Positions 1 through 64,000 of a DNA stretch of 64,000 nt are shown one piece after another. Where the stretch lies: NCBI GenBank assembly GCA_963675245.1, contig OY775910.1, positions 64,001 to 128,000 on the forward strand, given 5' to 3'. The DNA is from Acholeplasmataceae bacterium. Lineage in GTDB: Bacteria > Bacillota_I > Bacilli_A > Acholeplasmatales > Acholeplasmataceae. Made by a program: the position numbers and the translations under genes. The notes under the pieces were generated by a model. It searched no databases, was not told the origin of the DNA, and saw only the letters and a program-made list of their open reading frames with translations. The number at the start of each line of letters is the position of its first letter. The first letter of the stretch is position 1.

Positions 1-565
1 CTTGTTGTGTACGCATCGTACCAAACATTGTTCGTTGATCAACATTAATCACACCATCACCATGACATCTCGAACAGATTTCAATATCTTTAGAAGACTC
101 TGCACCTGTGCCATGACATGCATGACATGTTTCATCAACATCGACTGATACATTCTTTTTTGTACCTAGTGCCGCTTCCATGAAATCCACTGTCATTATT
201 TTCTCTAAATCTTCACCACGTGATGGACCATTATAGTTTTGTGATCTTTGTCTGCCGCCACCAAAAAATTGAGAGAAAATATCGCCGAAGCCACCCATAT
301 CAGAAAATCCTTGGCCACCGAATCCTCCGGTACCACCAAATGGACTACCTTCATGGCCATATTGGTCATAGGTTGCCTTTTTCTGTGGATCTGAAAGCGT
401 ATCATAAGCCTCTTGAACTTCTTTAAATTTCGCTTCCGCATTAGTCTCTTTAGAAATATCTGGATGATATTTTTTTGCTAAAGTACGGTATGCTTTTTTA
501 ATGTCGTCGTTAGACGCACTTTTATTGACGCCTAATACGTCATAATAGTCTCTCTTGGTTGCCAT
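1..565 (-). CDS. dnaJ: Chaperone DnaJ (5' part; runs off window start)
   Basis: Manual translation from ATG at 565: [36 protein letters not shown] (J-domain HPD), G/F-rich region, CxxCxGxG zinc-finger repeats; GGAG RBS; directly downstream of dnaK. Absent from the ORF track because truncated. Confidence 0.97.
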
Positions 566-585
566 AGCATCATCTCCATAGGCAA

Positions 586-604
586 TAAGGGGCAATGCCC
601 CTTA
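586..604 (-). other. Intergenic stem-loop between dnaK and dnaJ (mRNA stabiliser or partial terminator)
   Basis: TAAGGGGC-AAT-GCCCCTTA perfect 8-bp stem; no strong U-tract on the minus strand. Confidence 0.6.
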
Positions 605-609
605 CTGGT

Positions 610-3001
<2,392 letters not shown>

Positions 3002-3012
3002 GTTCTTTTCCT

Positions 3013-4026
3013 TTATTTTTTATAGAGTTTTGCAAGATTACCTGCGATATATTCAATAAGTGGAATAACTTTGTTATATTCCATTCTTGTTGGTCCTACA
3101 ACTGCGATGGTGCCATGTTCATGTTCTGAGACACGATAAGGTATTGAAATAACGGTGCAATTTTCCATTGGAATCATATTTAAATCCGATGAAAACTTTA
3201 CAGATAAAGAATCCCCTTCACCAATTAATCTAAGTAAATCTCTGCGATCTAACATATCAACAAAACTCTTAATGTTTTTCACATTGTGGAATTCTGGTTG
3301 AGTGAATACATTGGTCATGCCTGATAAATAGAAATTATCTTCTGCAAATCTTGAAAATGCATTAATGAATGATTCAATAATTTGATTTTGATATTCCATA
3401 AATGAGTCAATTTCTTTTTTCGCTAATGTATTTTTCAAGATAAGATTCGCTTCGCCAATCGAACGATCTTTCAGTAAATCATCTAACGTCTTAATCACTT
3501 TTCTAACATCCTCAACGCCGCCACCTTCTGGGATGTGAATGTGCTGATGTTGTACATGCCCTTGATCAGTTACAATCAAAATAACTGCTTCATCGTTTGA
3601 GACGGGAATAAAATCGATTCGTTTGATGAGATTTTTCTGTGCACTAGGTCCGATTGCCATCGCTGTATAATTTGTTAAATCTGATAATAATACAATGGCT
3701 TTTTCAATGGCTTGTTCTCTTGCCATTTTATTTTTATAAAAGATTTCATCAATCAAAGGATATGAATCTTGGACCTTTGAATCACGTGTTACTAAATGCT
3801 CGACATAATAGCGATATCCGAGTTCTGAAGGAACACGTCCACTTGAAGTATGGGTTTTTTCAAGATATCCTAGATCTTCTAGTGCCGCCATATCATAACG
3901 TAGTGTTGCAGATGAAAAGTTCAAATATGGTAGTTGTGTTAAATATTTTGAACCTACTGGTTGCGCATCTTTAACATAAGCTTCTATTATCGCTTTTAGG
4001 ATTAATTTTTGCCTACTTGTCAACAT
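3013..4026 (-). CDS. hrcA: Heat-inducible repressor HrcA
   Basis: MLTSRQKLILKAII, PVGSK, SSATLR, HTSSGRVPS, VVGPTRMEY; start at ATG 4026 with AAAGGAG RBS. Confidence 0.97.
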   Translation of the reverse strand: MLTSRQKLILKAIIEAYVKDAQPVGSKYLTQLPYLNFSSATLRYDMAALEDLGYLEKTHTSSGRVPSELGYRYYVEHLVTRDSKVQDSYPLIDEIFYKNKMAREQAIEKAIVLLSDLTNYTAMAIGPSAQKNLIKRIDFIPVSNDEAVILIVTDQGHVQHQHIHIPEGGGVEDVRKVIKTLDDLLKDRSIGEANLILKNTLAKKEIDSFMEYQNQIIESFINAFSRFAEDNFYLSGMTNVFTQPEFHNVKNIKSFVDMLDRRDLLRLIGEGDSLSVKFSSDLNMIPMENCTVISIPYRVSEHEHGTIAVVGPTRMEYNKVIPLIEYIAGNLAKLYKK

Positions 4027-4038
4027 GCAATCACTCCT

Positions 4039-4065
4039 TTTGCACTCGATCTTACTTTGTGCCAA
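4039..4065 (-). promoter_or_regulatory. CIRCE element 1 (HrcA operator)
   Basis: Minus strand TTGGCACAA-N9-GAGTGCAAA versus consensus TTAGCACTC-N9-GAGTGCTAA. Confidence 0.85.
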
Positions 4066-4069
4066 TACT

Positions 4070-4098
4070 ATTGTATGATAAACATTTGGCACTGTCAA
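4070..4098 (-). promoter_or_regulatory. SigA promoter of the hrcA-dnaK operon
   Basis: TTGACA (4098-4093), 17 bp spacer, TACAAT (4075-4070). Confidence 0.8.
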
Positions 4099-4112
4099 GT
4101 ATTTTGTGCTAA
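4086..4112 (-). promoter_or_regulatory. CIRCE element 2, overlapping the -35 box
   Basis: Minus strand TTAGCACAA-N9-CAGTGCCAA. Confidence 0.8.
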
Positions 4113-4133
4113 TTCCCACATTTTAATGTATCT

Positions 4134-4158
4134 AAACAAAAAGCCCTAAAAAGGGCTT
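4134..4158 (-). terminator. Intrinsic terminator
   Basis: AAGCCCT-TTTT-AGGGCTT followed by TTTGTTT on the minus strand. Confidence 0.7.
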
Positions 4159-4172
4159 CAAAATTATCATTA

Positions 4173-5378
4173 TCAGACATGATATGCAATAAGTGCTTTT
4201 TTCATCACATCATTGACAAATATTGATTTTGCATCATCATATGCATCTTGATTGTATTTATGAATATCAGCTAGGTCAAGTTTAAGTGCTTCGTATTCTT
4301 TTGCCAAAACAGGATGTGCATTTAAGTAATCTCTAAAATATATCTCATTACAATCATTTTTATACCGTAAATGAACATGAAATACATCTCTAGCAAAACC
4401 GTGTTTAGTATATCCTTTATTTAAAGAGATTCTGCTCTCAGATTGATCCATTATTCGATATCCTATTTTTTCCATCATTTGTGCAATTTCAATGATATTT
4501 TTTCTACCATCAATAATGATCAGTATATCAATGATATTTTTTGCTTGTATATCATTAATTGCCGTACTGCCAATATGTTCAATCCGCTTCACATTTTTTC
4601 TTGTCATATGATTGAAAATGTATCTTTTTTCACGTGCAAAACGTCTTGTCCATGCATTTTTATGTGGAACTAAAAATACAGGAAATAATTCCCAAAATTC
4701 TTCCATTGTCATTTGATCAAGAGGTTTATTGTCTCGAATCACATTTCTGATTAGCATGGTCGTTGATATGAGAATTGCAATCGACCCCATAATTAAACCT
4801 AATATCGCATTGTAATTAAATGTTAAACTACCGTCATTAGTGACAAATGTAATAATCGCGCTTTGTGTGACTGCAATGGCAACTAGTGCACTAATGAGCG
4901 TTACTACTTTACGTGCTGTAAGTAACGAATCTCTTAAATAATACGACTTTATTAATCCTCTAATAGCGACGCCTAATTCAGTAAATGATACAATAGCAAT
5001 CCCTAAGCTTAATACCATGCCATAATTAAATTCATCGACCTCAATATAAAATTGACGAATCATATAAAATGAGTAAATAATTGAACTTACTAGTAATGTA
5101 CTATACATCAAAACAACATACTTTTTTTCTTTAGTAGCAATCAAGTTTGATCTATTTACACCTCTAAAAAATAATTGTACTGTTAAACCTATACCCAAAG
5201 AATAAAAGCTAGATACGATCAAGAAGTATGATGAAATATAAAAAGCAGCAATTATTTTAAAAGCTGCCGCACCAAAATTAGTCACCATAGCCACTAAGGC
5301 TAATTTATGGTTTCTTGTTTTAAAATCAAATAAATTATATTTAATTAAGAACTGTTTAATCCGTTTAAATATGATCAT
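4173..5378 (-). CDS. Fusion of a multi-TM membrane domain and a GrpB/UPF0157 nucleotidyltransferase-like domain
   Basis: First ~210 aa contain ~6 hydrophobic helices; C-terminal half has EHIGSTAI..AKNIIDI, HVHLR, FRDYLNAHP..EYEALK, typical of GrpB. Confidence 0.8.
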   Translation of the reverse strand: MIIFKRIKQFLIKYNLFDFKTRNHKLALVAMVTNFGAAAFKIIAAFYISSYFLIVSSFYSLGIGLTVQLFFRGVNRSNLIATKEKKYVVLMYSTLLVSSIIYSFYMIRQFYIEVDEFNYGMVLSLGIAIVSFTELGVAIRGLIKSYYLRDSLLTARKVVTLISALVAIAVTQSAIITFVTNDGSLTFNYNAILGLIMGSIAILISTTMLIRNVIRDNKPLDQMTMEEFWELFPVFLVPHKNAWTRRFAREKRYIFNHMTRKNVKRIEHIGSTAINDIQAKNIIDILIIIDGRKNIIEIAQMMEKIGYRIMDQSESRISLNKGYTKHGFARDVFHVHLRYKNDCNEIYFRDYLNAHPVLAKEYEALKLDLADIHKYNQDAYDDAKSIFVNDVMKKALIAYHV

Positions 5379-5396
5379 AAATTGAACCTATGATTT

Positions 5397-6011
5397 TTAT
5401 TTTAATTGTTTTGCCCATTTTTTATAATATAAATTTTTCTTTTGTTCATCTCGAATAATTGTGAAATCATCATGTCCTGGATAAACTTTTGTATTGCCTG
5501 GCAACTCACATAATTTAATGACACTTCTTCTAATCTCTGACAAGCTTCCAGAATATAAATCATGTCTACCTACATCTTCTTTAAAAAGTGTATCACCAGA
5601 AAACAATCTAGTTTGATATAAAAAAGAAAGTGATCCTGCAGTATGTCCTGGTGTAAATATGACTTCAATAAATTGATCTGCAAGTGGAATTTTATCACCA
5701 TCATTTACGAATCGGAAGTCAAGTTCTTTTCGTTTATAGGGGTGTGTTTTTGGTTCATACCCATTATAGTTGTCTTCAAACAGTAAATGGGCATCTTTTT
5801 CATGCATATAAATCGGTGCATTAAATTCACCGATTAGATCAACGTGATCAGCATGTGCGTGCGTCAATAAAATGCCTGTTAATCTTCGATTATCGATACT
5901 TTCTGTGATGGTTTCATAATCATGAGAGGGATCAATTACCACACAACAATCAAATCGACAAAGTACATAACAATGAGCATAATCATTACGCTCTTTAATA
6001 ATTTTAAACAT
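5397..6011 (-). CDS. MBL-fold metallo-hydrolase (glyoxalase II-like)
   Basis: THAHADH, TPGHTAG, FSGDTLF, YPGH motifs. Confidence 0.9.
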   Translation of the reverse strand: MFKIIKERNDYAHCYVLCRFDCCVVIDPSHDYETITESIDNRRLTGILLTHAHADHVDLIGEFNAPIYMHEKDAHLLFEDNYNGYEPKTHPYKRKELDFRFVNDGDKIPLADQFIEVIFTPGHTAGSLSFLYQTRLFSGDTLFKEDVGRHDLYSGSLSEIRRSVIKLCELPGNTKVYPGHDDFTIIRDEQKKNLYYKKWAKQLK

Positions 6012-6021
6012 GGCTAGTTAG

Positions 6022-6045
6022 AAAAAAAACTATTCGGAAGAATAG
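6022..6045 (-). terminator. Terminator after rpmG
   Basis: CTATTC-TTCC-GAATAG then T8 on the minus strand. Confidence 0.55.
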
Positions 6046-6046
6046 C

Positions 6047-6196
6047 TTATTTCTTTTCCTTGTGATTGGTATGCTTCTTGCAAGTTGGGCAATACTTGTT
6101 CATTTCAAGGCGTTCTGGTTTTGTCTTTTTATTTTTATCTGTATGATAGTTTTCATTGCCACATTCGGTGCAGACCAATTTAACGAGATCTCTCAT
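6047..6196 (-). CDS. rpmG: 50S ribosomal protein L33 (zinc-binding C+ form)
   Basis: 49 aa [52 protein letters not shown]. Confidence 0.97.
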
Positions 6197-6330
6197 GTTA
6201 TCCCTCCAGACATACGCAAACATTATACCAAAGTTAGATAAATATTTCAACGCTTTTAAGTGTTTTTTAAGTTTAAGTAAAAAACTATATTTTTTACAGG
6301 TTTTCACTTATAATGAATGTGGTGATAAAT

Positions 6331-7410
6331 ATGTTACAAAGAGAAAAGACAAGACAATTTCATGTCGGAGATTTAGCTTTTGGTGGAAACAATAAAGTCT
6401 ATATTCAAAGCATGACAACGACGTATACAAAAGATGTCAAAGCAACCGTCGATCAAATCACAAAGCTCTATGAAGCAGGTTGTGAGATTGTAAGAGTTGC
6501 TGTTTTAGATATGGAAGATGCAAAATCATTAGGTGAAATTAAACGGCAAATCAAGATTCCATTAGTTGCAGATATTCACTTTAATTATCAATTGGCACTT
6601 GAAGCAATTAATCAGGGTGTTGATAAGATTAGATTGAATCCTGGAAATATTCCAAAACGTGAACAAGTTGAACAGGTAGTTGCAGCATGCAAGGAAAAAC
6701 ATATTCCAATACGTATTGGTGTAAACTCCGGATCACTTCCTGGCCGTGCTGAACCAACTGCTGAACTGATGGTTGAAACAGCGAAACATCATGTTGACAT
6801 TTTAGAATCAATGGATTTTTATGATATCGCGATATCTTTAAAAGCAACAGATATGAATTTAATGGTTGCTGCTAACAGATTAGCTGCTAAAACATTCCCT
6901 TACCCACTTCATTTAGGCGTCACTGAAGCAGGAACAGCATTTTCTGGTGCCATTAAAAGTGCCATGGGTATCGGTATTATTCTTTCAGAAGGTATTGGAA
7001 ATACGATCCGTGTATCATTAACTGATAATCCTGTATTAGAAATACAAGCAGCAAAAGAAATCCTAAAAAACCTTGGTTTAAAAGACAAAGTACCTAACTT
7101 GATTTCTTGTCCAACATGCGGTCGTATTCAATACGATATGATTGATATAGCAAAACGTATTGAACAATACTTGCTTAAGGTTAATAAAACAATCAATGTT
7201 GCCATTATGGGATGCGCCGTTAATGGACCTGGTGAAGCAAAACATGCCGATATTGGTGTTGCTGGTGGCAAGGGTGAAGCACTTCTATTTAGAAAAGGTG
7301 AAATCATTAAAAAAATCAAAGAAGCCGATGTTTATGATGAACTCATTAAAGAAATTGATCAATTTGATGATTCAATCAATTCACAAAAATTATCTATGCA
7401 TGCTGATTAA
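6331..7410 (+). CDS. ispG: HMBPP synthase IspG/GcpE (MEP pathway)
   Basis: [53 protein letters not shown]; start at 6331 behind GGTGA. Confidence 0.97.
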
Positions 7411-7618
7411 TATTCATCGTAGATATTTCAGAAGAAAAACTATTGATAGTTTACCAATTTGTATTTACTTACAAACTTCATCATGATGTAAACAGTTGCA
7501 TTTAAGTCTTTATCATTACGTTTCGACGATCATTTCTTTAAGTTCATTCAAATAAGGTAAAACACATGATTTATTGGACTTACCGATTGACTGTGATGTT
7601 AGATGATATTTTCAATTC

Positions 7619-7643
7619 AATGAGGGTTTATCCTCATTTTTTT
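7619..7643 (+). terminator. Terminator between convergent ispG and GH3 units
   Basis: AATGAGG-N6-CCTCATT followed by a T-run. Confidence 0.55.
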
Positions 7644-7733
7644 GTTATAAACAAAGCATTTTATGAGCACATTAATTGATTTACCATACATTTACTTCAA
7701 AACACATAGTTTCTCAATTATTGAAAACAAATA

Positions 7734-8141
7734 TCATGATTGCTTAATTATCGCTTTTTCAGTGGTTATGAAACTAGAAATAATAGTAAATATAATGCTT
7801 AAAATGATGAAAATGATAATTGTAATAATCATACCTATATTTTCAGGATGACCAAACATGACGATATTATTTGCATAATCTACAATTGATCCAAAGACTT
7901 CATCCATCGTTATAAAAGCACCTAAAGCAATAGTGGAAATAATACCTACACCTATGATAATCCAATCATTATCATAAAATAATCGTAATGTTTCTATGAT
8001 GACTACTAGAATGATAAACAATAAAGCAAGTACACTCAAATAACCATAAACAATATTTAATATGAATGCAACCAAAGCACAAATTCCAGCATTAATTAAA
8101 CAAAAGAATCCAAGCTTTTTTTGTAGAAAATATTTCTTCAT
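7734..8141 (-). CDS. Hypothetical 4-TM membrane protein, co-transcribed with the GH3
   Basis: Four hydrophobic segments; starts 1 bp after the GH3 stop. Confidence 0.75.
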   Translation of the reverse strand: MKKYFLQKKLGFFCLINAGICALVAFILNIVYGYLSVLALLFIILVVIIETLRLFYDNDWIIIGVGIISTIALGAFITMDEVFGSIVDYANNIVMFGHPENIGMIITIIIFIILSIIFTIISSFITTEKAIIKQS

Positions 8142-8142
8142 A

Positions 8143-11100
8143 TTATTCTATTCCCCCTTTTTTGATATATGTATAAAACACAAACATCGTAATTGCACCA
8201 ACGGTGAGTAGGCTTATCGTGCCTAAAGTAACATATAATCCAATTTGCCAAACAGGGGTTACTTTTTCAATGATTGTTGTTGAAGTTATACCATTTGTTA
8301 GATTACTATGTGCATACATATAAACGGTATTCTTAAATGCTTTACGCAATGCATTAAGGACATCGCCATTATCAAATGTGTTAATTACAGAAGTCACATG
8401 TCTACCAGCATCACCTCGATCAAAACAAAAATTATCAGTACCAGCTAATATACACTCGATATAGTGTTGTTGATATGTTCCGATGCAAGCATCAGAAATA
8501 ACAGCACCTTCAAAACCCCATTCCTCTCTTAAAATTGACGTATTTAACGCATAACTTTGACCACTATATGTCACGCCTTGACGCGTAAATGATTGCATAA
8601 CATAATGAGCATTCGCTTTGTCGTTTCTTAAAATACTTTCAAAACCTCTAAGAGAACCCTCTCTCATTGCTTGTTCCGTATAGAATATACTGACACCTTG
8701 TCGATATACTTCCCAATCATTATTTGCAAAATGCTTCGGACCAGCAATCACTCCTGTTGACTGCAGTGCACCTAGTTTTATTTCTTCAACAAGATAAACA
8801 ACAAAAGCATCTTCTGAATCATATTCTTGGTTGCGTCCACTAAAAGGTGTTCGTTTCAAGTTTCCTCCGCCTGTGAAGGTTGCAGATACACGACCAAACA
8901 GACATTCTTCACCCATCAATCGACCACGATTTTCTTGTAGTGTTTTATTCCAAGTTGCAGCTAAAACTTGTGTATATAAGTTGAAAGGTCTAATCAAATC
9001 CTCATCATTATCAACGGTTTGTTCTCCATAACCCAATACTGAAGGAAATGATTCTCCCAGACTATCATCGCCATCTCCACGATTAGCAAATGGTAAAGTG
9101 ATTGCTGCAACTGCCGGACTACTTCCATTATCTTGAAGTAATAACGATAATTCATTAATTGTAAGTTGATGTAGTAATGACTCCCAAAGAAGTTCATCAT
9201 TATATGCAACACCAACCATATCGATAAATGATAACCCACTATATAAACCTAAAGAGATATCGCTTGCTGACAATGATGACGTTGTAACATCATATGTATC
9301 TCCACTTAATGCTTTTAACATATCTTCGCCAACACATCTAACGTTTACAGCAGATATAGGAAATGTACCTGACCAATCTTGTCTTGTCAGATAAGTTACC
9401 GTATCCCCTGTTTCCCAATAATTATAATCACTGTCTTCAAACTGATTTCTAACACGAATACCGGTTGAATCAGTATAAGCATATGAAAATGTATCTGGGG
9501 CACTATTTAAAGCAGGAACACCTTGTGTAATTTTATAGACACTATCTTCATTTGCAGTGTATGTAGCACCATTTTGATCATAGAGACCAGTATATCCCTT
9601 AAACCCTAATATGTTATTCAAAGCTTCATGTGCACTATTACCAACAGAAAAGTAATAATCTCCACCACTAAGTATATAACTTTCAGTATTTGCATAATCA
9701 TAACTAGCGAGAAGATATCGCTCAACTGGGATAATAATATCAACTGATTCGTTAGGATTAAGTAGATCAGTCTTATCGTACGCGACGAGTTGAATAGAAG
9801 ATTTTTCAACCAAATAAGTCTTTTCATATTCACCATATGGTGTTTGAGCATAAACCAATACAGCTTTTTTACCAGATACTGAACCTGTATTTGTTACAGT
9901 TACTGTAACATCATAATAACCAGTTGATGAATCATAACTCACATGTTTAATTTCTTGTGTAAATGTTGTATATGACAACCCAAACCCAAATGGATAACAC
10001 ATTTCATCTGCATAATTCCATGAACCATTTGATTTAAATGCGCCAATTGCAGAATTCGCATCACCTTGTCTCATAATCACATCTTCATATCTGGTTTCGT
10101 AATATTTGTATCCAACATAAATATTTTCTTGTTGAACTGAAACCCATTTAACTGAAAAGTCCGAACCATCTTCATTATCAATAGCAGATATGACTTCATC
10201 AACGTTAGACCATGTTGGTGTATTATTAGCGGCATTTACGATTGCTGGCGAAGATAATGAATCGGAAGCCCAAGTGTCTGTTAATTGGCCAGATGGATTT
10301 ACAGAACCATTTAAAATGTTTGCTAGCCCTTTAAATCCTTCAGTACCTGGTGTACAAATCCAAAGAGCGGCGTCCACATCATAATCATTAAACCAATCTA
10401 ATTCCATGAAATAAGGTGAATTAATAATGACGATAACTTTAGATATGTGACCAGCATCTTTTTCATTTTTTAAAAGGTTAAATAAATCTCTTTCACGTGC
10501 ATGAAGTGCTAGTGATGAAATAACTTGATCATCAATATCAGTTTCAGATACAAACATATCCGTCCCCTCACCTGCTTCTCTGGCAAGCATAACTAGTGCA
10601 ACATCTCCTTGCCAAGTATCTTCATAACCATTTAGAAATGAAATGTCTTCTTCTGTTATACCAGAACCTTTCGTTCTCCTGTCAATGGTTTTGATAGATG
10701 AGTTTAAATAATGATTCCAAAGTGTTTCATTTATTGCAAAACCACCGTAGGTCAAACCTTCTTTTAAATCTATCATATATTCAGGATTATCTGTGTATAA
10801 AGAAGTACCTGCTGATACTGTATGATAAAGTGGATCAACAGAAGCATGTCCAAATGTTGTAATACGTTCGCTATTAGCATCTAACGGTAGGGCATTATGC
10901 TCATTTCTTAGAAGAACGAACCCCTCTTCACCTTCTTTAATGGTTTGTTCATAAGTATCTGAAATCAATACACGAAGATTGTCTGGTGTAAAATCACCAT
11001 AATTGCTTTTATAATAAATTGTATCTGAATTTTGATTACCTGTGTCAACAACTCTGCTTGTGGAAACGCCTAAATAAGCATTGATTTCTGTTGCATAATC

Positions 11101-11187
11101 TAAAGCAATAATTGTAATAAAAATTGAAATAACAAGAAAAACTGATAGCAATGTTGATATTCCGCGCCAAATAAATTTATGTCTCAT
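8143..11187 (-). CDS. GH3 beta-glycosidase, permuted domain order, N- and C-terminal TM anchors
   Basis: EGFVLLRNE, NPSGQLTDT, YPFGFGLSYTTF precede TIM-barrel motifs GRNQEYDSED, KHF, LREEWGFEGAVISD (nucleophile Asp present). Confidence 0.92.
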   Translation of the reverse strand: MRHKFIWRGISTLLSVFLVISIFITIIALDYATEINAYLGVSTSRVVDTGNQNSDTIYYKSNYGDFTPDNLRVLISDTYEQTIKEGEEGFVLLRNEHNALPLDANSERITTFGHASVDPLYHTVSAGTSLYTDNPEYMIDLKEGLTYGGFAINETLWNHYLNSSIKTIDRRTKGSGITEEDISFLNGYEDTWQGDVALVMLAREAGEGTDMFVSETDIDDQVISSLALHARERDLFNLLKNEKDAGHISKVIVIINSPYFMELDWFNDYDVDAALWICTPGTEGFKGLANILNGSVNPSGQLTDTWASDSLSSPAIVNAANNTPTWSNVDEVISAIDNEDGSDFSVKWVSVQQENIYVGYKYYETRYEDVIMRQGDANSAIGAFKSNGSWNYADEMCYPFGFGLSYTTFTQEIKHVSYDSSTGYYDVTVTVTNTGSVSGKKAVLVYAQTPYGEYEKTYLVEKSSIQLVAYDKTDLLNPNESVDIIIPVERYLLASYDYANTESYILSGGDYYFSVGNSAHEALNNILGFKGYTGLYDQNGATYTANEDSVYKITQGVPALNSAPDTFSYAYTDSTGIRVRNQFEDSDYNYWETGDTVTYLTRQDWSGTFPISAVNVRCVGEDMLKALSGDTYDVTTSSLSASDISLGLYSGLSFIDMVGVAYNDELLWESLLHQLTINELSLLLQDNGSSPAVAAITLPFANRGDGDDSLGESFPSVLGYGEQTVDNDEDLIRPFNLYTQVLAATWNKTLQENRGRLMGEECLFGRVSATFTGGGNLKRTPFSGRNQEYDSEDAFVVYLVEEIKLGALQSTGVIAGPKHFANNDWEVYRQGVSIFYTEQAMREGSLRGFESILRNDKANAHYVMQSFTRQGVTYSGQSYALNTSILREEWGFEGAVISDACIGTYQQHYIECILAGTDNFCFDRGDAGRHVTSVINTFDNGDVLNALRKAFKNTVYMYAHSNLTNGITSTTIIEKVTPVWQIGLYVTLGTISLLTVGAITMFVFYTYIKKGGIE

Positions 11188-11482
11188 CGTTTTACACTTT
11201 CTTTGAAATAGTCTTTAGTCATTGAAGTTTGTATTATTTTTTATCCTTACATAACATTTTAGCTAACATTAAACTAATACTCAACTGCATATGTGAGTCA
11301 TCCAATATGGTTCATAGACTATATTATATGATTTATTTATAAACCAAAATATCAAAAACCAACTGTTAAAGAATTATATATAAATAATTGTTTTTGATAT
11401 AAAATATTGTGAAATAGAATTGTCAAATAATTGATAACTTAAAGTAATAAGAATATATCTTTATCTAGTCAATATTTTTCAA

Positions 11483-11746
11483 CCAATTGATAAATTAGGT
11501 GCCAACCTTTTCTTTCAACTCATCGCAATGAGATATGAGAAAAGGCCTACCATCATTACGACGAATATACCACTATCAAAATGGGGTGAAACATTCTCAG
11601 ATGCCACACTGGCATCAGCGATTCTTGATTGCTTGGTACACCATTCTGTCGTCATCAAGATTACAGGTAAGTCTTATCGTCTTAAAGGCAAAATTGATTC
11701 GTCAGAACGCGCTTCAAAATCACTCAATGATGATGGCGCGCTATAG
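11483..11746 (+). pseudogene. istB: IS21-family IstB ATPase, C-terminal fragment
   Basis: In-frame PIDKLGANLFFQLIAMRYEKRPTIITTN..WGETFSD..AILDCLVHHS..ITGKSYRLK; no N-terminal Walker A part; the usual DRL motif reads DCL. Confidence 0.88.
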
Positions 11747-11769
11747 CACTTTATAACCGCCTTTATACA

Positions 11770-11816
11770 ACATTTTCAAATCGCTTTTTTAATACATTTT
11801 CAAAACGCTATTGACA
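11770..11816 (+). mobile_element. IS21 right end with two internal repeats
   Basis: ACATTTTCAAATCGCT (11770-11785) and ACATTTTCAAAACGCT (11794-11809), ending ...TTGACA at 11816, just downstream of istB. Confidence 0.8.
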
Positions 11817-12011
11817 TTTGTTTAAAAAACTCTCATAATCTTTTGGTCTCTTTGCAAAGTATTTTTCATTGTAATCATCTAGAATTAATTTATAGTTAGG
11901 TGTTATTTCAAATGGATCGTTAAAACTACTAACTCTTGAATAGACAAAGCAAGAGTATAAAATGTTATCATAAATATAATCATCACATTTTCTATACTTG
12001 TATAGTTTCAT
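11817..12011 (-). pseudogene. DUF2971-like gene, N-terminal fragment truncated by the IS21 insertion
   Basis: MKLYKYR..N..L...S.VSSFNDPFE N-terminal signature; the ORF's last codons TGT CAA TAG come from the IS end. Confidence 0.65.
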
Positions 12012-12018
12012 AATTGAT

Positions 12019-12231
12019 CTAACTAAAGCATTTTAAAATATTTAAATGCATCTTCAATTTTTTCTTATGATCGATTGGACATGGATGAACCCTTTGTGTT
12101 TCTGAAATTCGATTTGGTACTTTTCTAGTAAAAATTCCACATTGTTCCTTCATATCTGCAATCCAACAAGTCTTTACAGAACAATTATATTTAACTTTTA
12201 TGTAATCTCGCATAGTTTTGTATGTAACCAT
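12019..12231 (-). pseudogene. Small protein resembling the RlmD/RumA C-terminal-extension family; probably frameshifted near its end
   Basis: TYK..RDYIK.KY..SVKTCWIADMKE.CG...R..PNR.....R..PCP; the family-like tail IEDAFKYFKML* lies in another frame after an A6 run. Confidence 0.6.
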
Positions 12232-12635
12232 AATATCAACTCCCCTTTTTATAATTATAGCAAAAATGAATAATAAAAACGAGGTTTATTGTGAAATCAG
12301 ATTACAACTAAATTAAATATTGTGACTTCGAGAATTGCTCATATTTTGTATCGTGACCTTTCTTACATAACAATTCTAAATTCTTGTCTTTTTTTACGTT
12401 TTTAGATAAAGTTCAAATTCCTTGGAATCTCAAAAAAACCTCGTTTTTACCAAAAATTCTAATTCCCTCTCGAGAAAGCATGTTTTTCACCATATGTGAA
12501 CATAAAATAAGGGTAAAATAAATGAAAACTCACTGATTTTACCCTAAAATATACGAAAGGTTGCTTTATGTAAAATTGTTAAAAACGTCTCTATTAAGCT
12601 GTTAAACTTTAAAAATATACTAGGTATAATCAACC

Positions 12636-12709
12636 TGTCTTGTCCTTACGGAGTTTTTACTCTATTTCCAACGGAGTTTTGCTTTTTTTCGGACGGGGTT
12701 GTTTTTTTT
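12636..12709 (+). repeat. TGT-initiated array of three 22-23-bp-spaced repeats (transposon-end-like)
   Basis: ACGGAGTTTT at 12648 and 12671, ACGGGGTTGT at 12693; TGT at 12636. Confidence 0.5.
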
Positions 12710-12743
12710 GTGATGAAGGTAAGTCATCTGGATAGTCTAGTTT

Positions 12744-13334
12744 TTAAGAATGATTTAACCTGATTTCATCTATTTGAATTATTATGTCTGCTTTCTCTTT
12801 AATATTAAAATGCTCAAAATATTCATTTTCCATAGGAAGCCATTCATTGATAAATCGATTAATTTTATTAAAGTCATTTCTTTTGGTGATGCGTTTAATT
12901 TGTGTTTCATTATCAATATCAAGAAAAATATTTAAATCAGCATAATGATTAAATTTTGGATGAAGTGCATAACTTCCTTCAATAATTAAATATTTAGGAT
13001 TTTCAATCTTCACTTCTTTTGTAAAATCCATAATTGAACAATCAAATATTTTATAACTAAAATGCTCATGATGAAGATGATTAATTACTTCATCAATAAA
13101 TCTCTCATAATGTATATTTCCACCTTGTTCTTTTAATCTACTTTTCGTTCTTAATGCTATAGGTAAAAAGAAGTCATCCATGTGAATGACTTCTGCATTT
13201 ATTTGATCCTGTAAATATGCAGTTAGTGTTGATTTACCACTTGCTGCTTTTCCATCAATTGCTATTACAAATGGTTTTTTATCAGGTTTAATATTCTTTA
13301 TCAGACTTAATATTTTTTTATAAGATTTATTCAT
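12744..13334 (-). CDS. Uridine-kinase-family P-loop kinase
   Basis: IAIDGKAASGKST, HMDDFF, IIEGSYALHP. Confidence 0.85.
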   Translation of the reverse strand: MNKSYKKILSLIKNIKPDKKPFVIAIDGKAASGKSTLTAYLQDQINAEVIHMDDFFLPIALRTKSRLKEQGGNIHYERFIDEVINHLHHEHFSYKIFDCSIMDFTKEVKIENPKYLIIEGSYALHPKFNHYADLNIFLDIDNETQIKRITKRNDFNKINRFINEWLPMENEYFEHFNIKEKADIIIQIDEIRLNHS

Positions 13335-13875
13335 TAAATTTAAATGCTCCTAATTGTGAAAATGTTTTTACGATTGGTGGAATGATGATGAATTGAATAA
13401 TAATGCCTGGCCATGCAATAATAAATGCCCCTTGTACAAACATCATTAGTGTAAAATCAGTTCCAAATATACCTATGATATATTGAACGACTCCCCAAAC
13501 TATTCTACCACATATCATTGCTATACTTAGAGCTATTATAGTTCTAACGATGATATTTTTATGACGTATATTTCTAAATACTAGACCAGTAATTAAGCCA
13601 TATGTAGCAAGTTCAAAAGTCATTGCAAATCCAATGGGATAAATGATTGGTGCGCCAAAAACAAAAAATCTAGAAATAGGCAATACTAAACCTATAATCA
13701 AACCATACCAAGGGCCTAAAATAACACCACCAATTAGCACTGGGATATGCATAGGTAAAAGCATATTTCCTATTTGTGGTATTTGTCCAGTAAGTAATGG
13801 TAGTAACCAACCAATAGCAATTAATAATGCCGCAAAAGTAAGTTTATGTATATTAGTCGATGTTGATGATTTCAT
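13327..13875 (-). CDS. ECF transporter S component
   Basis: ~6 TM; LLPMHIPVLIGG..LGP.YG, MTFELATYG. Confidence 0.85.
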   Translation of the reverse strand: MKSSTSTNIHKLTFAALLIAIGWLLPLLTGQIPQIGNMLLPMHIPVLIGGVILGPWYGLIIGLVLPISRFFVFGAPIIYPIGFAMTFELATYGLITGLVFRNIRHKNIIVRTIIALSIAMICGRIVWGVVQYIIGIFGTDFTLMMFVQGAFIIAWPGIIIQFIIIPPIVKTFSQLGAFKFNE

Positions 13876-14719
13876 ATACTCTTGAACCTACTCCAATCTT
13901 TTCAGCAGCTTCAATCGTATGTACACCATGTTTTTCTTCAATACGTTCAATTAATTCTTTCTTACCCTCATCATCAGATGCATAAACTAAATCTAAACAT
14001 GCTTGGTCTAATGCTACTGGATCTAAAGAAGCTAAAATACCAATATCTTTCATTTCTGGATCTTTAGGATGAGAATCACAATCACAATCAATTGACATTC
14101 TAATCATCATATTAATGAAAACCATATTACTCTTAAAATGATCAACAATTGACTTATCCGCATCAGCCATTGATTCCAAAAATTTATCTTGTTCACAATC
14201 CCACATGTGTTCAGGATCTCCACCACCATGAATAAATCCTTTACCAAATTTAGAAGCTACACCTATACTTAAATTCTTAAGTGCACCACCAAATCCACCC
14301 ATTGCGTGACCTTTAAAGTGTGATAAGACTAACATTGATTCATAATTAAGTAAGTTTTTTCCTACATAGTTTTTATCAATCACATTAAATGGATTAACTG
14401 GTAAGATAATATCTCCATCTGCATCCATAATATCAACTTCTGCAATTTCATTAAATCCGTGATCTTTAATTGCTTGTAAATGATCTTTAGTTTCATATCT
14501 TTTTCCTGGATATGCTGTGTTACATTCAACAATTGTTCCATTTACATGTTCAACTAATTGCTTCATTTCGTAAGGTTTAATATAGTTGTTTCCTCCTGGT
14601 TCACCAGAATGTACTTTTACCGCAACTTTACCTTTTAATTCTTTTCCTAATTGTTTATATATATTTAATAATTGTTCACCTGATGTTGAACGAGTAAAAT
14701 AAACTTTTGATTTTTCCAT
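13853..14719 (-). CDS. DUF362 Fe-S protein
   Basis: VAVKVHSGEPG, ECNTAYPG, SHFKGHAMGGFGGALKN, DCDCD, SLDPVALDQAC. Confidence 0.85.
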   Translation of the reverse strand: MEKSKVYFTRSTSGEQLLNIYKQLGKELKGKVAVKVHSGEPGGNNYIKPYEMKQLVEHVNGTIVECNTAYPGKRYETKDHLQAIKDHGFNEIAEVDIMDADGDIILPVNPFNVIDKNYVGKNLLNYESMLVLSHFKGHAMGGFGGALKNLSIGVASKFGKGFIHGGGDPEHMWDCEQDKFLESMADADKSIVDHFKSNMVFINMMIRMSIDCDCDSHPKDPEMKDIGILASLDPVALDQACLDLVYASDDEGKKELIERIEEKHGVHTIEAAEKIGVGSRVYEIINID

Positions 14720-14746
14720 TTGAGATCTCCTTTTATATTTTGATAA

Positions 14747-15721
14747 CTATTTTAACTCATTAGTAGATAATGCACCAACAACATTGTGAGCCATGTAAAG
14801 TTCTTCTAAATAATCAATATCTTCTTGTGTTAATTTTACATCTATTGAAGAAATAGCATCTTCTAAATGTTTGATTTTTGTTACGCCTACAATCGGTGCT
14901 GCAACACCTTGCTTAGATAGTAACCATGCCATCGATATTTGAGCCATTGAAATATTATATTTTTTTGCTAATTCTTCAACACGTAGTACAATTGGATAAT
15001 CTAAATCTCGATTAAAGTCGTACTTTCTTTTGGCAAACTGATCGTTTTTACTTCTATTTGATTCGGCATCCCATTTACGAGCAACACGTCCACCAGCTAG
15101 TGGTGAGTAAGGTGTCATGATTACACCTTCTTCTAATAAAAGTTTAACCATTTCTCTCTCTTCTTCACGATAGATTAAGTTATAGTGATTTTGCATAGAA
15201 ACAAATGTATGCCAACCATGCTTTCTTGCTGTTTCTTGAGCTTTTAAAAACTGATATGCATACATTGCAGATGCACCAATATATCTAACTTTTCCTTCTT
15301 CTATCACTTGGTTTAGTGTTTCCATTGTTTCTTCAATTGATGTGTCATAATCCCAACGGTGGATAATCAATAAATCAATGTAAGTTGTTTGAAGTTTTTT
15401 AAGTGACATATCTACTTCTCGAAGGATTGCATTTCGTGAAAGTCCACCTTCATTAAATCTTACTTTTGTAGCAATCACAACATCTTCTCTTTTTGCATAT
15501 TTTTTTAGGGCATTCCCTAAATAGATTTCACTTGATCCACCATTATACATATTTGCAGTATCAAAGAAATTAATGCCTAAATCTAATGCTCGTTTAACCA
15601 TTGCATTAGTTTCTTCTTGATTCAACAACCAACTATCAGGATTCCCTTTTGAATCTCCGAAAGTCATACAACCTAAACAGATTCTTGATATATTTGTATT
15701 ACCTAATTTTGTATATTCCAT
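14747..15721 (-). CDS. Aldo/keto reductase (YajO-like)
   Basis: CLGCMTFG, FFDTANMY, VIATK, IHRWD, MQNHYNL, PYSPLAGG. Confidence 0.92.
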   Translation of the reverse strand: MEYTKLGNTNISRICLGCMTFGDSKGNPDSWLLNQEETNAMVKRALDLGINFFDTANMYNGGSSEIYLGNALKKYAKREDVVIATKVRFNEGGLSRNAILREVDMSLKKLQTTYIDLLIIHRWDYDTSIEETMETLNQVIEEGKVRYIGASAMYAYQFLKAQETARKHGWHTFVSMQNHYNLIYREEEREMVKLLLEEGVIMTPYSPLAGGRVARKWDAESNRSKNDQFAKRKYDFNRDLDYPIVLRVEELAKKYNISMAQISMAWLLSKQGVAAPIVGVTKIKHLEDAISSIDVKLTQEDIDYLEELYMAHNVVGALSTNELK

Positions 15722-15741
15722 TGTTTTTTCCTTCCAATTTT

Positions 15742-16332
15742 TTATAATCTTCTACCGTTTGGTAGAGAATTTACTAAATTCAGGTCTAATGCCTTTACTA
15801 CTTTAGCTGGATTACCAACAGCTACTGCATAATCTGGAACATCTTTTGTGACGACAGATCCAGCACCAACGATTGCATATTCACCAATTGTAACACCAGG
15901 TAAAATCGTGACTCTTGCACCTATCCAAGCAAACTTCTTTATAAGTACTGGTTTACAAATTACGATGTGTCTTTCGTAAAAATCATGATTAACTGTTAAA
16001 ACAGTGACCTGGGGTGCAATCTGGACACCTTCTTCAATTTCAACACCACCTGCACATGAACCAACAAATGAATGATTGATAAATGCCGTATCATGAATAT
16101 TCGTTTGATTACCGAAATCAATAGTAAATGGGGTTAAAATTCTTACCTTTGACATATCTTTATCAAAAATTTCATTTAGCTTAGATGTATTATCTTCAAG
16201 CGGAGACAACAAGTTTAGTTCATGACATAGATTTCTTGTACGAAACATTTCATCTATAGAAGGTTTGAAATAATCTTTAGTCATATCAACACGATCACCT
16301 AATCTAAGCATTTCAAAAACATCTTGTGTCAT
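15742..16332 (-). CDS. Hexapeptide-repeat sugar O-acetyltransferase
   Basis: [46 protein letters not shown] overlaps the upstream TAA (TAATG). Confidence 0.9.
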
Positions 16333-17180
16333 TATGCTTCCTCGTATGTAGGTGCCCATCCAGCAAAATGATCTAAGTTTTCTTCTGTACGTGTGTAATA
16401 TCTTGAACTTGTATTTAATTTTGCCATTTGAGCCATATCATCTTCTGATATTTCAAAATCAAACAAATCAATATTATCTTTAATATGATCCACATTTTTA
16501 CTACCAGGGATCACAACAAATCCCATTTGCACATGCCATTTCAGTACGATTTGAGCTGGAGATTTTTGATATTTATTAGCAAGACTAACAACAATCTCAT
16601 TTTCTAATAATTGTTTTGTATTGCCTTTACCACCAAGTGGATACCATGACATAATAAAAATATTTTCTTTATTGGTGATTTTTCTTAATTCGTCTTGTGG
16701 GAAATATGGATGACATTCTACTTGAATCACTTGAGGTTTGATTTCACATTGTTCAAGTAATGATACAATATATTCACCTTCAAAGTTAGAAATACCAATT
16801 GATTTTATTTTTCCTTCTTTGTATGCTTTTTCTAAAGCTTTATAACCTGCTTGCCAATTACCTGCTGGTTGATGAAGAAAGAGCAAATCAATATAATCTA
16901 ATCCTAGTCTTTCTAATGTTTCATCTACTGCATTTTCATTTTCATATTCTGTTGGCCATAATTTTGTAGATACAAAGATGTCTTCTCTTTTAACACCACT
17001 ACTCTTAATACCTCTACCAACTGCTCTTTCATTAACATATACATTGGCTGTATCGATTAATCGATACCCTAATTTAAGTGCTGCATCAACACTGTTTTGT
17101 GCATCTTTTGGTTCTAATAAGAATGTTCCAATACCTACGCTTGGCATTTGTACGCCATTGTTTAATGTAAAACTTTTCAT
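16332..17180 (-). CDS. Aldo/keto reductase (2,5-DKG reductase-like)
   Basis: [40 protein letters not shown]. Confidence 0.92.
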
Positions 17181-17200
17181 TTTAATTCTCCTTTTTGTTT

Positions 17201-17734
17201 TTATTTATTATTTTTAAAACCATTATTTTCTAACCATTTAGCAATCGTTAACCCAGAACTGGTCACATTCGATCCTCTAATCGCTAATGCTTGTTTTATT
17301 TCAGCTGTAGGACAACTCTTTTGTAAATCCTTAACTGAATGTCCAATTCCTGATCCTTCATGCGTGCAAAACGGATAAATACGTTTACCAGTGAAATCGT
17401 GACTTTCTAAAAATGCTAATACTGGCATAGGATATGTACCCCACCAGTTTGGATAACCTACAAAAATATTTTCATATTTTGAAATATCAATGTCACCTTG
17501 AATTTCTGGTTTTAATCCCTGTTTCAACTCTAATGATGCTTCTTTTGTACAATCATTATAATTATCTGCATAAGGTTTGATTCTTTTTATTTCAAACATG
17601 TCAGCATTTAATGATTCCTTAATAAAGTTCGCAACACGATACGTATTACCTATTTCTAATTCAACAATTTTACCTGACACATAGTTTTGACCTAATCTAG
17701 AAAAATATACAATAAGAGTGTTTGTATGTTTCAT
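17201..17734 (-). CDS. Flavodoxin
   Basis: LIVYFSR.G..GNT, GYPNWWGT, PFCTHEGSG; start ATG 17734. Confidence 0.88.
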   Translation of the reverse strand: MKHTNTLIVYFSRLGQNYVSGKIVELEIGNTYRVANFIKESLNADMFEIKRIKPYADNYNDCTKEASLELKQGLKPEIQGDIDISKYENIFVGYPNWWGTYPMPVLAFLESHDFTGKRIYPFCTHEGSGIGHSVKDLQKSCPTAEIKQALAIRGSNVTSSGLTIAKWLENNGFKNNK

Positions 17735-17735
17735 T

Positions 17736-18020
17736 TTAATCACCTTCTCTAAATATTTGATTATTAATTGCTGTTTCAAATCCAAAATCTCGTTCTATTT
17801 TAAGATTACCCATAAAGTTTTGAATCGTATGGTTCGCATGATTGATACGTCTATTATCCAAATCAACATGTAATTCATAATCTAACAAAAGATGATATTC
17901 GTCTTTATAAGTAAGATTTAACACCAGATTATTATTATCGTTATACATAATGTTCATATTTTTAAAATTACCCGATAAGAAACTTTTTACCGTATCTTTC
18001 AAGTCAAATAATCCTTTCAT
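17736..18020 (-). CDS. Hypothetical protein, first gene of the MerR-controlled operon
   Basis: 94 aa ORF with AGGTGG RBS; stop abuts the flavodoxin start. Confidence 0.7.
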   Translation of the reverse strand: MKGLFDLKDTVKSFLSGNFKNMNIMYNDNNNLVLNLTYKDEYHLLLDYELHVDLDNRRINHANHTIQNFMGNLKIERDFGFETAINNQIFREGD

Positions 18021-18093
18021 TTAGCCACCTAACTTTCTTTTTCATTTGAAATTTTTGATAGATTAAATCTCAGATTTAGAAATCTACAAACAC

Positions 18094-18124
18094 ATTATAT
18101 ATCTTGGAGTTAACTCCATGTCAA
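18094..18124 (-). promoter_or_regulatory. MerR-type promoter with 19-bp spacer and AdhR/NmlR-like operator
   Basis: TTGACA (18124-18119), 19 bp, TATAAT (18099-18094); perfect palindrome TGGAGTTAACTCCA (18105-18118) in the spacer. Confidence 0.9.
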
Positions 18125-18193
18125 GGTTTTTTTCTAATTTTGTTGATTTTTTTTATTTTGAGTGTTTTAATAGTAGTAAAGGATGTGACAAAA

Positions 18194-18565
18194 ATGAAGA
18201 TCAGTGAAGTGTGTGACAAATTTAATTTATCCTCTGATACATTACGTTATTACGAAAAGATAGGTTTAATCGAAAACGTTCGACGTATCAATAGACAACG
18301 TGATTATCAAGAAAAAGATATAAATCGAATAGATTTTGTTGTTTGCATGAGAGATGCCGGTTTATCCATTGATTTCTTAAGTCAATATATAAACTTATAC
18401 AATCAGGGTAATGATACTGCGGATGAGCGAAAACAATTATTAATCGATCAGCGTGATATTTTACAAGAACGATTAAATGCTATCCAAAAATCACTCAATC
18501 GATTAAATTTCAAAATCGGACAATATGAATCCATTATGATAGAACATGAAAAAGAATTATTATAA
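18194..18565 (+). CDS. MerR-family regulator (AdhR/NmlR-like)
   Basis: MKISEV..TLRYYEKIGLI..R.Y..FVVCMRDAGLSI (conserved Cys); start ATG 18194. Confidence 0.92.
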   Translation: MKISEVCDKFNLSSDTLRYYEKIGLIENVRRINRQRDYQEKDINRIDFVVCMRDAGLSIDFLSQYINLYNQGNDTADERKQLLIDQRDILQERLNAIQKSLNRLNFKIGQYESIMIEHEKELL

Positions 18566-18609
18566 AAACTGGATTGCCTAACGGAAACTTAGTTATTCCA
18601 GTTTTTTTT
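18564..18609 (+). terminator. Terminator after the MerR gene
   Basis: AAAAACTGGA...TCCAGTTTTTTTT. Confidence 0.65.
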
Positions 18610-18785
18610 ATAATTTAAAATAATATAAACATTTTATTGTTTCAATGATTCTGATGTAAGAAAGGTAGTTCTTCTTTTTTTGAAAAAGATATTTTATTTA
18701 CTTTGATAAATATATTTGATATAATTAAGGTAATAACACGATGATTTACTCATAAATAAAATTACTCTTAAGAGGGAGGCGTAAT

Positions 18786-21700
18786 ATGAGGAAAATAATA
18801 ATTATTTTTATTTTTTTTGTGCTTTTGTTTAGTAATTCGTTAATGGTTTTTGCAGCGTTCACAGAGGGAGTTAACGCTGATTATTACCCTGATTTCATAT
18901 CTTGGGAAGAAGAACAAGCTGCTGCAGATAAATTTAATATTGAACTTGCTTCCGAGAGCTTTGTTTTACTTAAAAATGAGAATCGTGCACTACCACTCAC
19001 ACCAGACGAAACTAACATTAGTTTATTTGGTACGGGTAGTTATTATTGGTCATCACCTGGAATTCGAAGTGTAAGACCTGCTTCTGTGTATGACAGTCTT
19101 TCATCAGTAAATCTTAGTGTAAATCCAACAATTGCGAGATTTTATCAAATGAACTGGACTAATTTAGAAGAACCTTCTCTTGATAATCTTGAAGAAATGA
19201 CATATTCTTATGATATGTATGATGATGCTGCAGTCATAACTATTTGGCGATCGGTTCCAGAATGGAATGAAGTTTCATTATATGAAACACCAGGACATAC
19301 AGATTTGTTGGACCACACCTATTCTTTAACAGATAATGAAAAATCAGTTATTAATGGCTTAACAACAAAATTTGATAAGGTTATTGTGCTTATCAGTAGT
19401 GGAAACCCTATGGAATTAGGATGGCTTGAAGATCACGATGGTGTGGATGCTATTTTATGGATTGGTTATACAGGGTTAAATGGTAGAATGGCAGTTGGTC
19501 CAATGCTCGTAGGTGAAACAAATCCATCTGGTAAAACTGCTGATATTTATCCAGCAAAGTTTTCACAAGATCCAACTTGGGCAAATTTCAAAGGTAATAT
19601 CCAAGATCAACTTATCGAAGTTGACGGTGTATTATATACAAATTATATTGGTCCAGGTGATCCTGCTAATGTGCTTGCACCTGCAGAAATTTCTGGTTTG
19701 TCTAATAGCTCAGCTGAATATTTGACTTATTCACGAGTAACAGATATTTCAGGTAATACAGTAACTGTAGATGGACCAAACGATAGTGCAAGATATTTTA
19801 CATCATTAGACTATGAAGAAGGTATTTATGTTGGTTACCGTTGGTATGAAACTGCTGCACAAGAAGGATTCTTTAGTGCTGATTCACATGGGTTCACAAA
19901 TGCAGAAAGGCTGGCATCACTTGATGAAGCAGATCCAAAATATATAACACCTGATTTGTATTATAATCGATTAGATGGCGTAATTTATCCTTTTGGTTAT
20001 GGCTTAAGCTATACTACTTTTGATGTTGATATTCAAAACGTCGTACATGATGGTAGTTTATTCTTGAATGGAGATACATTGAATACCGCATATAACCAGG
20101 AAATTACTTTAAATATTTCAATTACAAATACTGGGAATTTCGCAGGTAAAAAAATAGTGGAAATCTATTACACTGCACCTTATATTACTGGCGAAATTGA
20201 AAAAGCTAGTATAAATTTAATAAATTTTGCAAAATCTGATTATTTATATCCAGGTGAATCACAAGTGATACCTGTCACCATTCGCATTCAAGATATGGCA
20301 TCATTTGATGATGTTGATGCAAATGCCGATGGTCACCAAGGTTACGAACTTGATCCTGGCACATATACTTTATCTGTTAGAGATAATTCACACGACACGT
20401 TAGATTCAATCGATGCAGTAATCGCAGGTGATATCGTTCATTACGATATTGATGCTGATACTGGTGCATCAATTGAACTTAGATTTACCCCAGAAACTGG
20501 AGATACAACTTGGGATGGTTCCAGGTCAGATTTAACATATTACAACACAAGACGTACCGCATTCATTAGTCCAAATTCACAAATGACTTACTTAACAAGA
20601 GCTGATTTTGATGGTACAATGCCAAAAGCACCAACCCCAGCTGATTTAGCATGGTCAGATGAAGCATTAATGATCTTGTTATCTCAAATTTATTATTCAT
20701 CGTTTAATGATTTACCTACAGATCCCTGGTATATTGATGAATCCGAGTTTAATGAAGGTGGATTGTACGAAGATTGGACACAAGTAAGTGAGGATGATGT
20801 TTCAGAGAGAGTTAATGGATTAGTCCCCATTCAATTATATGATATGTCTGGAGTGCCACTTGATGATCCACAATGGATCGAATTCATGAATCAATTGACA
20901 TGGGATGAAATAAGGACACTCGTTAGTAATGGTCAATATCATACTGAAGCAATAGATACTATAGGCAAACCGAGAACTAATGAGGTTGAAAATTTTAATG
21001 CTATAGGACACGGTACATTCTGGGTAAGCCAAGTCAATATAGCTTCCACATGGAATATCGATTTAGCTTACAGACACGGGCGATATTTGGGTAATGAAGC
21101 CATGTTACAAGAAATTAATGGTTTATATGGACCGAATTTAAATATACACCGCAGCCCAGCTTCTAATCTCAATTATAGTACCTATTCACAAGATGGCATA
21201 CTTGCAGGATTAATCGGACAAAATGTTGTAAAGGGAGCAACCGATAAGGGAATAGTAGTTTATATTGAAGATGCATTAATGGATGCTCAAAATACAAACC
21301 ATTATACAGTCACTACGTTTATTTCTGAGCAAGCACTGCGTGAAATGTACTTAAAACCATTTGAAATGGCCATTAAGAATGGAAATGCAAATGCATTAAT
21401 GAGTAGTTCTAATAAAATTGGTATTGTTTCATCGCAATCAAACTACAACTTACATGTTGGTTTATTAAGAGATGAATTTGGTTTTGATGCATTTTCAATA
21501 ACAAGTTATTATAGTTGGTCAACAACCCCTTCTGCAACTGGTGATATGTGTGCAAGAGTATTTCAACTACCATTAGGTCACTATACCGATACATTTGGTA
21601 GACATATTGAAGGTGAATGGGATGATGTTAACCAAAATGTTATCGTCACATTTAATGGAAATGTTACGAGTGGTACAAGATATATTAGTGATACTTCAGA

Positions 21701-23216
21701 AGGTATTCAATCAACAACTATAACAAGTTATAATCCAGTCCTCATTAACTTTGTCAATAATAACGATTATGTGTTAACTGGTGGTAATGTAGAACGTGAC
21801 TATGAATACACCACAACTCCAGGTCCTTCAGCAGCATTCAGTGATGCAACTAACATGCTAGATGGAACAACATTATATGAAGAGGGAGACAACTTAGCAA
21901 GTTATACACAATGGGTAGCTGTACGTAATCTAGCTCAGTCGATACTTTATGAATACGCCAATTCAACATCGATGGAAAATGGTATAGATTTTAGCGATTT
22001 AGTCCCACGTGAACTTACAGCTATTCAATATTCAAGGATATATAATAATCAAATCAGTATCGCATTACCTAATCTAGACAATGCGGTGTATACATTAGCA
22101 AGTATCAATTCAACACTACCTGAGGGATTGAGTTTATCAACAGATGGTCAGATTACTGGCACAACCTCAACAGTAGGTACATTCTCATTTGTAGTGACAG
22201 TTATCGTTGATGATTATATCACCAGAAATATCCGTCATACATTAACCATAACACCAGCATTTTCATTCGTTAATATGAATGATTTGGAAGAAAATGTTGC
22301 TTTAACAGATGGTAGTATCATCAGTCATGCATTTATCATTGGTTCTTCTATCATTACTGGTGATATTGGTGATCCTTATTTAGGGCCATTTCTTATATCT
22401 ACTACACTTCAATCTATTGAATATAGCGTGTTTGAAGGTTCACTTCCAAATGGACTGACATTAGATACTTCAGGTAACATTACAGGAACACCTACTACTT
22501 CAGGTTCATATAATGTAACAGTACTTGCCCACATGAGTGGATATTCAACCAGTTGGAGCACATCAATTTTTCAAGACATTTTGATACCAACTACTTTTGA
22601 AGTTGCTGCTGGTATTCCACTTCCAACATATGATGTCACATTCGCAGGTAACTTCACTGGTGCTTCTGACGAAGTTGTTGCCGTAGTTCAAGATACACCA
22701 ATCGCAGCATTAGCAGCACCTTATCGTCCAGGTGCAATCTTCTTAGGATGGTTCACAGACGCAGCTGCTACAACAGCAGTAGACTTCAGTGCAAATGTTG
22801 CAGCTGATGTCACGTATTATGCTGGTTGGGTTGATGTTGTTGGCTTGGTTGAAGACCTTGCAGCACTTGACTCAGCACTTGATGCAGATGTTGCTACAAT
22901 CAATGCAGCTATCGATGCAGTCGATGCAGCAATTACAGCATTACAAACAACATTAGAAGCAGCGATTGCAGCTGGTGATGATGCTGTTGCAGCAGATATC
23001 GCTACTGATATTGCAGCTTTACAAGCATCACTTGATTCACTCAATAGTTCACTTGATGATGAAACAGGACGTATTGATGATATCGAAACACAATTAGCAG
23101 AAACTGGTTGTGGATCTGAAATCACTCTTTCAAGTACAATTGTTTTCGCGACAATGTTATTATTAACGGTTGCATTTGCATTTGTTATTACAAGAAATAA
23201 GAAGCAATTAAATTAA
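18786..23216 (+). CDS. Surface GH3-fold protein lacking catalytic motifs; 2 putative Ig repeats, InlB B-repeat, coiled coil, GCG-TM anchor
   Basis: Signal peptide; ESFVLLKNE, NPSGKT, YPFGYGLSYTTF present; KHF replaced by EDA and (S/T)D nucleophile by TS; LP.GL.L...G.ITGT x2; GWF..YYAGW; C-terminal TM. Confidence 0.88.
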   Translation: MRKIIIIFIFFVLLFSNSLMVFAAFTEGVNADYYPDFISWEEEQAAADKFNIELASESFVLLKNENRALPLTPDETNISLFGTGSYYWSSPGIRSVRPASVYDSLSSVNLSVNPTIARFYQMNWTNLEEPSLDNLEEMTYSYDMYDDAAVITIWRSVPEWNEVSLYETPGHTDLLDHTYSLTDNEKSVINGLTTKFDKVIVLISSGNPMELGWLEDHDGVDAILWIGYTGLNGRMAVGPMLVGETNPSGKTADIYPAKFSQDPTWANFKGNIQDQLIEVDGVLYTNYIGPGDPANVLAPAEISGLSNSSAEYLTYSRVTDISGNTVTVDGPNDSARYFTSLDYEEGIYVGYRWYETAAQEGFFSADSHGFTNAERLASLDEADPKYITPDLYYNRLDGVIYPFGYGLSYTTFDVDIQNVVHDGSLFLNGDTLNTAYNQEITLNISITNTGNFAGKKIVEIYYTAPYITGEIEKASINLINFAKSDYLYPGESQVIPVTIRIQDMASFDDVDANADGHQGYELDPGTYTLSVRDNSHDTLDSIDAVIAGDIVHYDIDADTGASIELRFTPETGDTTWDGSRSDLTYYNTRRTAFISPNSQMTYLTRADFDGTMPKAPTPADLAWSDEALMILLSQIYYSSFNDLPTDPWYIDESEFNEGGLYEDWTQVSEDDVSERVNGLVPIQLYDMSGVPLDDPQWIEFMNQLTWDEIRTLVSNGQYHTEAIDTIGKPRTNEVENFNAIGHGTFWVSQVNIASTWNIDLAYRHGRYLGNEAMLQEINGLYGPNLNIHRSPASNLNYSTYSQDGILAGLIGQNVVKGATDKGIVVYIEDALMDAQNTNHYTVTTFISEQALREMYLKPFEMAIKNGNANALMSSSNKIGIVSSQSNYNLHVGLLRDEFGFDAFSITSYYSWSTTPSATGDMCARVFQLPLGHYTDTFGRHIEGEWDDVNQNVIVTFNGNVTSGTRYISDTSEGIQSTTITSYNPVLINFVNNNDYVLTGGNVERDYEYTTTPGPSAAFSDATNMLDGTTLYEEGDNLASYTQWVAVRNLAQSILYEYANSTSMENGIDFSDLVPRELTAIQYSRIYNNQISIALPNLDNAVYTLASINSTLPEGLSLSTDGQITGTTSTVGTFSFVVTVIVDDYITRNIRHTLTITPAFSFVNMNDLEENVALTDGSIISHAFIIGSSIITGDIGDPYLGPFLISTTLQSIEYSVFEGSLPNGLTLDTSGNITGTPTTSGSYNVTVLAHMSGYSTSWSTSIFQDILIPTTFEVAAGIPLPTYDVTFAGNFTGASDEVVAVVQDTPIAALAAPYRPGAIFLGWFTDAAATTAVDFSANVAADVTYYAGWVDVVGLVEDLAALDSALDADVATINAAIDAVDAAITALQTTLEAAIAAGDDAVAADIATDIAALQASLDSLNSSLDDETGRIDDIETQLAETGCGSEITLSSTIVFATMLLLTVAFAFVITRNKKQLN
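22602..23213 (+). repeat. 612-bp inverted repeat, copy A
   Basis: Base-by-base comparison with the reverse complement of 35055-35666: 7 mismatches, first 425 bp identical. Confidence 0.97.
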
Positions 23217-23258
23217 TTAAATTTGAACATACCGCATAACATTATAAATAGTCTATTT

Positions 23259-23313
23259 AAAAAACCTTCCTTCTATAAGGACAATTCTTTCTTACAGTAT
23301 AGGAAGGTTTTTT
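23259..23313. terminator. Bidirectional terminator
   Basis: AAAAAACCTTCCT...AGGAAGGTTTTTT between convergent genes. Confidence 0.75.
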
Positions 23314-23377
23314 TATGTATGTTTTATTGCAGTATATCTATTTTGGGGGTTTAGATTAATTGCTCATCCCTTTTTTG

Positions 23378-24271
23378 TTAATCATTTATATGAATACTAC
23401 CTGTATCCGTTTGAGCATTAATGTAATATGCTATGTTAGATAAAACTAAATCATAATTATTACCATGACCAACACCCTTAACACTGATTGTTCCTGTGCT
23501 TGTACTTAAGTGTAATGTGCGATCGAGTAGATCAACTTGACTGACATTTATTGATCCCGTATCACTTGATAAATCAATGCGGTTTGTCTCAATTGACGTG
23601 ATATTAATTGAGCCAGCATCAACGGTTGCAGCTAAATTTTCAGAAGTGATTTGATTAATCGTAATTGATCCTGTATTTGTTTCTAGGATTGCATCATTAC
23701 TTATGTCAACGTTCGTTATATTCAGACTACCCGTATCTGTTGATAAATTAAAATCTGTGGCTTGAACATTTTGAACATGAATGCTACCTGTATCTGACTC
23801 TAAATTGACTTCTTCTAAAGCATCAAAATCACTTAGAGATATAGATCCTGTATTTGCTAAAACATCAACGTCAAATTGATAACTTGATGGGATTGTTATG
23901 ATAACATCATTACGATTGCCAAATGGTAATCGCCATACAAACCAACCATTAATTCCTGGTTCATTTTGTTGTGAAATAGTTAATATGCCATCTTGTAATG
24001 AAATGTTCCATATTTCGCCTTCTATGCGATAATGATTGATGGTGATATCAGAATCATCTGTTGATATAATTTCAACACTTCTAGTGTCAACATCAACGAC
24101 TAATGATGTGATGATATCTGTATATACAATTGGATCTTGCTCAATATACTCATTATTTGATGTAACTGCATTAACCATCGAATCCCAAGTTGCACCACTT
24201 ACAAAACCAACACCGATAAACACAAGTGCCACAATAAATAATATAATAATTAAATTTTTAATGACTTTCAT
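23378..24271 (-). CDS. DUF4097 beta-strand-repeat (adhesin-like) protein
   Basis: N-terminal TM; repeated (S/T)DTGSI units. Confidence 0.85.
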   Translation of the reverse strand: MKVIKNLIIILFIVALVFIGVGFVSGATWDSMVNAVTSNNEYIEQDPIVYTDIITSLVVDVDTRSVEIISTDDSDITINHYRIEGEIWNISLQDGILTISQQNEPGINGWFVWRLPFGNRNDVIITIPSSYQFDVDVLANTGSISLSDFDALEEVNLESDTGSIHVQNVQATDFNLSTDTGSLNITNVDISNDAILETNTGSITINQITSENLAATVDAGSINITSIETNRIDLSSDTGSINVSQVDLLDRTLHLSTSTGTISVKGVGHGNNYDLVLSNIAYYINAQTDTGSIHIND

Positions 24272-24845
24272 ATAAATCCTTCTTTCTGACGATTAATCGA
24301 CTAAACCAAATAGCCATATGTTCTAATAACCACCATGATGCTTTAACCATTACATATCCAATGAGTAAGCAAATGACTAACGCCAATAATGCGATACCAA
24401 TGGTTACCATAAATTCAGGCAACGCTAAGCCTGTAGAAAATCCACCAATGACTTGTATAATCACAACACCAAAACCACTTAACATCACAGCAACACCACT
24501 TATCAGAACTGAAAATACTGAAATCATGATTGACAAGTATACGACACCAAGTGGAATTAAAATAGGTGTCGAAAATAATACAAGAACAATCATCCATAAA
24601 TTAGATGTCATTTTTTCATCCTTACCAGTTCTTCTACTAATGACATTTGGAATCATAGACTTCGCAATTGATTTTGCATCATAGTCATTCAAAATTGAAA
24701 CAATGTCTTCACCGTTTTCCATACGGTCATCGATCATTTCTTCATAATAAGACAAAATCTCCGTCACTTCTTCTGATCGAAAATAACGATCTAATTCAAA
24801 TTTTAGTTCTTTCATCCATTCATCTTTTCTTTTTATATCATGCAT
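24258..24845 (-). CDS. DUF1700 membrane protein
   Basis: W..EL...L....E..EILSYYEEMIDDRMENG followed by TMs; middle gene of a PadR-DUF1700-DUF4097 triad. Confidence 0.85.
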   Translation of the reverse strand: MHDIKRKDEWMKELKFELDRYFRSEEVTEILSYYEEMIDDRMENGEDIVSILNDYDAKSIAKSMIPNVISRRTGKDEKMTSNLWMIVLVLFSTPILIPLGVVYLSIMISVFSVLISGVAVMLSGFGVVIIQVIGGFSTGLALPEFMVTIGIALLALVICLLIGYVMVKASWWLLEHMAIWFSRLIVRKKDLYESH

Positions 24846-24853
24846 AAGATCAC

Positions 24854-25159
24854 CTATTCTTTCGTCAAGATATCAAATATTTTTTTAATATCTTTCCACT
24901 CATTATAGAAAATATTTATTTGTTCCACACCTTTTTTTGTGATACGATAATATTTCCTATTCCTGCCGTTATACAACCGATTGTAAGTTTCCAACCACTC
25001 TTGTTTTTCTAAACGTCTTAATATTGGATATAAAGTTGATTCACTTATATCGATATGAGGTTCTAAGTCTGCAATCAATTTATAACCATATGAATCTGAT
25101 TTAGTGAGAACGGCTAACACAAATATTTCTAATACACCTTTTTTTAATTGTTGCTTCAT
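24854..25159 (-). CDS. PadR-family regulator
   Basis: QLKKGVLE..VL..L...DSYGY, ESTLYPILRRLE, GRNRKYY.IT; start ATG 25159. Confidence 0.92.
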   Translation of the reverse strand: MKQQLKKGVLEIFVLAVLTKSDSYGYKLIADLEPHIDISESTLYPILRRLEKQEWLETYNRLYNGRNRKYYRITKKGVEQINIFYNEWKDIKKIFDILTKE

Positions 25160-25181
25160 CGCATACCTCACTTTCACCATT

Positions 25182-25210
25182 ATTATACATTGCATAGTAT
25201 TATGTGTCAA
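25182..25210 (-). promoter_or_regulatory. SigA promoter of the PadR operon
   Basis: TTGACA (25210-25205), 17 bp, TATAAT (25187-25182). Confidence 0.8.
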
Positions 25211-25233
25211 GCAGTATATTCAATTTTATCTAT

Positions 25234-25270
25234 AAAAAAATAACAGAAACTACAAGTAGTTTCTGCTTTT
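25234..25270 (-). terminator. Terminator after GT2
   Basis: CAGAAACTAC-AA-GTAGTTTCTG inverted repeat with flanking A/T runs. Confidence 0.7.
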
Positions 25271-25293
25271 CTAATTTTCATTTAATAAAATGA

Positions 25294-26322
25294 TTAACCT
25301 AATTTAATTTTTCTAGTGAGGTGCAAATAACTCTGCATCATAACAAACCCTTTTAGTCTAAATGGTAAGAACGTAACAAGCGTATTATATGATCTATACT
25401 TCAAGAAATGATACATTTTCTTATCATACGCTTTAAGTTCTGCCCACATATCGTTGAGATGTTTCTTTCGATCTCTACTATATTCACCTGTCGTAAACAT
25501 TTGTGTAATAATCATCATGTCCATCAAAGCATGCTTCATATATCGCTTTAGCCCTCTTGGCATCGCTTGAAGTTCATCATAAGTGAAAGAATGCATAATG
25601 ATTTTAAATACACGGATTTGTTGTTCGTAACGTTTAACAATGTTATGTCGTTGTATTGACTGATCTTCACGACCGATGTAATAATTGTAGACAACCCTGT
25701 CGATATAATAAAGTGATTTAGTAGATGACAACGGTAAATATGATACGATATTATCTACATAAAATGTATGTTCTGGTAAAACCATTTGGCAATCATATAG
25801 TACAGATGTTTTATAAACTAATGCGTGCATTAATAATGTGCTTGAATAAGAAAATTTATGTTTTAAATGATTCCAGTCAATGATTTTTTCAATTGGAAAA
25901 TTTTCTTTATATGTTCTAACAAAACTTTTGCCTTCGTCATACTTATTATATAAAAAATCTGTGACATACAAATCAGGTGATACACCCTCTTTTAAATGTT
26001 GTGCAATTTTATCCAATAAATATGTTGCATTAGCGACATCTAACCAGTCATCCGAATCAACTACTTTAAAATATAGACCAGTTGCGTTTTGTAAACCTGC
26101 ATTTACACCAGAACCGTGTCCACCATTTTCTTTATCGATGACTTTAACTGTTTTGGGATATTTCTTTTTATATTCATTAGCAATCTTGATTGTATTATCT
26201 TTCGATCCATCATTAACGATGATAATTTCAACTCGTTCTAAATCAAACAAAAGCGTATCAATACAACGATTTAAATAGGCTTCTGAATTATAAGATGGAA
26301 CGACAAATGTCATTAATTTCAT
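25294..26322 (-). CDS. Glycosyltransferase family 2
   Basis: VPSYNS, IIVNDGSKD, KENGGHG..VN.G, KVVDSDD (DxD). Confidence 0.92.
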   Translation of the reverse strand: MKLMTFVVPSYNSEAYLNRCIDTLLFDLERVEIIIVNDGSKDNTIKIANEYKKKYPKTVKVIDKENGGHGSGVNAGLQNATGLYFKVVDSDDWLDVANATYLLDKIAQHLKEGVSPDLYVTDFLYNKYDEGKSFVRTYKENFPIEKIIDWNHLKHKFSYSSTLLMHALVYKTSVLYDCQMVLPEHTFYVDNIVSYLPLSSTKSLYYIDRVVYNYYIGREDQSIQRHNIVKRYEQQIRVFKIIMHSFTYDELQAMPRGLKRYMKHALMDMMIITQMFTTGEYSRDRKKHLNDMWAELKAYDKKMYHFLKYRSYNTLVTFLPFRLKGFVMMQSYLHLTRKIKLG

Positions 26323-26435
26323 ATGAAACAACTCTCTTTCAATATCAAATTTTTTAGCGCAATACTATATTAACATTAAAACGATAATAAGCCAATATAA
26401 TCTTAAATAAATCATGAAAATAACACAAATTTAAT

Positions 26436-26469
26436 AAAAAACTTGACTCTCAGACAAGAATCAAGTTTT
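26436..26469 (-). terminator. Terminator after the GtrA-like gene
   Basis: AAAACTTGA...TCAAGTTTT inverted repeat. Confidence 0.6.
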
Positions 26470-26482
26470 AGATTAATATTAT

Positions 26483-27562
26483 TTATGCATTTTGAGCAAT
26501 AATCAATTCGCCTTCTTTGACGATTCGATCTCGTTCTTGAATCGCTGCAGATGCTAATTTAATATCTTCAGCAAGTCTTTCTTCAATTACTTGAATTTCG
26601 CTAGGGTCTGCTTGTTCTTCTATTTTCTTATCAAGTAATTTTTTACATGAAATAACTTTAATAATTTTCGATTCACATGTTGATCTAATCGATAACATAT
26701 TTTTTTCAGCAAGTTTAACATTACTTAATTTTTTCATCTTATTTGCTTCTTCTAAAGCCTTATCATATGCTTTTTGAGCAGCTGCAATTTTACCAGCATC
26801 AGACGTTTGTATCGCTGCATCTAATGCAGTTTTCAAATGTGCTGCATGTGCTTCTTTATGTTCCGCAACTTTGTGAACATCAGGAAAAATAACACGGAAG
26901 ATAAAGTAGAAGATGAGCATCGCAACGCCACCTTGGATGACCATGTTAATTAAATCCATAGCCTCTCTTGGTATACCTATGAATGCTTGATTCCATTCTG
27001 CAAGGTTACCAATAATAATCCAAATGACTAAGTTAATGCCTAACCAACCGATTAAATACCACATGGCTTGATACCAAGGATTCCCCTTTGATCGATACGT
27101 AAGATTTCTTTGTAGTGGGAAGTTAATGACTTGTGCTAAGAAAGTTGCAATTAACCATGAATAGAAATATCCTAATCCACCACCGATAATTGGCACACCA
27201 TTATCTCTTAAGACTGGGTAACCAAAGATAATAAATTTAAGATCAACACCACCAACCGTATAAATTACACCTGGCCAATCAATTGGTGTTGCTGCAAGTT
27301 CAGCACCAAAGAAATGGGGGATAAATAATAGTAAAATCCATTGGAAGATTGTCACTAAATTACTAAACAAGTAAAAGAGTGCGAATGTATATAAGAATTT
27401 AGACAATTTAGGTTTCTTATCTGAGAAGTTAGACCAAACACCTAACCACCAACGCCAAATTTTTTGTAGAAACGCTAACACATTATTGTCACTGTATGGT
27501 GAAAGTTGACTTTCAATTTCATTTTGAGTCAACAATTTGTAATTTAATCCTGTTTCGCTCAT
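26483..27562 (-). CDS. GtrA-like membrane protein with a C-terminal coiled coil
   Basis: F.LFSNLVT..Q, AQVINFPLQRN.T pattern; ~4 TM; Ala/Lys/Glu-rich helical tail; overlaps the GH3 stop by 4 bp. Confidence 0.65.
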   Translation of the reverse strand: MSETGLNYKLLTQNEIESQLSPYSDNNVLAFLQKIWRWWLGVWSNFSDKKPKLSKFLYTFALFYLFSNLVTIFQWILLLFIPHFFGAELAATPIDWPGVIYTVGGVDLKFIIFGYPVLRDNGVPIIGGGLGYFYSWLIATFLAQVINFPLQRNLTYRSKGNPWYQAMWYLIGWLGINLVIWIIIGNLAEWNQAFIGIPREAMDLINMVIQGGVAMLIFYFIFRVIFPDVHKVAEHKEAHAAHLKTALDAAIQTSDAGKIAAAQKAYDKALEEANKMKKLSNVKLAEKNMLSIRSTCESKIIKVISCKKLLDKKIEEQADPSEIQVIEERLAEDIKLASAAIQERDRIVKEGELIIAQNA

Positions 27563-29997
27563 TGTACATTCTCTCTTTCCATTTTGCGTATTTTTTTTGC
27601 TTCTCTACCTGCCTTGAAGAAGTGACGTAAGCCTTTGAAGAAATGTCCGTTAAACATTTCAATCATTGCATGTAATTGTTTCCATGAAATCATACCACCA
27701 GACATTCTTGAAATACCTCTAAGCGGTTGTTGTAACATACCCATTGCGAGTACAGCTGCAACATCTCTCTTGCCAATAAATTTAAGAAACCAAATCAAGA
27801 ATCTGATTGCACCCGCAAAGAAACGACCAAACCAACCTCTCGCCCAGCGTAATTCTTCAATTGTTGTATTGACATGAACATAAATCCTATTCTTTTTATA
27901 GAACTCATAATTTGCCTGTGGAATGTCTCTTCCAATAAGTGCTTTAAAATCTTCATCTGATACATTCTGAACATCTGCATTTTTGTAGCTTGCGATATCA
28001 TTTTTAGGGAATTTCTTAGTTGTTCCTTCTTTTTCAATTTGACCTGATAATTCGATATCAACTGAAGAACTACCAATGTAAATATCATAAGCACCTTCTT
28101 CAACTTCAAATTGATTAGTTACCGTATTGAAATATCTAAATGTCAAGTCATCAAACTTAATGTTAACAGTTTTTGATTCACCCGGTGCTAATTCAACTTT
28201 TGAGAATCCTTTCAATTCCTTTGTAGGACGATAAACTTTTGATTTTTTAAGTCCTACATATAATTGAGAGATTTCTTTACCAGCTACGTTACCAGTATTT
28301 TTTACTTTGAAGGATACACCTTGTTCTTCAACGACTAAATCACTATAAGCAAACGTTGTATAACTTAGACCATATCCAAATGGGTATCTTACTTTGACAC
28401 CTGCGGTATCAAAATAACGATAGCCAACATATAAACCTTCTCTATATTCAGCAGTTAATTCCATCCCTGGATAATTAAACGCTGTTGAATAATCTGTGTA
28501 TTGATAGGCATATGATTCAGCTAACTTACCTGAAGGATTAACCTTACCTGTAACAACGTTTAAGACAGCTTGTGCAGCTGCTTGTCCACCTAAGAATCCA
28601 TGTACTAAGGCATTCACGTGTTTAACGAAATCCATTTCAATAACAGATCCACAAGCAAGTTTCGCTACAATTGGTTTGTTTAATTTAGCAAGTTCTTCAA
28701 CAAGTACTCTTTGATTTAAAGGTAATTCAAGATTTGGTTTATCCATACCTTCTAATTCAGTCACTTCATCTAAACCTAAATATAAAAGAATAACATCTGC
28801 TTTTTGAGCAAGTTTAATCGCTTTTTTAATTAATCCATTTGATTTTTTACCATATCGCTTAAATCCAGGTTCATAACCTACTGAACTTAAACCAGATAAT
28901 GATAGATAATCTAATGCTGAATCCAATTTTGTTGGATTAACAATTGAACTACCAGCACCTTGATATCTTGGGTTTTTAGCAAAATCCCCGATGACTGCCA
29001 CTTTAGTACCTTCTGCTAATGGTAAAATGTTATCTTCATTTTTAAGAAGAACAACAGATTCTTCAGCTGCTTTTTCAGCAAAATTATGATGTTCATCTTG
29101 ATCAAAAGGAATAATTTCTTTTTCAAATACTTTAGATGTGTCAAAGACGAGCGTTAAATAACGATCAACGGCTTCATCCAAATATTTTTCGTCAAGTTTT
29201 CCGGATTCGATGGCTCTAACGATGTCTCTATTTGTTTCTTCACCAGTTGTTGGCATTTCAAGTTCTGCACCAGCCTTCAATGCAGCAACACGATCATTAT
29301 TGCCGCCCCAGTCAGAAACTATAACGCCTTCGAATCCCCAAAGATCTCTCAATATTTCTCTTAATAAATGTTCATTTTCATTTGCGTAAACGCCATTTAA
29401 TAAATTATATGACGACATAATTGTCTTCGTATTTCCTTCTTTAACAGCAATTTCAAATGCTGGTAAATAAATTTCACGAAGTGTACGTTCATCCATGACA
29501 GAGTCGCTGACAAGTCTACGATGTTCTTGGTTGTTTGCAGCAAAATGCTTTACACAAGCAGAAATACCATTAGATTGAATACCTTTGATATATGACGCTG
29601 CCATTTTACCTGCTAAAATTGGATCTTCACTGAAATATTCAAAGTTACGCCCACAACGTGGATTACGTTTGATATTGGTTCCAGGTCCAAGAACAACATT
29701 GACTCTTTGCGATACAGCTTCATATCCTAAACGTTTCCCCAATTCTTCTCCTAGTGCAGGATTCCATGAATTCGCCATAGAAGCAGCTGTAGGAAAACAT
29801 GTCGCATTTAAACTTTCATTGAGACCTAAGTGATCAGCAGCTACCGCTTGTTTCCTCATACCATGAGGTCCATCAGCAAGGAACATTGACGGAATATCAT
29901 GTTGTTTTAAATCTCTTGTTTGCCAAAAATCCTTACCGGACATTAGCGACGCTTTTTCTTTGAGCGTCATCGAATCTATTAGTTTTTTATATTTCAT
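27559..29997 (-). CDS. GH3 beta-glucosidase, canonical domain order, no signal peptide
   Basis: ADGPHG.RK, GRNFEYFSEDP, CVKHFA, WGFEGVIVSDWG, YPFGYGLSYT, Fn3-like ELKGFSKV. Confidence 0.95.
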   Translation of the reverse strand: MKYKKLIDSMTLKEKASLMSGKDFWQTRDLKQHDIPSMFLADGPHGMRKQAVAADHLGLNESLNATCFPTAASMANSWNPALGEELGKRLGYEAVSQRVNVVLGPGTNIKRNPRCGRNFEYFSEDPILAGKMAASYIKGIQSNGISACVKHFAANNQEHRRLVSDSVMDERTLREIYLPAFEIAVKEGNTKTIMSSYNLLNGVYANENEHLLREILRDLWGFEGVIVSDWGGNNDRVAALKAGAELEMPTTGEETNRDIVRAIESGKLDEKYLDEAVDRYLTLVFDTSKVFEKEIIPFDQDEHHNFAEKAAEESVVLLKNEDNILPLAEGTKVAVIGDFAKNPRYQGAGSSIVNPTKLDSALDYLSLSGLSSVGYEPGFKRYGKKSNGLIKKAIKLAQKADVILLYLGLDEVTELEGMDKPNLELPLNQRVLVEELAKLNKPIVAKLACGSVIEMDFVKHVNALVHGFLGGQAAAQAVLNVVTGKVNPSGKLAESYAYQYTDYSTAFNYPGMELTAEYREGLYVGYRYFDTAGVKVRYPFGYGLSYTTFAYSDLVVEEQGVSFKVKNTGNVAGKEISQLYVGLKKSKVYRPTKELKGFSKVELAPGESKTVNIKFDDLTFRYFNTVTNQFEVEEGAYDIYIGSSSVDIELSGQIEKEGTTKKFPKNDIASYKNADVQNVSDEDFKALIGRDIPQANYEFYKKNRIYVHVNTTIEELRWARGWFGRFFAGAIRFLIWFLKFIGKRDVAAVLAMGMLQQPLRGISRMSGGMISWKQLHAMIEMFNGHFFKGLRHFFKAGREAKKIRKMERENVQ

Positions 29998-30043
29998 AAA
30001 AAAACCTCCTAAATTTTGGCGGTAAACCCGTCACTTTTTATTT

Positions 30044-30091
30044 ATTGAGCATGTCAAGGTTTTATACATTCAAAACCTTGACAAACTCAAT
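30044..30091. other. Long intergenic stem-loop between GH3 genes
   Basis: TGTCAAGGTTTT (30052-30063) / AAAACCTTGACA (30072-30083), extended by ATTGAG/CTCAAT. Confidence 0.7.
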
Positions 30092-30111
30092 TATATTTAC
30101 TACAAAAATTT

Positions 30112-32952
30112 CTATCTTTTTCTAAATATGAAGAATCCCCAAGTACCAAATCCTGCTACTGACACTGCGTCTAAGATGACTAAACCAAGCATCCATACTG
30201 GCATTCTATAGCCTAATACTTCCGTATTCATTGCATTAGAATTAGTGACCATATAGAGGATATTTTTAGCACCGTTTGCCAATACAGACATATCACTAAC
30301 TGATGATTTAGAGGCGTTAAATTCTTGATTTAACGTTTGTAAATTAATATCTCCCCCAGCATATGCCATTTGTTTAGAATCCATATGACTACCTGTGTTG
30401 AAGTCACTAATAACAGCTCCTTGGAATCCCCATTCCTCTCTTAAGACTTCGGTTAATAGACGGTAATCACCACCTGCCCATTTAGTACCAATTCTGTTAA
30501 ATGAAGACATCATACCAGTAGTTTGTCCAACTTTAACTGTATATTCAAATGGTTTTAAGTAAATTTCTCTTAATGTTTGTTCATCAAGCCAAGTAGCAAC
30601 ACCTGAACGTGATGTTTCTTGTTCGTTCACCGCAAAGTGCTTAACGAATGTATATACACCCTTACTCATTGCACCTTGAATTTCATGTGATGCCATAATA
30701 CCTGTTAAAAATGGATCTTCACTAAAATATTCACCGGTACGTCCACCAAAAGGTGAGCGATGTAAATTTACACCAGGTGAATACCAACCGGAATAAGGAA
30801 TGCCATCACCATCTTCATTACCAATTAAACCTTCATCACCAACAGCTTCTCCAAACTTATATAATAATTCAACATTGAATGTTGCTGCCATGATTGGTTC
30901 ACATCCATAGTGTGACGTACCATAAACAGTTCCTGTAGATAGGAAGTTTACAAAACCAGCAGGTCCATCTGCATCTGTAGTTTGAGGTTTACCAATGTTT
31001 AATAACGCAATCGTTTGGAAAGCCCCTTTATTAAATAGGTCTATTAAATCATCTCCTGAGAGTTGACTTATTAGTTCTTCCCATTGAGGATCATCAAAAT
31101 CAGCATCAACTAAATCTTGTAGTGTAAGTGTTCCTTCTTCGTTTAACAATGGAAATTCAGTGTAAGTATTTGGGTTCAATGAATCTACTGAATTAATACC
31201 AGTATTTGTCGCAGCACTAATAATTTTTTCGGCTGCTGTACGCATTGATGGGAATGTACCATCCCAATCATTTCTGGATAATACAATTGTTAATTCGTCA
31301 TCAGCATCATCAAAACGATTAACTACCTCATTATTTGTCGTTGTATCATTTTCAAATAAAATATCAGCAGCAACATTCATCGTGAAATTCTCATATTCGT
31401 CATGTGCATTAATACCTAAGCGGAATGTATAAGTTCCGGCATCTAATTCGTAACCTTCATTGCTATTTGAATTAGCATCATTATAGTCATAAGACGCAAA
31501 ACTATATGGATCAATTTCAATAGTTACTGTTTCAGACTCTGATGGAGCAATATCACCAGTTTTAGCAAATCCAACCAATACAACATGTGATTTTTCGATT
31601 TCACCAGCATTGTACGGTGTTGTAACATAAATCATTACAGTATCTTTACCAGCTACAGTACCCGTGTTTGTTACTTCTACATCGATTTCAAATGTTTCAT
31701 TAGCAGTAATTGAATCTCCTTCAAGTGCATTTGAATTTGTAATTTCTTGTGTAAATGTCGTATAACTTAAACCATATCCAAACGGATAAACGACATGATC
31801 ATCGTACCAAATTTCTCCATCGGTTTCGCCACGTGTTTCATAATAACGATATCCCATGTAAATACCTTCTTCATAATCAACGAAAGCATATAAATAACTT
31901 GATATTTGATTGGCTATCGATGTATATCTTTCACCTCGTACTTCTAAATTGTTACCAAAGTTTTGCCATGTAGGATCTTCTTTATAATCACGAACCCAAG
32001 TGTCAACAGTTCTTCCAGATGGATTGACTTCGCCAGTTAGAATACGTCCTAATGACATGATACCTGTATCACCAGGGGCTCCAATCCATAGTGCTGCATC
32101 AATATTAGCATTGTATGCATAGTGAGTCGTATCATCCAAGAAACCTAATTCAATTTGTGTACTACTATTAATAACGATGATTACTTTATCAAATGCTGCA
32201 GTAACTTCTGCAATTAGATCTGTTTCATTTTGATCAAGTTGTAAATAATGATCATCTGCATTTCTTGCACCTTCAACCGGATCACCATTGTTATCTGACA
32301 TTGTTCTAGGTAGATCAAATCCTTCGCCACCTATACGTGAGATAACAATAATTGCTGCATCATCATAATTGGAGAAAGTACCTCTTAATGTAGCATCATA
32401 ACTACTCCATGGTGTTTCACCTGTCCATAATGAAATGATACCATTATTGTCCATTTGTGGATTTGAAGGTCTTCCTGAACCAGATGCATCATCATCTTCA
32501 TAAAAACTAACTAATGCTGGATTATATGAAATACCAACAGCATCTAAACTCTCAAATAATGTATTCACATTCGCACCACTACCAGCACCAGATCCAGAAC
32601 CACCATATACAAGGTCAACAGAATTTTTACCAAATACACTAACGCTTGAACCTGTTGCAATTGGTAAAGCATTTGAATCATTCTTTAAAAGGACTATTCC
32701 TTCTTCAAATAATTCCTCATTAACTGCATTACCATTTAATCTTGCTTCTTCTTTTGTGTTAAATTCAGTCTCAAATACTTGAGTTGTACCGCTTGCAGTA
32801 ATTGCTGCACCTTTACCTAGGACATTACTAATTATGTCGTAAAACATAGTAGAGGCTAAAATGGTTAAAACTGTTAATAAAACAATCGTAATTGACGTCG
32901 TAATCAACCACACTATAGATTGTCTTGTTTTAAAAAATTTATTTTTTGACAT
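30112..32952 (-). CDS. GH3 beta-glycosidase, permuted order, N- and C-terminal TM
   Basis: EGIVLLKN, SRIGGEG, DADGPAG, GRTGEYFSED, VKHFA, WGFQGAVISDF. Confidence 0.94.
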   Translation of the reverse strand: MSKNKFFKTRQSIVWLITTSITIVLLTVLTILASTMFYDIISNVLGKGAAITASGTTQVFETEFNTKEEARLNGNAVNEELFEEGIVLLKNDSNALPIATGSSVSVFGKNSVDLVYGGSGSGAGSGANVNTLFESLDAVGISYNPALVSFYEDDDASGSGRPSNPQMDNNGIISLWTGETPWSSYDATLRGTFSNYDDAAIIVISRIGGEGFDLPRTMSDNNGDPVEGARNADDHYLQLDQNETDLIAEVTAAFDKVIIVINSSTQIELGFLDDTTHYAYNANIDAALWIGAPGDTGIMSLGRILTGEVNPSGRTVDTWVRDYKEDPTWQNFGNNLEVRGERYTSIANQISSYLYAFVDYEEGIYMGYRYYETRGETDGEIWYDDHVVYPFGYGLSYTTFTQEITNSNALEGDSITANETFEIDVEVTNTGTVAGKDTVMIYVTTPYNAGEIEKSHVVLVGFAKTGDIAPSESETVTIEIDPYSFASYDYNDANSNSNEGYELDAGTYTFRLGINAHDEYENFTMNVAADILFENDTTTNNEVVNRFDDADDELTIVLSRNDWDGTFPSMRTAAEKIISAATNTGINSVDSLNPNTYTEFPLLNEEGTLTLQDLVDADFDDPQWEELISQLSGDDLIDLFNKGAFQTIALLNIGKPQTTDADGPAGFVNFLSTGTVYGTSHYGCEPIMAATFNVELLYKFGEAVGDEGLIGNEDGDGIPYSGWYSPGVNLHRSPFGGRTGEYFSEDPFLTGIMASHEIQGAMSKGVYTFVKHFAVNEQETSRSGVATWLDEQTLREIYLKPFEYTVKVGQTTGMMSSFNRIGTKWAGGDYRLLTEVLREEWGFQGAVISDFNTGSHMDSKQMAYAGGDINLQTLNQEFNASKSSVSDMSVLANGAKNILYMVTNSNAMNTEVLGYRMPVWMLGLVILDAVSVAGFGTWGFFIFRKR

Positions 32953-32991
32953 TCTCCCACTCCTAAATTATTGATTTATTTTTTTAATTTA

Positions 32992-34743
32992 TTAATTGTA
33001 ATTTCCACTAACTACGTCCCATGTTAAGTAGGCATATGTTTCAATTTTAATTGCATCTACCATCGGTGCTGTTGCTGTCATTGTACCACCCATCGCGATG
33101 CTATTATCAGTCAACAATACAACTGTGTTCGTACCTTCAACGAGGCTAACATTTACCGACATGACATAGTCTTGGAATGGTAAATATGAAATTTCTTCAA
33201 ATTGAGAAGGTACATCTATGAAATACACATTGCCATAATTAATTGATGTACCGTTAACAGTAACTGTATACGTTGGAAGATTTGCACCAACAGTTGATGT
33301 AATATAAAAATCCATAATTTCAGCAGATAATCTCAAACTCAATGTTGCGTTATCAACTTCGCGATCCGATTCTATCGTAAATGTAAGAGCAATACCATCT
33401 GCGTATAAATATGAAATAAAATAGCCATTACTTGCGTTCACAACACCATTTGAGTCATCTCTAATAATGGCATCTGTACCGTTTGCATTACCTGAATAAC
33501 CAGGTCCAGTAAAATCTGAAAAATCTAAATCTTCTGCTTCATAGACATATGTCATAGACCATTGTGCATAAACAGTAGTATCTTCACTAATACCTGTGCT
33601 AAAGTCATAACCAATAAGTCCTAATGTACTATTGCTCCATCCAGCAAATGTATAACCGGTTCTTGAAGGATTTTGCATTGGTGTAATTGCAACGTTTGCA
33701 TCGACAATAACTGGATTAGGGTTTAGTGCTCCTTGATAGTTATAATCATATGTCAATACAACCGCTTCAGTCCACTTAGCATATAGTGTTAACTCAGCAG
33801 TAATTGGTGTTGTAATATTAAATGATGTTGTAAGTTCAGCATCCGTAAACCACCCAGCAAATCGATACCCTACTCTAGATACACTAGGTTGTGAGATGAT
33901 TGCTCCTTCAGTGATATTTTGAGAATTAACTGATGGGGCATCTGTGTAATTCAAATCAAATGAAACTGTATATGTTTGTGCATTAGCATCAACCCACTTC
34001 GCATAAACAGTCACATCAGCATTAATGACAGAAAATTCATATGGTGTACTTAATGCTGCATCTTCAAACCATCCAGCAAAAGTGTAATCCGTTCTAGTTG
34101 GTACTGTAGGTGTCGCAACAACTGATCCCAAATCCACAGATACTTCTGAAGCTGTTGGTGCACCACTATAATTTAAATCAAATGTTACAATGACTTGTTC
34201 AACCCATTTTGCATATAATGTGAAATCACTATTAACAACGAGTGAAAAATTATAAGCTGTACTAAAGGTATCATCAATATACCAACCATCAAAACGATAT
34301 CCTTCTCTAGTTGGATCATCTAATGTTACAGTTGATCCTTCAGCTATCGATAATGTTTCATTTGAACCGCCACCTTGATAATCAACTAATACATCATGGT
34401 ATGTCACTGTTTCTGACCATACTGCATAGATAATAAAATTATTTGAAGTAATAGGTGAACTGAAATCGTATGCGTCACCATTTCCATCTGCATTATCATA
34501 CCAACCTAAAAAATCATAGCCGCTGCGAATAGGATCAACAGATGGTTCAGCAACTGCAGTATTTTCATCCACTCTTGCGACATCAGGTTCGTTTTGAACA
34601 GCATCACCATCGGCATTCACATCAAAAATAACCGTGTATCTCACAGGATCCGGGACAACAGTATTATCACATGCGATTAATACAAATGTTAATGTTGTTA
34701 ATAATAATGTTAAAAGCATTGTTTTTAAAATTGTTTTTTTCAT
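32992..34743 (-). CDS. Lipoprotein with five InlB B-repeats and a C-terminal CBM-like domain
   Basis: Lipobox LIAC; 5x (R.GY.F.GW....YA.W); then YEAED jelly-roll-like domain; start ATG 34743. Confidence 0.85.
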   Translation of the reverse strand: MKKTILKTMLLTLLLTTLTFVLIACDNTVVPDPVRYTVIFDVNADGDAVQNEPDVARVDENTAVAEPSVDPIRSGYDFLGWYDNADGNGDAYDFSSPITSNNFIIYAVWSETVTYHDVLVDYQGGGSNETLSIAEGSTVTLDDPTREGYRFDGWYIDDTFSTAYNFSLVVNSDFTLYAKWVEQVIVTFDLNYSGAPTASEVSVDLGSVVATPTVPTRTDYTFAGWFEDAALSTPYEFSVINADVTVYAKWVDANAQTYTVSFDLNYTDAPSVNSQNITEGAIISQPSVSRVGYRFAGWFTDAELTTSFNITTPITAELTLYAKWTEAVVLTYDYNYQGALNPNPVIVDANVAITPMQNPSRTGYTFAGWSNSTLGLIGYDFSTGISEDTTVYAQWSMTYVYEAEDLDFSDFTGPGYSGNANGTDAIIRDDSNGVVNASNGYFISYLYADGIALTFTIESDREVDNATLSLRLSAEIMDFYITSTVGANLPTYTVTVNGTSINYGNVYFIDVPSQFEEISYLPFQDYVMSVNVSLVEGTNTVVLLTDNSIAMGGTMTATAPMVDAIKIETYAYLTWDVVSGNYN

Positions 34744-34936
34744 TAGCAAAAAACCTCCTAGATAATTAAATGGCATTTATATATTATATGTAAAACAATT
34801 CATTTTTTAATGAAAAAGTTTATATTCGTGTTTTATGTATTGATTTATTTATTTTCCCTTTAAAATAAATAAAAATCCCGTTTAATATTTTATGAAAATC
34901 TTGTTTTTTAATATGTTGAGTAAATTATTTACAGGT

Positions 34937-35006
34937 ATCAACCACTGAACAGGGGATACTAGATGTCATCAAATGATGTTGAACTAGTATCCCTTGTCGA
35001 GTTGAT
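34937..35006. other. Long intergenic stem-loop downstream of the large GH3
   Basis: ACAGGGGATACTAG / CTAGTATCCCTTGT stem plus outer ATCAAC/GTTGAT pairs. Confidence 0.65.
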
Positions 35007-35048
35007 TGATTAATTAATCTTCTAACATTTTAAAAGACTAATCGTTAA

Positions 35049-38000
35049 TTACTTATTAAATTGTTTCTTATTTCTTGTAATAACAAATGCAAATGCAACT
35101 GTTAATAATAACATTGTCGCGAAAACAATTGTACTTGAAATGGTGATTTCAGATCCACAACCAGTTTCTGCTAATTGTGTTTCGATATCATCAATACGTC
35201 CTGTTTCATCATCAAGTGAACTATTGAGTGTATCAAGTGACGCTTGTAAAGCTGCAATATCAGTAGCGATATCTGCTGCAACAGCATCATCACCAGCTGC
35301 AATCGCTGCTTCTAATGTTGTTTGTAATGCTGTAATTGCTGCATCGACTGCATCGATAGCTGCATTGATTGTAGCAACATCTGCATCAAGTGCTGAGTCA
35401 AGTGCTGCAAGGTCTTCAACCAAGCCAACAACATCAACCCAACCAGCATAATACGTGACATCAGCTGCAACATTTGCACTGAAGTCTACTGCTGTTGTAG
35501 CAGCTGCGTCTGTGAACCATCCTAAGAAGATTGCACCTGGACGATAAGGTGCTGCTAATGCTGCGATTGGTGTATCTTGAACTACGGCAACAACTTCGTC
35601 AGAAGCACCAGTGAAGTTACCTGCGAATGTGACATCATATGTTGGAAGTGGAATACCAGCAGCAACAACTAATGTTACATCTGTTGGAACGTCAATTGTT
35701 CCAGACATCCATCCACCCCATAATACCCAACTTGCATTAACATTAATTGTTACATCATATGATCCAGGCATTGTTGGTGTTCCAGTGATGTTACCAGCTG
35801 CATCGAGAACTAAACCAGCAGGTAGCGCACCACCAATAACACTATATGTAAGATTAGATAATGGTGCAGTCATTGTACCCCAGTTTGTTTGAACAGGATA
35901 AGATGTGACACCAAATGTAATTGATCCATCTGTTACAGCAACATTCTCTTCAAGTGCATCAAGATTTGCTAATGTGAATGCAGAAGCAACTTCAAGTGAG
36001 AAGTCGACTGAACCAACATTTACCCAGTAATTTCCAGAATAACTAACTCTAAATGAGAATGAACCATTTACTGTAGGTGTACCAGAAATTTGGCCTGTAG
36101 CTTCATTTAATGATAAACCAGCAGGTAAAGATCCAGATGTTATTGAAGCACTAATACCCATGCCTTGTACATTTTCAGGTATTACATTTGCACTAAATGA
36201 TGAGAATTGAGTTGCATCTGCTAAAGCACCATCAACTGTACCTAATTGCAAGAAATTACCCATTAAGTTACTGTTAACTGATGTGTAAAGGACATTTTTA
36301 GCAGCAGTACGAACTGCCCACCATTGTGAGTACGAAGGAACGGCTTCAGTTTCACCAACAGGTGTATAAACAGGTGCACCTTCAGTTTCATCCCACTGTG
36401 CATAGTTATCACTATAATTACGATTACCAAGAGGAATATCATTACCCATTGGCCACATTTCATTTAAGTTCATGTATGAATTAGATCCGCCACCAACAAA
36501 GTAGTCGGTCACAACATGACCTTCAAATCCCCATTCATTACGTAATACTTCGACTAGTAATGCATAGTTGGCACTAGCATCAACTGCACCAATTCTATTG
36601 AATGAAGACATAACGGCATATGAACCACCTTCTTGAACTGCAAGTTGGAATGGTTTCAAATAAACTTCTCTCATAGCTTGTTCATCAAGATAAGTCGAAA
36701 TACCCATTCTTTCAGTTTCTTGATCGTTAATTGCAAAGTGTTTAATATACGTATATAGACCTTTAGCTTGTGCACCTCTGACAGTAGCAGCAGCTACTTT
36801 ACCACCTAAGAAACCATCTTCTGAATAGTATTCAAAGTTTCTACCAGCAAATGAACTTCGGTGAGTATTCATAGCAGGTCCATACCAACCACTAATACCA
36901 AGCCATAATGCTTCGTTACCAACCATTTGACCCATTTGTTCAGCTATTTCTAAATTCCATGAAGAAGCGATTGTTACTTCTGATGCCCAATAGAATCCAC
37001 TACCAAATCCAGCAGGACCATCAGCATCTGTTGCTCTTTCTTTACCAATGGAAGCAACTGCAGATGTAGAATAACTACCTCTACTTACAAACACTGCTAA
37101 TTCTTCATATGATAATTGGTTTAAGAAAGCATCCCAAGCAGGATCATCTTTAGGCACATTAATCATATCAGATAGTTGTGTAGCTACAAGTCCATCTACA
37201 CGTGCATCAACTTCAGCTTGAGAAGCTTGAGTGTAACCAGCTACATCAGTTGCATCTTTATACCAAGGTGCTGTTTCATCTTCTAGATCTTCAAGAACGA
37301 ATACATGTGCAAGTTGATCAGCTAAAGTTGAATCAGCAGCAATAGTTAAGTCAGCTACTGAAGGAGCAACAGGGAAAGTAGCAGCAAAATCAGCTCTTGA
37401 CATAATTGTCATAGTCAAATCTGCAGTACCATCATTATCAATATCAGGAAGTGAATTGAAATAATCATCATTCGTAAATCTGTTTTCTACTGTATCACCT
37501 GTAACTCTATCGTTATCGTAGTTAATACCAGATACTATAGAATAAGGAATAGTAGCAACTACTTCATGTGAATTTCTCTTTATTTGAATGTCATAACTAC
37601 CAGCATCTAATTCATACCCAGTATGTCCGTTATCATTTGCATCATTATAATCATAGGATGCCATGTCTTGAACGTATAATTCAATGACAACATCTTGAGA
37701 TTGTCCAGGTTGTAATAAACCTGTTTTAGCAAAGCCACCAAGAACAGTTGAAGATTTTTCAATCTCACCATTGATGTATGGTGCGTCATAATATAGTTCA
37801 ACTACATCTTTACCAGCAACATCGCCAGTATTTGTAACAGTAACAGTCACTGAAATCATGCCATCTGATGTTAATGCAGATCCAGAAACTGGACTTGCAC
37901 TTGCAACTGACCATGAGAAAGTTGTGTAACTTAACCCATATCCAAATGGATATACGACATTGTCATCATACCATGAACCGCCTTCAATTTCACCACGTGT

Positions 38001-39050
38001 TTCATAATAGCGATACCCTACATAAATGCCTTCTTCGTACATTAACGCCATAGAACCACGGTTGATATTGAGTTCAGTTGGGGTACCATCTACATCTTCA
38101 TATAGTCGAATACCAGAATCCACATTTTGTGAGTTATCACCAAAGTTTTGATATGTCGGATCTAAAGTGAAATCAGCAGCATAAGTATCAACTGTACGGC
38201 CAGATGGATTTACACTACCATTTAGAATACTACCAAGCGCCATGATTGCGTTAGTACCTGGATGACCTACCCAAACGACAGCATTAATTGCAGCATCTTC
38301 TTCTAAAACACCTAATTCAAGAGGTGAACTATTATTTATAACAACAATGATGTTTTCAAAGTTTGCTTTAACATGTGCAATCATATCAAGTTCATCTTGA
38401 TTTAATTCTAAATAGTGCTTTTCATAAAAAGCTGATTCAGGATCAAGACTTACACCAGGTAAATCGCCACCTTCAGAACCACTTCTTGTGATAACAATAA
38501 TAGCAGCATCATTGAAAAGTGGATAAGAATCAAATTGTTGACGACCATAATGATCCATTGGTGTCTCACCAATCACAGCACCACCACCGCCAAGACCGGC
38601 AACACTTCTCAATGGTGTATTGTCATTTTCATAAAAGTCTTTTAACACCGGGTTAACATTATAACCAGCTGCATCTAAACTTTCATAAATACCTACAGCC
38701 CCAGTAGTATTACCTTGACCAGAACCACCACCACCAAGCGCCATATTGGTAGAGTTTTTACCAAACACAGTGACATTTTCGATTTCAACTGTTGGTAAAA
38801 CACCGTCATTTTTTAGAAGAATAAAACCTTCTTCACCAATTTTTTCGTTAACAACGAGTGCATGTTCTTCTGTTTCTTCAAAACTTGTGAAGTCAGAATA
38901 ATACAAACCGTCATTTTCGTCAAAATCAGCAGCAAAAACTTGATTTGCTGTTACTACAAAGAAACTTAGAACAGCGACGAGCACAAGCAAAGTCATTTTT
39001 TTGAGTAGACCAAAACTTTGTACTCTTTTACTACAATTTATTTGTTTCAT
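35049..39050 (-). CDS. Surface GH3 beta-glycosidase (catalytic motifs intact); 2 putative Ig repeats, InlB B-repeat, coiled coil, GCG-TM anchor
   Basis: Signal peptide; TRSGSEG, DADGPAG, GRNFEYYSED, IKHFA, WGFEGHVVTDY; C-terminal ~200 aa nearly identical to 18786..23216. Confidence 0.94.
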   Translation of the reverse strand: MKQINCSKRVQSFGLLKKMTLLVLVAVLSFFVVTANQVFAADFDENDGLYYSDFTSFEETEEHALVVNEKIGEEGFILLKNDGVLPTVEIENVTVFGKNSTNMALGGGGSGQGNTTGAVGIYESLDAAGYNVNPVLKDFYENDNTPLRSVAGLGGGGAVIGETPMDHYGRQQFDSYPLFNDAAIIVITRSGSEGGDLPGVSLDPESAFYEKHYLELNQDELDMIAHVKANFENIIVVINNSSPLELGVLEEDAAINAVVWVGHPGTNAIMALGSILNGSVNPSGRTVDTYAADFTLDPTYQNFGDNSQNVDSGIRLYEDVDGTPTELNINRGSMALMYEEGIYVGYRYYETRGEIEGGSWYDDNVVYPFGYGLSYTTFSWSVASASPVSGSALTSDGMISVTVTVTNTGDVAGKDVVELYYDAPYINGEIEKSSTVLGGFAKTGLLQPGQSQDVVIELYVQDMASYDYNDANDNGHTGYELDAGSYDIQIKRNSHEVVATIPYSIVSGINYDNDRVTGDTVENRFTNDDYFNSLPDIDNDGTADLTMTIMSRADFAATFPVAPSVADLTIAADSTLADQLAHVFVLEDLEDETAPWYKDATDVAGYTQASQAEVDARVDGLVATQLSDMINVPKDDPAWDAFLNQLSYEELAVFVSRGSYSTSAVASIGKERATDADGPAGFGSGFYWASEVTIASSWNLEIAEQMGQMVGNEALWLGISGWYGPAMNTHRSSFAGRNFEYYSEDGFLGGKVAAATVRGAQAKGLYTYIKHFAINDQETERMGISTYLDEQAMREVYLKPFQLAVQEGGSYAVMSSFNRIGAVDASANYALLVEVLRNEWGFEGHVVTDYFVGGGSNSYMNLNEMWPMGNDIPLGNRNYSDNYAQWDETEGAPVYTPVGETEAVPSYSQWWAVRTAAKNVLYTSVNSNLMGNFLQLGTVDGALADATQFSSFSANVIPENVQGMGISASITSGSLPAGLSLNEATGQISGTPTVNGSFSFRVSYSGNYWVNVGSVDFSLEVASAFTLANLDALEENVAVTDGSITFGVTSYPVQTNWGTMTAPLSNLTYSVIGGALPAGLVLDAAGNITGTPTMPGSYDVTINVNASWVLWGGWMSGTIDVPTDVTLVVAAGIPLPTYDVTFAGNFTGASDEVVAVVQDTPIAALAAPYRPGAIFLGWFTDAAATTAVDFSANVAADVTYYAGWVDVVGLVEDLAALDSALDADVATINAAIDAVDAAITALQTTLEAAIAAGDDAVAADIATDIAALQASLDTLNSSLDDETGRIDDIETQLAETGCGSEITISSTIVFATMLLLTVAFAFVITRNKKQFNK
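35055..35666 (-). repeat. 612-bp inverted repeat, copy B
   Basis: Reverse complement matches 22602-23213 with 7 mismatches. Confidence 0.97.
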
Positions 39051-39447
39051 GTTCTTCTCCTTCTTATTTTTTATTTACCCAATAAATTAGGTATTTTGAG
39101 AACATTTTAACTTATGTGTGTCAATAATTATTCATTTATAAAATTTTGGTATAGTATTTCTACCGTTCCTAATCTTAACATACGACTGAATTTTCGGCAC
39201 ACAAACAACGTTATCGATGATAACGGTTACATAATAACATTTTTTAAATCAAATTTTTGTATTATGTCATAAATTGTCAATATCGTGGCAAGTTTTGCAT
39301 TTTACTAAAAATGTTGCGTTTTTTGATAAGGATTTGGCTTATTTTTAAGGGTTTAATCCATATGATATCCATATATTGAATTTTTAACTTGTCGTTTATG
39401 AATATACCAGTTTTTAGAAAGATTGGTTATTTTATTTATAAACATAT

Positions 39448-40779
39448 CTAAAAATCCATTTGTTTTTGTGAATTTAGTGGTATTAAAATGTATAGTGTAA
39501 ACCAATTGTTCCCAGGGTTGATATTGACAACGCCACCATATTTTTTGGCAATAGATTTAATAGATTTAATCCCATATCCATGATAACTTGTTTCTTGCTT
39601 CGTTGTCACAAGCATACCATCTTCGTATTTCAAATCATTTTCATAATAATTTTCAAATTTAATCATCAATAATTCATTTTGAGCAAATACTGTTAACTTT
39701 ATCAATTTCTTTTCAGGGTCTTCGATACCTTTAACAGATTCAATCGCATTATCAATCGCGTTTCCAAATAGAGATGTGAGATCAACAATATTCATAAAAT
39801 CCAAATGCTTACCATCGACAACAAATGTAAAGGTAATTTGCAATTTTGCACAGACCATGCTTTTTGATGTCAATATTGTATCTAATACATGGTTACCTGT
39901 GTTTGTTCTAACGCCGTAAGATATAATATCTTTTTCGATTTCTTCAAGAAAGTGTTCTCTTTTCTCACTATCTGTTTCTGCTCTAATTAGATTAATTTGG
40001 TGTTTTAAATCATGGTATCTTTGATTAATAACATCAAGATTTTCTTTTGATGACATATATTGGTTATAATGTTTTAAAAATGCATTTTGCAAGGCATCTA
40101 ATTCGCTTTTTGTGTTTAGGGCAAGATGATGTTCATGATGCATGTAGATTAGAATCACACCACACAAATCAACGAGTGTTCTAATATAAAATATTTCTTC
40201 AGGATTTCTACCAGTTAGTGGTGTATAAATATCAAGAAATGATAAGTTACTTATCGCAAAGATCATGACAGCAATCGTCACCATAGAGATCATATCATTT
40301 TTTCTCATACCGATGATATACCGACGTATGCTATAGCGCTTTTGTAATAAATATACAACGATAAAAATGAGTAGATACATACCTATGGCAAATGCATATC
40401 CAATCCAGAAATTTTGGGCTAACTGTGTATCATTAAAAATAAAGTAATAAAATTGCCATTCAAAAGATGCTGCAAACTCAGCAATAACAAATGATTGTGC
40501 GGCAAATAATGTCGACGCTGTCAAATCTAAATCTGTCGTAACATATATAAATAAGACAATTGATGCGACAGCTCCAATCATGGCTGGAATCCAAAACCCT
40601 ACAGGTAAATATCCTGTACCAACCATGTATGCAACTTGTATCACTAACCAGCCAAATATCACACCATATAATTTCCAACCAGAAAGTCTCTTTCTTGCGA
40701 ATATGATAATGACTAAAGCAAATAACCATTCAGCTAACGCAGTAATCTCTCTTGGCACATTGATGAGATCTATAGGCAT
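39448..40779 (-). CDS. Multi-TM sensor histidine kinase (AgrC-like GHKL domain)
   Basis: ~7 TM; H-box RYHDLKHQ; N-box GNAIDNAIE; G-box TTK..HGYGIKSI. Confidence 0.9.
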   Translation of the reverse strand: MPIDLINVPREITALAEWLFALVIIIFARKRLSGWKLYGVIFGWLVIQVAYMVGTGYLPVGFWIPAMIGAVASIVLFIYVTTDLDLTASTLFAAQSFVIAEFAASFEWQFYYFIFNDTQLAQNFWIGYAFAIGMYLLIFIVVYLLQKRYSIRRYIIGMRKNDMISMVTIAVMIFAISNLSFLDIYTPLTGRNPEEIFYIRTLVDLCGVILIYMHHEHHLALNTKSELDALQNAFLKHYNQYMSSKENLDVINQRYHDLKHQINLIRAETDSEKREHFLEEIEKDIISYGVRTNTGNHVLDTILTSKSMVCAKLQITFTFVVDGKHLDFMNIVDLTSLFGNAIDNAIESVKGIEDPEKKLIKLTVFAQNELLMIKFENYYENDLKYEDGMLVTTKQETSYHGYGIKSIKSIAKKYGGVVNINPGNNWFTLYILIPLNSQKQMDF

Positions 40780-40780
40780 T

Positions 40781-41491
40781 TTATTTCACCCCGCCAACGT
40801 ACGATGTCAATGCTTCTAAAAATGGTTTCTTTCTTGCTCTACTCATTTTCAGTTCGTCATTGCCGACTACTGCAAACTCTCCTTGGATGCCTTTTACTTT
40901 TGCCAGATTAACCAAATAACAATTATTACATCTAAAGAAGTAATATTTCTCAAGCTTACTTTCCATGTCTTTCATGACACCACGCATGCTATAATCGCCT
41001 TGTTTTGTTTTTATAGTTAACGTATGTTTCATGCTTTCAACATAATTAATATCGTTAGTCATAACTTTTTTAATACCAGATTCAACTGGCACCAAAATAT
41101 AACTATCTTCTCTCGCATCTAACTTTTCAATCGATCGTTTAAATTCTTGATAAAAAGCGAAATATGGGACGGGTTTTAATAAAAACGATAATGCATCTAC
41201 AGAATATCCTTTTATGGCATATTGTGCCATATTTGTTTTGAAAATGATGATGACATTTTTATCTTTTTCTCTTATCTTTTCTGCGATTTCCATACCATTG
41301 GAATGTTTCATTTCGATATCAAGAAAAATAATATCAAATTTACCTTCATAATCTCTAATGATTTCTGTCCCGTCTTCAAATTCAACAACATCAAAAAAAC
41401 GATTATGTTCAATAGAGTATCGCTTAATATATTTTTTTACAAGTTCGCGACTTGCTTTTTCATCTTCAACAATAGCAATCCTATATTTCAT
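40781..41491 (-). CDS. LytTR-family response regulator
   Basis: IAIVEDE, IFLDIEM, FLLKP, FFRCNNCYLVNL; start ATG 41491. Confidence 0.93.
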   Translation of the reverse strand: MKYRIAIVEDEKASRELVKKYIKRYSIEHNRFFDVVEFEDGTEIIRDYEGKFDIIFLDIEMKHSNGMEIAEKIREKDKNVIIIFKTNMAQYAIKGYSVDALSFLLKPVPYFAFYQEFKRSIEKLDAREDSYILVPVESGIKKVMTNDINYVESMKHTLTIKTKQGDYSMRGVMKDMESKLEKYYFFRCNNCYLVNLAKVKGIQGEFAVVGNDELKMSRARKKPFLEALTSYVGGVK

Positions 41492-41502
41492 GTTAAGTCC
41501 TT

Positions 41503-42600
41503 TCAATCAAATAATTTCTTGCATTGATCTAGTGCCAATCTAATAATGTCATCCATATCTAAATATCGATATGTACCTAATCTTCCACCAAAGATGACCT
41601 TATCTTGTTGATCTGCCAATTCTCTATATTTTTTATACAGTAAATTATTGTCATTATCATTAATTGGATAGTAAGGTTCATCACCTATTTCCCAATCTAC
41701 TGGGTATTCCCTAGTAATCAACGTTGGCTTTTGTTCTTTAAATGTAAAATGTTGATGTTCGATGATACGTGTGAATGGTATATCTCTTTCAGTATAATTA
41801 ACCACCGCATTACCTTGGTAATTTTCAGTATCAACCATTTCGTTTTCGAATCTTAATGATCGATAAGATAAATGGCCATATTGATAATTAAAGTATTGAT
41901 CAATCATACCTGTATAAATCACTTTTTTTGCTTGTTTTTCATACATTTTGTGATTCTCAAAAAAGTCTGTATTTAAGTTAACTTCAATGCCTTCTAATAA
42001 CTTTTCAATTAATGCTGTATAACCATCTTCTGGTATACCTTGATAACGATCTGAAAAGTAATTATTATTATATGTAAATCGTACCGGTAAACGTCTGATG
42101 ATAAATGGTGGTAAATCTGTTGTTTTTCTGCCCCATTGTTTTTCTGTATAACCTTTAATTAATGCGTCATAAATATCTTTACCAATTAATTTAATGGCTT
42201 GTTCTTCAAGGTTCGAAGGTTCAATATTTTTATATGCTTCTCTTTGTGAATCAATCATTTTTTTCGCTTCATCAGGCGTTTTAACACCCCACATTTGATT
42301 GAATGTATACATGCTAAAAGGTAAACTGAAAAGCTTATCTTTATATCTTGCAAGGGGTGAATTTGTGAAACGATTGAATGTAACTAAACGATTGACATAT
42401 GCCCATACTTCTTCATCATCCGTGTGGAAGATATGCGCACCATATTTATGGATGTCGACACCATTAACTTTTTCTGTATATATATTACCGCCAACATGAC
42501 CTCTCTTATCTATAACAAGACATTTTTTGCCGCGTTTATTTGCTTCATGTGCGATCACTGAACCATATAATCCAGCACCGACAATTAAATAATCATACAT
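41503..42600 (-). CDS. glf: UDP-galactopyranose mutase
   Basis: IVGAGLYG, HKYGAHIFHT, YTEKQWG, RYQGIP, FTRIIEH, EPYYP, GRLGTYRYLDMD. Confidence 0.97.
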   Translation of the reverse strand: MYDYLIVGAGLYGSVIAHEANKRGKKCLVIDKRGHVGGNIYTEKVNGVDIHKYGAHIFHTDDEEVWAYVNRLVTFNRFTNSPLARYKDKLFSLPFSMYTFNQMWGVKTPDEAKKMIDSQREAYKNIEPSNLEEQAIKLIGKDIYDALIKGYTEKQWGRKTTDLPPFIIRRLPVRFTYNNNYFSDRYQGIPEDGYTALIEKLLEGIEVNLNTDFFENHKMYEKQAKKVIYTGMIDQYFNYQYGHLSYRSLRFENEMVDTENYQGNAVVNYTERDIPFTRIIEHQHFTFKEQKPTLITREYPVDWEIGDEPYYPINDNDNNLLYKKYRELADQQDKVIFGGRLGTYRYLDMDDIIRLALDQCKKLFD

Positions 42601-42641
42601 ATTTTTTTCCTCACTTATTTGGTATGTTCATTATATCATTA

Positions 42642-44066
42642 TTACGCACTAAGCTCAAAGGTATAAAAGTTGATTGAACCACTACCTCGATATTGAAAGT
42701 ATAATGCATGTTTATTTGTTGTTTTTTTAAGTGTCGTCTCAAACCATTTTTTAGATGTTTTTGCATCTATTGAAATAACCCCTAATTGATCGTTTCCATC
42801 TATATCTGTAGAGATAATCATTTGACCTTTAGCATGACCATTGACTTCGATTTTAACGTGCATTGAACCTGGTTCAAAATACTTAAATCCAACATTAGTT
42901 CCATCTTTAATATGTGCAATGTATTGATCTGGATGATTATTTCTATCTATGCCACTTTGAGTTAGATATGGATGCCAAAGTGTTCTTTGTTTATATGGTT
43001 TTCTATAAAAGAAAGTTCCTTTTTTTGATGTCAAATGACAACAAATACTTGTGCTATATCGACCTTCATTTTTTAACAATTCACCATTGAATCCCATCGA
43101 TGTGAGTTCCGCTTGTTTGAAATGAGTACCATCGTATTCAAGTGGCTCAACGCACACCTGTCTTGAAAATGGGTGTCGATTAGTATGTCGATGATATGTC
43201 ACATAATAAGTGCCATTCAATGCTAGAATACTACCGTGATTATTACCTGTATAGTTATGTGCTTTATCAGATAAACCAATGTCTCCATTAGAAATTAAAA
43301 CACCACCAAATTTAAAATCCTTATCAGGAGAATCACTGATGGCATAACATAATTCATGACCTGCATAGGATGAATAAATAAAATAGTATTTACCATTTAT
43401 TTTACGCATAGAAGACGCTTCAAAAAATGGATGTTCAGCAAACTCAGATTCTTCGGCTTGATGCATAGATGGAACAATGTACTTAAATGGTTCTTTGATC
43501 GTTAACATATCGTTTTCAAGTGTCATGACCATCGCACCTTTTTTCGTTGGTCCATATTGATTAAATGGAATAAATTTTGGTCCAAATCCAGTATACAAGT
43601 AGATAGCACTATCATCATCAATAAAAATGCCTGGATCAAATTGAAGTGGTTCACCTTTTTTTCCTAGACGAACACCATCTTTATATGAGACATATCCTAA
43701 AAAGGTATACTGACCTGCTGGTGTATCTGAAACTGCAACACCAATCCTAGAATGTAGTCCAATGAAATAATAAAGATAATATTTACCATCATTACCTTTG
43801 ATTACATCTGGTGCAGCCATTTTATTAAGAATGCCATATCCGTGTTTAGGATCTTGATTTCTTCGATAGATAACGCCTTCATAACGCCATTCTTTAAGAT
43901 TGTTGACAGGGGAAGAATAACACACATAATCATTCATACAAAATGATTTTCCATCAAATTGATCATGTGATCCATAAAGATACACACGACCATCAAAAAC
44001 ACGTGGTTCAACATCTGGAATATATTCATAATTTGGAAGAATTGGATTAAAACTTTGTGTAGTCAT
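42642..44066 (-). CDS. GH43 glycosidase with a C-terminal CBM-like domain, no signal peptide
   Basis: EYIPD.EP.VF..RVYLYGSHD, APD, FDPG.F.DDD, FFEASS, GNNHGS. Confidence 0.9.
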   Translation of the reverse strand: MTTQSFNPILPNYEYIPDVEPRVFDGRVYLYGSHDQFDGKSFCMNDYVCYSSPVNNLKEWRYEGVIYRRNQDPKHGYGILNKMAAPDVIKGNDGKYYLYYFIGLHSRIGVAVSDTPAGQYTFLGYVSYKDGVRLGKKGEPLQFDPGIFIDDDSAIYLYTGFGPKFIPFNQYGPTKKGAMVMTLENDMLTIKEPFKYIVPSMHQAEESEFAEHPFFEASSMRKINGKYYFIYSSYAGHELCYAISDSPDKDFKFGGVLISNGDIGLSDKAHNYTGNNHGSILALNGTYYVTYHRHTNRHPFSRQVCVEPLEYDGTHFKQAELTSMGFNGELLKNEGRYSTSICCHLTSKKGTFFYRKPYKQRTLWHPYLTQSGIDRNNHPDQYIAHIKDGTNVGFKYFEPGSMHVKIEVNGHAKGQMIISTDIDGNDQLGVISIDAKTSKKWFETTLKKTTNKHALYFQYRGSGSINFYTFELSA

Positions 44067-44117
44067 AGCATACCTCTGTATCGATTAATCTATCTCCTAC
44101 ATTATAACTTAATTCAT

Positions 44118-44150
44118 TAAAAAAGACTACTTGCATTTAAACAAGTAGTC
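44118..44150 (-). terminator. Terminator of the copper operon
   Basis: GACTACTTG-N8-CAAGTAGTC with T-run on the minus strand. Confidence 0.75.
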
Positions 44151-44158
44151 CTAATCAA

Positions 44159-44419
44159 TTACATATATTTTCTTAAAATGTCGATAATTTCTTGTGTTTT
44201 TTCTTCATACGTTCCATCTTCAATGGATTCAAGGACACATGTTTCAATATGTTGTTTTAAAATACTTAAATTCGCCTTTTTTAAAAGTGCTTGGGTTGCT
44301 TCAATTTGATTGGCTATATCCACACAATATCTGCCTTCTTCTGTCATGCGAATAACAGCATCAATTTGACCTCTTGCAGTTTTTAATAAATTAAGTTCTT
44401 TTTGGTGATCATGCTTCAT
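44159..44419 (-). CDS. csoR: Copper-sensing repressor CsoR
   Basis: [22 protein letters not shown]....H..TCV (C-H-C ligands). Confidence 0.9.
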
Positions 44420-46856
44420 AGGAAACCTCCATATGTTTAAGTAGATTAATTCGTCTTAGACGAAGTGAATTATAAATCACATTAAGTGATGATAGACTCA
44501 TCGCTGCTGCACCTAACATTGGATGCAATAATCCAAGCATCGCAAATGGAATCATGATGGCATTATAGAACCATGCCCAGAAGTAATTTTGTTTAATTTT
44601 TTTAAATGTTTGTCTAGACAGTTCAACTGCCCTTAATATCGTATCTAAATGACCATTCACTAATGTAATGTCAGCTGCTTCAATCGCAATATCCGTTCCA
44701 GTACCAATCGCAATACCAACATTTGCTTGTTTCAAGGCTGGTGCATCATTAATACCATCACCAACCATTGCTACTAATCCATGTTCTTTTTGTAATGCCA
44801 TTAATGCATTGACTTTACCATCAGGTAATACACCTGCAATGAAATCAGTAAGCCCAGCTTGTTTAGCGATAGCTGCAGCGGTTTGCTCATTATCACCTGT
44901 AATCATAATGGTTTTAATACCCATATGATTCAGTGTTTGAATGACTTGTTTCGTTTCAGGTTTAATCGCATCAGAAATCGCAATTAAGCCAATCGCTTTA
45001 CGATCCACAGAAACATACATTAACGTCTTCGCTTCTGTCTGTAATTTTGCGGCTTGTTCTTTAAACATTTCAACATTAATATCTTCAGCATTCATATATG
45101 CTTCGTTACCAATAATCACAAGCTTTTGATCGACATGACCAAGCACACCCATACCTGTCACTGCTGTAAAGTTTTCTACTTTGCCTAGCTTAATGTTTGC
45201 TTCATCTGCTTTTATTTTAATCGCATGTGCTAAGACATGTTCAGATCCTGTTTCAAGAGTTGCTGCTAAATAAAGTATATCTTTATGATCAGAGACAATA
45301 TCTGTAACAACTGGTTTACCAATGGTTAATGTACCTGTTTTATCAAATGCGATAGCATTGATATCTTTTAAGGTTTGAATCGCTTCACCTTGTCTAATGA
45401 GAATCCCTTGTTCAGCACCAATGCCTGATCCTACCATTAGAGCAGTAGGTGTACCTAACCCAAGTGCACAAGGACAAGCAATCACTAAAACTGCTGTTGC
45501 AGTAATAAACGCTGTCGTTAATGGTGATTGATCTAATACGATCCAAGGTAGAAATGAAAATGTTCGTAAAATACTTTGATGAACATCAGGGAATGCCCAT
45601 ATCAATGAAAATGTGATCACTGTAGCAACCAATATCGCAGGAACAAAATACCCTGTGATTTTATCTGCAAAAGCCTGAATCGGAACTTTTGTTCCTTGGC
45701 ATGCTTCAACAAGTGTAATCATTTGTTGAAGGAAAGTATCTTTACCTACTTTTGTTACTTCAACACGTAATAATCCTTGACCGTTAATGGTAGCACCAAT
45801 GACCTCATCACCAACTGATTTTGATACAGGCATTGACTCACCTGTAGCCATCGATTCATCAATTGCTGTTTGACCCTCAACAATCTTTCCATCTGTTGGA
45901 ATTTTCTCACCAGGTTTAATGACCATGATATCGCCAACAGATAATTCTGCTGTTAATATTTCAATCACTTCACCATCGATTTCAACATTAGCGGTTTTCG
46001 CTGACAAACCTGCAAGTTTTTTAATTGCTAATGATGCTTTACCTTTTGCTCTCGCCTCTAAAAATTTACCTAGCAAATGGAATGTCACAATCGTGGTTGC
46101 CATTTCAATAAATGTTTGTATTGGAAAAAAGATACCCAATAAACCAATGAAATATGGTGGAAGCGAACCTAAAGATACTAAGACGTCCATATTTGGATGA
46201 CCGCTTCTTAATGAGTAAAAACTACCTCGATGAATTTTATATCCTAAAATGAATACGACCGGTGCACCCATTAATGCGACAATGATTTCATAAAATGGGA
46301 TTGCAACAACAAACATATGAATCACCATTAATGTCATCATCACAATCGTGATAGATCCTGCAATTAAGACCTTTCGTCTTGCTTTTTGCATCTTTAAAAC
46401 ATCAGGATCGATTGTTTCATCCTGTTTTTCTTCTAACCTAACCTCATAACCTGAATCATGAACTGCTTTTTTAATTTTTGACAATGTTAATTCGTTTTGA
46501 TCGTATGTAATGATGAGTTTCTCATTGACAAGATTAACATTCGCTTCTTCTACACCTGGTAATGTATGAACAGCACGATCAACATTTTTAACGCACATCG
46601 CACAAGTCATACCATCAACGTTTAGAGTCAACGTTATAAGATCTTGTGAAACCTTAGCATGATATCCAATCGATTCGATATCTTTAATAATGTCATCAAC
46701 GGTCGTGTTTTCTTCATCATATGTCACCATTGCTGTATCATTTGCTAAATTTACTGCTGATTGACTAATATGTGTATTATGGTTTAATACGCGATCTATA
46801 TTGTTTGCACATGATGCGCATGTCATACCTGAAATATCAAACTTAACTCGTTTCAT
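44409..46856 (-). CDS. copA: Cu(I)-translocating P1B ATPase
   Basis: Two GMTCxxC domains, [22 protein letters not shown] and MxxSS motifs. Confidence 0.95.
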
Positions 46857-47068
46857 TGTTTGATTTCCGCCTTAAATCCGATTCTGTTTATTTGAAATAA
46901 TAGTGTGTCATCGTTCACTAAAGACTCATCGTAAGTCACGATGACGAGATTTTCTAAATTTTGCATGACAACATCTTTTACACCTTTATTTCTTCTAAGG
47001 ACACGTTCAACAGCAATCGCACAACTAATGCATGATAAACCCGTGACCTTATATTCAACTTCTTTCAC
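46853..47068 (-). CDS. HMA-domain copper chaperone
   Basis: GLSCISC, 71 aa; GTG start. Confidence 0.8.
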
Positions 47069-47086
47069 AAATCATCACTTACTTTC

Positions 47087-47302
47087 TTACGCTTTTGTTG
47101 GTGTATAACCAATATCTGAAATTCTTTTTGCTAATGTCTGATCATCAGCTAAATTTTCATCATAAACGACATGAACTAGTTTTTCAGCGACATCTACGTC
47201 AACCTTCTCAACTGAACCATGTTGTCTTAATGCTGTACTGATGGCATTGCCGCATCCACCACAATGAATATCTGATACTTTAAAAGTTGTTTCTTTCATC
47301 AT
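47087..47302 (-). CDS. copZ: CopZ-like copper chaperone
   Basis: DIHCGGC ... IGY. Confidence 0.82.
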   Translation of the reverse strand: MMKETTFKVSDIHCGGCGNAISTALRQHGSVEKVDVDVAEKLVHVVYDENLADDQTLAKRISDIGYTPTKA

Positions 47303-47316
47303 AAATTCCTCTTTTC

Positions 47317-47348
47317 TATCCCCTATGTGGGGGGGTACTTAAATTATA
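47317..47348 (-). promoter_or_regulatory. CsoR operator and -10 box
   Basis: TATCCCCT-ATGT-GGGGGGGTA C/G-tract pseudo-palindrome (47317-47337) just downstream of TATAAT (47348-47343). Confidence 0.75.
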
Positions 47349-47471
47349 TAACGGTTTGTTAGTTATTTCAAGTTTATGAACGCATTTAATAAAATATATA
47401 AATAAAAAACAGAGATCATAACATAGTTATCATCTCCGTCATTTTAGTATAGTATTAAATTAGTAAATTGG

Positions 47472-50400
47472 TCAATCAATAGCATCAACTCTAAGTGTTA
47501 AATTGTTAATGAAATTATTAGTTACTTCAATGTAAAGATAGTAAGTACCTGCATTTAAATACACGTCATATGCTGATGAATAAACATAAAATTCATTCAC
47601 CGTTTCATCATTATCATTAATAAGTCTCATGTATATCATATTTGTGTTACCTGTCGCGTCAATGCTATATTCACCTGATGCATCAATGCTGAACTCATAG
47701 ATTAAGTTATTGGCTACGATTGGTTTTTCCACGCCAACTTCTATCGAACCTGGTGCTTGCGTTTCTGTATCAACAGTGATATTTACATCATATGATGGCA
47801 ACATCAACTCATAGTTATATAATCTTAAAAAATATTCTTCACCTGCATATAAATATGATGTAAGCGATAGTGTTTCATCATCAGATGATTGATCAATATC
47901 AAAATCAGAAACATACAGATAACCTCTAAATAACGAAAGATTTGAAACAGTTGAAGTAATCGTGTAATAACCAGAAACGCTAGGTGTAATCAATTGATAA
48001 ATATCATTACCATAAAGTGTATATTCACCTGCATCTAGACTATTCGGATTCGAATAATCAGTCATCGTTAGAGAAAATGAATAGTCATCCATATGATGAA
48101 TATATAATGCATAATCATACGAATCTTTAATGTCTAGTAATGCACTTCCATCACTTTCAATTGTTTGTAATGTAGATAGTGATATATTGAATAGTGACAA
48201 GCGATATATTTCTTCAGAATCGCTAAAACTGATTTCATAATAAGCGGATTGATCAACATTAATTAATAGTGTCTTTAAATCTTCACTTGCAGTAAATGAT
48301 TGGTCTTCACCTGTAAAACTACTTATATCAGAACCGATTTGATCGACTTGCATGGTAATTATTCTTGGTTGTCCATCATCATAAACCGTCAAATTAAGTT
48401 CATCACCAGCACGAGCATTAAAGATGTAATTGTTTAAGTTTTCAAGATTGACATTCGTATCATATGATGTATAAACTCTTCCAGGAAATACCGAATTAGT
48501 TTCATCACTTATCGTGATCTGATACGTACCATCCAATGGCGCAACAAACACACCTTCTGCGCGAGACGAAATGAAATTCATCGATTCACCTTCGATTAAA
48601 TTCTCATTTTGACCACTTATACCTGTATCTATGATTTCAAGTGTCGCTGGCACAAGTACACCATCTTTAATAATAATCATAAAATAACTATCATAACTGC
48701 CCATATATATCATGGTATTGACCATACCATCGGTAACTTGTTCTGAATAAATCACTTGATAGTAATCTGATAAAACAATAAATTCATCAATATCTCCAGT
48801 GAGTTTAATCTGATAATATCCATTCTCATCTGGTATAAATGTTGAAAATACATTACCAGTGTTGAATGCATAAGATTGATTTATTTTCAAGACTTCTGGC
48901 AAGTGTGATTCATCAGTGATATCAATTAAAATATCCATTGGCAAGATGTCGCTGATACCTGCATATGCAAAATTGATTTCATACGTCATTCCCGCATTAA
49001 ACTGAAAATAATAATCATCACCTACTGAGATTGAATCAGTATATATATTTGTATCATTGACATATATCAACATACCAATTGTTTCATCATCAATTTGGGA
49101 TACATTCAATTTATAAAAGGCTGTTTCATCAGGTGTAAAGATGAGCGAGCCATCAAAAACATCATAGTAAGTAAACGTTTCTCCAATTGGAACTTCTAGA
49201 GGGTTTCGATAAGATGTTTCATCTAATGAATACGTTATATCTATAAGTTCATTTGGATGTCCAAATAATATGCTATAGGTGTGTTTTTCTTCTAATTGTA
49301 GATATTTGCTAATCTGTCGAGACATTGTTGAAAACATATATTCACCATTATCTCGGATGGTTAAAGAAATCTCCTCTGATGAACTGACATTAAACTGATA
49401 GAACGCGGTTGTTTCTGGTGTGAATGTATAAGCAACTGTTCCACCATATAACGTATATACTTGATTAGCAACAAACTGATCAGGCATGTTGTGATCAGAA
49501 TTGACTGATTCAACCATGAAGTAAACCATATTATCACGATAATTGTCGATATAGATCACCACTTCATCTGCTGTTGAGACCGTGAAATAAATATCATCTC
49601 GATTAAAATCTCCAATCATCTCGCCATTGATTCTAACTTGACCATAATACGAATTCTCATATGTGACATCATTAAATGTGGTTGGAATTTTAAATGTTCC
49701 ATTTCCAGAAGGAGAGAAAATCACTTGATAATTATAACCTGTTAAAAGATAATCAACATCTTCAGTAATTATTGCCCCATTAAATAAAATATCGTCTCTT
49801 TCTATGATGTTTAATGAAACTTGTGTCATATCATTGTAATAACGTATATGAATTGTATATGTAACATTCTTGTTTAAATCGTAATAATTTTGGGCGATCG
49901 GAGACACACTGTTACCACTATTAAATGCGTTATCTTCAGTGATCTCAATATAAATGTTATTATCTTCATTATTCAACGCTTTTATATCAATATAATAGTA
50001 ACCATCTGTATCTGGTGTAAATGTGGTCATCGTTTCATTGTTCACATAAAATGTTTCTGGATCATTAATGAATACTTCATCAGGTATCGCATTATATGAC
50101 GTTAAATCTAAAGTTAGAGCTACATGTTCGTAGCTATTATAATAATTTTTATAAAGGATCTTATATGTTTGATTCTCTTTAAATTCAATCAAACCACCTT
50201 CATTATATAAATAAGCGATACCTAAACCATCTTCATTTTGAATATTAATATTATAATTTTCATATGTATTATCAATAGTTAATTGGTAAAACCCTGTCAC
50301 TTCAGGAGTGAATGTCACACTAAATTCATCACCAAAGAAATTAGCTTCGACACCTTCATTTATCGTTTCAGGATTTGGTGTATCATAAATATTTGTTGAT

Positions 50401-53210
50401 GAGATGACATAAGGTGTATCAACTTCTGAAAAACTTCCTTCAATTGTTATATAAAGTATGTCCCCCGCATCAAAGTATGCCAACTCTTTATAGTTTTCAC
50501 CTTCGTAAGAATAATAAGTATAAACGAGTTTCCCATTTTCATTATAAGCATATATGTCTAACCATTTACTTTCATCAGCTAATACAGGCATCATTTGAAA
50601 CTCATAAAAACCTGCTTCATCAGCTTCAAAACGAACATGTGTTAATTGTTGATATAAATTGATGGATAACACCGAATCACCAACGAGAGAATAGTCATAA
50701 TCTGTATCAAACTGATCAAAAGAAAGAGGTATTTCAAGATATACGTAATACTCATCAAATGCGTCAAGTATTGCACGTTCATCTTCATTTGATAGATGTT
50801 CAAAATCTAGACTTGACAATTCATTAATATCTACTTTTAATTGATTATACACTGATACGATTGATCCTTCTATACTAAGGATGTCTTCATCAGTCCAATT
50901 AAATAAAGTCATGACATTTTCATCTGATAGAATGTTATCTATAAGTAGATTAATTGTTTCTAATATATAAGCATCATGATCGGACAAATAATTAGACATA
51001 CCGATAAGCGCTGTACCATATAAAGCCGTTTCTCTAGGTAAGTTAAGGTCAGCTGCGCCAAATAGTTCAGCTGTATCTATGGACGCTATTTCTGAGATTA
51101 CACCTTCTTCAATTGTTTTCACTCGTTCAATGAACTGACTTAAATATTCTAAAGCAGTGGATAATGATTCAAATGTTGGATACGTGGGAAAATAATAAGT
51201 TGTGACATAATTAAATTCCAATAAAGATAATAACGCGTCTATTTCTGCTGCATTAATCTGATTGATAATCGCATCGTTATAACGTGCTAATGTATCAATA
51301 AATGATGCTGCTTCAGTGAATGGTGTATCTGTGTTAATTAAGGCTTCATAACTTGCTTCTAAACCATCATCCGACATTTCTAATGATAAGAGATTAGTCA
51401 TTATATCTGTCATTAATTGACCAATTTCATTCAGATCGCCTTCTTTATCAAGCATCATGTCAAATATATTTGAAGCGCTATCTGAATAGATGGATGAATA
51501 AGCATCCATCAATGTCACAATAAAATAACGATATATGTTGGTTTCACCTAATTGATTAACAATATTCTCAATGTTCGTTCTTTCAGTATCATGTGTATCA
51601 AAGTAAGTTTTCACATGTGTTAATATGTGCATTAAGAATTTATAAGATGACCACATACCGTCATTTGTTTCCATCTCATTCATATCATCTGATAATTGTT
51701 CTAAGTCATCTGCATCAAGCGCATAAATGATATCTAGAAATGCCAGTGATGAATAATATTGTAACTGTGCACTTAAAGAAATAAATGAATCTCCTGGTTC
51801 AGTATCAGATTGACCAAAATAGGTCACAAAAGTATCAATAGCATCAAGTACAAGTGTTATGTCATCTGTTGTTGGTAAATCATTTAAAATGATGTCAACC
51901 GCTGCATTTTTTAAAGTTGTTATTTCATCAAATGTTAATGTGCCAATGATCATGATACGATTTAATTCTGACATAAAATCTTGATCAATCGCATCATTAT
52001 ATGAAAAGATTGTGTCAATAACCACTTCAAACGCTGACAAAAACATTGCTCTTTCTTCTACATTTGCAAACATTTGATCTAAAGACTCTGATATGGATTG
52101 ATCTCTTGAAATATACCCTTCATATCGATCAATATATCTCGTATAAGCATAATAATTAGCATAATCGTTAAAATAACGTTGCATCTCTTGGTCTGTAGTA
52201 AAGACTGTTTGAAGTGATGCGTAAAAAGCATATAGATCATCAATTTCAGATGATGTTAAATAATTTTGAACATAATATCCAATGTCGTTGGCATATCTGA
52301 TATCCGTTAATGCGTCATAGTAATAATAAGCTTTATCCGAATATTCACCATAGACCACATCATAAACTGACTGAGTGTTTTCATTCATTTGGATTAAAAC
52401 ATTTGCTTTGTTTTCAATATAATCTGTATCGCTTATCAATATACTTAAGTTTAAATTGACATCATTTAAATATCGTTGATAGTTATCTATTTCATTTTCA
52501 GTATTAGCATCTATAAAATGAAATCCCGCCACATAATAAGCATATATGATTTCTGCTAGAGCAGATGCATCTAAGCCTTTGTCTTCAAACATAGAAATGT
52601 TATTGACAATATCGTTTATATCTCTCGCTCTTGCTAGTGCATTAACAAAATCATTCACTGTTGTAATAAATGAACTCGCTTCTGTTTTCGTCATTTGATT
52701 CATAAGTAGTATTTCAGCTGTTTCTAACGAAAATTCCACATACATCTGATAGTCAGCATAACGATAGTCACTGCTAAAATCATCACTTGAATAATTTAAT
52801 GAATTATAATCTCTGTTTATATCTTTCATCATTGATAATGCAACTTCATTGATATCAGCTTCCGTGATATCTTCAATCGGAATCGGCATCTCGTCAACCA
52901 CATACGTGACTGATTCTGAATCATTTGAACGAAGATCTAATAATGTAGACACAACATGAATTGTATACGTACCATAATCTAAATTTAGTGTTGATAAATC
53001 AAAACTCGATTGTTGTACGTTATATTCAAGATTTTGGTTGATAATGACAATATAACCATCTGCTAAATCTATGGTATCCCAAGATATAACATCCCCGTTT
53101 ATGTGAACATTTGATGGTGTAGCAATATTTTCTGGTACAGATGTATCTGTACATGCCACTAGCCATAAGCCTATTATTAAAGATACTATTAAAAAAAGTG
53201 CTTTTTTCAT
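47472..53210 (-). CDS. 1912-aa acidic surface lipoprotein: helical N-half and ~11 beta-sandwich repeats
   Basis: Lipobox LVAC; ATPSNV.I....ISW Fn3-like start; recurring F(T)P..(T/S)GYY.I motif every ~90-100 aa. Confidence 0.85.
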   Translation of the reverse strand: MKKALFLIVSLIIGLWLVACTDTSVPENIATPSNVHINGDVISWDTIDLADGYIVIINQNLEYNVQQSSFDLSTLNLDYGTYTIHVVSTLLDLRSNDSESVTYVVDEMPIPIEDITEADINEVALSMMKDINRDYNSLNYSSDDFSSDYRYADYQMYVEFSLETAEILLMNQMTKTEASSFITTVNDFVNALARARDINDIVNNISMFEDKGLDASALAEIIYAYYVAGFHFIDANTENEIDNYQRYLNDVNLNLSILISDTDYIENKANVLIQMNENTQSVYDVVYGEYSDKAYYYYDALTDIRYANDIGYYVQNYLTSSEIDDLYAFYASLQTVFTTDQEMQRYFNDYANYYAYTRYIDRYEGYISRDQSISESLDQMFANVEERAMFLSAFEVVIDTIFSYNDAIDQDFMSELNRIMIIGTLTFDEITTLKNAAVDIILNDLPTTDDITLVLDAIDTFVTYFGQSDTEPGDSFISLSAQLQYYSSLAFLDIIYALDADDLEQLSDDMNEMETNDGMWSSYKFLMHILTHVKTYFDTHDTERTNIENIVNQLGETNIYRYFIVTLMDAYSSIYSDSASNIFDMMLDKEGDLNEIGQLMTDIMTNLLSLEMSDDGLEASYEALINTDTPFTEAASFIDTLARYNDAIINQINAAEIDALLSLLEFNYVTTYYFPTYPTFESLSTALEYLSQFIERVKTIEEGVISEIASIDTAELFGAADLNLPRETALYGTALIGMSNYLSDHDAYILETINLLIDNILSDENVMTLFNWTDEDILSIEGSIVSVYNQLKVDINELSSLDFEHLSNEDERAILDAFDEYYVYLEIPLSFDQFDTDYDYSLVGDSVLSINLYQQLTHVRFEADEAGFYEFQMMPVLADESKWLDIYAYNENGKLVYTYYSYEGENYKELAYFDAGDILYITIEGSFSEVDTPYVISSTNIYDTPNPETINEGVEANFFGDEFSVTFTPEVTGFYQLTIDNTYENYNINIQNEDGLGIAYLYNEGGLIEFKENQTYKILYKNYYNSYEHVALTLDLTSYNAIPDEVFINDPETFYVNNETMTTFTPDTDGYYYIDIKALNNEDNNIYIEITEDNAFNSGNSVSPIAQNYYDLNKNVTYTIHIRYYNDMTQVSLNIIERDDILFNGAIITEDVDYLLTGYNYQVIFSPSGNGTFKIPTTFNDVTYENSYYGQVRINGEMIGDFNRDDIYFTVSTADEVVIYIDNYRDNMVYFMVESVNSDHNMPDQFVANQVYTLYGGTVAYTFTPETTAFYQFNVSSSEEISLTIRDNGEYMFSTMSRQISKYLQLEEKHTYSILFGHPNELIDITYSLDETSYRNPLEVPIGETFTYYDVFDGSLIFTPDETAFYKLNVSQIDDETIGMLIYVNDTNIYTDSISVGDDYYFQFNAGMTYEINFAYAGISDILPMDILIDITDESHLPEVLKINQSYAFNTGNVFSTFIPDENGYYQIKLTGDIDEFIVLSDYYQVIYSEQVTDGMVNTMIYMGSYDSYFMIIIKDGVLVPATLEIIDTGISGQNENLIEGESMNFISSRAEGVFVAPLDGTYQITISDETNSVFPGRVYTSYDTNVNLENLNNYIFNARAGDELNLTVYDDGQPRIITMQVDQIGSDISSFTGEDQSFTASEDLKTLLINVDQSAYYEISFSDSEEIYRLSLFNISLSTLQTIESDGSALLDIKDSYDYALYIHHMDDYSFSLTMTDYSNPNSLDAGEYTLYGNDIYQLITPSVSGYYTITSTVSNLSLFRGYLYVSDFDIDQSSDDETLSLTSYLYAGEEYFLRLYNYELMLPSYDVNITVDTETQAPGSIEVGVEKPIVANNLIYEFSIDASGEYSIDATGNTNMIYMRLINDNDETVNEFYVYSSAYDVYLNAGTYYLYIEVTNNFINNLTLRVDAID

Positions 53211-53340
53211 CGCGAACCTCCCACTAATGTAATTTATGATTATCTCCCCATCATGAATGTTTAAAGTATTTTCTATAGTATATCATTTTTACTGACTCGT
53301 TACCACAAAATTTTCAATTATTTTACTTTGATATTCAAAT

Positions 53341-53365
53341 AAAAAAGCCATCGATTGATGGCTTT
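53341..53365 (-). terminator. Terminator after the ABC-F gene
   Basis: AAAGCCATC-N-GATGGCTTT with A-run upstream on the plus strand. Confidence 0.75.
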
Positions 53366-53372
53366 ATCATGC

Positions 53373-54920
53373 TTAATTCTCAGGTTCAAATAACGTGATT
53401 TCATAGTCACAAACATCTTGATAAAAATCAACTTCATGTGATACTAAAATCAGTGTACCTTCATATTGAATGAGTGCATCTTTTAATGCTTCTTTTGCTG
53501 CTTGATCCAAATGGTTCGTCGGTTCATCTAAAATAAGCACATTCCCTTTTTGGTGATAAAGCAATGCTAATCTCACTTTCGTCTGCTCTCCACCAGATAA
53601 ACTGTTCATTTCACGATGTGCCATTTCGAAATTAATCCCATGATGTCCTAAGAGTGACATCACATCTTTTTTCGTAAAATCAGGATACATACCATGAACG
53701 ACTTCAAAGGCTGTCAACGCATCTGGAAATTTTTGATCTTGAGCAAAATAAGCAATTTTAGCGGTATCAATCCATTTAAATGTACCATCAATTTTAGGTA
53801 TTAATTCAAGTATGGTTTTTATAAATGTTGATTTACCGACACCATTTTTACCTGTAATCGCGACTTTCTCCTGTTTCATAATCGTCATGCTTAATGGTTC
53901 TAAAAGAGAATAATCATATCCAATTTCAAGTGAATCCGTAACGAGTACATCTCTCCCGGTTCCAGAAGATAGAGGAAATCTAAATTTATACGTCGTATCT
54001 GATTTTGGTGGTTTAATCCGCTCCAGTTTTGCAAGCATTTTACGTCTTGACTGCGCTCTTTTCACGGTTTTATCTCTAACGATATTCTTCTTGATAAATT
54101 CTTCATTTTTCTTAATGAATCGTTGTTGTGCGTTATACGCTTTTTCATGCTGTGACATACGCAATTCTCTTTCTGATAAATAGAAAGAAAAATCACCCTT
54201 ATAACGCGCTATATTGCCATGTTCTAATGCAAATACAGTTCGCGCAATTTCACTTAAGAAACCTTCATGATGAGATACCACAATAAATGATTTTTCATAA
54301 GCATTTAAAAATTTAGCTAACCAATCAATATGCCTTACATCTAAAAAGTTGGTTGGTTCATCAAGCAATAACACATCTGCATCTGATAATAAAAGTTTAG
54401 CCAAAATAATCTTCGCTCTCATACCCCCAGATAAGGTGTTAATATGTTGTTCAAGTATATCCATTTCCAAACCTAGACCATGAATAATATTTCCTACAGA
54501 ACTCTTGATGCGATAAAATTCTGATTCGATTAATTGTTCTTGTAAATCAGATGCCCAATGTAGCATACGTTCTTGTTCATGTTCTGGCTTTCCAATCAAA
54601 TCATGATAAAGATTATTCATTTGTTCTTCTTTTTCGAATAAAGGTAAAAAGACGTCATAAAGATACGTCTTAACTTTTAGTTTTGGATCAATATTTGCAT
54701 ATTGATCAAGGTAACCTACTTTGACACTAGGTAACCAATTAATCGCTCCCTTATCAGGTTTTAATGAATGGTCCAACAATTTTAGTAATGTACTTTTACC
54801 AGCACCATTAGGTCCCACTAACACGGCATGTTCGCCTTCAAATAGACGCATCATACCATTTTGATACATGGATTCACCTTGATAGCTAAATGTTAAACCT
54901 TCAACTTCTAAAATACTCAT
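53373..54920 (-). CDS. ABC-F family ATPase
   Basis: Two ABC domains (GPNGAGKST/LSGG/LDEPTN; GKNGVGKST/LSGGE/LDEPTNHLD), linker, no TM. Confidence 0.93.
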   Translation of the reverse strand: MSILEVEGLTFSYQGESMYQNGMMRLFEGEHAVLVGPNGAGKSTLLKLLDHSLKPDKGAINWLPSVKVGYLDQYANIDPKLKVKTYLYDVFLPLFEKEEQMNNLYHDLIGKPEHEQERMLHWASDLQEQLIESEFYRIKSSVGNIIHGLGLEMDILEQHINTLSGGMRAKIILAKLLLSDADVLLLDEPTNFLDVRHIDWLAKFLNAYEKSFIVVSHHEGFLSEIARTVFALEHGNIARYKGDFSFYLSERELRMSQHEKAYNAQQRFIKKNEEFIKKNIVRDKTVKRAQSRRKMLAKLERIKPPKSDTTYKFRFPLSSGTGRDVLVTDSLEIGYDYSLLEPLSMTIMKQEKVAITGKNGVGKSTFIKTILELIPKIDGTFKWIDTAKIAYFAQDQKFPDALTAFEVVHGMYPDFTKKDVMSLLGHHGINFEMAHREMNSLSGGEQTKVRLALLYHQKGNVLILDEPTNHLDQAAKEALKDALIQYEGTLILVSHEVDFYQDVCDYEITLFEPEN

Positions 54921-55429
54921 CTTGGTAATTCGAAGAATTGCGGCGCATCGTTATCTTCAACATAAAACCACTCTTCTCCTAATGACTCTCTTCCTTCAAT
55001 AATATCGTGTACATCCTGCTTAAAATATTTAGCGGATGCGGTCGCTAAAATGTTTTGATTGGTATCACATAAATAACCTTCACCATAAATGATTGAACGT
55101 CGATAATTTGTAATCCAACCAACAACATAAAGTGTTTCATCTAATGGGACAGGTTTTAAATACTTAACATTGAGTTCAACAGTAACACTCCAAAGATTTT
55201 CATCATCCATTTGCATGGCACGGCCGATGGTTTCATCAAGAAGCGCAGCAGCGATACCGCCATGCATTCTTTTTGGCCAACCTTGATGAATATCTTCTCC
55301 TTGAAATACACCTAAAAGTCTTTTACCTTCAAGCTCATAATATTTTGTGTTTAAACCTGAATCATTATGAATACCACACACAAAACACATATGTGCATTA
55401 TTTTGTTTCTTTAATACTTTAAACTGCAT
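54917..55429 (-). CDS. PaaI/hotdog thioesterase
   Basis: CFVCG..N..GL, HGGIAAALLDE.IG; start ATG 55429. Confidence 0.88.
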   Translation of the reverse strand: MQFKVLKKQNNAHMCFVCGIHNDSGLNTKYYELEGKRLLGVFQGEDIHQGWPKRMHGGIAAALLDETIGRAMQMDDENLWSVTVELNVKYLKPVPLDETLYVVGWITNYRRSIIYGEGYLCDTNQNILATASAKYFKQDVHDIIEGRESLGEEWFYVEDNDAPQFFELPR

Positions 55430-55431
55430 CT

Positions 55432-55707
55432 CTATAACCCCAATTCTCGATGAAATAAAAATAAACTTGCTAAAAATGCAAAGACAAATAAAACTATAAT
55501 TGCGATTCGATATACCTTTAACCATTTGTCATTTTTCACAAATAAGAATACACCAAATCCTAAAGGTAATAACGCAATCATTAACTTTTCTTTCCAGTTT
55601 CCTTCAGTTGTAATCGATAAGAATATTCTAAATGCTAACATAATAACAGCTATCGCTAATGACACATAAAAGGCTGAAATAAGAACAAAAACCATGATCT
55701 CAAACAT
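55432..55707 (-). CDS. Small 3-TM membrane protein
   Basis: 91 aa hydrophobic ORF, AGGAGG RBS. Confidence 0.75.
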   Translation of the reverse strand: MFEIMVFVLISAFYVSLAIAVIMLAFRIFLSITTEGNWKEKLMIALLPLGFGVFLFVKNDKWLKVYRIAIIVLFVFAFLASLFLFHRELGL

Positions 55708-55849
55708 GTTTCTTACCTCCTACTATGACATAAACAATACCAACAAGTAGTAATAAAAACCACCATGAACTACCTGTAAAAAACAAACCTAACATCGCTA
55801 AGAAATATGTCCCTATTGACACATAAATTCGATCTTTTCTTTTAAGCAT
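55700..55849 (-). CDS. Unannotated 49-aa membrane protein
   Basis: MLKRKDRIYVSIGTYFLAMLGLFFTGSSWWFLLLLVGIVYVIVGGKKHV; ATG overlaps the upstream TAA (TAATG), GGAG RBS, stop overlaps the next gene. Confidence 0.75.
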   Translation of the reverse strand: MLKRKDRIYVSIGTYFLAMLGLFFTGSSWWFLLLLVGIVYVIVGGKKHV

Positions 55850-56808
55850 TAGACATCACTCTCCAATACGATATACGTGACTAATTCACCAAGTGCATTG
55901 AATTCAATGTGTCTGCCACCTTTTTCTAAATTACCATATGCGCTATACCCAGAATTTCTGCCATATGCTAATACAATACCATTTAGCATAAATGAGAAAT
56001 CATTTAAATGGTCATGTCCAACAAAGACACCCTTTGACATGCCGGCATCAACCATCGCGTCAAAAAATCCAGTGTCTTGTCCTTGTGGATATACTTTATC
56101 TTCATTAAAGATACCTGTATAACTCGCATCATTTTCATCTACCAACATAAATTGCCTTAATGGGATATGCATGAACACAACAGAATCTACAGTATCATTT
56201 GCAACACTGTTTGTGTACCATTCAACTTGACCAGTAGATAAATAACCATATTCACCTTGTTCTTCTGTGTACGTCTCTTCTTCATTTTTTGAATCAAGGA
56301 AGTAAGCATGGTAAATGACGTTACCATTATAAGTGAAATTAATTTTAAAATTACCATAACCACCATCAACTATTTCAGGTCCAACCTTAAATTTTAGATA
56401 TGTGGTATCAGCTTCTTCAACGACTTCTAACAACTGTTCATATGAACAAAAATCATTATCGTGATTACCAAAGATAAACGTCCATGGTATTTCTAACGAT
56501 TCCATTTTATCAATTAATATACGATATAAACGCATCGTCATCGGTGCCATCGTTTGATCACCTGTCAATACAATCAGATCATAATCATCAGCGGTAGCAA
56601 GCTTTTCAATTAAATCTAATGTCTTATGATCATTGTCACCAAATCCATACATTAAATGTTGGTCTGTCAGTTGTAATATTTTAATGACATTATCAGAAGA
56701 CTGAACAACCATAGGCTCATTGTCTGTATAAATAACTTCAAAGCTCATACAAGCAACTAAGGTAAAACTCATCATCATCAATAATAGTAATACCGATATT
56801 TTTTTCAT
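55849..56808 (-). CDS. Calcineurin-like metallophosphoesterase lipoprotein
   Basis: Lipobox LVAC; D.H, GD, GNHD, HIP, GHDH.ND motifs. Confidence 0.88.
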   Translation of the reverse strand: MKKISVLLLLMMMSFTLVACMSFEVIYTDNEPMVVQSSDNVIKILQLTDQHLMYGFGDNDHKTLDLIEKLATADDYDLIVLTGDQTMAPMTMRLYRILIDKMESLEIPWTFIFGNHDNDFCSYEQLLEVVEEADTTYLKFKVGPEIVDGGYGNFKINFTYNGNVIYHAYFLDSKNEEETYTEEQGEYGYLSTGQVEWYTNSVANDTVDSVVFMHIPLRQFMLVDENDASYTGIFNEDKVYPQGQDTGFFDAMVDAGMSKGVFVGHDHLNDFSFMLNGIVLAYGRNSGYSAYGNLEKGGRHIEFNALGELVTYIVLESDV

Positions 56809-57245
56809 GATTGCGTTCCTTTCAAAAATAATTCTAATTCATTCATACGCACAATATGCATATCATGAACAACATCCTTATATGATATGAAAACCATCTC
56901 GTTTTCATTGACATATCTTTTTATTGGTGTTGTAAGTGGATATACAACAACAAGTTTTTTATAACCATCTCTTAACTCACTTTGATCCATTAATCGACTA
57001 GTCGATCCATAATGAACTTCCCACATCGTTGAACTATTGATGATGAGTTCAGCATTCATATTAATTTTAATGAGATGTAAATGATAAACGTCATTTCCAA
57101 TCTGATATGTTTGACCATCTAAAGTACCATACGATGTAAGCATGTTATAAATCAATGCTTTAAGTGCATCATCTTTTTTCTTGTTTATAACTATAAGTAT
57201 GATAATCAATACAAGCAAAGGTAGCCCTATATAAACAAATATCAT
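56805..57245 (-). CDS. Hypothetical protein with an N-terminal TM
   Basis: Overlapping start and stop with both neighbours; KRYVNENE motif. Confidence 0.75.
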   Translation of the reverse strand: MIFVYIGLPLLVLIIILIVINKKKDDALKALIYNMLTSYGTLDGQTYQIGNDVYHLHLIKINMNAELIINSSTMWEVHYGSTSRLMDQSELRDGYKKLVVVYPLTTPIKRYVNENEMVFISYKDVVHDMHIVRMNELELFLKGTQS

Positions 57246-57718
57246 AAGTCTTCTCTTTCAACTTTGGCTAAAAAATCACCATGAAATGTACAAGCAAAAT
57301 TATAATTGTTTTCATCATGAAGTATCGTCTTTAAAAAATAAGGGATATTTCTAGCAATGCCTTGATTCTCAAGATCACTTGCCCAATCTATCGTTTTCCA
57401 ATCAAGTATTCCTTCATCAACAACCAATGGGGTTTTCAACACAAAATCATCAGGTAGATAAGCAACAAACAAATAGAGACCACTACCTTTAGCATTGAAT
57501 TTGTCCCACGTCACTGTACCTTTTTCAAATACTTCTTCACTTTTAAATGTAATACCTGTCTCTTCTTCGATTTCTCTAACAATACAGGATAAAGGTGTTT
57601 CAGCATCATGAATTTTCCCACCAACACCATTCCAAGCACCCATCCAAGGTGATTTATTACGATTCAGCAATAAAACCTGATCTTTTCTTATTAAAAATGC
57701 TAGTGTGTAATGGTACAT
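57242..57718 (-). CDS. NUDIX hydrolase (MutT/MTH1-like)
   Basis: WNGVGGKI...ETP..C..REIEEETG Nudix box; start ATG 57718. Confidence 0.9.
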   Translation of the reverse strand: MYHYTLAFLIRKDQVLLLNRNKSPWMGAWNGVGGKIHDAETPLSCIVREIEEETGITFKSEEVFEKGTVTWDKFNAKGSGLYLFVAYLPDDFVLKTPLVVDEGILDWKTIDWASDLENQGIARNIPYFLKTILHDENNYNFACTFHGDFLAKVEREDL

Positions 57719-57852
57719 GTGAAATCCTTTCATAAACATCATTTTGATGATTTTATTATAACATAATAAACCCTTTAACCATGCCATAAAAAAACAAGCT
57801 CAATAGGCTTGCAAAATTGTGATTTTGTGCTATAATAATAAAGCATGTAAAT

Positions 57853-57928
57853 GCCCCCTTAGCTCAGCTGGCAGAGCAACTGACTCTTAATCAGTGGGTC
57901 TACGGTTCGATCCCGTAAGGGGGTACCA
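57853..57928 (+). tRNA. tRNA-Lys (anticodon CTT)
   Basis: 76 nt cloverleaf: GCCCCCT/AGGGGGT acceptor, ACTGA-CTCTTAA-TCAGT anticodon arm, GGTTCGATCC T-loop, encoded CCA; TGcTATAAT upstream. Confidence 0.97.
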
Positions 57929-58049
57929 AATTAAAGCAACGAATCCTTAGCAAAGCAAAACTCTCCTAAGAATTGCTCCATGACTATCAGTCACACATCT
58001 ATGATAAAACAAAACATTTGCTTTGTCAATAAGAAAGGAGCATTTTAAA

Positions 58050-58262
58050 ATGCACAAGCTTAAGGAACTTCGATTAAAAGAGGGGTTATCACAAACCCAG
58101 GTAGCTAAGATTCTAGGTGTGGATCGCAGCGAAGTTTCCAATTATGAAAGAGGGACAAGAAGGCTTCATGAAGATCAAATAATTGAACTTGTTAAAGCTT
58201 TTGATACAACAGCCGATTATTTTTTAGGATTATTAGAACCCAAAAAGAAAGAGCAAAATTAA
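58050..58262 (+). CDS. XRE-family HTH regulator
   Basis: KLKELR...GLSQTQVA..LGV.RS.VSNYE.G.R....FDTTADYFLG; AAGGAG RBS, ATG 58050. Confidence 0.92.
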   Translation: MHKLKELRLKEGLSQTQVAKILGVDRSEVSNYERGTRRLHEDQIIELVKAFDTTADYFLGLLEPKKKEQN

Positions 58263-58280
58263 TTTGCTCTTTTTCTTTCT
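58242..58280. terminator. Bidirectional terminator
   Basis: AAAGAGCAAA-ATTAA-TTTGCTCTTT with flanking A/T runs. Confidence 0.7.
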
Positions 58281-58282
58281 TG

Positions 58283-58951
58283 TTAACTAGTAGCAGTATT
58301 CAAATATATACCAACAGCTGAATAATAGCCAACATTAACTAACCCATCTTCTTCTTTTATTTTAAATGTTTGTGAACCATCCAAATGAGTTAACACTATC
58401 AAATTAACTCTAATTTCATTAAATGATCCATCGTTAATTTGTGTAATATCATGTTTGCTAATTTTAAAATAACAGAAATTATCAATTGAATCATTGAAAT
58501 CATATATAAAATAATAATCATTTATCCATTCGTCTTGAATTATTAATTGATTATTAATTTCAATTGTATTAGTATCAATAATAAAGTTCAATTCAATTGA
58601 TTCTGGATTTTCTTCATCTAAATCAACAAACTTACATTCTGTATAAGTCTCATGATTATAATAAGTTATTATTCTAAATTTATATTGAAATAAAATATCA
58701 TGTATATAAACATCATCAAAATCTGTTTTTTCTTGATGAATTACACCTGCGTACCAATCATCTGGAATACTTATAGTGTTATCATTGTGAATAAAGTAAC
58801 TACTATCCCAATTGAGTTCAATCTGATCATAAGTAGCATTAACTTCAACCCAATTAGAAATATTAAAAACTTCGTTCGGACTATGTTCAATACTACACCC
58901 CGTTAAAACAAGCAACAATGATACACAAAAAAATAAAATCGTTTTTTTCAT
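58283..58951 (-). CDS. Hypothetical lipoprotein
   Basis: MKK-hydrophobic-LTGC lipobox; AAGGAG RBS. Confidence 0.75.
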   Translation of the reverse strand: MKKTILFFCVSLLLVLTGCSIEHSPNEVFNISNWVEVNATYDQIELNWDSSYFIHNDNTISIPDDWYAGVIHQEKTDFDDVYIHDILFQYKFRIITYYNHETYTECKFVDLDEENPESIELNFIIDTNTIEINNQLIIQDEWINDYYFIYDFNDSIDNFCYFKISKHDITQINDGSFNEIRVNLIVLTHLDGSQTFKIKEEDGLVNVGYYSAVGIYLNTATS

Positions 58952-59091
58952 TTTTTTAAATCTCCTTAATTATGTTTTGAGCAACTGAAAAACATTCAAA
59001 ATATAAAAAGGATTATCAAATTATTTCTAAAATAAAAATACCATGTTATCACCTACTATTTACAGTTTAATAATTACATGGTATAATATTC

Positions 59092-59150
59092 ACGTGCGCA
59101 TGAATATTTCATGTAATCTGGCACTATGTTCGAGCATAGTGTCTTTTTTT
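59092..59150 (+). ncRNA. Candidate ~57-nt small RNA
   Basis: TTTACA-17bp-TGgTATAAT promoter (59059-59087); hairpin GCATGAA-TAT-TTCATGT; terminator GGCACTATG-N6-CATAGTGTC-T7. Confidence 0.55.
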
Positions 59151-59179
59151 ATTATATTTCTGAATGCAATTCAGTTACT

Positions 59180-59569
59180 TCAAATAAGTGAATAATTGTT
59201 AATATCAAATAAAAGAGCATTTTCATCTGTTATGTATTCACCTTCAACTTTAATGCCTTTATCACTAAATATATCAACATCAACAATAGAAGAAATTGTT
59301 TTAACTAAGTCTTTATAGTTCCATCTAACAGTAAACACATCTTTATTGCTTGTTTTGTCTGAAACAAATTTCTGTGCATTTTGATTATTTTCATCACATG
59401 TTTTAATAGCAAATTGTTTAGTATCATAATTGATGAAAATTTCAACAAAGCTAGGTGATTTTAATTTATGAATTGCTGCTTTGTTAAATGCGACACCATT
59501 CTTAGTTATTGACATCGTAGGAACACCAATAATTAAACTGTATCTATCAAAATTATCAAACAGTGACAT
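59180..59569 (-). CDS. Conserved-looking hypothetical protein of mobile-element type
   Basis: P..SITKNG.AFNKAAI..L..P.FV...IN...KQFAI..C; own promoter TTGACA-17-TGgTATGAT (59618-59590) and GGAG RBS. Confidence 0.75.
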   Translation of the reverse strand: MSLFDNFDRYSLIIGVPTMSITKNGVAFNKAAIHKLKSPSFVEIFINYDTKQFAIKTCDENNQNAQKFVSDKTSNKDVFTVRWNYKDLVKTISSIVDVDIFSDKGIKVEGEYITDENALLFDINNYSLI

Positions 59570-59719
59570 TGTATCATCTCCCTACTAACATCATACCAGA
59601 TTTCGTTATTTTTGTCAACCGTTTGTATTCAATCATTTGTATCGTTATCGTTTTATACTTATTCTATTTATTATACTTTAGTTTTTTTCCGTTGTTCCTT
59701 TTACGTGTGAATAACATAT

Positions 59720-59758
59720 AAAGATAAGACGGACTGTATTATTGCCCGTCTTATCTTT
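59720..59758. terminator. 13-bp perfect stem-loop downstream of the defence operon
   Basis: AAAGATAAGACGG-N13-CCGTCTTATCTTT. Confidence 0.65.
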
Positions 59759-59933
59759 GGAAGGTGAATATTTGATTTATTTTTAGTGTTTCTATCTTGA
59801 ACAACTTATAGAACATAGATATAATCATGCTTAATTCTACTCTTACTAGATTCAGTTATTGGTTTTACTACCATAAAGTGGATATCTTATTTAAGATACT
59901 CTTACTCATTGTTTCTACTAAACTATACTAGAT

Positions 59934-61673
59934 CTAACCATCAATTTGTTTACCAATAATATTTTTCCAATAATATTCAGCTAGTTTTCTACCTCGTTCA
60001 TCAATTTTTTCTTCAATAAAACCACTTGGATAGTTAACAATTAATTTATTATTATGTTTATATAGAGATAGATTATAATACTCATATTTTTCAATTACAC
60101 CTATTCCACTAGGTATTCTTTCATTTATACTTTTTTCTAACAAAACTAAATTTCCTATAAAAGTAGTTTTTTGATTCTCATCATCTTCATTAATAATATG
60201 TTCTATAGATCCATCTGTGTGATTGTGATCTTTATCCGCATATGAATTTTCCAATTTATTTATGACATATTTTGCAAGAATGTTTGTACTCAATTTATTT
60301 TTAGAATACCTTAACTTTACAAAATTCTCAGAAAATTCTTCAAATGAAGGATAAATTTCGTCAAGTACTTTAGTCAGTTCATCAAGAATAGTTTGGATTT
60401 TAGTTTTTTCGCTAATTTCTCTAATTGTAATTGCATAACTAGAATATATTCCTTCTAGTCTGCTTGGCAAGTTTGAACACAAATTATTATAGACAAAATG
60501 AAAATTCTCGATATAATTTAGTACATGTTTTAATTGTCTATTTGTGATGTTGTATTTATTGTATTGATACATTAGTGCTAAGAGGATAACCCTAGATTGA
60601 ACAATATTCAAATATTCGCTTAAATTCTTGAGGTTTTGTACAAGATATTGTTTTTCCACTCTACTATCATAATCTGTCAAAATCGGTACTAAAATTTGAC
60701 TATACAATCTCGAGTTTTCAACTAATTCATTTAAAAATTCTTTTCTTTTAGAGTTATTTGTAGGTCCTTTTCTAAGAAATGAGTCGTACAATTTACTCTC
60801 GGTAACTTTTTGATATTTAGAGATCCAAAAATGTCTAAAAAATACTGAAAGAGAAATTCTTTTTCCTTTAGAATTTAAATTAGATATAGTTTCTTTCCAT
60901 TTGTTAACTGCAAAATCAGTTGGTTGAACATTATTTAGTTTTTCAAGTATATTATTTTTGATTAAATCAATTGCAGCTAATGCTTTTCCTTTTGCATTCA
61001 ATGTTTCAAAAAGAATATTTGCATATTCTTGTTCGGATGTCCATATTGCAATAATATAACATCTAATTAATTGATCTCTTACACATTTTAACATTGTAAC
61101 ATAATCTATATCAATATCTTTTTTTTGTTTAAAGATTTTTTTTAAATTTCTTTTTTTCAATTGTGAATCAAAATAATTATATGCAGACTTTATTCGATCT
61201 TCTTCTTCTGATTTTGGAGCGGTTTCTTCTCCTTCTCCTTGAATTAAATATTGAAAATACGGATTTGGTGTATCATTTTTCAAAATTGCAAATACATCAT
61301 CATTAATGTCTTTACCCATCACAAATTCCCAAATTTTATTTGCTAAAGCTCGCTCATTATTTTCAATAAATTTTTTCTTAAATATTGAAAGCATAATTGT
61401 AATTGTCGTCAATCGTTGTTGCCCATCAATAATATCAACTATATTTTCACTTCCTTTTAAATCTCCTACAAGTAAAATATTTCCTAAAAAATAATCATTT
61501 GGCACGAATGTGGATGACTGTTCATCATAAGTAATCTGATCTAAGATATCCTTATAAAATGTCTTAAGTTCATATCTTGCCCAAGAGTACTCTCTTTGAA
61601 ACCTTGGAACATTATATACTTTTTTATTTGATAACAGCACATTAATTTGAAATTTATCATATCCGAACTCCAT
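59934..61673 (-). CDS. GmrSD-like DUF262-DUF1524 protein (type IV, modification-dependent nuclease family)
   Basis: VPRFQREYSW, IIDGQQRLTT, FETLNAKGK.L; C-terminal SIEHII..GNLVLL...IN (HNH-like). Confidence 0.88.
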   Translation of the reverse strand: MEFGYDKFQINVLLSNKKVYNVPRFQREYSWARYELKTFYKDILDQITYDEQSSTFVPNDYFLGNILLVGDLKGSENIVDIIDGQQRLTTITIMLSIFKKKFIENNERALANKIWEFVMGKDINDDVFAILKNDTPNPYFQYLIQGEGEETAPKSEEEDRIKSAYNYFDSQLKKRNLKKIFKQKKDIDIDYVTMLKCVRDQLIRCYIIAIWTSEQEYANILFETLNAKGKALAAIDLIKNNILEKLNNVQPTDFAVNKWKETISNLNSKGKRISLSVFFRHFWISKYQKVTESKLYDSFLRKGPTNNSKRKEFLNELVENSRLYSQILVPILTDYDSRVEKQYLVQNLKNLSEYLNIVQSRVILLALMYQYNKYNITNRQLKHVLNYIENFHFVYNNLCSNLPSRLEGIYSSYAITIREISEKTKIQTILDELTKVLDEIYPSFEEFSENFVKLRYSKNKLSTNILAKYVINKLENSYADKDHNHTDGSIEHIINEDDENQKTTFIGNLVLLEKSINERIPSGIGVIEKYEYYNLSLYKHNNKLIVNYPSGFIEEKIDERGRKLAEYYWKNIIGKQIDG

Positions 61674-61685
61674 ATTATTTTACTC

Positions 61686-62981
61686 CTATTCTTCTATAAT
61701 TGAAAGTATCCACAAAATCCAACCACGTATTGAACTTGCTCTTCTATGATATGTTGAAGATACATCAGTTTTCATGCCTACATGATACAAATCATAGGAC
61801 ATCATTTTATCTTCAATTTCATTCGTTGTCATAGAATATCCTGTTTCAAAGTTTTCCTGTAAAACATCATGGAAAATTTTGTGTTCTAATATTCTATTAA
61901 CTAAAAAAAGTTGTCTCTCGATATAAGAACTTTTTAACATGGATTCACCTTCATCAGTTAATCTATAGTAGGTTATTCCATCAGATCTTTCTTTTTTCAT
62001 TAATCCAAGATATCTGCATGCATTTGTGTAATAATCAGATTGCCGAATATTAAATTCATACTCCGATGCAATAAATTCTTTGGTAAGATCTTCATTTTTT
62101 GCTAATTCACAGAGATTGATAACTTTTCTAAAATCATCAGCTTGTGGAAATGGAATTTCAGGTTCTTCAACAATAGTAACTGTATTTATAATATTTTGGA
62201 TTGTTTCAACATTAATCTGAATATCTTCATATGTATATTTTTTTTGTTTAATCAATTTTAAACTGTTGTAGTTGTTAGGATCTTCAAATTTATATTCATA
62301 AAGTGTAAATATCCCGTTTGAATAAACAAAATATACTATTTTAACTTCTTTAGAAACTTTGTCTTTCCATACTCTATAAGGAAAATATATTTGTCTTATT
62401 AGAAAATCATTAGATATGTGTTGTTTTGCTTCAACCAATGTTAAATATTTATCTCCTTCGTAAGCACCATCAATTTCTATTTGAGAATTAGCTACATCAA
62501 CTTTGCTTTCCTTCCCATCTATATCATTTATAATATTAAATGAAAACTTTCCACTACCCATTCTTCCTGAAACAGTGGGGAATATATTTTCATCTTCAAT
62601 AAAATCCTGTAACATTCCACTTATATATGAAGAGTTTAACGCTACAGTTTCACTAGTAATAACATCTTTATCTACGCTCTCTATATATGCTGGAAAATTG
62701 ATTTGTTCTATCTCATTACTTATCTCTTCAAAATCGAAAAACATTCTATGATTAGATAGAATGTATTCTCCCCTAGAAATTGGTAAGATGGAAATTTTGT
62801 GTTTTTTAAATATCTTCGGAAGATTAATGCTGTGATCGAATTTAGTAACTAATCTCGGTTCATAAACTTTTTTTATTTGTGAAGCTTTTATTATGAAATA
62901 TCCATTATTCTTAATTTCATCTAAGATATGATATTCTTCAAATAATTCTTCCCATACTACATCTGCTTTTTTCTTGCTCAT
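61686..62981 (-). CDS. Putative type II restriction endonuclease (PD-(D/E)xK plus C-terminal winged helix)
   Basis: EPRL.TKFD, QIEIDGAYE..LVEAK..FLIRQIYFPY; translationally coupled to the MTase. Confidence 0.7.
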   Translation of the reverse strand: MSKKKADVVWEELFEEYHILDEIKNNGYFIIKASQIKKVYEPRLVTKFDHSINLPKIFKKHKISILPISRGEYILSNHRMFFDFEEISNEIEQINFPAYIESVDKDVITSETVALNSSYISGMLQDFIEDENIFPTVSGRMGSGKFSFNIINDIDGKESKVDVANSQIEIDGAYEGDKYLTLVEAKQHISNDFLIRQIYFPYRVWKDKVSKEVKIVYFVYSNGIFTLYEYKFEDPNNYNSLKLIKQKKYTYEDIQINVETIQNIINTVTIVEEPEIPFPQADDFRKVINLCELAKNEDLTKEFIASEYEFNIRQSDYYTNACRYLGLMKKERSDGITYYRLTDEGESMLKSSYIERQLFLVNRILEHKIFHDVLQENFETGYSMTTNEIEDKMMSYDLYHVGMKTDVSSTYHRRASSIRGWILWILSIIEE

Positions 62982-63814
62982 TAATAATTTCTTACAATTA
63001 CTTCGTTGATTGGTCCTCTCTCATTCCCCTTTGAATTAACATTTCTTCTAGCTGTGACAATATCTATGTTAAACTCACCATATAAATCAACAATAAAATC
63101 TGACGCGGAATTAGATAACATAAATTTAATTCCTTTATTGTCTAATTCAACGCACAATTCATATAATCTTTTTTGTGCGTTTCTGTCAAATCCCATTTCG
63201 TTATATCCTGTAAAATTTGAATTTGAGGATATCGGGTCATAAGGTGGATCAAAATAAACAAAGTCTCCTTTCTTAGCATTTTTTACTGAATTTTCAAAAT
63301 CAGTATTTAACATTTCAATTTGATTTTCGTTAAAATATGTACATACAGCTTTAATTACTGGTTCATTTACAATATTAGGTCTTTTATAACCACCATATGG
63401 TGTATTAAATTCTCCAGAACTATTTACTCGGTAAAGACCGTTGTAGCAAGTTTTATTCAGGTAAATTAGTCGTGATGCCTTTTCAACTTCAGATAATTTA
63501 CTAAATATTATTTTATTTCTATCTTTATCTCGTAATGCATAAAAATAATCTGATTCATTTTTATGTTTTTTTAGTGACTCTAAAAGTTCCGAAACATTTT
63601 CTTTAACTACTTTATAAGTTCCAATTAAATCCTCATTAATATCATTAATAACCGCTTTTTTTGGCTGAAGATAAAATAATACAGCACCTCCACCAAAAAA
63701 TGGTTCATAATATGTGTTGAATTTAGATTTAGGTAATCTCTTTTCTATTTCAGAAATCAATTGCCTTTTTCCCCCAACCCATTTAACGATTGGCATCACT
63801 AATTTGTTTTTCAT
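62981..63814 (-). CDS. dam: Dam/DpnM-type N6-adenine DNA methyltransferase
   Basis: KWVGGK, EPFFGGG, NDIN, YLNKTCYNGLYRVN..G.FNTP.G, FDPPY, MLSNS. Confidence 0.92.
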   Translation of the reverse strand: MKNKLVMPIVKWVGGKRQLISEIEKRLPKSKFNTYYEPFFGGGAVLFYLQPKKAVINDINEDLIGTYKVVKENVSELLESLKKHKNESDYFYALRDKDRNKIIFSKLSEVEKASRLIYLNKTCYNGLYRVNSSGEFNTPYGGYKRPNIVNEPVIKAVCTYFNENQIEMLNTDFENSVKNAKKGDFVYFDPPYDPISSNSNFTGYNEMGFDRNAQKRLYELCVELDNKGIKFMLSNSASDFIVDLYGEFNIDIVTARRNVNSKGNERGPINEVIVRNY

Positions 63815-64000
63815 TTTATCAACCCTCTATTTGTTTAATTATATCATTTTGCGAGCTAATAATGAACCAAAACAATGCACAAAATTTAAATGAAATAATG
63901 TTGTGTTTAGTTCATTATATCATATATTTAATGCTTAAATTTAACACTCATTAATTGTGTTTAGTTTTAAACATAAAATTATAGAAAGTAATTATTGAAT

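What the first reader, a model, noticed from the sequence alone, without database searches (positions are those of the whole stretch)
20970..21520. 1476-aa GH3 is a pseudo-enzyme: every sugar-pocket motif is replaced while the ORF stays intact
Seen, by comparison with the paralogue at 35049: DADGPAG becomes NEVENFNA, GRNFEYYSED becomes NLNYSTYSQD, IKHFA becomes IEDAL (21267-21272), and the nucleophile VTDY becomes ITSY (Ser at 21504-21506). Structural motifs (VLLKNE, NPSG, YPFGYGLSY, LRE.YLKPFE) and a 4.4-kb open frame with a strong GGAGG RBS are kept. Established: the KH pair and the (S/T)D Asp are essential in GH3. Inference: selective loss of catalytic residues points to neofunctionalisation (lectin, receptor, scaffold or new chemistry) rather than decay.
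Basis: partly seen in the sequence, partly recalled or inferred. Interest (0 to 1): 0.75.

Follow-up and report, generated by a model that had tools for sequence, protein, structure and literature searches.

The report
Dead surface GH3 glycosidase kept intact
One of nine GH3 sugar-cleaving enzymes in this small wall-less bacterium has had its whole sugar pocket rewritten while the rest of the 1476-residue surface protein stays under selection, so it is a preserved pseudo-enzyme and not a decaying gene.

Summary
ORF 18786..23216 (+) encodes a 1476-aa, signal-peptide-bearing, C-terminally membrane-anchored GH3 with permuted domain order. Seven of the eight conserved subsite -1 residues are replaced: D735E, R795L, K828E, H829D, R839H, F875S and the nucleophile D907S. 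Only the acid/base Glu (E159) is kept.

It is the only one of 250 proteins examined, and of 9 GH3 genes in its own genome, that lacks these residues. Its true orthologues in two related genomes share its insertions but keep every motif, so the loss is specific to this lineage.

It is not recent decay:
- The pocket codons carry at least 30 nucleotide changes over 18 codons.
- Clade-invariant columns of the barrel outside the pocket changed at 3 of 42, against 18 of 24 inside it. That gradient matches active long-branch homologues.
- A neutral 4.4-kb ORF loses its frame by about 0.05 substitutions per base (0 of 400 simulations).

The lineage evolves about 3.7 times faster than its sister.

I read it as a non-catalytic surface protein. 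The function is unproven, and the old glycone site is gone, so it is not a chi-lectin-type binder. Its 3' 612 nt form an inverted repeat with the active paralogue's 3' end.

This is a new variant of a known kind, seen in one genome, with no expression data.

The parts
18697..18725 (+). Promoter-like site (TTTACT-17-TATAAT with TG), in the 220-nt intergenic region upstream
   Evidence: It is the best-scoring + strand site, but the number of sites in the region is no more than in shuffles (28 against 28.9), so this is weak evidence.
18774..18779 (+). Ribosome-binding site GGGAGG, 6 nt before the ATG
   Evidence: read directly from the sequence.
18786..23216 (+). Pseudo-GH3 gene (P0001), 1476 codons plus stop
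18786..18854 (+). Signal peptide (residues 1-23, ending ...MVFA|AF); no lipobox Cys
   Evidence: Read from the sequence. This is inferred; no predictor was run.
18963..19586 (+). GH3 (alpha/beta)6 sandwich domain (Pfam Glyco_hydro_3_C, residues 60-267), placed first, which makes the topology permuted
   Evidence: 74.3 bits. The model and Foldseek agree.
19260..19262 (+). E159, the retained acid/base Glu; its neighbours are changed (G157V, F160W)
   Evidence: It aligns with the Glu of ...SEG.D... in 2x40 and corresponds to Glu-143 of GlyA1.
20154..20390 (+). Fn3-like domain (residues 457-535)
   Evidence: 25.3 bits; cut-off 25.
20886..21575 (+). GH3 (alpha/beta)8 barrel (residues 701-930; Pfam Glyco_hydro_3 match 739-903) with the rewritten subsite -1
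20988..20996 (+). E735-N736-F737, replacing the invariant D-G-P (sugar-binding Asp)
21165..21182 (+). N794-L795-N-Y797-S798-T799, replacing G-R-N-F-E-Y (Arg of subsite -1)
21267..21302 (+). E828-D829 replacing K-H; then A830, D833, A834, N836 and H839 replacing L, N, D, E and R
21408..21410 (+). S875, replacing the invariant aromatic residue (Tyr-677 position of GlyA1)
21504..21506 (+). S907, replacing the catalytic nucleophile Asp
   Evidence: The column is the one mutated in PDB 2x42 relative to 2x40.
22401..22553 (+). He_PIG Ig-like domain (best of 2 Pfam stretches, residues 1206-1256)
22629..22823 (+). Flg_new (Listeria-Bacteroides repeat) domain, residues 1282-1346
22824..23108 (+). Ala/Asp-rich helical stalk (residues about 1347-1441), a probable coiled coil
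   Evidence: Sequence pattern only. This is inferred; the oligomer test could not be run.
23130..23192 (+). C-terminal transmembrane helix (residues 1449-1469), followed by the basic tail RNKKQLN
   Evidence: Read from the sequence; inferred.
22602..23213 (+). 612-nt tract 98.9% identical to the 3' end of P0002. The first 425 nt (22602-23026) are identical, and the boundary at 22602 is sharp.
35055..35666 (-). Partner copy of the 612-nt tract at the 3' end of P0002. The two copies are inverted repeats flanking an 11.8-kb segment.
23260..23313 (+). Hairpin flanked by an A-run and a T-run between the convergent genes; terminator-like in both directions
   Evidence: MFE -20.3 kcal/mol, z = -3.59. 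The consensus scan missed it because of its long loop.
35049..39050 (-). P0002, the active-looking permuted GH3 paralogue (1333 aa) with all motifs intact. It sits in the syntenic slot that the P0001-type gene occupies in G038.

Best explanation
P0001 is a lineage-specific pseudo-enzyme. It descends from a surface-anchored, domain-permuted GH3 exo-glycosidase. It lost the catalytic nucleophile and all polar glycone-binding residues of subsite -1 early after the split from its same-genus sister lineage. Since then it has been kept by purifying selection as a folded, exported, membrane-tethered protein. Shown: the residue losses, their uniqueness, their confinement to the pocket, the retained constraint elsewhere, the retained fold (predicted), and the faster overall rate. 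Inferred: it cannot hydrolyse glycosides by the GH3 mechanism. Inferred: it works as a non-catalytic surface protein, with the GH3 head held on Ig-like domains and a helical stalk above the membrane of a wall-less cell. The head would bind polymeric glycan through surfaces other than the old glycone pocket, or through the remodelled, more acidic pocket. Alternatively it serves as a structural or partner subunit for the active GH3 enzymes of the adjacent locus. The presence of P0002, an active-looking paralogue with the same anchor in the syntenic slot, would have made its catalysis dispensable.
For: Residue losses:
- D735E, R795L, K828E, H829D, R839H, F875S and D907S are changed; E159 is kept.
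- These positions are the subsite -1 set named for the permuted GH3 GlyA1, where D709A abolishes activity (passages of PMC5104943).

Uniqueness:
- 0 of 120 homologues, 0 of 129 further 50%-identity representatives and 0 of 8 other GH3 ORFs in the genome lack GR, KH or the nucleophile.

Orthology:
- P0001 is sister to the same-genus P0003/P0004. SH-aLRT is 98 with the pocket columns and 91 without them.
- It shares clade-specific insertions with orthologues that keep all motifs.

Selectivity:
- At columns invariant in 28 clade members, P0001 changed 21 of 66 in the barrel and 9 of 117 elsewhere (Fisher p = 4.6e-5).
- Inside five pocket windows it changed 18 of 24. In the barrel outside them it changed 3 of 42 (invariant), 17 of 57, 24 of 46 and 29 of 41 by falling conservation class. 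Active long-branch homologues P0029 and P0020 show the same gradient.

Age of the loss:
- The 18 changed pocket codons need at least 30 nucleotide changes, and 10 of the 18 need two or more.

Frame:
- Neutral simulation keeps a stop-free ORF in 60 of 400 runs at 0.01, 8 of 400 at 0.02 and 0 of 400 at 0.05 or more substitutions per base.

Fold:
- The AF2 model of residues 24-1075 has pLDDT 89.5 and pTM 0.92.
- The best Foldseek matches are the two solved permuted GH3 enzymes (5WVP/5WUG and 5K6L-O, E about 1e-47 to 1e-50, about 975 aligned columns).

Expression signals:
- An RBS, a promoter-like site and a terminator hairpin are present.
Against: - There is no expression, activity or binding data. 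No RNA run holds the stretch.
- The whole protein evolves 3.6-3.8 times faster than its sister, and 1.7-3.8 times faster even outside the barrel. It also changed 9 of 117 invariant non-barrel columns, where 24 of the 28 clade members changed at most 5 over their whole length. Constraint is therefore relaxed, not normal.
- dS is saturated in every pair (1.2-1.7), so no reliable dN/dS for the terminal branch exists.
- The pocket windows were drawn after the changes had been seen. The independent set is the 8 conserved residues taken from the paper.
- It is a singleton: no second lineage carries this state, so long-term persistence is inferred from one branch.
- With all polar subsite -1 residues gone, there is no positive evidence that it binds sugar at all.
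- Selection against truncation could act only through the C-terminal anchor, or through avoidance of misfolded export. That would keep the frame without a useful head function.
Confidence: 0.6

Rival explanations
1. The gene is on its way to becoming a pseudogene. Catalysis became redundant once P0002 was present, the gene is drifting, and the open frame is luck or very recent history.
For: The rate is accelerated in all domains (core 229-244 unique changes against 63-67 in the sister). 9 of 117 invariant non-barrel columns are changed. It is a singleton among 250 proteins. An active paralogue occupies the syntenic slot. No RNA evidence exists.
Against: The pocket codons are diverged to about the neutral level, with at least 30 nt changes in 18 codons. 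Invariant barrel columns outside the pocket changed only 3 of 42, and the change rate rises with column variability just as in active homologues. A neutral ORF of this length is stop-free in 0 of 400 simulations at 0.05 or more substitutions per base. No frameshift, stop or truncation is present.
Confidence: 0.1
2. The pocket has taken on a new function. The rewritten pocket is adaptive: a new ligand- or metal-binding site, or a new catalytic centre built from the new acidic residues (E735, E828, D829, D833) and H839, together with the retained E159.
For: Replacement is near saturation (18 of 24 invariant pocket-window columns) and often needs 2-3 nt per codon, which fits either long neutrality or directional change. 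All three cationic side chains (R795, K828, R839) are removed and three acidic ones appear at or next to former basic or neutral positions. E159 is kept. The pocket loops are still modelled with fair confidence (blocks 74-92).
Against: Nothing distinguishes this from drift of sites released from constraint. The pocket windows change at the same rate as the most variable columns (67-78% against 64-71%), which is what neutrality predicts. No second lineage shows conservation of the new residues.
Confidence: 0.12
3. P0001 is a partner subunit of the active paralogue. P0001 and P0002 would co-assemble through their identical Flg_new-plus-stalk module, and the dead head would modulate or target the live one.
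For: The 3' 612 nt of the two genes are 98.9% identical, with 425 nt identical (residues 1273-1414: Flg_new and two thirds of the stalk). The rest of the genes is too diverged for blastn, apart from one 84-nt match at 76%. Pseudo-enzymes often act on their active paralogues (general knowledge, recalled).
Against: The identity can be a by-product of gene conversion between inverted repeats, with no selection behind it. Whether the stalk oligomerises was not tested. No co-expression data exist, and the two genes have different upstream regulators (MerR-type against a GHKL kinase with a LytTR regulator).
Confidence: 0.1

Closest known systems
Permuted-topology GH3 beta-glycosidases (GlyA1 from a rumen metagenome, PDB 5K6L-O; Paenibacillus barengoltzii beta-glucosidase, PDB 5WUG/5WVP)
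   Same: The domain order is sandwich, then FnIII, then barrel. They are the best structural matches over about 975 columns. The acid/base Glu sits in the first domain.
   Different: Those enzymes are active, and their subsite -1 is Asp-532, Arg-597, Lys-630, His-631, Arg-641, Tyr-677, Asp-709 and Trp-710. P0001 has replaced seven of the eight conserved positions. P0001 also carries clade-specific insertions, two He_PIG domains, a Flg_new domain, a stalk and a membrane anchor.
Its own orthologues P0003 (G001) and the 1467-aa protein of G038, and its paralogue P0002
   Same: They share the same architecture, signal peptide and C-terminal anchor. P0003 and the G038 protein share the P0001-specific insertions. 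P0002 shares the last 612 nt.
   Different: All of them keep DG, GR, KH, the second Arg, the aromatic residue and the nucleophile.
Pseudoglycosidases such as GH18 chitinase-like lectins (YKL-39/40), GH1-like Klotho repeats and the GH33-like CyRPA
   Same: Each is a glycosidase fold retained after loss of catalysis, with a non-catalytic role (review PMC7828330, passages seen).
   Different: Those are eukaryotic. The chi-lectins lose the catalytic acid but keep sugar binding, whereas P0001 has also lost the sugar-binding residues. No GH3-derived example is listed in that review. My searches found none, but they cover only the held library.
Thermotoga neapolitana Bgl3B (PDB 2x40/2x41; mutant 2x42)
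   Same: It is the best sequence match of the barrel among solved structures (E 4.5e-29 to 6.1e-29). It gives the residue-by-residue equivalences.
   Different: It has canonical domain order and is an active enzyme. The residue mutated in 2x42 aligns with S907. The name D242A is recalled from memory and was not read here.

Membership tests
Glycoside hydrolase family 3 (by descent) | Significant sequence similarity to both GH3 domains | tested here: met
   Pfam Glyco_hydro_3_C scores 74.3 bits (cut-off 31) and Glyco_hydro_3 scores 50.1 bits (cut-off 27). The PDB GH3 hits reach E 4.5e-29.
Glycoside hydrolase family 3 (by descent) | GH3 two-domain fold with the pocket at the domain interface | tested here: met
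   The AF2 model has pLDDT 89.5 and pTM 0.92. The top Foldseek hits are GH3 enzymes. The geometry of the interface pocket was not inspected because no coordinates were available.
GH3 as an active retaining glycosidase | Catalytic nucleophile Asp after beta-strand 7 of the barrel | tested here: not met
   P0001 has S907, where 249 of 249 other homologues have Asp. It aligns with the residue mutated in 2x42.
GH3 as an active retaining glycosidase | Lys-His pair, two Arg and an Asp that hold the glycone hydroxyls | tested here: not met
   K828E, H829D, R795L, R839H and D735E. The set is defined in PMC5104943.
GH3 as an active retaining glycosidase | Acid/base Glu in the sandwich domain | tested here: met
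   E159 is conserved. 117 of 120 homologues have Glu in that column, and the other 3 lack the region.
GH3 as an active retaining glycosidase | Measured hydrolysis of glycosides | not testable with these tools
   This needs recombinant protein and assays.
Permuted-topology GH3 subfamily (GlyA1-like) | Order (alpha/beta)6 sandwich, then FnIII, then (alpha/beta)8 barrel | tested here: met
   The Pfam coordinates are 60-267, 457-535 and 739-903. The best structural matches are 5WUG/5WVP and 5K6L-O.
Pseudo-enzyme (pseudoglycosidase) | Homologue of an enzyme family that lacks essential catalytic residues | tested here: met
Pseudo-enzyme (pseudoglycosidase) | Maintained by selection, as opposed to a decaying pseudogene | tested here: met
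   The conservation gradient outside the pocket is retained. The 1476-codon frame is intact where 0 of 400 neutral simulations stay stop-free at 0.05 or more substitutions per base. The pocket codons are at neutral-level divergence. The evidence is indirect, because dS is saturated.
Pseudo-enzyme (pseudoglycosidase) | Expressed, and has a non-catalytic function | not testable with these tools
   No RNA run holds the stretch. No functional data exist.
Chi-lectin-type pseudoglycosidase (keeps the ancestral sugar site) | Sugar-binding residues of the old active site retained | tested here: not met
   All polar subsite -1 residues except E159 are replaced.

The most novel reading that the evidence does not exclude
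The rewritten pocket is not debris but a new site, and the gene is half of a switch. The pocket has lost all three basic residues and gained Glu/Asp/His, and it could now recognise a cationic ligand or a metal. The 425-nt perfect inverted repeats shared with the active paralogue would let the 11.8-kb glycan-use cassette between them flip. The cassette would then be read behind either the live enzyme gene (two-component control) or the dead one (MerR-type control). The flipped order P0001-594-946-812 reproduces the gene order seen in G038.
Probability: 0.1. Interest if true: 0.75.

Novelty: new variant of a known kind. Interest (0 to 1): 0.45.

Why it matters
Annotation pipelines will call this protein a beta-glucosidase, yet it almost certainly is not one. 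It gives a clean natural example of how a glycosidase becomes a pseudo-enzyme. The pocket drifts at the neutral rate while the scaffold, export signal and anchor stay constrained, in a genome that holds an active paralogue with the same anchor. I found no GH3-derived pseudo-enzyme in the held literature. If the head still binds a glycan or a partner, it would be a new kind of surface glycan-handling component in wall-less Bacillota. It would also be a natural scaffold for engineered binders. The case rests on one genome and on sequence analysis only.

Tried and rejected
- RNA evidence: no RNA holder was listed for 19500-22500. This says nothing about expression.
- Closer strain: run X4 (share 0.31) looked like a diverged relative. 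Its contigs are low-depth pieces identical to the window, so it gave no closer orthologue. X1 covers 18500-22631 with 0 differences and is probably the source sample, so it is not independent.
- dN/dS: Nei-Gojobori gave dS of 1.2-1.7 or more in all informative pairs. The ratios (0.22-0.30 for P0001 pairs against 0.18 for G001-G038) are therefore only indicative.
- Sorting signal: no NCBIfam model matched the C-terminal 78 residues, including the GCGSE motif before the helix. All NCBIfam equivalog scores for the enzyme part lie far below their cut-offs.
- Frameshift scrambling as the source of the motif changes: rejected. The codon-by-codon comparison shows in-frame substitutions.
- Conversion from another paralogue as the source: rejected. 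None of the 8 other GH3 ORFs has these motifs.
- Stalk self-association: complex prediction was queue-full and then unavailable. It was not tested.
- Pocket geometry, metal site and electrostatics: model coordinates are not exposed to scripts, so these were not done.
- Literature: searches found no natural GH3 pseudo-enzyme and nothing on Acholeplasma GH3. They cover only the held library.
- Earlier scan notes on this genome concern a tRNA-Phe cassette array and do not bear on this gene.
Full report
WHAT IS THERE

The ORF at 18786..23216 (+) is open for 1476 codons. A GGGAGG lies 6 nt upstream of the ATG. Pfam gives the domain order as follows:
- Glyco_hydro_3_C, residues 60-267.
- Fn3-like, residues 457-535.
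- Glyco_hydro_3 barrel, residues 739-903.
- He_PIG, two stretches.
- Flg_new, residues 1282-1346.

Read from the sequence, there is an N-terminal signal peptide, an Ala/Asp-rich helical stretch and a C-terminal hydrophobic helix with a basic tail. The GH3 domains are in the permuted order described for GlyA1 (PMC5104943, passages).

An AlphaFold2 model of residues 24-1075, built with a 41-row alignment, has mean pLDDT 89.5 and pTM 0.92. Its best Foldseek matches are the two solved permuted GH3 enzymes, 5WVP/5WUG and 5K6L-O. They score E 7.5e-50 to 1.3e-46 over about 975 columns.

The genome is a single 1,626,300-base contig at 33.9% G+C. Source names of homologues point to Acholeplasmataceae.

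The window holds four permuted GH3 genes (8143..11187, 18786..23216, 30112..32952, 35049..39050) and one canonical GH3 gene (27559..29997). The genome holds nine GH3 ORFs in all.

21267-21272 is E828-D829 in place of K-H, and 21504-21506 is S907 in place of the nucleophile Asp.

I took the subsite -1 residues from the structure paper of a permuted GH3: Asp-532, Arg-597, Lys-630, His-631, Arg-641, Tyr-677, nucleophile Asp-709, stacking Trp-710 and acid/base Glu-143. The D709A mutant is inactive. I mapped them by alignment and by conserved spacing.

P0001 has D735E, R795L, K828E, H829D, R839H, F875S and D907S. It keeps only E159. The position after the nucleophile is variable in the clade.

Neighbouring clade-invariant residues are also changed:
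- G736N and P737F.
- G794N, F797Y, E798S and Y799T.
- L830A, N833D, D834A and E836N.
- V905I.
- G157V and F160W, next to E159.

All three cationic side chains of the pocket are gone.

IT IS UNIQUE

A search of about 5.8 billion protein clusters found 286 proteins at E <= 1e-20. The best 120 were listed. P0001's own cluster has one member, and the next best protein is 57% identical.

In an alignment of P0001 with these 120, all 120 keep G-R, K-H and the nucleophile Asp. 117 of 120 keep the acid/base Glu, and the other 3 lack that region.

An exhaustive phmmer search of 1.84 billion 50%-identity representatives with the barrel listed 150 proteins. The 129 that were new all keep R, K-H and the nucleophile. 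Six of them differ only in having S, A or T before the Arg, one of which also has Pro at the second-Arg column and another Ser for the Gly of D-G.

Of the nine GH3 ORFs in the genome, only P0001 lacks these residues.

THE LOSS IS LINEAGE-SPECIFIC

A search of 41 genomes (G000 plus 40 relatives) found two clear orthologues:
- G001, same genus: 58% identity in the searched region, 1459 aa.
- G038: 55% identity, 1467 aa.

Both share the large insertions that set P0001 apart from P0002, and both keep every motif.

In a 45-row tree, P0001 sits inside a 16-row clade (SH-aLRT 100) as sister to P0003/P0004 (98). Its end branch is 0.58, against 0.14 + 0.02 for the sister. With the pocket windows removed and a mixture model, the placement holds (91). 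The branch is 0.98 against 0.22.

DECAY OR RETENTION?

Rate. Tajima-type counts against the sister P0003, with four different outgroups, gave these numbers of unique changes:
- Core: 229-244 in P0001 against 63-67 in P0003, a 3.6- to 3.8-fold difference.
- Barrel: 75-80 against 7-12, a 6- to 11-fold difference.
- Other domains: 1.7- to 3.8-fold.

Constraint is therefore relaxed everywhere, and most of all in the barrel.

Placement of the changes. At 183 columns invariant in the 28 other clade members, P0001 changed 30. The others changed 0-15 when tested the same way. Of the 30, 21 fall among the 66 invariant barrel columns and 9 among the 117 elsewhere (Fisher p = 4.6e-5).

I then split the barrel into five pocket windows and the rest. 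The windows are 731-739, 792-800, 826-840, 873-877 and 904-909. They are centred on the paper's residues but were drawn after I had seen the changes. The results:
- In the pocket windows, 18 of 24 invariant columns and 7 of 9 nearly invariant columns are changed.
- In the rest of the barrel, the changed fraction rises with column variability: 3 of 42, 17 of 57, 24 of 46 and 29 of 41.
- That gradient is the same as in active homologues of similar branch length. P0029 shows 3 of 45, 16 of 60, 19 of 38 and 35 of 43, and P0020 is similar.
- The sandwich, linker and post-barrel parts show the same gradient.

The pocket therefore changes at the rate of the freest columns, while the scaffold is still filtered.

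Age of the loss. The 18 changed pocket codons need at least 30 nucleotide substitutions. Ten of them need two or more, and two need all three. That is about the level of the saturated synonymous divergence (pS 0.61 against G001). The loss therefore dates from early on this branch.

Frame. In a neutral simulation on the gene itself, the frame stayed free of stops in 60 of 400 runs at 0.01 substitutions per base, 8 of 400 at 0.02, and 0 of 400 at 0.05 and above. Indels were not modelled and would only lower these numbers.

Together these results exclude neutral drift of the whole gene for the time the pocket has been free. They do not show what the retained part is used for.

LIMITS

- dS is saturated, so there is no proper branch dN/dS.
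- There is no closer relative. The only other holder of the sequence carried identical low-depth pieces.
- No RNA run was listed.
- The test of stalk self-association could not be run.

CONTEXT

P0001 lies at the edge of a glycan-use region and faces P0002. Between them lie a DUF4097/HAAS/PadR module, a GT2, a 359-aa protein, the canonical GH3, a 946-aa permuted GH3 and a 594-aa Flg_new protein, all on the minus strand.

In G038 the order is GHKL kinase, 1467-aa orthologue, Flg_new protein, 961-aa GH3, 809-aa GH3. In this genome the same order holds, with P0002 in the orthologue's place.

P0002 has no close orthologue in the 40 relatives. Its best match, at 48% identity, is the P0001-type gene of G001. 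It falls in another clade, on a long branch.

The last 612 nt of P0001 and P0002 are 98.9% identical. 425 nt (22602-23026) are identical, the upstream boundary is sharp, and apart from one 84-nt match at 76% identity blastn aligned nothing else between the two genes. The genes are convergent, so these tracts are inverted repeats around an 11.8-kb segment. Flipping that segment would put 594-946-812 behind P0001, which is the G038 order. I did not test whether it flips.

HOW IT MOST LIKELY WORKS

Shown: this is a folded GH3 scaffold without a nucleophile or a glycone site, exported and anchored like its active relatives, and still under selection.

Inferred: it is catalytically dead as a GH3 and serves a non-catalytic role at the cell surface. 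I put about 0.6 on this reading as a whole. Within it, binding of polymeric glycan or of a partner enzyme is more likely than an inert spacer.

It should not be likened to chi-lectins, which keep their sugar site (review PMC7828330, passages).

Rivals:
- Slow decay, about 0.1.
- An adaptive new pocket, about 0.12.
- A subunit partnering P0002 through the shared stalk, about 0.1.

COMPARISON AND NOVELTY

By descent and fold, P0001 belongs to GH3 and to its permuted subfamily. By the defining catalytic features it fails (nucleophile, Lys-His, Arg, Asp).

Pseudoglycosidases are known from GH18, GH1-like and GH33-like folds. I found no GH3-derived one in the held library.

This is a new variant of a known kind. 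It is well supported as a pseudo-enzyme, but it is a singleton with no experimental or expression data, so the interest is moderate.

Noticed in passing
window 22602-23213 (+) and 35055-35666 (-): The 3' ends of the dead and the live GH3 genes form 612-nt inverted repeats, with 425 nt identical and 7 mismatches in the last 190 nt. They flank an 11.8-kb block of glycan-use genes. Inverting the block would put it behind P0001, reproducing the gene order of G038.
   Followed up: partly
G000:C1:778671-783092 (+), outside the window: Another 1474-aa permuted GH3 paralogue has S-G in place of D-G and N-H in place of K-H. It keeps the Arg, the second Arg and the nucleophile (T-D-W). It may have a changed specificity or be partly disabled.
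   Followed up: no
window 47472-53210 (-): A 1912-aa ORF has no Pfam family at E <= 1e-4.
   Followed up: no
window 26483-27562 (-); L013 13129-14214 (-): A 359-aa protein with no Pfam match lies between the GT2 gene and the canonical GH3 gene. A 361-aa protein, also without a Pfam match, lies at the same place in G001. The two were not aligned with each other.
   Followed up: no
window 23101-23115 (residues 1440-1444 of P0001; the same in P0002): A G-C-G-S-E motif sits just before the C-terminal membrane helix. G-C-G also appears in the consensus of the 41-row alignment, while G001 and G038 lack it. No NCBIfam sorting-signal model matches.
   Followed up: partly
window 39448-41506 (-): A GHKL-type kinase and a LytTR response regulator lie directly upstream of P0002. 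The GHKL-type kinase gene lies beside the GH3 cluster in G038 and G001 as well (the regulator was not checked there), so this pair is a likely regulator of the GH3 cluster.
   Followed up: partly
window 32992-34776 (-): A 594-aa secreted protein made of five Flg_new repeats plus a C-terminal part without a Pfam match follows the large GH3 gene in all three genomes. It is a candidate glycan-binding partner.
   Followed up: no
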